Part shown: positions 1 through 30,080 of the stretch, piece by piece | How the letters are laid out: every line of letters begins with the position of its first letter | Numbering within the stretch: the first letter of the stretch is position 1 | Source of the DNA: a virus | Lineage: Duplodnaviria; Caudoviricetes | DNA length: 30,080 bases | IMG/VR virus record: IMGVR_UViG_3300012952_000079 | Coordinates: 1 to 30,080 of that record | Reading direction: 5' to 3' (one strand) | Program-made: the position numbers and the translations under genes | The notes under the pieces: generated by a model | Seen by the model: only the letters and a program-made list of their open reading frames with translations | What the model was told of the DNA's origin: nothing | The model's database searches: none

Positions 1-53
1 CTAGTTTACTGAATTTAAACTGGTTTTAGTTTGGGTTTTAAAAAAAAAATAAA

Positions 54-533
54 ATGACTGGAAGAAAAAAAATACCTACTGAAATAAAAAAAGCTAGAGG
101 TACTTTAAGAAAATCTAGAGAGCTAGATAATCCTATGGAGGTAGCTAAAGTTTCAGGAGTGCCAGTAGCTCCTAAATGGTTATCTAAAATTGGTAAAGAG
201 CAATTTAATTTAGTAGTAAAACAGCTTAATGATTTGGGTATGTTGTATCAAGTAGATTTAAAACTTATAGAAGCTTACTCTAATAGTATGGCTTTACATA
301 TTGAAGCAGAGCAGGAACTGCGGAGAGTAGGTAGGATCATGGTTTATAAAGATGATGAAGGAAGGCCAAAACATAGTCAAGTAGTACCTATGCAAACCAT
401 ATCAAAACAGGCACTAGATCAAGCTATAAAAATAGCTTCTCATTTTGGATTAACTCCATCTAGTAGAACAAAAATATCAGCTCCAGCTAAACTGGAAATT
501 AAAGATAATGAATTTAATTTTTTTAATGATTAA
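54..533 (+). CDS. terS: Terminase small subunit, P27 family
   Basis: N-terminal GRKKIPT..K..RG, central APKWLS..G...F, C-terminal FGLTPSSRTKI typical of P27-family small terminases; lies upstream of terL. Confidence 0.92.
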   Translation: MTGRKKIPTEIKKARGTLRKSRELDNPMEVAKVSGVPVAPKWLSKIGKEQFNLVVKQLNDLGMLYQVDLKLIEAYSNSMALHIEAEQELRRVGRIMVYKDDEGRPKHSQVVPMQTISKQALDQAIKIASHFGLTPSSRTKISAPAKLEIKDNEFNFFND

Positions 534-535
534 TT

Positions 536-1858
536 ATGAATACAGAACAAAACAAAATACTAAAAGTAGGTACAGATTTTTCAGGTATAGGATCTCCTGA
601 AATAGCTTTAATAAATTTAGGAATAAATTTTAAATCTATGTTTGCATGTGATTATGATAAATACGCTAAGCAAAGTTATTTAGCTAATCATACTACAGAA
701 AATTTTTATGATGATATTACTACTAGAAATCAGGAAGAAACTCCTTATGTAGATTTATATGTAGCTGGTTTTCCTTGTCAGGCCTTTAGTATGGCAGGTA
801 AAAGAAAAGGTTTTGATGATACTAGAGGTACTTTATTTTTTGATTTACTAAAGTATTTAAAAGCACAGAAACCTAAATACTTTATTTTAGAAAATGTAAA
901 AGGTTTAATTTCTCATAATAAAGGGCAAACTTTCGCGGTTATTTTAGATTGTCTAGCTAAAACAATTAATAAACAGTATTCTTTTACTATGTATGATGAA
1001 TGTTTAGGTTATCATATTTATTACAAAGTATTAAATACTAAAGATTATGGATTACCTCAAAACAGAGAGAGAGTTTTTATAGTAGGATTTAGAGATGATA
1101 ATCATAGTTTTAACTGGCCTAAACCTTTTAAATTAGAATTTAAACTAAAAGATATATTACAGGATAATCCTGATAGTAAATATAATTTAACTCAAAAGGG
1201 AGTAAGTGTATTAAATAATTATCAAAAATTTAATAAGTTTAAATTACTGGATGTAGATAAAGATATAGCTTCTTGTATTACTGCTAGATGTAATAAAATT
1301 TCTAATGATAATAATTTTTTAGAAGTGGATGAAAAATACTATTTAAGTGATAAAGCTATAGATAAAATTATTAGACACAATAATAAAACTTTAGATAAAG
1401 ATATTTCAACTTGTATACATGCTGGATATTTTAAAGGAGGAGGTAGAGATCAACAATATATAAGAACTCATAGTTTATTTCCTCGCTCTAGTAAAACTGG
1501 TAAAGGAGGGAGCGGGCCTTTAAGTAAAACAGATGGAACGGCTTACTGTATAGATACTGGTAACGCTCAAGCTATAGAATGGGTAGCAGATTATAGAAAT
1601 GATGAAGGATTAAGAATAAGAAAAAACAAAATGAGCCCTTGCCTTACTACGGCCTCTGTACCTATGATTAAGAAAAAAAGAATAAGAAAATTAACTCCTT
1701 TAGAGTGTTTAAGATTACAGGGCTTTCCTGATGATTATTATTACAAATGTAAAGAAGCTGGATTATCTGATACTCAACTTTATAAACAAGCTGGTAATAG
1801 TATGACTTCTGATGTAATGTATTATATAATTAAAGAGATTTTAAAAAATGGATATTAA
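536..1858 (+). CDS. DNA (cytosine-5)-methyltransferase
   Basis: Motif I FSGIG, catalytic GFPCQAFS, motif VI ENVKG, motif VIII PQNRERVF, motifs IX/X RKLTPLECLRLQGFPD and YKQAGNS; long variable region. Confidence 0.95.
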   Translation: MNTEQNKILKVGTDFSGIGSPEIALINLGINFKSMFACDYDKYAKQSYLANHTTENFYDDITTRNQEETPYVDLYVAGFPCQAFSMAGKRKGFDDTRGTLFFDLLKYLKAQKPKYFILENVKGLISHNKGQTFAVILDCLAKTINKQYSFTMYDECLGYHIYYKVLNTKDYGLPQNRERVFIVGFRDDNHSFNWPKPFKLEFKLKDILQDNPDSKYNLTQKGVSVLNNYQKFNKFKLLDVDKDIASCITARCNKISNDNNFLEVDEKYYLSDKAIDKIIRHNNKTLDKDISTCIHAGYFKGGGRDQQYIRTHSLFPRSSKTGKGGSGPLSKTDGTAYCIDTGNAQAIEWVADYRNDEGLRIRKNKMSPCLTTASVPMIKKKRIRKLTPLECLRLQGFPDDYYYKCKEAGLSDTQLYKQAGNSMTSDVMYYIIKEILKNGY

Positions 1859-1860
1859 AA

Positions 1861-2706
1861 ATGAAAAAAGTAGTATCAATTTCAGGAGGTAAATCATCAG
1901 CTTATATACTAGCTAATTATCCTAGTGATTACGCTGTATTTAGTTTAGTTAGAACTAATGATAAAAGCTGTTTATATCCTGATTCAGGTATAAGAAAAAT
2001 AGTATCTGATAAAATAGGTAAAGAGTTTATAGGAACTATAGAGCAAGATATAATAATAAAAATAGTTTTAGAGTTAGAGCAATTTACAGGAAAAAAAATA
2101 GATTGGATTAGTGGAGATACTTTTGATGAAATTTTAAAAAAAAAAAATGGATATTTACCTAATGTAATGACTAGATACTGTACTACTCATCTAAAAATGA
2201 TACCTATTAAGAACTGGTGGCAAAAAAATATAAATGAAATAGTAGAAATGGATATAGGATTTAGAGCTAATGAAACTAATAGAGCTAATAAATTATTAGC
2301 TAAATGTGATAAAGATGGAATACAATCTGATAAATTTATAGTAGGTAAAAGTAAAATCAGAAATAAATGGAGCTTAATTAAATGGAGAGTACCTAAATTT
2401 CCTTTAATTGAAGATAGAATTTTAGCTGATGATATTTATAAATACTGGAATAATAATAAATCTGTACCTTTTATAAAAGGATATTATAATAATTGTGTAG
2501 GATGTTTTCATAGAAATCCTATATTTTTAAAAAAAATGAGTACAGAACATCCTGAAAAAATTAAATGGTTTGCTAAACAGGAAGAAAAAAGTAAGGGTTT
2601 TTGGAAAAATGATATAAAATATAAAGATATTATTAAATGGGATTTACAACAAGAATTATCTTTTGATGATTTTTCTGATTGTGATTCAGGATATTGTGGC
2701 TTATGA
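1861..2706 (+). CDS. PAPS-reductase-like / adenine nucleotide alpha-hydrolase family protein with Cys clusters
   Basis: PP-loop SISGGKSS at N-terminus, RYCTTHLK, IGFRANE..RA, FPL, NCVGCF and C-terminal CDSGYCGL. Confidence 0.75.
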   Translation: MKKVVSISGGKSSAYILANYPSDYAVFSLVRTNDKSCLYPDSGIRKIVSDKIGKEFIGTIEQDIIIKIVLELEQFTGKKIDWISGDTFDEILKKKNGYLPNVMTRYCTTHLKMIPIKNWWQKNINEIVEMDIGFRANETNRANKLLAKCDKDGIQSDKFIVGKSKIRNKWSLIKWRVPKFPLIEDRILADDIYKYWNNNKSVPFIKGYYNNCVGCFHRNPIFLKKMSTEHPEKIKWFAKQEEKSKGFWKNDIKYKDIIKWDLQQELSFDDFSDCDSGYCGL

Positions 2707-4256
2707 AATATACATACGATAAAAAAAGAGCTGATAAAGCTGTAGCTTTTATAGAGAAATTTCTTACTCATACTAAAGGAGAGCTAGGAGGTAAACCTTT
2801 TATACTGGAGAAATTTCAGAAGGAAGAAATAATAAAACCTTTATTTGGCTGGGTAGATAAAAATGGATATAGAAAATATAGAACTTGCTATATAGAAATA
2901 CCTCGTAAAAATGGAAAATCTAATCTCTGTGCGGCGATTGTTTTATTTCAGCTTTTCTGTTCAGGAGAGCCAGGACAAGAAATTATATCTGCTGCTGCTG
3001 ATCGTAGCCAAGCTTCTATAGTTTTTTCAATAGCTAAACAGATGGTATTACAGAATCCTGAACTAAATAAAAGAGCTAAAGTATTTAGAAACGCTATTAC
3101 TATAGAGAGTACTGGCTCATTTTATAAAGCTATTTCATCTGAAAGTAATACAGCTCATGGAATGAATATAAGTACTTTAATTTTTGATGAACTCCATACT
3201 CAAAAAAGTAATGATCTTTGGGAGGTTTGTACTACTGCTACAGGAGCTAGAAGGCAACCTCTAATAATGGCTATTACTACAGCTGGTTATGATAAACAAA
3301 GTTTATGCTTTCAGATGTCAGAGTATGCTACAAAGGTAAGAGATGGTATAATAAAAGATGAAACTTTTTTACCTATACTATATAGAGCGGAGATAGAGGA
3401 TAACTGGAAGGATGAGAAGATATGGAAAAAAGCGAATCCTGGCTATGGTAAAATTATTAAGGAGGCCTATTTTAAACAACAATTTAAAAAAGCTGAACTT
3501 ACTCCCAGCTTTCAAAATACTTTTAAAAGATTACATCTTAATATATGGACTGGATCAGAGAGTTTATGGATAGATGATACTGATTATATGGCTTGTAATA
3601 TATCTCCTATAGATACAGAAAAATTAAAGGGTAGAGATTGTTTTGCTGGTTTAGATCTAGCTTCTACTAGAGATATATCAGCTTTAGTATTAATTTTTCC
3701 TGATGATGATGATAATTTTGATATAGTACCTTATTTCTTTGTACCTGAAGATAAAGCTAAAGCTCAAGGAGTAGGAGATGGAGTAGATTATTTAACTTGG
3801 ATAGATCAGAAATATATAATATCTACGCCTGGTAATGTACAGGATTATAACTTTATAGAAGCTAAATTCAAAGAACTAGCAGAGGATTTTAATATAGTAT
3901 CTTGTGCTTTTGATAGATGGAACTCCTCGCAAATAGTAGTAAACTTAATTAATGATGGAGCTAGAATGAATCCTATAGGTATGGGCTTTATCAGTTTATC
4001 CGCGCCTTCAAAATTATTAGAGAAACTTATTTTAAATAAACAAATGAATCATGGAGGTAATCCAGTATTAAGATGGATGATGAATAATGTACATATAACA
4101 GAAGATCCAGCGGGTAATATCAAACCTAATAAAGCTAAAAGTAGTAATAAAATAGATGGAGTAGTAGCTCTTATATGTGCTTTAGCGGAGTATTTGAACT
4201 CAATAGAGGGAGATAATCAGTCAATTTACGAAGGTAGAGGCCTACTATTTATATAG
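2703..4256 (+). CDS. terL: Terminase large subunit (Terminase_1 type)
   Basis: Walker A IPRKNGKS, Walker B LIFDELH, ITTAG, nuclease GLDLAST and KIDGVVA; ATG at 2703 overlaps the upstream stop (ATGA), preferred over the track start at 2694. Confidence 0.96.
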   Translation: MKYTYDKKRADKAVAFIEKFLTHTKGELGGKPFILEKFQKEEIIKPLFGWVDKNGYRKYRTCYIEIPRKNGKSNLCAAIVLFQLFCSGEPGQEIISAAADRSQASIVFSIAKQMVLQNPELNKRAKVFRNAITIESTGSFYKAISSESNTAHGMNISTLIFDELHTQKSNDLWEVCTTATGARRQPLIMAITTAGYDKQSLCFQMSEYATKVRDGIIKDETFLPILYRAEIEDNWKDEKIWKKANPGYGKIIKEAYFKQQFKKAELTPSFQNTFKRLHLNIWTGSESLWIDDTDYMACNISPIDTEKLKGRDCFAGLDLASTRDISALVLIFPDDDDNFDIVPYFFVPEDKAKAQGVGDGVDYLTWIDQKYIISTPGNVQDYNFIEAKFKELAEDFNIVSCAFDRWNSSQIVVNLINDGARMNPIGMGFISLSAPSKLLEKLILNKQMNHGGNPVLRWMMNNVHITEDPAGNIKPNKAKSSNKIDGVVALICALAEYLNSIEGDNQSIYEGRGLLFI

Positions 4257-4380
4257 ATTTTACCTATAAAATACCTAAAAAGTAAAAAATTTTAAAAAAC
4301 TTTTAAAAAAATTAACAGAGGTAGAGTAAAAAAAAACAATCTTTTTTTACTTTTAAAGTAGGTTATAAGGAAAAAAGTAG

Positions 4381-4388
4381 TATATTTG
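4381..4388 (+). promoter_or_regulatory. Bacteroidota-type -7 promoter element TATATTTG for the small-gene block
   Basis: Exact TAnnTTTG match in a 174-nt intergenic gap, 42 nt before ATG 4431; no clean TTTG -33 element. Confidence 0.7.
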
Positions 4389-4430
4389 TTATAACAAACA
4401 AACAGAAATAATAATTTAAAAAATTTAAAA

Positions 4431-4679
4431 ATGCAAATAGGAGATAAAATAAAAACTTTTCAAATTAAAAATATAGTTAAAGGGTATAAAAATATATATA
4501 CTAATAGAGGCACAAGAACTAAAGTAATAGCTGATTACTATTTATTAGAAAACGAAAACGGACAACAAAGAGTATTAGAATCTAGTAAAACTAATCTAAA
4601 TGATTCAGAGGTATATTGTACAACTTTTGGCTCAAAGTTTAAATTTATAAAATGGAATCAGTTTGAGATAATTAAATAA
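4431..4679 (+). CDS. Hypothetical protein (probable early gene)
   Basis: 82 aa ORF directly after promoter motif, A-rich leader. Confidence 0.75.
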   Translation: MQIGDKIKTFQIKNIVKGYKNIYTNRGTRTKVIADYYLLENENGQQRVLESSKTNLNDSEVYCTTFGSKFKFIKWNQFEIIK

Positions 4680-4690
4680 ACAGAAATAAG

Positions 4691-4900
4691 ATGAAAATAT
4701 ATATAGTACATTCAGAGAGTTTTCAAAATGGTTATGAGATAGAAGGATTCTCAAATAGAAAAAAAGCTGTAAGTAAAGTAAGTAAATTAAAAAGAGATGA
4801 TAGGAGAGAAATTATAGCTCTTACTAAAGAGCCTAAAATAATTACCAAAGATTTTCCTATAACTAGAGAAGGATTATTAACTGCAATAAATTACATATAA
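4691..4900 (+). CDS. Hypothetical protein
   Basis: 69 aa ORF; N-terminus MKIYIV.......IEGFSNRKKA resembles small phage early proteins. Confidence 0.7.
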   Translation: MKIYIVHSESFQNGYEIEGFSNRKKAVSKVSKLKRDDRREIIALTKEPKIITKDFPITREGLLTAINYI

Positions 4901-5130
4901 TGGAGTATCAAAAATTTAGATTTTGTATGAGATGTCAGAGAGTATCTCTTATAAAAAAAGATGGATGTTTTGTATGTAAAGGATCTTTTATACTAGATAC
5001 TGTTAAACCTGATTCATATATGGCTAATATCCAAAAATACAATCAAGAAAAAATAAACAAACAGAAACTAAAACAAAAACAAAATGAAAATGAATTATTA
5101 CAACATCAAAAAATTGATCAAAGGATATAG
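4900..5130 (+). CDS. Small zinc-ribbon-like protein
   Basis: CMRC...CFVC (two CxxC); TAATG coupling with upstream ORF. Confidence 0.65.
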   Translation: MEYQKFRFCMRCQRVSLIKKDGCFVCKGSFILDTVKPDSYMANIQKYNQEKINKQKLKQKQNENELLQHQKIDQRI

Positions 5131-5368
5131 AGTATCTCCAGATCTAAAAAGTAAAACTCTAATAGCTATACCTCAAAAAAAAATATATAGTAGGTATGGA
5201 TTTATACCTTTACAAATAGTACATGGAGATAAAAAAATGAGTATTACTAGGAATACTCCTATATTACATAGAGAACAATTTAGAGATAAATTTAATAGAG
5301 GTACTTTTTATACTTTGTTTTATTATGAATGGAATCCTAATAAATTACAATTAGAGTTAAGTTTATAG
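5084..5368 (+). CDS. Hypothetical protein
   Basis: 94 aa ORF ending just before a terminator. Confidence 0.7.
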   Translation: MKMNYYNIKKLIKGYRVSPDLKSKTLIAIPQKKIYSRYGFIPLQIVHGDKKMSITRNTPILHREQFRDKFNRGTFYTLFYYEWNPNKLQLELSL

Positions 5369-5391
5369 TACAAATAATATACCAAAACAAT

Positions 5392-5425
5392 AAAAAAAAG
5401 GGGTAGAGATACTTCTTTTTTTTTT
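5392..5425 (+). terminator. Intrinsic (likely bidirectional) terminator
   Basis: A8-GGGGTA-GAGA-TACTTC-T10: stem with G:U pairs, GNRA loop, A-run and T-run flanks. Confidence 0.75.
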
Positions 5426-5426
5426 G

Positions 5427-5434
5427 TATATTTG
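5427..5434 (+). promoter_or_regulatory. Bacteroidota-type -7 element TATATTTG upstream of the portal/head operon
   Basis: Exact TAnnTTTG match immediately after the terminator and 38 nt before the portal start. Confidence 0.65.
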
Positions 5435-5472
5435 TTAGTATTAATGTAATTACTATACCTAAATAATCTATT

Positions 5473-6666
5473 TTGGGATTACTAGATTTTTTTTATAAAC
5501 CTAAAGAAAAAAGAAACTCTAATAATTTTACTCTGGGAGCTGTAGGAACTAGCTCTAGCGGTGTAAGAGTTAGCGAGGATAATTCTATAGGATTGCCAGC
5601 TGTTTGGGCTGCTGTGAGATTGTTATCTGAAACTATAAGCAGTTTGCCCTTAAATGTGTACAGGAAGGATAGAGATGGATCTAAATATATAGATGAGAAA
5701 AATCCACTTAATCGGCTGCTGTCTATTTCTCCTAACTCTAAATATACTTCCTTCACTTGGAGGAATACTTTAATGAACAGCTTACTCCTTTGGGGTAATG
5801 CTTATTGTTTAATTACTAGGAATGGAGGAGGCAGACCTATAGCTCTAGATATATTACAACCTGATAAAGTAAAAGTAGGTTTAGGAGATGATGGAGAAAC
5901 TTATTATGAAGTAAAGGATGTAGGAACTTTTGGATCTATGGAGATACTTCATATAGTAGGATTATCTTTTAATGGTTTAGTAGGTAAATCTCCTATCCAG
6001 GCCTGTAAAGAAGCGGTAGGTTTTGGATTAGCTACTCAACAATATGGATCAAACTTTTTTCAAGGAGCTAATCTAGCTGGTGTTTTAGAACATCCAGGCG
6101 TACTAACTGATGACGCGGCTAATAGATTAAGACAATCTTGGGCCAATAGATACTCTGGTTTATCACAGAGCCATCAAACGGCTGTCTTGGAAAATGGTAC
6201 TAAATTTAAACCTATAGCTATGCCTTTAGCGGACGCTGCTTTTATAGATAGTAGAAATTTCTCTGTAGCTGAAATAGCAAGAATTTTTAAAGTACCTCCG
6301 CACTTAATCGGAGATCTTACTAGAAGTACTTACTCAAATATAGAACAGCAGAGTTTAGAGTTTAATAAATTTTCTTTGCAACCTATTTTAGTAAACTGGG
6401 AGCAAGAACTAAACAGAAAATTATTAAGCACTAAAGAACAAAGTACTCATTTTTGTAAATTTAGAACTAATGAGCTTTTAAGATCGGACGCTAATAGTAG
6501 AGCTGATTACTATACTAAATTATTTAATGTAGGAGCTTTATCTCCTAATGATATACGAAGCATGGAGGATATGAATAAATTAGAAACAGAAGGAGGAGAT
6601 GATTATTATGTACCTTTAAATTTAGGGCAAGTAGGACAAACTAATAATGAAGATGAAGGAGAATAA
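5473..6666 (+). CDS. Portal protein, HK97 family
   Basis: AVWAAVRLLSETISSLP, LLLWGNAY, GLVGKSPI, EIARIFKVPPHLIG, YSNIEQQ, SPNDIR; TTG start. Confidence 0.96.
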   Translation: MGLLDFFYKPKEKRNSNNFTLGAVGTSSSGVRVSEDNSIGLPAVWAAVRLLSETISSLPLNVYRKDRDGSKYIDEKNPLNRLLSISPNSKYTSFTWRNTLMNSLLLWGNAYCLITRNGGGRPIALDILQPDKVKVGLGDDGETYYEVKDVGTFGSMEILHIVGLSFNGLVGKSPIQACKEAVGFGLATQQYGSNFFQGANLAGVLEHPGVLTDDAANRLRQSWANRYSGLSQSHQTAVLENGTKFKPIAMPLADAAFIDSRNFSVAEIARIFKVPPHLIGDLTRSTYSNIEQQSLEFNKFSLQPILVNWEQELNRKLLSTKEQSTHFCKFRTNELLRSDANSRADYYTKLFNVGALSPNDIRSMEDMNKLETEGGDDYYVPLNLGQVGQTNNEDEGE

Positions 6667-7753
6667 AATATATTTAATACTAGGGAGCTCTTGTAGTGGT
6701 AAATCTACTTATGTGAGGAGTAATGCAGATAGTAATGATTTGATATTTGATTTTGATACTATCCATCAAGCTATAAGTATAAATAGATCTCATATACATC
6801 TTGATCATATTAAAAATTATGTATTTGAAATAAGGAGAGCTATTTATAGTAAACTTAAAGATGATAAAAATATAAGAGCATGGATAATAAATAGTACTCC
6901 ATATAAAGAAAATAGACAAAAGATAGTAGATGAACTAGGAGCTGAAATAATCTATTTAAAAAGGAGTAAAGATAAATGTTTAGAAATAGCAAAAAATGAA
7001 AGGCCAAAAGAATGGCTAGAATATATAGAAAATTACCATCAAAATTTTGAGGATTTTGAAGATTCTGAAAATGTTAAAATAATAGATATGGATAAAGAAA
7101 ATATAAATAAAAGAAATAAACTAAATGTAGAAGGTTTAGAGAGAAGAAACTTTTTAAATAGTGAAATAAGAGTAGAAAATTCAGAGAGTAGAGAGGTAGT
7201 AGGTTATGCTAGTGTATTTACTGATACTGAAGGTAATCCAGCTCTATCTGAAAATCTAGGAGGATTCAGAGAAAAAATAGATCCTAACGCTTTTAATAGT
7301 GTACTGGATAATGATGTAAGAGCTTTATTTAATCATAATCCTGATTTAATTCTAGGTAGAACTACATCAGGTACTTTATCTTTATCAGTAGATGAGAGAG
7401 GTTTAAAATATAATTTTACCGCTCCTGATACTAGTTATGGAAGGGATTTAATGGTAAGTTTAGAGAGAGGAGATGTATCTCAATCTTCTTTCGGTTTTAT
7501 AGTAGAGGAGGATAGCTGGGATGAAGATGAGGATGGAATGACTATAAGAACTATTAAAAAAGTAGGTAGATTACTAGATGTATCTCCAGTAACTTATCCA
7601 GCTTATCCTGACGCTGAAGTAGGTAAAAGAAGCTTTTTAAATTACAGAACTGAAAAAGAAAAACAAGAAAACAAGAAAGAACACGAATACCAAATTAAGA
7701 GAGAATTGTTAGATAAAAAAATCAAATTATTAAAACTTAAAAAATCGTATTAA
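6647..7753 (+). CDS. HK97-family prohead protease with N-terminal P-loop (kinase/AAA_33-like) domain
   Basis: C-terminal GYASVF, FREKI, ALFNHN, LGRT, SSFGF, DVSPVTYPAY = HK97 protease; N-terminal LILGSSCSGKST Walker A; start may be 6653; internal in-frame ATG at 7088. Confidence 0.9.
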   Translation: MKMKENKIYLILGSSCSGKSTYVRSNADSNDLIFDFDTIHQAISINRSHIHLDHIKNYVFEIRRAIYSKLKDDKNIRAWIINSTPYKENRQKIVDELGAEIIYLKRSKDKCLEIAKNERPKEWLEYIENYHQNFEDFEDSENVKIIDMDKENINKRNKLNVEGLERRNFLNSEIRVENSESREVVGYASVFTDTEGNPALSENLGGFREKIDPNAFNSVLDNDVRALFNHNPDLILGRTTSGTLSLSVDERGLKYNFTAPDTSYGRDLMVSLERGDVSQSSFGFIVEEDSWDEDEDGMTIRTIKKVGRLLDVSPVTYPAYPDAEVGKRSFLNYRTEKEKQENKKEHEYQIKRELLDKKIKLLKLKKSY

Positions 7754-7755
7754 AA

Positions 7756-9006
7756 ATGAACTCAATTAATTTAAAAGAAAATAGAGCTGAGCTAGTGGAA
7801 ACTATGGAGGCGATATTGGACGCTGCGAAGTCAGAAGATAGAGATCTTACTGATGATGAGCAAAATTCTTGGGATGGTTTTGATACAGAAATTAAAGCTT
7901 TAGATAAAAAAATTGCAATAGCTGAAAGACAAGAGCAGCTAAATAAATCTATAGCTGTTAATATGTCTGTACAAACTGATCAGGAAGCTGCTAAAAAAGA
8001 GATGAAATCTTGGAGCTTATTCCAAGCTGTAAGAGATATTCAAAAGGGAGGCCTTACTGGTGTAGAAAAAGAAATGCACGCTGAAGCTGAAAGAGAAAAA
8101 CGCGGTACTATGAATGGTATAGGATTACCTTCTTGGATGACTAATAAAGCTGAACAGAGAGCTAATATAGATCAAGCTACATCTGCTATAGCTCCTGTAT
8201 CTGTAAATGCTTTTGCAGACGCTTTAATAGAGGATTCTCTATGGAACAGAGTAGGATTAACTAATTTAGGTAATCTAACTGCTGATACTGTAGTACCTAT
8301 TACTGGAGCTAATGCTGTAGAGTGGGCTGCTGAAAATGCTGCTGGTACTGATACTTCTACTAATTTTGGTAAAATTACTTTATCTCCTAAGAGAATAAAT
8401 GGATATGCTAATTTAAGTAATGTAATAGTAATGCAAAATGGAACTGGTGCTGAAGCTGCTATTATGGCGGATATGGGTAGACAAATTGGTAAAAAAATTG
8501 ACGCTAATATGTTTGCTTCTACTAACGCGGCTGCTGGCCCAGCTTGTATAGTAGGTACTGCTGGTACTCTTACATTTGGGGAATCTGCTGCTGGTGGATC
8601 AGCTGGAGCGGTTTCTGATATGTTAGAAGCTATACAAACTGTAGCTGATGATCATGGTTTATCAGGTAATTTAGGATTCGTAAATCAATGGGCTTTATAT
8701 TCTAATTTAAAACAAGGGGTAGAGGTTACTGATGTAAAAGCTATCTATAATGATGATAGAATAGCTGGTTATCCTGCTTGGTTTAGTAGTGCTCCTGCAA
8801 CTGCTGGAGGCCCTCCTATTACTTCAGCTGATGGTTTATTTGGAGATTTTAGCAGAATTTATTTCGCGAGTTTTGGGCCGACTGCGATCCTTGTAGATCC
8901 ATACTCTGCGGCTACTGAAAACGCTGTAAGATTAGTAGTGAATCAACATTACGATTTTGCTGTAGCTTCAGGAAATTCATTTGTTAAATATACTACTGTA
9001 CTGTAA
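7756..9006 (+). CDS. Major capsid protein, HK97 fold with N-terminal delta (scaffold) domain
   Basis: Coiled-coil N-terminus (EDRDLTDDEQ), WAAE, ITLSPKR, FGDFS, VDPYS; follows protease. Confidence 0.93.
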   Translation: MNSINLKENRAELVETMEAILDAAKSEDRDLTDDEQNSWDGFDTEIKALDKKIAIAERQEQLNKSIAVNMSVQTDQEAAKKEMKSWSLFQAVRDIQKGGLTGVEKEMHAEAEREKRGTMNGIGLPSWMTNKAEQRANIDQATSAIAPVSVNAFADALIEDSLWNRVGLTNLGNLTADTVVPITGANAVEWAAENAAGTDTSTNFGKITLSPKRINGYANLSNVIVMQNGTGAEAAIMADMGRQIGKKIDANMFASTNAAAGPACIVGTAGTLTFGESAAGGSAGAVSDMLEAIQTVADDHGLSGNLGFVNQWALYSNLKQGVEVTDVKAIYNDDRIAGYPAWFSSAPATAGGPPITSADGLFGDFSRIYFASFGPTAILVDPYSAATENAVRLVVNQHYDFAVASGNSFVKYTTVL

Positions 9007-9028
9007 TATATTTAGTTATTAATTTTTG

Positions 9029-9060
9029 AAAAGGGAGGGGGGAGTACCTCCTCCTTTTTT
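9029..9060 (+). terminator. Intrinsic terminator after capsid gene
   Basis: AAAAGGGAGGGGG...CCTCCTCCTTTTTT G/C stem followed by T-run. Confidence 0.8.
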
Positions 9061-9078
9061 ATTTTATAAAGGTTTAAA

Positions 9079-9729
9079 ATGGTAAAACTTCAATTAAATA
9101 CATCTCCTGATTATACAGATTTAATATCTTTAGCGACTGCTAAAAGTTTTTTAAGAGTAACTCATACAGCTGAAGATACATTAATAACTTCTTTTATTAC
9201 TGCGGCCTGTCAAGTAGCGGAGAATTATTGTAATAGTAAATTTTTAGATACTACTTATACTATGTATATGGAAACTTGGAATGATGTTTATGTAAGTAAT
9301 CATTATACTACTACTTTATCAGATGGAAGTTATTTAACTACTGGAGGATATGTAGGTACAGATGGATTAAATCAAATAGTATTACCTTACGCTCCTTTAG
9401 ATAGTGTAACTCATGTTAAGTATTATGATTCTAGTAATACTTTAATAACTTGGGTAGAAAATACAGATTATTCTGTACATACTTTCGTAAATCAAAAAGG
9501 ATTTATAGAAATAAAAGATGGAGTAAGTTTTCCTACTCTAGCAGAGAGAGCGGACGCTATACAAATAAAATTTAAGTCAAGTTATGGTAGCGGTAATGTA
9601 CCTGAAGCTATAAAAACAGGTATTTTATTAATACTTGGTTATATGTATGAAAAGAGAGAAGATTCAGTAAGTAGATTACCTAAAGCTTCTGAATACTTAT
9701 TAGATCCATATAGATTTAAAACTTATTAA
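9079..9729 (+). CDS. Head-tail connector (HK97 gp6 / phiE125 gp8-like)
   Basis: ISLATAKSFLRV....EDTLI..FI.AA...AE.Y and VPEAIK.GIL..LG.MYE.RE...LLDPYR. Confidence 0.88.
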   Translation: MVKLQLNTSPDYTDLISLATAKSFLRVTHTAEDTLITSFITAACQVAENYCNSKFLDTTYTMYMETWNDVYVSNHYTTTLSDGSYLTTGGYVGTDGLNQIVLPYAPLDSVTHVKYYDSSNTLITWVENTDYSVHTFVNQKGFIEIKDGVSFPTLAERADAIQIKFKSSYGSGNVPEAIKTGILLILGYMYEKREDSVSRLPKASEYLLDPYRFKTY

Positions 9730-9730
9730 A

Positions 9731-10105
9731 ATGGCTAAAAGTGAATTTTTAAAAGCTGGAGAGTTAGATACTCCTATAGATTTGTATTATAATACTAATA
9801 CTCAAAATGACTATGGAGAAATTACTAAAAGTAAAACTTTACTTAAAACTATATGGGCTAAATTAATTACTACTGGAACTAAAGGAAATGAAAAAGTAGA
9901 AGATGATACTATAAGAGCAGAGAGTAAAATAAATTTTTTAGTGAGGTATGATTCAGATTTAGAAATGAACAGCTCTAGTATATCTCCTGAAGATTATTTT
10001 GAAGTACTATATGAATCTAAATACTGGAATATATCTAGTATGGAAACTTTAGGTAGAGGTAAAGGAATAATTATAAGATGTTATTATACAGATAATACTT
10101 TATGA
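9731..10105 (+). CDS. Head closure/head-tail adaptor (SPP1 gp16-like)
   Basis: AGELD..I, NDYGE, TIWA, FLVRY, YWNI pattern; synteny. Confidence 0.85.
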   Translation: MAKSEFLKAGELDTPIDLYYNTNTQNDYGEITKSKTLLKTIWAKLITTGTKGNEKVEDDTIRAESKINFLVRYDSDLEMNSSSISPEDYFEVLYESKYWNISSMETLGRGKGIIIRCYYTDNTL

Positions 10106-10545
10106 GTGCAACTAATAAAAATAGAGCTGTAGATTTACAATTATCTAAAAATGATTTAAGAGATTTAAAATATGCTTTAGATCGTATAAGGGATCAATTT
10201 ACAGCAAAAGGAGCTAATACTCAAATAAATAAACTAGTTTATAGAGCTAGTAAACCTATGCGAATGAGTGCAAAAAGTTTAGCTCCAGTAGATAAAACTG
10301 GAATTTTAAAGAAAAAAACTACAGGCTGGAGAACTAAATCAGGAGTAAGAGTAGGAGCTAATTACAAAGGTAAAGGAAGAAAAGGGGGATGGTATGTACA
10401 TTTAGCTACATATCCTCATAAAGTAGGAAATTCTGAGGCTAAAACTAAAACTAGTACTCCTTATTTAGCAGACGCTTTTAATGCTACTAAAGGTATAGTA
10501 TCAAAAAATATCATGGATGAAGTTAAAAAGTTTCTTAAATGGTAG
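10102..10545 (+). CDS. HK97 gp10-like tail completion protein
   Basis: Basic protein with APVDKTGILK, WYVH, PYL..AF; synteny. Confidence 0.75.
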   Translation: MSATNKNRAVDLQLSKNDLRDLKYALDRIRDQFTAKGANTQINKLVYRASKPMRMSAKSLAPVDKTGILKKKTTGWRTKSGVRVGANYKGKGRKGGWYVHLATYPHKVGNSEAKTKTSTPYLADAFNATKGIVSKNIMDEVKKFLKW

Positions 10546-12062
10546 GAAAGGCTTTAAAATGGATGTTAATAGGAGATGGAACTGATGGATATAATCCGCA
10601 GTATGATATATATAATTTAATAGGTAATAATATATATCCTAATATAATACCTCAAAATGTAGGATTACCGGCTATCTCTTACAGGATAGAAAAAAATGAT
10701 CCTGATAAAATTAAAGAATTTAGAGCTCCTAATAATAGAGTATCTATAGAAATAGATGTAATGGCTAAAAATTATTCTTTAGTAAATCAGTTAAGTACTC
10801 TAGTTTTAAATCAACTTCATAGATATACAAACTCTTATAATAGTAATGATGATGATAGTATAGGATATGGTACTACTGAAGGAACTAATAAATATGGAAG
10901 GTTTGCCCCTGCTAGTACTGGAGAAGTACAATATGTAGGAGGTTTACAGATTCAATATCTAGAGTTTGAAAATTCTATAGAGAGTTTTGATGAGAAACTT
11001 GAAGTATATAAAAATACTTTATTATTTGATATGTTATATATAGATGATTTATCAACTTGGGGAGCTGATGTACTTTTAAAATTTAATGATTTTAATTTAA
11101 TGGCTACTAATGTAGGAGCTTCAGATAATCCTTTATATACTCAACCTATAGCAATAGATCAAGGAGTAAATTATCTTTTTACTCCATCTGTTTTAGTATC
11201 AGATAATAGTAATATATCTAGTAATACTTTAGATGGTATATATGAAAATTTTTATGATCCTTCAGGTACTAGTAATACTAATCGGCCTGATATTAAAAAA
11301 GATTCTTTTAATCCTCCTAAATATAATAGTAATAATTATTTAGAGTTTGGTAGTAATAAGTATTTAATATCATCTAAAGCTTCAGATAGAATAAATAGAA
11401 AATATAAAGAATTAACTTTTTTTACTGTATTAAAAATACCTGATTCTTATTTAACTGCTAAATCTACAGCTGTATTATTTAAAAAAAATAGTACTACAGA
11501 TAAAGTTACTTCTATATTTTTTAATACTGAAGTTATAGGTACTCCTACTTTTTTAGGAGGGGGTTTAGTAAAATTTAATGGAGGAGGTACAGCTTTAGAG
11601 GATGATGGGGCTGGAGGAGAAGATATAAGAGGATTTAATTTTTTTAGTGGTATAGTGTCTTGGCCAGCAATGGGATTTTATACTAATTTAAGTTTTGAAG
11701 ATCCTTTTTATTTTTCTGTAAGTTTTAAAAGAAAAGCAGGAGATAATACTTTATTAGAAGGTAGTTATGAACTTATTACATCTTCAGATTTTACAATATA
11801 TGGAGATACTAATGATTATTCAGAATGGGATGATACAGCTTCTACTTCTTTTAAAGAATACTTTTTTAATTTTGAAACTTTGCATAGTGATATTACTGGT
11901 TTTGATACTAAAGGAGCTGGTACTTTTGATTTAAATAATCCTTATAATTTATATGATTTTGTAATGTGGCCTGAAGCTTTAACTTTTGGTAATAATAAAT
12001 ACTTACAAATAAAAAGGAAAATAATAGAAAAGCATAATATGTATAATAGAACTACTAATTAA
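10539..12062 (+). CDS. Tail-terminator (DUF3168-like) domain fused to large beta-rich C-terminal domain, copy 1
   Basis: IYPNIIPQ...LPAISY...IEIDVMAKNY..V.QL...V...L terminator-like N-terminus; ~340 extra beta-rich residues. Confidence 0.65.
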   Translation: MVGKALKWMLIGDGTDGYNPQYDIYNLIGNNIYPNIIPQNVGLPAISYRIEKNDPDKIKEFRAPNNRVSIEIDVMAKNYSLVNQLSTLVLNQLHRYTNSYNSNDDDSIGYGTTEGTNKYGRFAPASTGEVQYVGGLQIQYLEFENSIESFDEKLEVYKNTLLFDMLYIDDLSTWGADVLLKFNDFNLMATNVGASDNPLYTQPIAIDQGVNYLFTPSVLVSDNSNISSNTLDGIYENFYDPSGTSNTNRPDIKKDSFNPPKYNSNNYLEFGSNKYLISSKASDRINRKYKELTFFTVLKIPDSYLTAKSTAVLFKKNSTTDKVTSIFFNTEVIGTPTFLGGGLVKFNGGGTALEDDGAGGEDIRGFNFFSGIVSWPAMGFYTNLSFEDPFYFSVSFKRKAGDNTLLEGSYELITSSDFTIYGDTNDYSEWDDTASTSFKEYFFNFETLHSDITGFDTKGAGTFDLNNPYNLYDFVMWPEALTFGNNKYLQIKRKIIEKHNMYNRTTN

Positions 12063-13537
12063 TGATCGGTAAAGCTATACATAGAATACTAAAAGATAAA
12101 ATTTCAGAGTTAAGTACTGGAGGTATTTTTCCTGTAGTAATGCCTCAAAACGCTAAATACTCAATAAGTAGTAATACAAATTATCCAGCTATAGTATATC
12201 ATCAGTTTACAGAACTGGAAACTTCAAAAGATAAAAATCCTAATATAGTTTTTTGTAGAGTAATGCTTCAAATAATAGGAGATTCATATAAAAGCATGGA
12301 GGATATAAGTACAAAAGTTAGAGATGTTTTAGATCATTATGCAGATAAATCTTTAGCTGGTTTAGTTAATGTACCTGGCTATACTGATGGAGGTTATAAT
12401 CATAGTTTTATCTCTAATGTAGATATACAAAATATATTTTATATAGAGGAGGAGGATGAGTATTTTGATAAACTAAATTTATTTACTAGAAGGATAGAGT
12501 ATGAAGTTTTTTATTATGATGATATAATAAAATTAAATTATGATATAAAAAATTCTGATGGATATACTCCTAGTAATCCTTTAGCTTTATGTTATGATTT
12601 TACACAAAGTAGATTAATGAGAGATGAACAGGCGGGAGTAGGAGGTATAGATTATGAAAGAATAATTACAGATAATTATAAAGTAGATTATGTTTTTAAT
12701 AAACTAGGTAGAGTAAAAAGTTTATCTTATAATACTTTAACTACTACAAATTATACTTATTATGAGTATATGATTTCAGGAGCTCCAGGCGGTTTACCTA
12801 CTTACAGGCCTAAATATCAAGATGGAATAAGTGAAAATACTTTACCTTTTTTAGAGTTTAATGAGTATAAATCTTTAGTAGTTAAATCTACAGATTCTCC
12901 TCTAGATACTCAGTTTGTAATGCCTTTTGGAGGTATGGTAATTTTAGTTTATAAACCTACTGGAACTGGTGGAGAAAATTATATTTTAGGATCTAATAAT
13001 GAAACTATAAATATAAGGCCTTTAATTTTTTCTCATAAAAAAGTAGGTAGTGATATTACTATACATTTTAAACCTAATGGAGTAGCTTTTGATGGTGCTT
13101 CTAGTGAAAGAACTCTAATAACTTCTACTGATTCTACTAATTTTTGGGATGCTGATTATCATTTTTTTTGCTTATCTTTGGGAGGTAGTAAGCAATATAC
13201 TGGAGGAAGTGTAAATCAAAAGGGCTGGTATGAGTATTTTAACTCAAATTATAATCCTAAACTAACTACAGGCCAGATACTTAAAGATAATAGTATAACT
13301 GGTAATACTGATAGTTTAGATAATGATATGGATAATAATTTTTTCATATCTAGGATAGGACAAAGGCAGTTAGATACATCAGCTGGATTTAGAATGTATG
13401 AGATGTTATTATTTATACCTAATGAAGTAGGAACTCATAATATAGATTCTGATTCAGCTCCTTTTCAACCTACAGATATAATATATAAAAAATTAAAAGA
13501 TTATATATATAAAAAATATACTAAATTAAATTTATAA
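12062..13537 (+). CDS. Tail-terminator (DUF3168-like) domain fused to large beta-rich C-terminal domain, copy 2
   Basis: MIGKAI..IL, IFPVVMPQ...YPAIVY...LQII..SY..M.DI...VR..LD; paralogous to upstream ORF. Confidence 0.68.
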   Translation: MIGKAIHRILKDKISELSTGGIFPVVMPQNAKYSISSNTNYPAIVYHQFTELETSKDKNPNIVFCRVMLQIIGDSYKSMEDISTKVRDVLDHYADKSLAGLVNVPGYTDGGYNHSFISNVDIQNIFYIEEEDEYFDKLNLFTRRIEYEVFYYDDIIKLNYDIKNSDGYTPSNPLALCYDFTQSRLMRDEQAGVGGIDYERIITDNYKVDYVFNKLGRVKSLSYNTLTTTNYTYYEYMISGAPGGLPTYRPKYQDGISENTLPFLEFNEYKSLVVKSTDSPLDTQFVMPFGGMVILVYKPTGTGGENYILGSNNETINIRPLIFSHKKVGSDITIHFKPNGVAFDGASSERTLITSTDSTNFWDADYHFFCLSLGGSKQYTGGSVNQKGWYEYFNSNYNPKLTTGQILKDNSITGNTDSLDNDMDNNFFISRIGQRQLDTSAGFRMYEMLLFIPNEVGTHNIDSDSAPFQPTDIIYKKLKDYIYKKYTKLNL

Positions 13538-13540
13538 GCT

Positions 13541-13759
13541 ATGAGTAAATTATATAAACCTACTTTAATTAAAGATTATGGGCCTCATAAAAAAGGAGAA
13601 AAATATGGATGGATAGATATAGAGGGATATACAAACCTTTTTAATAAAGGATGTATAGAAGATGAAGAAAATATACTAGAAAAAAAAGAAACTAAAAAAA
13701 CAAAAAAATCTAAAAAAGAAGATAAAACAGAAGAAAAAATAGAAGATAATAATAATTAA
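13541..13759 (+). CDS. Small hypothetical protein with Lys/Glu-rich tail
   Basis: 72 aa ORF in the structural operon. Confidence 0.7.
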   Translation: MSKLYKPTLIKDYGPHKKGEKYGWIDIEGYTNLFNKGCIEDEENILEKKETKKTKKSKKEDKTEEKIEDNNN

Positions 13760-13772
13760 AAAAAGTTAAAAT

Positions 13773-14228
13773 ATGGCAACTGTAATTAATGGTACTAATT
13801 TGGTACTAAAAGTAGATGACGCGGCCTCTCCAGCTGGAGATTATTCAGGATGTATAGCTGTGGCTGCAGCAACATCTGCAACAATTTCAATAACTACGGA
13901 TGTAGGAGAAGTAACAGATAAAGATTCAGGAGATCGTAAAGAATTTATAGGATTATCTAGCTCATGGACTTGTGATTGTGAGGTATTCTATAATGAAGAT
14001 GGTACTACGAATCCAGCTACTTTATTTCCTAGAATGTATGGCGACGCTACAGCTTCTCAAAATGGAGTAGCTCAATATCCTACAAAAGTATTAATAGAGT
14101 TTGATGGAGGAGGTAATGAATATAGAGGAGAGGGTTTTATTTCTAGTATGAGTATAACTGGAGGTACAGAGGACGCAGGAACTTACTCGGTTAGTATTAC
14201 TGGAACTGGCGAACTATCTTTAGTATAA
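13773..14228 (+). CDS. Major tail tube protein (TP901-1/Phage_tail_2-like), copy 1
   Basis: INGTNLVL, EVTDKDSG..KEF....SWT, GEGFISSMSI......TYSVSITGTGEL. Confidence 0.85.
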   Translation: MATVINGTNLVLKVDDAASPAGDYSGCIAVAAATSATISITTDVGEVTDKDSGDRKEFIGLSSSWTCDCEVFYNEDGTTNPATLFPRMYGDATASQNGVAQYPTKVLIEFDGGGNEYRGEGFISSMSITGGTEDAGTYSVSITGTGELSLV

Positions 14229-14262
14229 TAAAATTAATGTTAAATAAATAAAATAAAAAAAA

Positions 14263-14703
14263 ATGGCTGTTAAAACAATTTCAGGAAGTAGTTTAATTTT
14301 ATCTATAGATCTAGATGGAGCTGGAGCTGGAGCTTATGCTACTGTAGGCGGTAGTACATCCTGTACAGTATCAGTAAATCAAGAAACTATTGATACTACA
14401 AATAAAGAATCAGGAGGTAATAAAGCTTTTATTAATGGAGTACGAAGCTGGACTATGGACTGCGAAGCTTTATATACTCAAGGATCATCTGATGGAGAAG
14501 CTGTAAGATTTAAAACTCTTAATGACGCTTTACAAGCTGGTACTAGAATAAAGGTAAAATTTCATACTACAACTGGGCAAACTGGAGTAGTTTACTGGGA
14601 TGGATTTGGATATATTACTTCTTTATCAGTAAATGCTTCAGTAGCTGAATGGAGTACTTATTCTGTAAGTATTCAAGGAGATGGAGCTTTAACTACTACT
14701 TAA
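14263..14703 (+). CDS. Major tail tube protein (TP901-1/Phage_tail_2-like), copy 2
   Basis: ETIDTTNKESGG.KAFI.G.RSWT, G.GYITSLSV......TYSVSIQGDGAL. Confidence 0.87.
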   Translation: MAVKTISGSSLILSIDLDGAGAGAYATVGGSTSCTVSVNQETIDTTNKESGGNKAFINGVRSWTMDCEALYTQGSSDGEAVRFKTLNDALQAGTRIKVKFHTTTGQTGVVYWDGFGYITSLSVNASVAEWSTYSVSIQGDGALTTT

Positions 14704-14762
14704 TAAGTAAAGGGTACATAGTATAAATTATTTCTTTATATATTTAGAGAAATTTAATTATT

Positions 14763-15104
14763 ATGGTAGATAAAAAAACTATTGCTATAGGTGGAGAGGT
14801 AAGGCCTCTCCATTATGGGTTTTCTGCTCTTGCGGAGTGGTGCGATCTTACAGGATCAGGATTAAATGATTTATCCAAACTAGGAGAGAATTTATCTTTA
14901 TCTCATGCTATCCAATTAATTTATTGTGGTTTAAAACATGGAGCTAGAAGAAATAAAGCTGAATTTAATTATAATATAGAAGATGTAGGAGATTGGATAG
15001 ATGATGAAGGTATGGAAGTATTTACTGAAGCTATGGAGGTATTTAGTGAATCTATGGCTAAAATAAATACTGATGAAAAAAAAAAGAAAGTGAAGAAGAA
15101 GTAG
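14763..15104 (+). CDS. Tail assembly chaperone (lambda gpG analogue)
   Basis: Position between tube and tape measure; IGG..RPLHYGFSAL; ends in Lys run at slippery site. Confidence 0.82.
   Translation: MVDKKTIAIGGEVRPLHYGFSALAEWCDLTGSGLNDLSKLGENLSLSHAIQLIYCGLKHGARRNKAEFNYNIEDVGDWIDDEGMEVFTEAMEVFSESMAKINTDEKKKKVKKK
15080..15086 (+). other. Programmed -1 ribosomal frameshift site A_AAA_AAG
   Basis: In-frame slippery heptamer; the -1 frame opens at 15077 (after TGA 15074) and runs without stop into ORF 15128-15454. Confidence 0.82.
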
Positions 15105-15127
15105 ATCCTCCTACTCTAGAGCAGATA

Positions 15128-15454
15128 ATGAGTTTAGCTCTAGGATATTTAGATATGCCTATATCGGAGTTTTGGGATTTAACTCCTAGACAATTTCAGT
15201 TAAAACTGGATGGAAGGAGAGAGTATGAAGATATGCTACAGCGGTTTGAATGGGAGAGAGTAAGATTTCAAACTACTGCACTAATTAATAAAGATCGTAA
15301 GAGAAGTAATCAAATAAAACTTAAAGATTTAATTACTTTTGACTGGGAGAAAAAATTAGATCTTAAAAAGATAAATGAAGATAGGAAAAAAGCTATGTAT
15401 TTAATCGCTAAAGCTGAAAAAGAAAATAAAAAACAACAATCTAAAAAGGATTAA
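15128..15454 (+). CDS. Tail assembly chaperone C-terminal part (gpGT analogue, via -1 frameshift)
   Basis: EFWDLTPRQF motif typical of gpT-like segments; in -1 frame relative to upstream ORF. Confidence 0.8.
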   Translation: MSLALGYLDMPISEFWDLTPRQFQLKLDGRREYEDMLQRFEWERVRFQTTALINKDRKRSNQIKLKDLITFDWEKKLDLKKINEDRKKAMYLIAKAEKENKKQQSKKD

Positions 15455-17866
15455 ATGTCTAGTACTAAAACTTTATCCATATTTTTAAAACTCAATTCTA
15501 AAGAGTTTTCTTCTGGCCTTAAAAAAATAGAAGGCAAATTAAATAAATTTAGTAAGAATCTAGGAAAAATAGGATCATCTCTTACTACAAATGTATCTAT
15601 GCCTTTGATAGGTTTAGGAGCTGTAGCTGTTAAAACAGCTTCAGAGTTTGAAACTTCAATGACTAAAATACAAACTCTAGTAGGATTACCTAAAGAAGCT
15701 GTAGATCAACTTGGCGACGCTGTACTAAATTTATCAGGTAAAGTAGCTACAGGCCCTAAAGATTTAGCGGATGGTTTATATTTTCTAACTTCAGCGGGTT
15801 TAGACGCAGATAGTGCTATGAAGGCACTAGAAGCTACTGCTAAAGCTTCGGTATCAGGACTTGGAGATATGGAATCTTTGGCGACTGTAGCAGCAGCGGC
15901 TCAAAATGCCTATGGCGAAGAAGTATTAACATCATCTGAAGCTTTAGATATATTTGGATCTATGGTGCAGAGCGGTATGTTTAAGAGTGAAGAACTTGCT
16001 AATGTACTGGGTTCGCAACTTGGTTTAGCTTCTAATTTAGGTATAAGTATGGAGGAGGTAGGAGCTATGATTTCTACTTATACTAGAACAACTGGATCAG
16101 CTACTGACGCTACTACTGGTTTAAGTGGTATAATGATGAGTTTCGCTAAAATTACTCCAAAAGCTGAAAAAGCTTTAGCTGAAGCTACTGCAAGTATGGA
16201 AGGAGGGGCTATGAGTGCTGATGATTTGAGAGAGCACTTAGCAGAGAATGGTTTACAGGGAACTCTGATGATGTTAAAAGATCAATTTGAACAATCAGGA
16301 ATACCTTTATCAGAATTTTTTAGTAAATCTCAAGCTTTAAAAGGGGTACTAGGTGTAGTAGGTGCTCAAGGAGAGGAGTATGTAGAGATACTTAATAATA
16401 TGGAAGAAGCTCAGGGGTTTGTAAATAACGCTTTTGATGAAACTTCTGAAACTTCAGCTTTTAAATTTAAACAGAGTTTAGCTTCTTTACAATCAGCAGG
16501 AGTAAAACTAGGAGAAAGTTTAATGCCTATAGCTACTGGAATAGCGGATAAATTATCTTCTTTAGCTAATAGTTTTAGTAATATGAGTGAAGAAAGTAGA
16601 GCTAGAATCGTAAAACTAGGTTTAGCTTTAGTAGCACTTGGGCCTACATTATTAATCATCAGTAAAGTTATTAAATTATTTGGTTTTGTAGTAAAAGTTA
16701 TAAGATTTGCTAGAACTGCGGTAATAGCTTTTGGAGCGGCCGCTAGGGCTATGAATCCTATAGGGTTAGTAATAACTGCTATTATAGGTATGGTAGCTTT
16801 ACTTATTAAAAACTGGGACTGGACAAAGAAAAAAATCGTAGATGTAATAAATTATTTTATTGATTTATATAATGAATCTATGGCTTTTAAAATAGCTATA
16901 GAAGGTATTAAGTTTGCTTTTAAAGCTGTATGGAACTATATAGAGTATTTTTTCAATCAAGTAAAAACTATTTTTAGTGCTTTAGGTAATGCTATAGTAG
17001 ATTTAATCAACTTTAGATCTCCAGTAAGTAGGTTTAAAGACGCTATATCTGATATGAAAGATAACGCTACTGATTTTGTAGAAAAAACTGCTGATGATTT
17101 TGATACTATGATGGATAATATCCAAAGTAAAGATAAAATAGAATTTATAGATGAATCTGATATAGATAATGCTATAGGAGATGTAAAAGGACAATTAGAA
17201 GGATTTGTAGATGATATGAAAGGAGCTCTAGGTGTTGATGATTTACTTGGTACTGGAGGTACTGAAGAAATAGATCCTGTAGATGTAGATTTAATAGCTA
17301 ATACAGATGATATTACTTTTGAAGGAGAAGATCCATCTGTAGAAGTTAATCCAGTAGTAAAAACTGATAAACTACAGGAAACTATGAATGAAATAGGATC
17401 GGCTACAGAAACTGCTTTCAGTGCTATGGCTAATGCTCAAGGAGATGAAGATTTTACTGTAGTAGATCAAATAAAAAAACAAACTAGAGAAATAATATCA
17501 GCAAATATAGCGGCTGCAGTATCTAGTTTCGCTAAAGACGCGTTTGCTAAATTTGGTATTTTAGGGGCTGTAATGGCTGCGGCTGGAGGGAGTATAGTAG
17601 GATCATTATTTAACTCTATAATACCTCCTTTTGCGGAGGGAGGTATGGTATCAGGGCCTACTTTAGCTATGGTAGGAGAGGGAGCTGGTACAAGTATGAT
17701 TAATCCTGAAGTAATAGCTCCTTTAGATAAACTTAAAGGAATGATAGGAGATAGAGGAGGAGTAGCTAGAGTACATGGTAGTATATCAGGTAATGATATA
17801 TTATTAAGTAGTGATAGAACATCTAGTACTAGATCTAGGATAGCTGGATCTTCTACTAGGTTTTAA
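15455..17866 (+). CDS. Tail tape measure protein (TP901 core)
   Basis: 803 aa Ala/Gly-rich helical protein; ASEFETSMTKI, NPIGLVI hydrophobic stretch, C-terminal FAEGG.V.GPT...VGE...PEVIAPL. Confidence 0.93.
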   Translation: MSSTKTLSIFLKLNSKEFSSGLKKIEGKLNKFSKNLGKIGSSLTTNVSMPLIGLGAVAVKTASEFETSMTKIQTLVGLPKEAVDQLGDAVLNLSGKVATGPKDLADGLYFLTSAGLDADSAMKALEATAKASVSGLGDMESLATVAAAAQNAYGEEVLTSSEALDIFGSMVQSGMFKSEELANVLGSQLGLASNLGISMEEVGAMISTYTRTTGSATDATTGLSGIMMSFAKITPKAEKALAEATASMEGGAMSADDLREHLAENGLQGTLMMLKDQFEQSGIPLSEFFSKSQALKGVLGVVGAQGEEYVEILNNMEEAQGFVNNAFDETSETSAFKFKQSLASLQSAGVKLGESLMPIATGIADKLSSLANSFSNMSEESRARIVKLGLALVALGPTLLIISKVIKLFGFVVKVIRFARTAVIAFGAAARAMNPIGLVITAIIGMVALLIKNWDWTKKKIVDVINYFIDLYNESMAFKIAIEGIKFAFKAVWNYIEYFFNQVKTIFSALGNAIVDLINFRSPVSRFKDAISDMKDNATDFVEKTADDFDTMMDNIQSKDKIEFIDESDIDNAIGDVKGQLEGFVDDMKGALGVDDLLGTGGTEEIDPVDVDLIANTDDITFEGEDPSVEVNPVVKTDKLQETMNEIGSATETAFSAMANAQGDEDFTVVDQIKKQTREIISANIAAAVSSFAKDAFAKFGILGAVMAAAGGSIVGSLFNSIIPPFAEGGMVSGPTLAMVGEGAGTSMINPEVIAPLDKLKGMIGDRGGVARVHGSISGNDILLSSDRTSSTRSRIAGSSTRF

Positions 17867-17894
17867 ACTTTGTATAATTTTAAATAAATAAAAA

Positions 17895-18080
17895 ATGATA
17901 GATTTTATATTAAATAATTGGTTAGAGTTATTAATCGCTGTTATGGCTTTAGCTAAAGTAGTAGTAAATTTAACTCCTACAGAGAAGGATAATCAAGTAT
18001 TTACTTATATAGATAAAATAATAAATGCTATAGTACCTAATAAAAATAAAAAAGGTAAAAAACATAAAAACTGCTGCTAG
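17895..18080 (+). CDS. Small membrane protein (possible holin-like)
   Basis: N-terminal hydrophobic helix, LTPTEKD motif, basic C-terminus. Confidence 0.6.
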   Translation: MIDFILNNWLELLIAVMALAKVVVNLTPTEKDNQVFTYIDKIINAIVPNKNKKGKKHKNCC

Positions 18081-18084
18081 TTAA

Positions 18085-20724
18085 ATGTCTTGGAAGAAAT
18101 ATAATTGTAGATTTTATTCAGAGAATACTGTAGATGGAGAGCCAGATGTATGGTATCAGATAGCTATATATCAAGAAACTGGATCAGGTACAGAAGTAGA
18201 ATTTAAATGTACTTCTAATGCCTTTACTTTAAAAATGGATGGAGGAGATGATCCTTTAACATCTTCTATAAAAACTACTTCTCTAGAGTTTGATATGATT
18301 ATAGAAGGGCCTGATCAAGAACAGATAATAGATGATATACTATCTGTAAGTACTGGTAATGAGAATGAATACTCTGTAAAAGTATCTATATATATACCTG
18401 GCACAGGATGGAGTACTTTATGGAGGGGAGTATTACTAGGAGATTTAGTACAGGTACAAGATGTAGGATTAAATAATATAATAAAAGTACAAGCTATAGA
18501 TGGTTTAGGCCAGTTAAAGTATAAACTTTGGGATAGTGCAAGTTATGGAGGTATAAGGAGCTGTATGTATATTATTAAAGCTTGTTTAAGGAATATACCT
18601 TTGTTATCTAATGTATATGGAACTGGAGATAATTTTATAGCTCATATACCTTTTTATTATAATAAAGCTATGGCTGGAGGATTAACTGGAGCTAATGGTG
18701 TAGATAGTGATACATGGAGAGAAAATGTATCTCATGATCCTCTATCTTTAACCTGTGTTAATACTGAAGTATTTAAAAATGATGATGGTAGTTACTGGAG
18801 TTATTATGATATTTTAGAACAGATTTTAGGAGCTTTTCAAAGTAGGTTAATGATGAACATGGTTAATGATGGATCATCTCCTAAAGCTATGTGGTTTATT
18901 CAGAATCCTTTTGTATATCACGACTGGAATAATAACCTAGATACTGATAATCTTATATTTTTTCATGGAAACGATTTAGGAACTGATGACGCTTTAAGTT
19001 ATATTAATAATTTTAGTACTAAATTAACTGATCCATCTACTAGATTATCAGGAGGATTAACTACTTTTACTCCTCCTTTATTAAGTTATAAGAGTGTTTA
19101 TAATCATAAAATAATGCAGAATTTAGCTCTAGGGCCTGTATCTTTTAATAGTCAAGAATACTCTGAAGCGAATCCTAGTACTACAGCTGATTTAATAGTA
19201 GATACTCCTACTAATGCTTTTAGCTATAGAATAGTAAAAGATCAAGATGAAACTGATGTGCCTGGTAATGGTGGGTTTCACAGGCCTAGTATGAGTAAAG
19301 TACTAGTAACTGGAGAGCTAGAGTATTATCCATACCATTGGGCAGCTTGGGATTTTTTTAATCAAAATAATTACACTATAAATTTTGGAGCTTATACTAA
19401 TGGTATAGGTGTAGATCAATATGTAGCCGCTAGAATGGGTTTAATGGTATCTTCTAGAAGTGAGTTTAATTATAGTGGTACTGATTATTTAGTATATAAT
19501 TTTTACTATTTAGGGAGTAGTAGATTTGGTAATTTAACTGGCTCTGTGCCTTGGGTAGGGCCTGGAGAAACTTCTGTAGGATCTCCATATATAGGTTTTT
19601 GGAATACTACTTATCCATCTATATTTACTTATGATGATTTTGATACAGGAGATGATGTATATCCATGGGGTACAGATACTAACGAATGGTTATACTGGTT
19701 TAATAATGACGCTTCTATAAGTACTTCTAATCATTGGGGGTTTTTTACTCCTTATGTACATTATGTAAATAGTTATTTAATAGCTGAAGGATCAGCTTAT
19801 TCAGATTTTCAGGACGCTTGGAGCTTTTTTAATTATAGTAATCTTTTAGGAAGTGGAGTACAGGCCTTTAGTGTAGAATCTCCAGCTGTGCCAGTAGTAG
19901 GTAATCAGTATGGATTTACTCCTGATACAGGGGTAATAAATCATATAGATTTAATATATGCTTTTGGTAGAGATATGTGGGATAATGATGGAACTGGTAA
20001 TTATTATACTTGCTGCTTAGACTGGACTAACTGGAAAGAGCTATTACATGAAGATAGAGGAATAGGTTTTGGTTATAATCTTAATAATGTAAGAGTATAT
20101 ATTTTAGGTAATGAAAATATAGATGATGGTTATTATGATTATAGTATAGGAGAGTTTACTAATGGTAATGGAACTCCATCAGATTCAGATACTCAGGATC
20201 CTGAAATAATAATAGGAGATGAGCCCGCTTATCATGGTAACGCTGTAGAAGAAACTAATGAAGGTATTAATCCTGTTTATTTTGGGCAGTTTTGGATAAG
20301 AAATACAAATCCAGCGACTAGTACTAATGATCCTTTTTATTTAGGAGTAGATACTACTAGATGGATATGTAAATGGGAGAGTGATGACGCTGGAAACTGG
20401 TTAAAGTTACATGAGAAACGCTGTAAAATGGAAGTAGGGCACAGGTACAAACTAGGACAAAAACTAGATGTATCTTTTATAGATAAATCTCCTGAAACTG
20501 CATATACTGGAGATTTTTTAATGACGCACTTGGCTTTTTCAGGTATTTATTTATGGAGCTCAGGAAGTACTGAGCAGAGTAACTGGATAGATAAACCTTT
20601 TATGATTGCAGGAGGGGAGTTTAACGCTGGTACTATGGAATGGAAAGTACAGCTTATGGAGTGTAATAATTTTTACTGGAGTAATTTAACTAATACTAGT
20701 TATTCAAATAATAATAATTCTTAA
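18085..20724 (+). CDS. Large tail tip/baseplate protein
   Basis: 879 aa after tape measure; WRGVL...AIDGLGQLK motif like tail hub proteins; aromatic/Asn/Gly-rich. Confidence 0.7.
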   Translation: MSWKKYNCRFYSENTVDGEPDVWYQIAIYQETGSGTEVEFKCTSNAFTLKMDGGDDPLTSSIKTTSLEFDMIIEGPDQEQIIDDILSVSTGNENEYSVKVSIYIPGTGWSTLWRGVLLGDLVQVQDVGLNNIIKVQAIDGLGQLKYKLWDSASYGGIRSCMYIIKACLRNIPLLSNVYGTGDNFIAHIPFYYNKAMAGGLTGANGVDSDTWRENVSHDPLSLTCVNTEVFKNDDGSYWSYYDILEQILGAFQSRLMMNMVNDGSSPKAMWFIQNPFVYHDWNNNLDTDNLIFFHGNDLGTDDALSYINNFSTKLTDPSTRLSGGLTTFTPPLLSYKSVYNHKIMQNLALGPVSFNSQEYSEANPSTTADLIVDTPTNAFSYRIVKDQDETDVPGNGGFHRPSMSKVLVTGELEYYPYHWAAWDFFNQNNYTINFGAYTNGIGVDQYVAARMGLMVSSRSEFNYSGTDYLVYNFYYLGSSRFGNLTGSVPWVGPGETSVGSPYIGFWNTTYPSIFTYDDFDTGDDVYPWGTDTNEWLYWFNNDASISTSNHWGFFTPYVHYVNSYLIAEGSAYSDFQDAWSFFNYSNLLGSGVQAFSVESPAVPVVGNQYGFTPDTGVINHIDLIYAFGRDMWDNDGTGNYYTCCLDWTNWKELLHEDRGIGFGYNLNNVRVYILGNENIDDGYYDYSIGEFTNGNGTPSDSDTQDPEIIIGDEPAYHGNAVEETNEGINPVYFGQFWIRNTNPATSTNDPFYLGVDTTRWICKWESDDAGNWLKLHEKRCKMEVGHRYKLGQKLDVSFIDKSPETAYTGDFLMTHLAFSGIYLWSSGSTEQSNWIDKPFMIAGGEFNAGTMEWKVQLMECNNFYWSNLTNTSYSNNNNS

Positions 20725-20725
20725 A

Positions 20726-21658
20726 ATGGCTAAACCTGGCAAAAGATTAAGAGTAAAAAATACAGCTAAAATACCTAGAACTACTTTAGGTACTTTTAGT
20801 AGTACCGCTAATAGTAAAAGGATAGTAAATAATGATAATTTATCTTTAAAAGGTAGATCTCCTTTACCAACTTCTAATACTGCTAAAGTAATGGGAGGAT
20901 ATAAATCTAATTCTGACGCTTTTGGTATATGGTTACGAAAAAATGCTATAACTACTTTATCAGGTAATATAAGTACTACAGGAAGTATTACTCAAATAGA
21001 TATAAGGCCAGTAAGTAATTTTGGAGGAGGAGATTATTTATTAAGAAAAGGAGATACTTTTTATATTTATGATCAATTTTCTTATAAAAATAAACAATTA
21101 ACAGCAGACGCGGATTTGTTGCATGGAGATGTAAGAATAACTATTACTAGTACATCTTTTATAAAAGGTACTGATATGTTTAGAGATGGGGCTTTTATTA
21201 TTTTTGATAATAAAACTTTAGTAGAGAGAGTTAGTAATAGTATATTATATAAAAAATATACTTTAACTAATGCAGAATATAAAGCTCTAAGAACTTCTCC
21301 ATATACTTTATTAGCTGCTGAAACTAATAAAATACATCTTCCTATTAGCTGTTATATTCAGTATAAACATGGAGCTGATGAGATGACTAGAGGAAGTTTA
21401 TATATAGGCCATAATTCTCCTAGTACTACTTTAGGTAATTACTGGGGAGGTATAGTAGATTTTGTTTATAGAGAGAGAAACGATTTACTATATCAAATAG
21501 GAGCTAGTACTTATGCTTCGCCTGGATTTAGTACTGGTTATCCTTTAAAATCAGATGGAGATGATGGTACTGGATCAGCTTTAACATTATATACTAGCAG
21601 TAGTTTTACTTCTCCTACTAGTTATATTATATTACATCTTTATTATAAAACAATATGA
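20726..21658 (+). CDS. Putative tail-associated structural protein
   Basis: Thr/Ser/Gly-rich beta-type protein at the end of the tail module. Confidence 0.55.
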   Translation: MAKPGKRLRVKNTAKIPRTTLGTFSSTANSKRIVNNDNLSLKGRSPLPTSNTAKVMGGYKSNSDAFGIWLRKNAITTLSGNISTTGSITQIDIRPVSNFGGGDYLLRKGDTFYIYDQFSYKNKQLTADADLLHGDVRITITSTSFIKGTDMFRDGAFIIFDNKTLVERVSNSILYKKYTLTNAEYKALRTSPYTLLAAETNKIHLPISCYIQYKHGADEMTRGSLYIGHNSPSTTLGNYWGGIVDFVYRERNDLLYQIGASTYASPGFSTGYPLKSDGDDGTGSALTLYTSSSFTSPTSYIILHLYYKTI

Positions 21659-22692
21659 TAAAATATATATACATATTATTTTTTATTTCTATTTCAGCTA
21701 ATGCTCAATTAGGAGTATTTAAGTATAGTACTATTTATGGATCAGTAGGAGTAAATCAGGTTTTAGATGTAGAAAATACTTATACTATACAGGAAGGAAT
21801 ACTAACTGAAACTACAAAAGATAATAAGTATAATTATAGATATGCTTTTGGAGTAAGGAGATTAGCAAGGTTATCTATGGAAGATAGAAAATCTTATAAA
21901 GATGGTACTGAAACTGATTATGGTAAATTTAGATCAGCTTTATTAACTGGTTTAGAGTATTTAGTTTCTTATGAAAATGTAAGAGATAGAGGTATAAAAT
22001 ATATAAATCAGGATTATTTTATAAGGTATTTAGGTAATCATTATATGATTAAGCTACAGAGTACAAACCTAGAAGGAATAGATCTAAAATATAGAGAAAT
22101 AGATTTAAGAATAAAAAAGGATATAAATAAGTTTCAGCTATCAGCTGGGGCTGTTATCAGGTTTCATCCAGCTTATGGATTAAATCCTTTTAGTGTTTTT
22201 AGTGGAGGAGATTATATAGATGTAGCTAATTCTTTAGGTTTTAATTCTTTTTTTTATTGGAATGATGATAATAATAATGGTTATGTAGATAGAACAGAAG
22301 AAACTTTTAATTATTGGACTAATCCACTAGGAGATACTATAGCTAATAGTAATTCTGAATTTATGGAGTATCATTATTCAGATATAGTAAATGGATATAA
22401 TGCTAATGAAATCAATAAACTAGGAACTCAAAGAACTTTATCTGCTGTAATAGGTATATCTTATTATACTCATAAAGATAATTACCATACTCTTATTTGG
22501 AGTAATGTATTACCTTATAACTATGCTTATACTGATTATGGATATTCAGGAGCTGTAGATTATGAAATAGGAGCTTTAATACAAAAGAAAATAACTAAAA
22601 TTTTATCAGTATATACTGAAGGTATTTATTTAAGTTATTTAGATCGTAAAAATTATAATATAAAAATAGGTTTAAACATATTAATAAAATGA
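21655..22692 (+). CDS. Secreted protein, putative outer-membrane beta-barrel
   Basis: Sec signal (MIKYIYILFFISISANA|Q), alternating aromatic/hydrophobic strands, C-terminal YNIKIGLNILIK strand. Confidence 0.55.
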   Translation: MIKYIYILFFISISANAQLGVFKYSTIYGSVGVNQVLDVENTYTIQEGILTETTKDNKYNYRYAFGVRRLARLSMEDRKSYKDGTETDYGKFRSALLTGLEYLVSYENVRDRGIKYINQDYFIRYLGNHYMIKLQSTNLEGIDLKYREIDLRIKKDINKFQLSAGAVIRFHPAYGLNPFSVFSGGDYIDVANSLGFNSFFYWNDDNNNGYVDRTEETFNYWTNPLGDTIANSNSEFMEYHYSDIVNGYNANEINKLGTQRTLSAVIGISYYTHKDNYHTLIWSNVLPYNYAYTDYGYSGAVDYEIGALIQKKITKILSVYTEGIYLSYLDRKNYNIKIGLNILIK

Positions 22693-22961
22693 AAATTTCA
22701 GAATCAACTTCTCTAACTCTAGATTTAAAAACTTTAATTATAATAATTGGCTTTACTGTATCTATGGTAATGATGTACGCAAAATTACAAGCGGATATAG
22801 AGGACGCTAAACAATTACCTAAACCTACTTTATCAGCTACAGAATGGGAGATAAAGGATGAATTAATAAGAACTACTATAATGCAGAACGCGGAAGGTAT
22901 AGAAGAAATAAAAGATAAATTAAATACTATTGAAAATAGATTATATGAAATCAATAAATAA
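22689..22961 (+). CDS. Single-TM coiled-coil membrane protein
   Basis: Hydrophobic helix residues ~16-31 followed by heptad-rich C-terminus. Confidence 0.65.
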   Translation: MKISESTSLTLDLKTLIIIIGFTVSMVMMYAKLQADIEDAKQLPKPTLSATEWEIKDELIRTTIMQNAEGIEEIKDKLNTIENRLYEINK

Positions 22962-23325
22962 AAAAGATATAAGTAATTATATATATATACTATTAATGAT
23001 ATTAGTATTTTTGTTTGCTTATACATCATCAGCTCAAACTTTTTTAAAAGATGAAATAGCAGTAGTAGAATTTAATACATCTTGGAATGAAGATAACTTT
23101 ATAGAAGATTTAGATAAATTAAAAAATTGTAAATACTATACTATAATACTATGTGATTATGTAGAGTATATGGATGAGTATAATATAAAGCAACCTACTA
23201 TAATTATATATAATAATGGAGAGGAGATAAAAAGATTTAAAAGTACTATTATGCTAGATTTTGATATAACATACAAAAAACTACAAAAAGAGGTAGATGT
23301 ATTATTATTAAATAAATTTAATTAA
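22930..23325 (+). CDS. Exported thioredoxin-fold-like protein lacking CxxC
   Basis: Signal/TM then VVEFNTSWN (replaces F.A.WC..C), YNIKQPTIIIYNNGEEIKRF (cis-Pro motif); start may be 22945. Confidence 0.6.
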   Translation: MKIDYMKSINKKDISNYIYILLMILVFLFAYTSSAQTFLKDEIAVVEFNTSWNEDNFIEDLDKLKNCKYYTIILCDYVEYMDEYNIKQPTIIIYNNGEEIKRFKSTIMLDFDITYKKLQKEVDVLLLNKFN

Positions 23326-23326
23326 A

Positions 23327-23839
23327 ATGTTATTAACAGCTAATTTTTCACTAAACGAATTTTTAAAATCTAATGTTGCTAAACGAAGGGGGTTAGAACT
23401 GAATCCTCCTAAAGAACATATAAAAAATATGCAGATATTATGTATGAAAGTATTACAACCTTTAAGAGAGAAACTTGGAAGGCCTATTAAAATTAATTCT
23501 GGCTGGAGGAGTTTAGAACTAAATAGAGCTCTAGGAGGGGCTTATAGAGAGAAAAAAAATAAAGATGGATCTATAACTAAAATATATTCCCAACACTGCA
23601 AAGGAGAGGCCGCTGATTTACATTATGTAGATGAGAATGGTAAAGCAAATAATAAAAAGATATTTGATACTATACTAGAACTAGGTATAGAGTTTGATCA
23701 GATGATTAATGAGTTTAATTATAGATGGATTCATATTAGTTATTCAGAAGGTAAAAACAGAAATAGATTACTGGAAGCTTATAAAGATGAAAATAATAGA
23801 ACTAAATACAGAAGGATTAAAGAATATAAATCATTATGA
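23327..23839 (+). CDS. Endolysin, peptidase M15 family
   Basis: NFSLNEF..S, LQPLR, INSGWRS..LNRALGG, SQHCKGEAAD, WIHISY (Zn ligands H, D, H). Confidence 0.9.
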   Translation: MLLTANFSLNEFLKSNVAKRRGLELNPPKEHIKNMQILCMKVLQPLREKLGRPIKINSGWRSLELNRALGGAYREKKNKDGSITKIYSQHCKGEAADLHYVDENGKANNKKIFDTILELGIEFDQMINEFNYRWIHISYSEGKNRNRLLEAYKDENNRTKYRRIKEYKSL

Positions 23840-24237
23840 GTATAATAAATAAAATTTTTGGAGGGTTAAAAGTAGATGTAAATAAAGCTATTGATGATCT
23901 AACTACTACAAAAGAAGAAAAGCTCCAGTTAAAAATAGAGATGGATAAAGTTTTGAGAAATCATAAACAAACTATGTACCAACTAGAAGTAGAAGATCGT
24001 AAGAGTGCTAGATCTATGTATCAAGATGATAGCAATATACAAAAGATACTAGCAACTATTTTTACTATAGCTTATTTTGTTTTGTCTTTTGTATTAGCTA
24101 GATATTTTGTAATAGGAGATATTAATTTAGGAGAGTTTGAAATCAGTTTTATAAGTACTTTATTTGGTGCTATGAGTGCTAAAGTAAATACTATTATTGA
24201 TTTCTTTTTTGGAGGATCGGCTAAAAAAAATAAATGA
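23836..24237 (+). CDS. Putative holin
   Basis: DRKSAR motif, two TM helices, C-terminal FFFGGS; directly after endolysin. Confidence 0.7.
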   Translation: MSIINKIFGGLKVDVNKAIDDLTTTKEEKLQLKIEMDKVLRNHKQTMYQLEVEDRKSARSMYQDDSNIQKILATIFTIAYFVLSFVLARYFVIGDINLGEFEISFISTLFGAMSAKVNTIIDFFFGGSAKKNK

Positions 24238-24983
24238 GCTTTAGGCCTAGATTAAATAAATTTGTTTATGATTTTATTAGTAATCATAAAAAATCTAATG
24301 TAGTAGGTATAATAAGCGATACTCATTTTCCTTTTGCTCATAAAAATTATTTACCTTTTATTTATGAAACTTTTAATAAATTTCAGGTTAATAGAGTTAT
24401 TCATATTGGAGATCTCGTAGATGGAAGTGCTTGGAACATGTGGGAAAAAGATAGCGATATGCCATCAGGAGGTAAAGAAGCAGAGCTAGCTCAAAGGGAT
24501 ATAGATAAATTATTTAAAGCTTTTCCTGATGGAGATTTAATGATGGGCAACCATGATGAATTAATAAATCGCCGTATGTTGAAGCACTCTATACCTAAAA
24601 AATTCTATAAATCTTTTGCGGAAGCTTGGAATTTTCCTAAAGGATGGAAAACTCATAATTATTTAGAAATAGATAATGTATTATATCTTCATGGAACTGG
24701 AAAAAGTGGAGTAAATGCCGCTGTAAGTTTTATGCAAGATTATAGGCAATCAGTAGTAATAGGCCATACTCATAGCTCTGGAGGAGTAAATTATAGAGCT
24801 TCATATAAAGAGTTATGCTTCGCTCTTAATGTAGGATGTTTGATAAATGTTAATAGTATGGCTTATAGTTATGGAAAAAACTTTAGTAAGAAACCTACTC
24901 TAGGATGTGGTATAGTAGTAGATGGTAAACATGGTTTTTTTATACCTATGGATTTAGGAAAAAAAATAAGTTATTCAAAGTAA
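24234..24983 (+). CDS. Calcineurin-like metallophosphoesterase
   Basis: ISDTH, HIGDLVD, GNHD, HG, GHTH motifs. Confidence 0.9.
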   Translation: MSFRPRLNKFVYDFISNHKKSNVVGIISDTHFPFAHKNYLPFIYETFNKFQVNRVIHIGDLVDGSAWNMWEKDSDMPSGGKEAELAQRDIDKLFKAFPDGDLMMGNHDELINRRMLKHSIPKKFYKSFAEAWNFPKGWKTHNYLEIDNVLYLHGTGKSGVNAAVSFMQDYRQSVVIGHTHSSGGVNYRASYKELCFALNVGCLINVNSMAYSYGKNFSKKPTLGCGIVVDGKHGFFIPMDLGKKISYSK

Positions 24984-25071
24984 TTAACAATTTATAGTTA
25001 ATAACAATCATCATTAAAATTTTCTTTTTAAATAGTTTATAGGTTAATTTGTGTAAACAAAAAAACAGATT

Positions 25072-25278
25072 ATGAATTATACAGAAACTTTAAGGCCTAA
25101 TATGAAAGTATGGCTAGTTAATGAAATAATAAGATTAAGAGTATTAAATAATACTCCTGTAGATTTTAAAAAAATTAAACCATCTAATGATATAAAGGAA
25201 TGGCTTTTTACTCATAGTTTTAAAGATCTTCATAAAATGCAGATAGATTTAATAGCGAAGCTAAAAGATAGGGGGTAA
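25072..25278 (+). CDS. Hypothetical protein, first gene of replication/early block
   Basis: 68 aa ORF after an intergenic gap with near-consensus TTAATTTG (25044-25051) and AAAACAGA leader. Confidence 0.7.
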   Translation: MNYTETLRPNMKVWLVNEIIRLRVLNNTPVDFKKIKPSNDIKEWLFTHSFKDLHKMQIDLIAKLKDRG

Positions 25279-25298
25279 GTAATACAGCTCTATCTGTA

Positions 25299-25306
25299 TA
25301 TATTTG
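25299..25306 (+). promoter_or_regulatory. Possible -7 element TATATTTG just after a hairpin (25266-25295)
   Basis: Exact TAnnTTTG match; only 3 nt before ATG 25310. Confidence 0.4.
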
Positions 25307-25309
25307 TAT

Positions 25310-25630
25310 ATGATTAATATATACGATTTTATGGATGAGCTGTATTACTTATTAGATGTTAATAATATATCAATGGAGGAGGATATGGAGAGAGATAGAG
25401 CTATACGATTATTATTAAAAACAAAAAAAAGAATGGCTACAGAAATAATTAATGATAAAAATATACTAGATGTTTACAGAAAAAAAGGAATGGAGGGGAT
25501 TAAAAAATACTTTACTAGGCAGGTATGTTATTTATATTCTACGAGTTTTTGTTATGATGTATTATTTTATCATTATAAAAATGACTGGAGAAAATTAGAA
25601 CTTATAATTAAAGATAAATTAAATGACTAG
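25310..25630 (+). CDS. Hypothetical protein
   Basis: ORF from track (TTG 25304); ATG at 25310 or 25331 more likely. Confidence 0.65.
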   Translation: MINIYDFMDELYYLLDVNNISMEEDMERDRAIRLLLKTKKRMATEIINDKNILDVYRKKGMEGIKKYFTRQVCYLYSTSFCYDVLFYHYKNDWRKLELIIKDKLND

Positions 25631-25934
25631 AAGAATACTTACTACTGAAGAAAAAGCTGATGTACTTAATACTATAGAGCAATCTTTTAAAAAATTATCT
25701 GAAGATCAGAAAAAAACTATATTATATAAAATAGGAATTTCAAAAATAGATATAGAGAGATTATCAGAAGCTGAACTATTAACAAAAGTTAAAACTGAAT
25801 ACGATACTTTAATATCAAGGATAGATATAAATAATTTTAGTGTAGATTCAAAATATAAAACAGCAGCGGAGTATATGAGCGGAGATAAAAAATCAGAATT
25901 TAAAACAGATGTACAAACATATAAAAACTTATAA
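25623..25934 (+). CDS. Hypothetical protein
   Basis: 103 aa ORF overlapping upstream stop. Confidence 0.7.
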   Translation: MTRRILTTEEKADVLNTIEQSFKKLSEDQKKTILYKIGISKIDIERLSEAELLTKVKTEYDTLISRIDINNFSVDSKYKTAAEYMSGDKKSEFKTDVQTYKNL

Positions 25935-25935
25935 C

Positions 25936-26082
25936 ATGGAACAATTAGATACAAGGGATTACAGCTTATTATTATCTGTACTCCATAATGAAAAACTAGA
26001 TCCTAAAGATAAAGTAGCTTTAGATTTAGTTAAATTAAAATTATTATCAAAATTAAATAAACTAGAAGCATATTATGAATAA
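25936..26082 (+). CDS. Small hypothetical protein (48 aa, not in ORF track)
   Basis: MEQLDTRDYSLLLSVLHNEKLDPKDKVALDLVKLKLLSKLNKLEAYYE; fills the gap between neighbours exactly. Confidence 0.65.
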   Translation: MEQLDTRDYSLLLSVLHNEKLDPKDKVALDLVKLKLLSKLNKLEAYYE

Positions 26083-26482
26083 AGAAAAACTTAAAGAAAT
26101 ATATACTAAATATCAATTAGAAAAAGATGATATTTTTATATTAAAATTTGGAGGTAAAGATAAACCTATAATTACTAGAAGCGGTATAGAACGAATCCAG
26201 GCCATTTTAGGTATAGAATGTACTTTTAAAATAGAAAAAATATCAGAAGATCATAAAAGCGTTATTATAATGGGTACAGGATGTATTTTTAAATCAGATG
26301 ATAGAGGGCAAAAAATGCCTAAAGTAATGGCCCAAAGTTTTGGAGAAGTTTCTCCAGCTAATAATAGATCCAGTTATCCTGTAGCTATGGCGGAAAAAAG
26401 AGCTTTAGGTAGGGTAGTACTAAAAATGGCTAATCTTTTTGGATTTTATTCAGAAGATGAGGCAGAGGAGTTTAAAAAATGA
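26075..26482 (+). CDS. Putative single-strand annealing/recombination protein
   Basis: IITRSGIERI and AMAEKRA..R..LK....G.YSEDE pattern reminiscent of Rad52/RecT-like annealase cores; in replication block. Confidence 0.45.
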   Translation: MNKEKLKEIYTKYQLEKDDIFILKFGGKDKPIITRSGIERIQAILGIECTFKIEKISEDHKSVIIMGTGCIFKSDDRGQKMPKVMAQSFGEVSPANNRSSYPVAMAEKRALGRVVLKMANLFGFYSEDEAEEFKK

Positions 26483-26727
26483 GAAGAAATTACTCATATA
26501 TAGATGATAAAGGTTTTGTAAGAACTTGGATTATAATTTGTAATGAAGGAGATTTATTAGTAAAATGTAGTAAAGATGATTTACATAATTTACTTTTAGA
26601 TATGTATAAGGATAAAGAAGTAAATATAATTGAGTTTTTTGAGTATAAATCTGATGAGTATTATATGTTTATTGAAGGAGAAAATTATGATGTAAATAAA
26701 GATTATAAAAATGAAATCAGTAGATAG
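26479..26727 (+). CDS. Hypothetical protein
   Basis: 82 aa ORF, ATGA coupling. Confidence 0.65.
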   Translation: MRRNYSYIDDKGFVRTWIIICNEGDLLVKCSKDDLHNLLLDMYKDKEVNIIEFFEYKSDEYYMFIEGENYDVNKDYKNEISR

Positions 26728-27151
26728 ATTAATAAGAATATCTTGTTATTATAATAAAGTAAAGTTTGCTGATTTTTATAATGTATTTAGTAATCCTAGA
26801 ACTAAAGACGCTAGGAGTATGGTTTATCATATATTACATAATAAAGAGAATTTTACTATATATGATATTTCGGAACTATTTAATAAATCAAAAGATCATA
26901 TAAAAGATATGTTAGAATATCATAATACAGAGTATGAAGTAATAAATCATTATACTAGACAATATGAAAACATATTAACTCAATTTAATAACTGGAATAA
27001 TACAGATCTAGATTTAGCTTATAGTATTATTAAAACTAAATATGATTATGATACTGATATAAAGTATGAACAGATACTAAATGAAAATAATCGTTTAGAA
27101 CATCAAGTAGATATATTAAAAATTAAATTAAATAAAAAAAGTTATGTATAA
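26711..27151 (+). CDS. HTH protein resembling DnaA domain IV, with C-terminal coiled coil
   Basis: DARSMVYHIL......TIYDISELFNK..DH resembles the DnaA C-terminal HTH signature. Confidence 0.5.
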   Translation: MKSVDRLIRISCYYNKVKFADFYNVFSNPRTKDARSMVYHILHNKENFTIYDISELFNKSKDHIKDMLEYHNTEYEVINHYTRQYENILTQFNNWNNTDLDLAYSIIKTKYDYDTDIKYEQILNENNRLEHQVDILKIKLNKKSYV

Positions 27152-27485
27152 AATAAGAGGTAAAATTTTAAATAGTAGAATAGAAACTATAGAGAGTAAA
27201 TCAGGAGATACTTTTGAAAAAATGTATTTAACAATAGAAGAAACTGATACTGGTTTTAGCCATAAACATCAGTTTGAAATTTTTGGTAAAGAATCTATAG
27301 CTTTACAAAAAGATAAAGTAAAAGTAGATAGATATGTTAATATAGAATTTTATATAAAAAGTAATGAATGGAAAGATAAATTTTTTAATACATTAAATAT
27401 AAAAAATATAATTCTAGAAGATGATATAGTAATGCCTGATCAGGTATATGATAATGTAGATGAGAATGATAATACTCCATTTTAA
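27144..27485 (+). CDS. Single-stranded DNA-binding protein (DUF3127-like OB fold)
   Basis: I.GKI, FEIFG, V.IEF.I.S.EW..KFFNTL and acidic tail ending DNTPF. Confidence 0.75.
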   Translation: MYKIRGKILNSRIETIESKSGDTFEKMYLTIEETDTGFSHKHQFEIFGKESIALQKDKVKVDRYVNIEFYIKSNEWKDKFFNTLNIKNIILEDDIVMPDQVYDNVDENDNTPF

Positions 27486-27505
27486 AAATTAAAAATAGAA
27501 ACAAT

Positions 27506-28294
27506 ATGGCGAAATATAGACAGATACATACAACTTTTTGGAATGATCCTTTAATACTGGATCTAACTCCAGAACAGAAGTATTTTTATATATACTTACT
27601 TACTAATCCTAATGTAAAACAATGTGGAATTTATGAGATTTCAGTAAGGCAAATTACTTATCATACTGGATATAATAAAGAAACTGTAGAAAAGCTTTTA
27701 GAGTTATTTATAGGACTTAATAAAATAGTATTAAGTAAAAAAACTAATGAAATAGCTTTAGTAAATTTTTTAAAGTATAATTATTCAGCTTCTCCTACTG
27801 TTAAAAAGTGTATAGAGAAGGAACTAGAAGAAGTAAAAAATAAAGAACTTATAAAGTATATATATAGTATAGATACACTAGATATAGAGTATAATAGTAA
27901 TAATAAGAATAAGAATAATAATAATAATAAAAAAAAGAATAATAATAATAATAGTTTTCCTACAACAGAAGATTCTTTTAAAGATTATGTTATTAAATTA
28001 GAATATAAAGAACATCATAAAGATTTTATAGATTACTGGACTGAAGGATGGCCGCAAAAAATGAGATTTCAATATGAGAAAACTTTTAGTATAGAAAAAA
28101 GGTTATCTAGATGGGCTAAAAATCAATTTGCTACTAAAAAAAATGGAATGCCAGATTTTTATGATAAAGCTTATGCTCAAAGAATAGCACAAGATCAAAG
28201 TCAACAAAAAAAATATAGAGAACACTTGAGAAGTTTAGGATATGAGCAGAAAATGAGTTATAATGGAGAGCCATCATGGATAAAAAGTAAATAA
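27506..28294 (+). CDS. Phage replication initiator / replisome organiser
   Basis: MAKYRQIHTTFWNDP....LTPEQKYFYIYLLTN.....CGIY N-terminal wHTH; Asn/Lys linker; C-terminal F.DYWTE....MRF..EKTF...RL.RW. Confidence 0.78.
   Translation: MAKYRQIHTTFWNDPLILDLTPEQKYFYIYLLTNPNVKQCGIYEISVRQITYHTGYNKETVEKLLELFIGLNKIVLSKKTNEIALVNFLKYNYSASPTVKKCIEKELEEVKNKELIKYIYSIDTLDIEYNSNNKNKNNNNNKKKNNNNNSFPTTEDSFKDYVIKLEYKEHHKDFIDYWTEGWPQKMRFQYEKTFSIEKRLSRWAKNQFATKKNGMPDFYDKAYAQRIAQDQSQQKKYREHLRSLGYEQKMSYNGEPSWIKSK
27892..27955 (+). repeat. (AAT)n/(AAGAAT)n low-complexity tract in the initiator gene
   Basis: aatagtaataataagaataagaataataataataataaaaaaaagaataataataataatagt encoding NSNNKNKNNNNNKKKNNNNNS. Confidence 0.8.
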
Positions 28295-28295
28295 T

Positions 28296-28706
28296 ATGGA
28301 TTTAAAAAAATTACCTATAAAAGATATTTATAATTTAGTAATAGAAGGAGAAATAGATCCTTTAAAAGCTGTTATAGTATTAAAAGAAATAGAAAAAAAG
28401 GCAAAAGAATATAAAGCTATGATAGATGAAATAGCTTTAGATGAGATTACTAAATATGGTAGAGGAGGAACTGAAATAGATGGTTTTTCTATAAGTACTA
28501 GATCATCAGCTGGAAGATGGGATTTTAAACATATAAAAGAAATTCAGGATCTAGAAAAACAGCTAAAAGAACTTAAAGATAAACATAAAGGAGCTTATAA
28601 TAATATGACTAGAAATTTAACTACTTTAGGAGAAGGAGGAGAAGTAATAATACCCGCTAATTTTAAACAGGGTAAAGATATAATAGTAATAAGTAAAAAT
28701 AAATAA
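28296..28706 (+). CDS. Hypothetical protein
   Basis: 136 aa; GEIDPL..., RWDF, coiled coil, GEVI.PA. Confidence 0.75.
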   Translation: MDLKKLPIKDIYNLVIEGEIDPLKAVIVLKEIEKKAKEYKAMIDEIALDEITKYGRGGTEIDGFSISTRSSAGRWDFKHIKEIQDLEKQLKELKDKHKGAYNNMTRNLTTLGEGGEVIIPANFKQGKDIIVISKNK

Positions 28707-28707
28707 A

Positions 28708-28821
28708 ATGGAATATATTATAATAGGATTTAGTTTATTAATAGGTTTTTTAGCAGGAATGTATTTAACTACTCAAATAGGGATCTGGATTAAAAATAAA
28801 ATTAAAAATGGTAAATTATAA
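28708..28821 (+). CDS. Small single-TM protein (37 aa, not in ORF track)
   Basis: MEYIIIGFSLLIGFLAGMYLTTQIGIWIKNKIKNGKL; starts 1 nt after upstream stop and overlaps next start. Confidence 0.65.
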   Translation: MEYIIIGFSLLIGFLAGMYLTTQIGIWIKNKIKNGKL

Positions 28822-29134
28822 AAAAGTTTATTGTAATTATTTTGGATATGATGTAGGAGATCTAATAAAGTGTGAGATATGTTTATATGATTTACATCTT
28901 CCTTTTAGTGAAAAAACTAAAGTTAGAGAAGCTGTAGATATACATCATATATCTCCTAGAGGTTTAGGAGGATCAAAGTTAAAAGATTATCCTGAAAATT
29001 TAGTGGCTTTATGTAGAGAGTGTCATATAGAAGTAGAACTATGTAAAGAGAAAAATAAAAGATGTAAGATAATTCATCTAAAGAATATAATTAAGAAACT
29101 GGAAGAAGAACAGATAGGTAAAATAAATTGGTAA
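28808..29134 (+). CDS. HNH endonuclease-like protein
   Basis: CEIC...DIHHI.PRG.GG.....ENLVALCRECH. Confidence 0.85.
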   Translation: MVNYKKVYCNYFGYDVGDLIKCEICLYDLHLPFSEKTKVREAVDIHHISPRGLGGSKLKDYPENLVALCRECHIEVELCKEKNKRCKIIHLKNIIKKLEEEQIGKINW

Positions 29135-29337
29135 TGACTAAACTATATATGAATAATAAAAAGAATAATATAGAAGATACATCTATTACAGAATACTTTA
29201 CTCATATAGGAGAGAGAGCTGTAATATACAATAAGAGAATTAATAAGGAGATAGAAGGCCTGGATAAATTTAATAAGGAACAGAAGAAAATAATTAAAGA
29301 ATTTTTTATACATCTATTAAAGGAGTTAGATAAATGA
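29128..29337 (+). CDS. Hypothetical protein
   Basis: 69 aa ORF; true start uncertain (29134 or 29149). Confidence 0.55.
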   Translation: MVMTKLYMNNKKNNIEDTSITEYFTHIGERAVIYNKRINKEIEGLDKFNKEQKKIIKEFFIHLLKELDK

Positions 29338-29348
29338 AAATAATTAAT

Positions 29349-29356
29349 TATATTTG
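29349..29356 (+). promoter_or_regulatory. Bacteroidota-type -7 element TATATTTG
   Basis: Exact TAnnTTTG match at the start of a 110-nt intergenic gap. Confidence 0.7.
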
Positions 29357-29359
29357 TAT

Positions 29360-29435
29360 ATCCTCTTATGAGGTTTTTGTATTGTTTCTGTTTTGTAAGG
29401 GCTTATATACTTTTAGTATGTAGGCCTTTGCTGTT
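29360..29435 (+). ncRNA. Candidate trans-acting small RNA (5' mini-hairpin, U-rich seed, 3' hairpin)
   Basis: Follows promoter; CCTC-TTAT-GAGG hairpin, seed TATTGTTTCTGTTTT (29380-29394) complementary to several gene leaders, 14-bp stem 29397-29429. Confidence 0.55.
29397..29429 (+). terminator. Terminator-like hairpin
   Basis: AAGGGCTTATATAC-TTTTA-GTATGTAGGCCTTT, 14 bp with 3 G:U pairs; short U tail. Confidence 0.6.
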
Positions 29436-29447
29436 TAATATATATAT

Positions 29448-29672
29448 ATGAATGAGATAAATATAAATGATTTACTTAATATGGCTGGTAATAATGTATA
29501 TGATACAGAGTATAGCCATAAGCTTACTATCAGTTGTAAGCATAGTACTTTTATAATGTTTAAGGAACTAAAGGAGAAACTAAAGCTACTAGGTATTAAG
29601 GTTAATAATGCCCAGTTATTTGAGTATATGATAGTAGAGATGTATAATAGTAATTTAAATAGTTTAGAGTAA
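29448..29672 (+). CDS. Hypothetical protein (possible small DNA-binding protein)
   Basis: 74 aa; strand-helix-helix-like pattern KLTISC...TF..FKELKEKL....NNAQLFEYMI. Confidence 0.6.
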   Translation: MNEININDLLNMAGNNVYDTEYSHKLTISCKHSTFIMFKELKEKLKLLGIKVNNAQLFEYMIVEMYNSNLNSLE

Positions 29673-30007
29673 TGGCTTACCTTCCTACTACTACTAAATA
29701 CAAATGGATAAGGAAGATTAAAAAAGATTATAATAAATCTTATTCAGATCCTGAAATAGCTAAGCTATATAATACTACTAGATGGAAGAAGATGAGGGGC
29801 TGGTATATTAAAAGAAATCCTATATGTGTTATGTGTAAGGAAAAAAATATAATTAAAGAAGCTTATGTAGTAGATCATATTAAAGAAGTAGCTGATGGTG
29901 GTAGTATGTTTGATTACTCTAACCTTCAGAGTTTATGTGATCCATGCCATAGAAGTAAAACTAGTTTAGCTGTACATAATAGATATAAAAAGAAAAATAA
30001 TAAATAA
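29672..30007 (+). CDS. Packaging-associated HNH endonuclease (HK97 gp74-like)
   Basis: YNTTRWKKMR...NPICVMC...VVDHI...GG...NLQSLCDPCH..KT; precedes terS on the circular map. Confidence 0.9.
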   Translation: MAYLPTTTKYKWIRKIKKDYNKSYSDPEIAKLYNTTRWKKMRGWYIKRNPICVMCKEKNIIKEAYVVDHIKEVADGGSMFDYSNLQSLCDPCHRSKTSLAVHNRYKKKNNK

Positions 30008-30037
30008 AAAAAAAATAAAATTTTTGAGGAGTAGATA

Positions 30038-30049
30038 AGGGGAGGGGGC
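30038..30049 (+). other. G-rich tract in the presumed cos/packaging region
   Basis: GGGGAGGGGGC in otherwise ~A/T DNA between HNH and terS, where HK97-like phages carry cos. Confidence 0.4.
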
Positions 30050-30080
30050 TTTTAATCATAAATTCATTTTCTCTCCATAA

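Follow-up and report, generated by a model that had tools for sequence, protein, structure and literature searches.

What is the function of the short intergenic unit at positions 29349-29437 of a tailed-phage genome, in which a promoter-like motif, a U-rich tract and a strong hairpin follow one another and the tract is complementary to start regions of the phage's own genes? The window analyzed here is the entire IMG/VR record IMGVR_UViG_3300012952_000079 (30,080 nt), the genome of a 30 kb tailed phage with ~29% GC and with its long ORFs nearly all on one strand. A preliminary description, made from the sequence alone, had proposed a small RNA antisense to the leaders of early genes, including the replication initiator. 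Covariation and target ranking bore out the predicted pairing with the initiator and other non-structural leaders, but the G:U argument of that description and its proposed target at 25062 were not supported. The unit likely encodes a small RNA that switches off the initiator and several small genes, since its seed is complementary to start regions and the two have changed together from lineage to lineage.

PHROG and Pfam scans of the window identified terminase, portal, protease, capsid, tail, endolysin, SSB, replication initiator and two HNH nucleases. Intergenic TAnnTTTG motifs and A-rich leaders without a Shine-Dalgarno (SD) sequence point to a Bacteroidota host, as do the top bacterial matches of the initiator, found in Bacteroidales MAGs, and the distant similarity of the capsid to Cellulophaga phage phi39:1. 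No cultured close relative was found in the phage collection searched. The records are linear and CheckV completeness for such records is 40-46%; the similar lengths of six relatives (28.7-30.1 kb) and the common end of many of them ~0.7 kb past the unit suggest near-complete genomes. Between terS and terL (window 536-2706) lie a DNA methyltransferase and a PAPS-reductase-like gene, a slot filled by other genes in relatives. The prohead protease ORF (window 6647-7753) carries an N-terminal ATPase/kinase-like extension, also present in G002 and G006 and missing in G001, G005 and G010.

The unit, on the + strand throughout, starts with the promoter-like motif TATATTTG (29349-29356), which matches TAnnTTTG, described as the Bacteroidota sigma-A -7 consensus positioned at -12 to -5 (PMC9723704) and predicting here a start site at ~29360-29361. 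It is followed by a 5' mini-hairpin, CCUC-UUAU-GAGG (29362-29373), identified by folding, with a 5' hairpin predicted in 16 of 19 genomes, and by a single-stranded U-rich seed (29374-29394), of which different targets use different halves. The mean unpaired probability of the seed was 0.90 in this genome and 0.52-0.95 over the 19 genomes. A 17-bp hairpin with an imperfect U tail, UGUUUA (29395-29437), closes the unit and is predicted to be an intrinsic terminator, possibly leaky; termination may be weak because the tail is imperfect. This hairpin had been described as 14 bp long; it is present, but it comprises 17 bp including G:U pairs (29395-29431). Its folding z-score was -6.3, none of 200 shuffles folded equally well, and it is the only terminator-like match on the + strand between 24900 and 30080. 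The promoter-like motif at 29349 likely makes a terminated RNA of ~75 nt.

Two other products of the unit were considered and rejected. A small peptide encoded inside it is not conserved, as the internal ATG frames are broken or missing in many relatives. A gene on the minus strand with the motif as its leader is not supported by any conserved ORF, and a minus-strand promoter motif occurs in just 2 of 19 genomes. TATATTTG also precedes the portal gene (window 5427), the start codon of which is TTG, and ORF 25310 (window 25299), so the promoter sequence alone cannot separate early from late genes. In the one marine metatranscriptome run searched, 0.10 of the words were present. A 748-nt metatranscriptome contig spans 29207-29933 with seven differences and bridges promoter and hairpin; it is strandless, without defined ends and possibly derived from DNA, and hence is no evidence for the RNA. 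Over 81-20080, the metatranscriptome contigs among the matches listed were short or diverged pieces only.

The seed and all five complementary sites of the preliminary description were found where it had placed them, and pairing energies were calculated with the ViennaRNA duplex and cofold routines. The main predicted target is the leader and AUG of the replication initiator gene (27506-28294; phrog_6251, E 3e-45), where the helix of 15 bp seen earlier was confirmed and grows with three more G:U pairs to 18 bp over the whole AUG (27492-27509, + strand). Further predicted targets on the + strand are a 14-bp site in the leader of ORF 4431 (4400-4413), downstream of promoter motif 4381; a 12-bp site directly before ATG 4691 (4678-4689); and a two-part site before ATG 5084 (5059-5081), the top-ranked gene start in the cofolding scan, whose second part (5070-5081) is complementary to the seed's 5' half. 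No function is known for three of the targets. Out of 46 curated gene starts, the seed formed its four best duplexes with 27506, 5084, 4431 and 4691, and none of 500 dinucleotide-shuffled seeds paired as well with the initiator leader. The fifth site (25062-25069, + strand, 8 nt) ranked 14/46 and 22/48 among gene starts, which is background in this genome, and is not supported as a target. A possible extra target lies upstream of a 48-aa gene with a likely start at 25936 (25901-25930, + strand). In several relatives the corresponding leader is highly ranked. Because the site shares sequence with conserved codons of the gene before it, this target is uncertain.

When all 26-nt stretches were scanned blindly against curated starts, the seed ranked 1 of 751 blocks by a thin margin (-12.2 versus -12.0); with automatic starts it ranked 8-13 of 751. 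Exact-k-mer counting across the window did not single out the unit, and throughout the window many leaders have exact 9-10-mer matches to A/U tracts of low complexity. The single-genome case is thus decent, with statistics that are modest and not decisive. Two repeats were also observed. An AAT/AAG repeat tract within the initiator gene (window 27879-27954), coding poly-N/K, could be a replication origin, as judged from phage initiators in general. A 32-nt imperfect inverted repeat (window 4258-4374) lies between the terL stop and promoter motif 4381 and may be a terminator or a structure of another kind.

When the HNH, 29448 and initiator proteins were used as queries, 7, 8, 34 and 25 loci were found. 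Duplicates, three weak matches (L072-L074), three distant HNH matches and 20 distant initiator loci were left out; the 22 distinct copies of the region that were kept include 19 with the initiator as well, and the tests were run on these 19. All 22 distinct related loci have the motif, the U-rich seed and the strong hairpin in the same layout and position. TAnnTTTG is exact in 15 of the 19 genomes and has one mismatch in four, at a fixed place after the upstream stop. The unit folds with z-scores of -4.2 to -8.3 across these genomes, and the linker is mainly unpaired. Compensatory changes were found at 15 of 16 hairpin pairs in an 18-row alignment, exceeding all 500 shuffles and all slid controls; in this alignment the hairpin sequence appears free to vary, with its pairing maintained. 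L053 and L065 have an extra gene after the hairpin, ahead of the 29448 homologue, without any alteration of the unit. L057 (9875-9989) has an extra, apparently duplicated hairpin between seed and terminator that partly masks the 3' half of the seed; its initiator leader fits the 5' half. A covariance model built from seed classes A-D (defined below) recovered these and class F (F at E about 0.005) and missed class E and phi39:1. On 7 of the 20 distant initiator loci this model gave nothing below E 0.5, and no such unit was seen in the inspected, listed part of six bacterial loci with similar initiators (15 were found).

The preliminary description had named two comparative checks, seed/leader covariation and the ranking of early-gene leaders against shuffled controls, and the relatives came out in its favor on both. 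The initiator leader ranked in the top three gene starts in 15 of the 19 genomes (2.3 expected) and in the top five in 18, the exception being G006 (rank 11/51). Cognate seed-leader pairs had a mean energy of -13.7 kcal/mol versus -10.7 kcal/mol for permuted pairs (0 of 100000 permutations, uncorrected for kinship). To allow for kinship among the genomes, the seeds were sorted into class A (13 genomes), class B (3), class C (2) and class D (1), with E and F in a distant clade where a similar unit is located after the initiator; both the classes and the limits of the seeds were chosen manually. When only the initiator leader was considered, the pairing of each class with its own leader ranked 1/24 for classes A-D and 1/720 for A-F, and covariation within class A was significant (p = 0.002). 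The two best leaders per genome also gave 1/720, with all 15 swaps penalized, the E-F swap by just 0.7. The SSB-leader control was null (p = 0.64, class rank 14/24), as was the HNH-leader control (p = 0.69; its class rank is invalid, as one class is empty).

Individual genomes illustrate this covariation. G004 has a quite different seed, UAUGUUUUAAGUUUUU, that matches its initiator leader AAAAACUUAAAACAUG over 16 bp; its first early gene, a gene with a good seed match in classes B and D, has a site of 13 bp. L065 likewise has 13 bp at the first early gene. In L069 a C-G to G-C swap has occurred on both the seed and the leader side of an 11-bp match. Watson-Crick matches of at least 10 nt fell in start regions in 36 of 61 cases, where 4.4 were expected and shuffled seeds gave a mean of 5.0 and a maximum of 11 (n = 150). 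The halves of the seed in use vary between genomes, the 5' half being matched in G006, G009 and L057, and initiator sites end at -2 to +7 relative to the AUG.

The deviations from Watson-Crick pairing had been described as G:U-compatible, as expected for RNA-RNA pairing. A type-blind test over 19 genomes was negative (C>U 14/79 versus G>A 5/25, p = 0.77), and a test of the G:U share gave p = 0.03 in one of four settings and 0.08-0.90 in the rest. With G:U allowed, 50 of 347 seed matches lay in start regions versus 23.7 expected, an enrichment of only twofold, with wide pairing in coding sequence. The shuffled-seed p value exceeded 0.05 in 5 of 19 genomes. In a blind ungapped scan, the unit reached the top 5% for 13 of the 22 genomes and ranked poorly in G007 (351/384) and G008 (163/577); the ranks of G005 and L061 are inflated by the unit's own hairpin arm. 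Deep tree nodes are weak (57-69% support).

In all six full genomes examined, as well as in G011 and phi39:1, terminase and portal are separated by a cluster of small ORFs, partly swappable and with a promoter motif of its own (window 4431-5368). Strong sites were found before 3/4 of its ORFs in this genome, 3/4 in G001, 2/2 in G005 and 3/5 in both G006 and G010, and weaker ones in G002. The first ORF of the cluster is unrelated among five genomes (no BLAST match between them), yet its site is retained. The 5084 homologue ranked 1-4 in 5 of 6 genomes, and the homologues of 4900, an ORF abutting its upstream neighbor, never have a site. Several genes have been inserted ahead of the initiator in G013 (L027:6878 and 9707); it is one of these inserted genes that the matching leader heads there, and the initiator leader is outside the nine best matches. 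G011 (L025:7386 and L082:2873) carries a near-identical ~23-nt leader before unrelated genes, which suggests that leader cassettes are copied by recombination. A far-reaching version of the proposal, in which the single RNA would be a master regulator that sets initiator dosage, silences leader-tagged swappable early cassettes and makes the seed class an immunity or incompatibility group, appears unlikely to us.

The genes downstream of the unit bear on its role. A 74-aa gene (29448-29672, + strand) begins 16 nt past the hairpin without a promoter motif of its own and may encode a ribbon-helix-helix (RHH) protein: its nearest named clusters are MetJ and RHH_1, at 0.91, and the assignment is a lead only. 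The protein had no PHROG match, no Pfam match above cut-off and no convincing PDB match, and its fold was an all-helix model of low confidence (pLDDT 58). The next gene (29672-30007, + strand; phrog_144, E 4e-24) encodes an HNH endonuclease near the record end. It is likely packaging-associated, because it sits before the record end that terS, at the record start, follows. At the motif level, none of the 19 genomes has a TAnnTTTG after the unit and before the next ATG. Without a second promoter motif, 29448, HNH and probably terS/terL across the genome end would need read-through of the hairpin, and the RNA is probably the terminated leader of a packaging operon. That the unit probably heads this operon is a point that the preliminary description missed. 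It had also noted the lack of a recognizable CI protein; HTH_3, tyrosine integrase and resolvase matches were indeed lacking in all five records, but the possible RHH protein, a lead only, is encoded directly downstream. The 67-aa protein upstream (29134), considered as a Q-type antiterminator, had no PHROG, Pfam or Atlas match, and no antirepressor was named among the scanned ORFs.

The reading we favor, and consider reasonably probable, is that a packaging-operon leader RNA doubles as a trans-acting brake on the initiator and early genes. The seed of the predicted RNA would pair with the start regions of the initiator and the three small terminase-portal genes and probably block ribosome loading at those leaders. 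The RHH-like and HNH genes, and probably terminase as well, would be expressed by read-through of the hairpin. With rising numbers of genome copies and of the RNA, the initiator and early genes would be translated less, and replication would give way to packaging. The layout of the unit, its conservation, and its complementarity to and covariation with the leaders are observed; transcription of the RNA, its pairing in the cell, and the sign and timing of its effect are inferred. Repression would be the likely outcome given the site position and the precedent of GibS, because the sites lie at the AUG, because initiation in Bacteroidetes is reported to rely on structure and upstream adenines and not on SD sequences (PMC6847099), and because GibS pairs at such places.

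Whatever its role, the unit very probably encodes a pairing RNA of some kind. The same leaders could be paired by a constitutive repressor that provides copy control of a non-integrated carrier state and excludes superinfecting kin of the same seed class, possibly with the RHH-like protein. The initiator is the most constant target, the five records have no integrase, resolvase or HTH_3 match (absences that are soft, because the records are linear and about 40-46% complete by CheckV), and the 29349 promoter could fire from the start, because it shares its consensus with the target-cluster motif 4381. There are precedents as well: repB of pMV158 is described as being under an antisense RNA and a transcriptional repressor (PMC4485353), and c4 variation as yielding P1/P7 heteroimmunity (PMC12197685). 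Set against these points are the position of the unit at the head of packaging genes, the lack of a partition gene among the ORFs annotated by the PHROG and Pfam scans and the status of the RHH assignment as a lead only, and constitutive repression seems to us rather improbable. In a cis arrangement, the early transcript would extend to this hairpin and fold its 3' end onto the initiator leader, which lies 1.9 kb upstream; alternatively, processing of that end would release the RNA. All genes lie on one strand and the hairpin is the sole + strand terminator-like match of the 24900-30080 region; however, a promoter motif is conserved directly before the unit, and three strong targets are in a separate unit behind promoter motif 4381, which leaves this route very improbable.

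Two explanations dispense with RNA pairing. If the unit were an ordinary terminator or attenuator with a U-rich flank, its matches would stem from A-rich, SD-less leaders and shared ancestry; A/U tracts do match many leaders, and blind ranks are modest in several genomes. Such an origin is hard to reconcile with class-specific reciprocal matching in the presence of null control leaders, with the dinucleotide-shuffle controls and with matches of 11-16 bp for wholly different seeds, and we give it very little weight. The complementary sites could instead be DNA operators bound, for instance, by the 29448 protein; a single inverted copy would follow the 29349 promoter, and RNA would not pair at all. 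The sites at 4400, 25062 and 29380 do lie just downstream of promoter-like motifs, the negative G:U test is compatible with an operator, and protein-site co-evolution could also yield covariation. This explanation is disfavored, and in our view highly unlikely, because the sites at 27492, 4678 and 5059 have no nearby TAnnTTTG and track the AUG, because non-overlapping seed halves are matched in different genomes, and because the presumed recognition strand of the protein ignores seed class (K-x-N-I-S in A and D; KLSISC in A, B and C); in addition, the single inverted copy is unpaired between two hairpins.

Compared with known systems, the predicted RNA likely works like P1 c4, StxS and GibS and is a member of none of these families. 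No Rfam family matched; an Rfam scan of the window to E 5 returned two chance matches elsewhere, and none was found in six related loci at the gathering score. As described for P1 and P7, c4 is an RNA of ~77 nt, encoded away from its target sites, that blocks translation at the ribosome-binding region (PMC12197685; PMC5320573). Matched changes in RNA and target separate related phages in that system, and RNA-target covariation was also found here. The three stem-loops of c4 and its pairing loops a' and b' are its own, and it is further described as cut by RNase P and as controlling an antirepressor (PMC12197685; PMC5320573); here a mini-hairpin, one single-stranded seed and one long terminator-like hairpin are found and the predicted targets are the initiator and early genes. 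StxS and lambda 6S are short promoter-to-terminator units that head late genes (PMC7547250), a layout also seen here at the motif level, with no second promoter motif. StxS is a terminated late leader that acts in trans and represses phage mRNA at the ribosome-binding site; it is also cut by RNase E from a 258-nt RNA, bound by Hfq and dependent on Q for read-through, with rpoS and stx1B as targets (PMC7547250). In the present genome, by contrast, a Q-like protein was not found, and pairing is predicted with replication and early genes.

GibS of Bacteroides thetaiotaomicron, in a group described as being without obvious Hfq or ProQ, has a long single-stranded 5' seed and pairs repressively around SD-less start codons (PMC7366714). 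A dedicated promoter motif, an unstructured seed, a terminator-like hairpin and the lack of a conserved ORF are GibS-type features that were all found in the unit. GibS is a host metabolic sRNA with no phage role in that account (PMC7366714), and the likeness is one of design. Plasmid antisense RNAs offer a further comparison. RNAII is a plasmid antisense RNA that is cis-encoded and has one target, and CopG is an RHH protein. In pMV158, RNAII has a single-stranded 5' tail, one hairpin and a U stretch, and inhibits initiator translation beside a small repressor (PMC4485353). The unit here, in contrast, lies on the same strand as the initiator, 1.9 kb away, and has several imperfect targets; it is not transcribed opposite its target strand, as a cis-encoded RNA would be. 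Characterized phage antisense RNAs mostly target one phage gene or host genes (PMC12197685), and the preprint on PreS describes host targets. In the main-text sections covered of this 2025 review (PMC12197685), which also tabulates 38 uncharacterized sRNAs, none of the phage RNAs listed targets both the leader of the phage's initiator and a set of early leaders. No description of this RNA family was found in the literature searched, which covered few subscription papers. The unit defines a new family, and a new form of the known antisense control in phages.

The design of seed against leader may recur in other Bacteroidota phages, for example in the cultured Cellulophaga phage phi39:1. In that phage (NC_021804.1; L095:7548-7612), a U/G-rich tract and a terminator directly follow the capsid gene. 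The tract is complementary, over 11 nt, to a leader motif that recurs ahead of gp1, gp2, gp6 (twice) and gp38; each of these five matches lies in a start region, and the tract ranked 2/718 in the blind scan (shuffle p 0.01-0.04). This analogue is a lead only, because it is missing after the capsid gene in 4 of 4 relatives.

If the proposal is true, these phages would have a phage-internal RNA regulon that includes the replication initiator, in a lineage with SD-less leaders, and it would explain how small phages without an evident repressor time the passage from replication to packaging and give a role to terminated late-leader RNAs. The six natural seed-target classes are ready-made specificity swaps, and the family would then offer compact, orthogonal translational switches for Bacteroidota.
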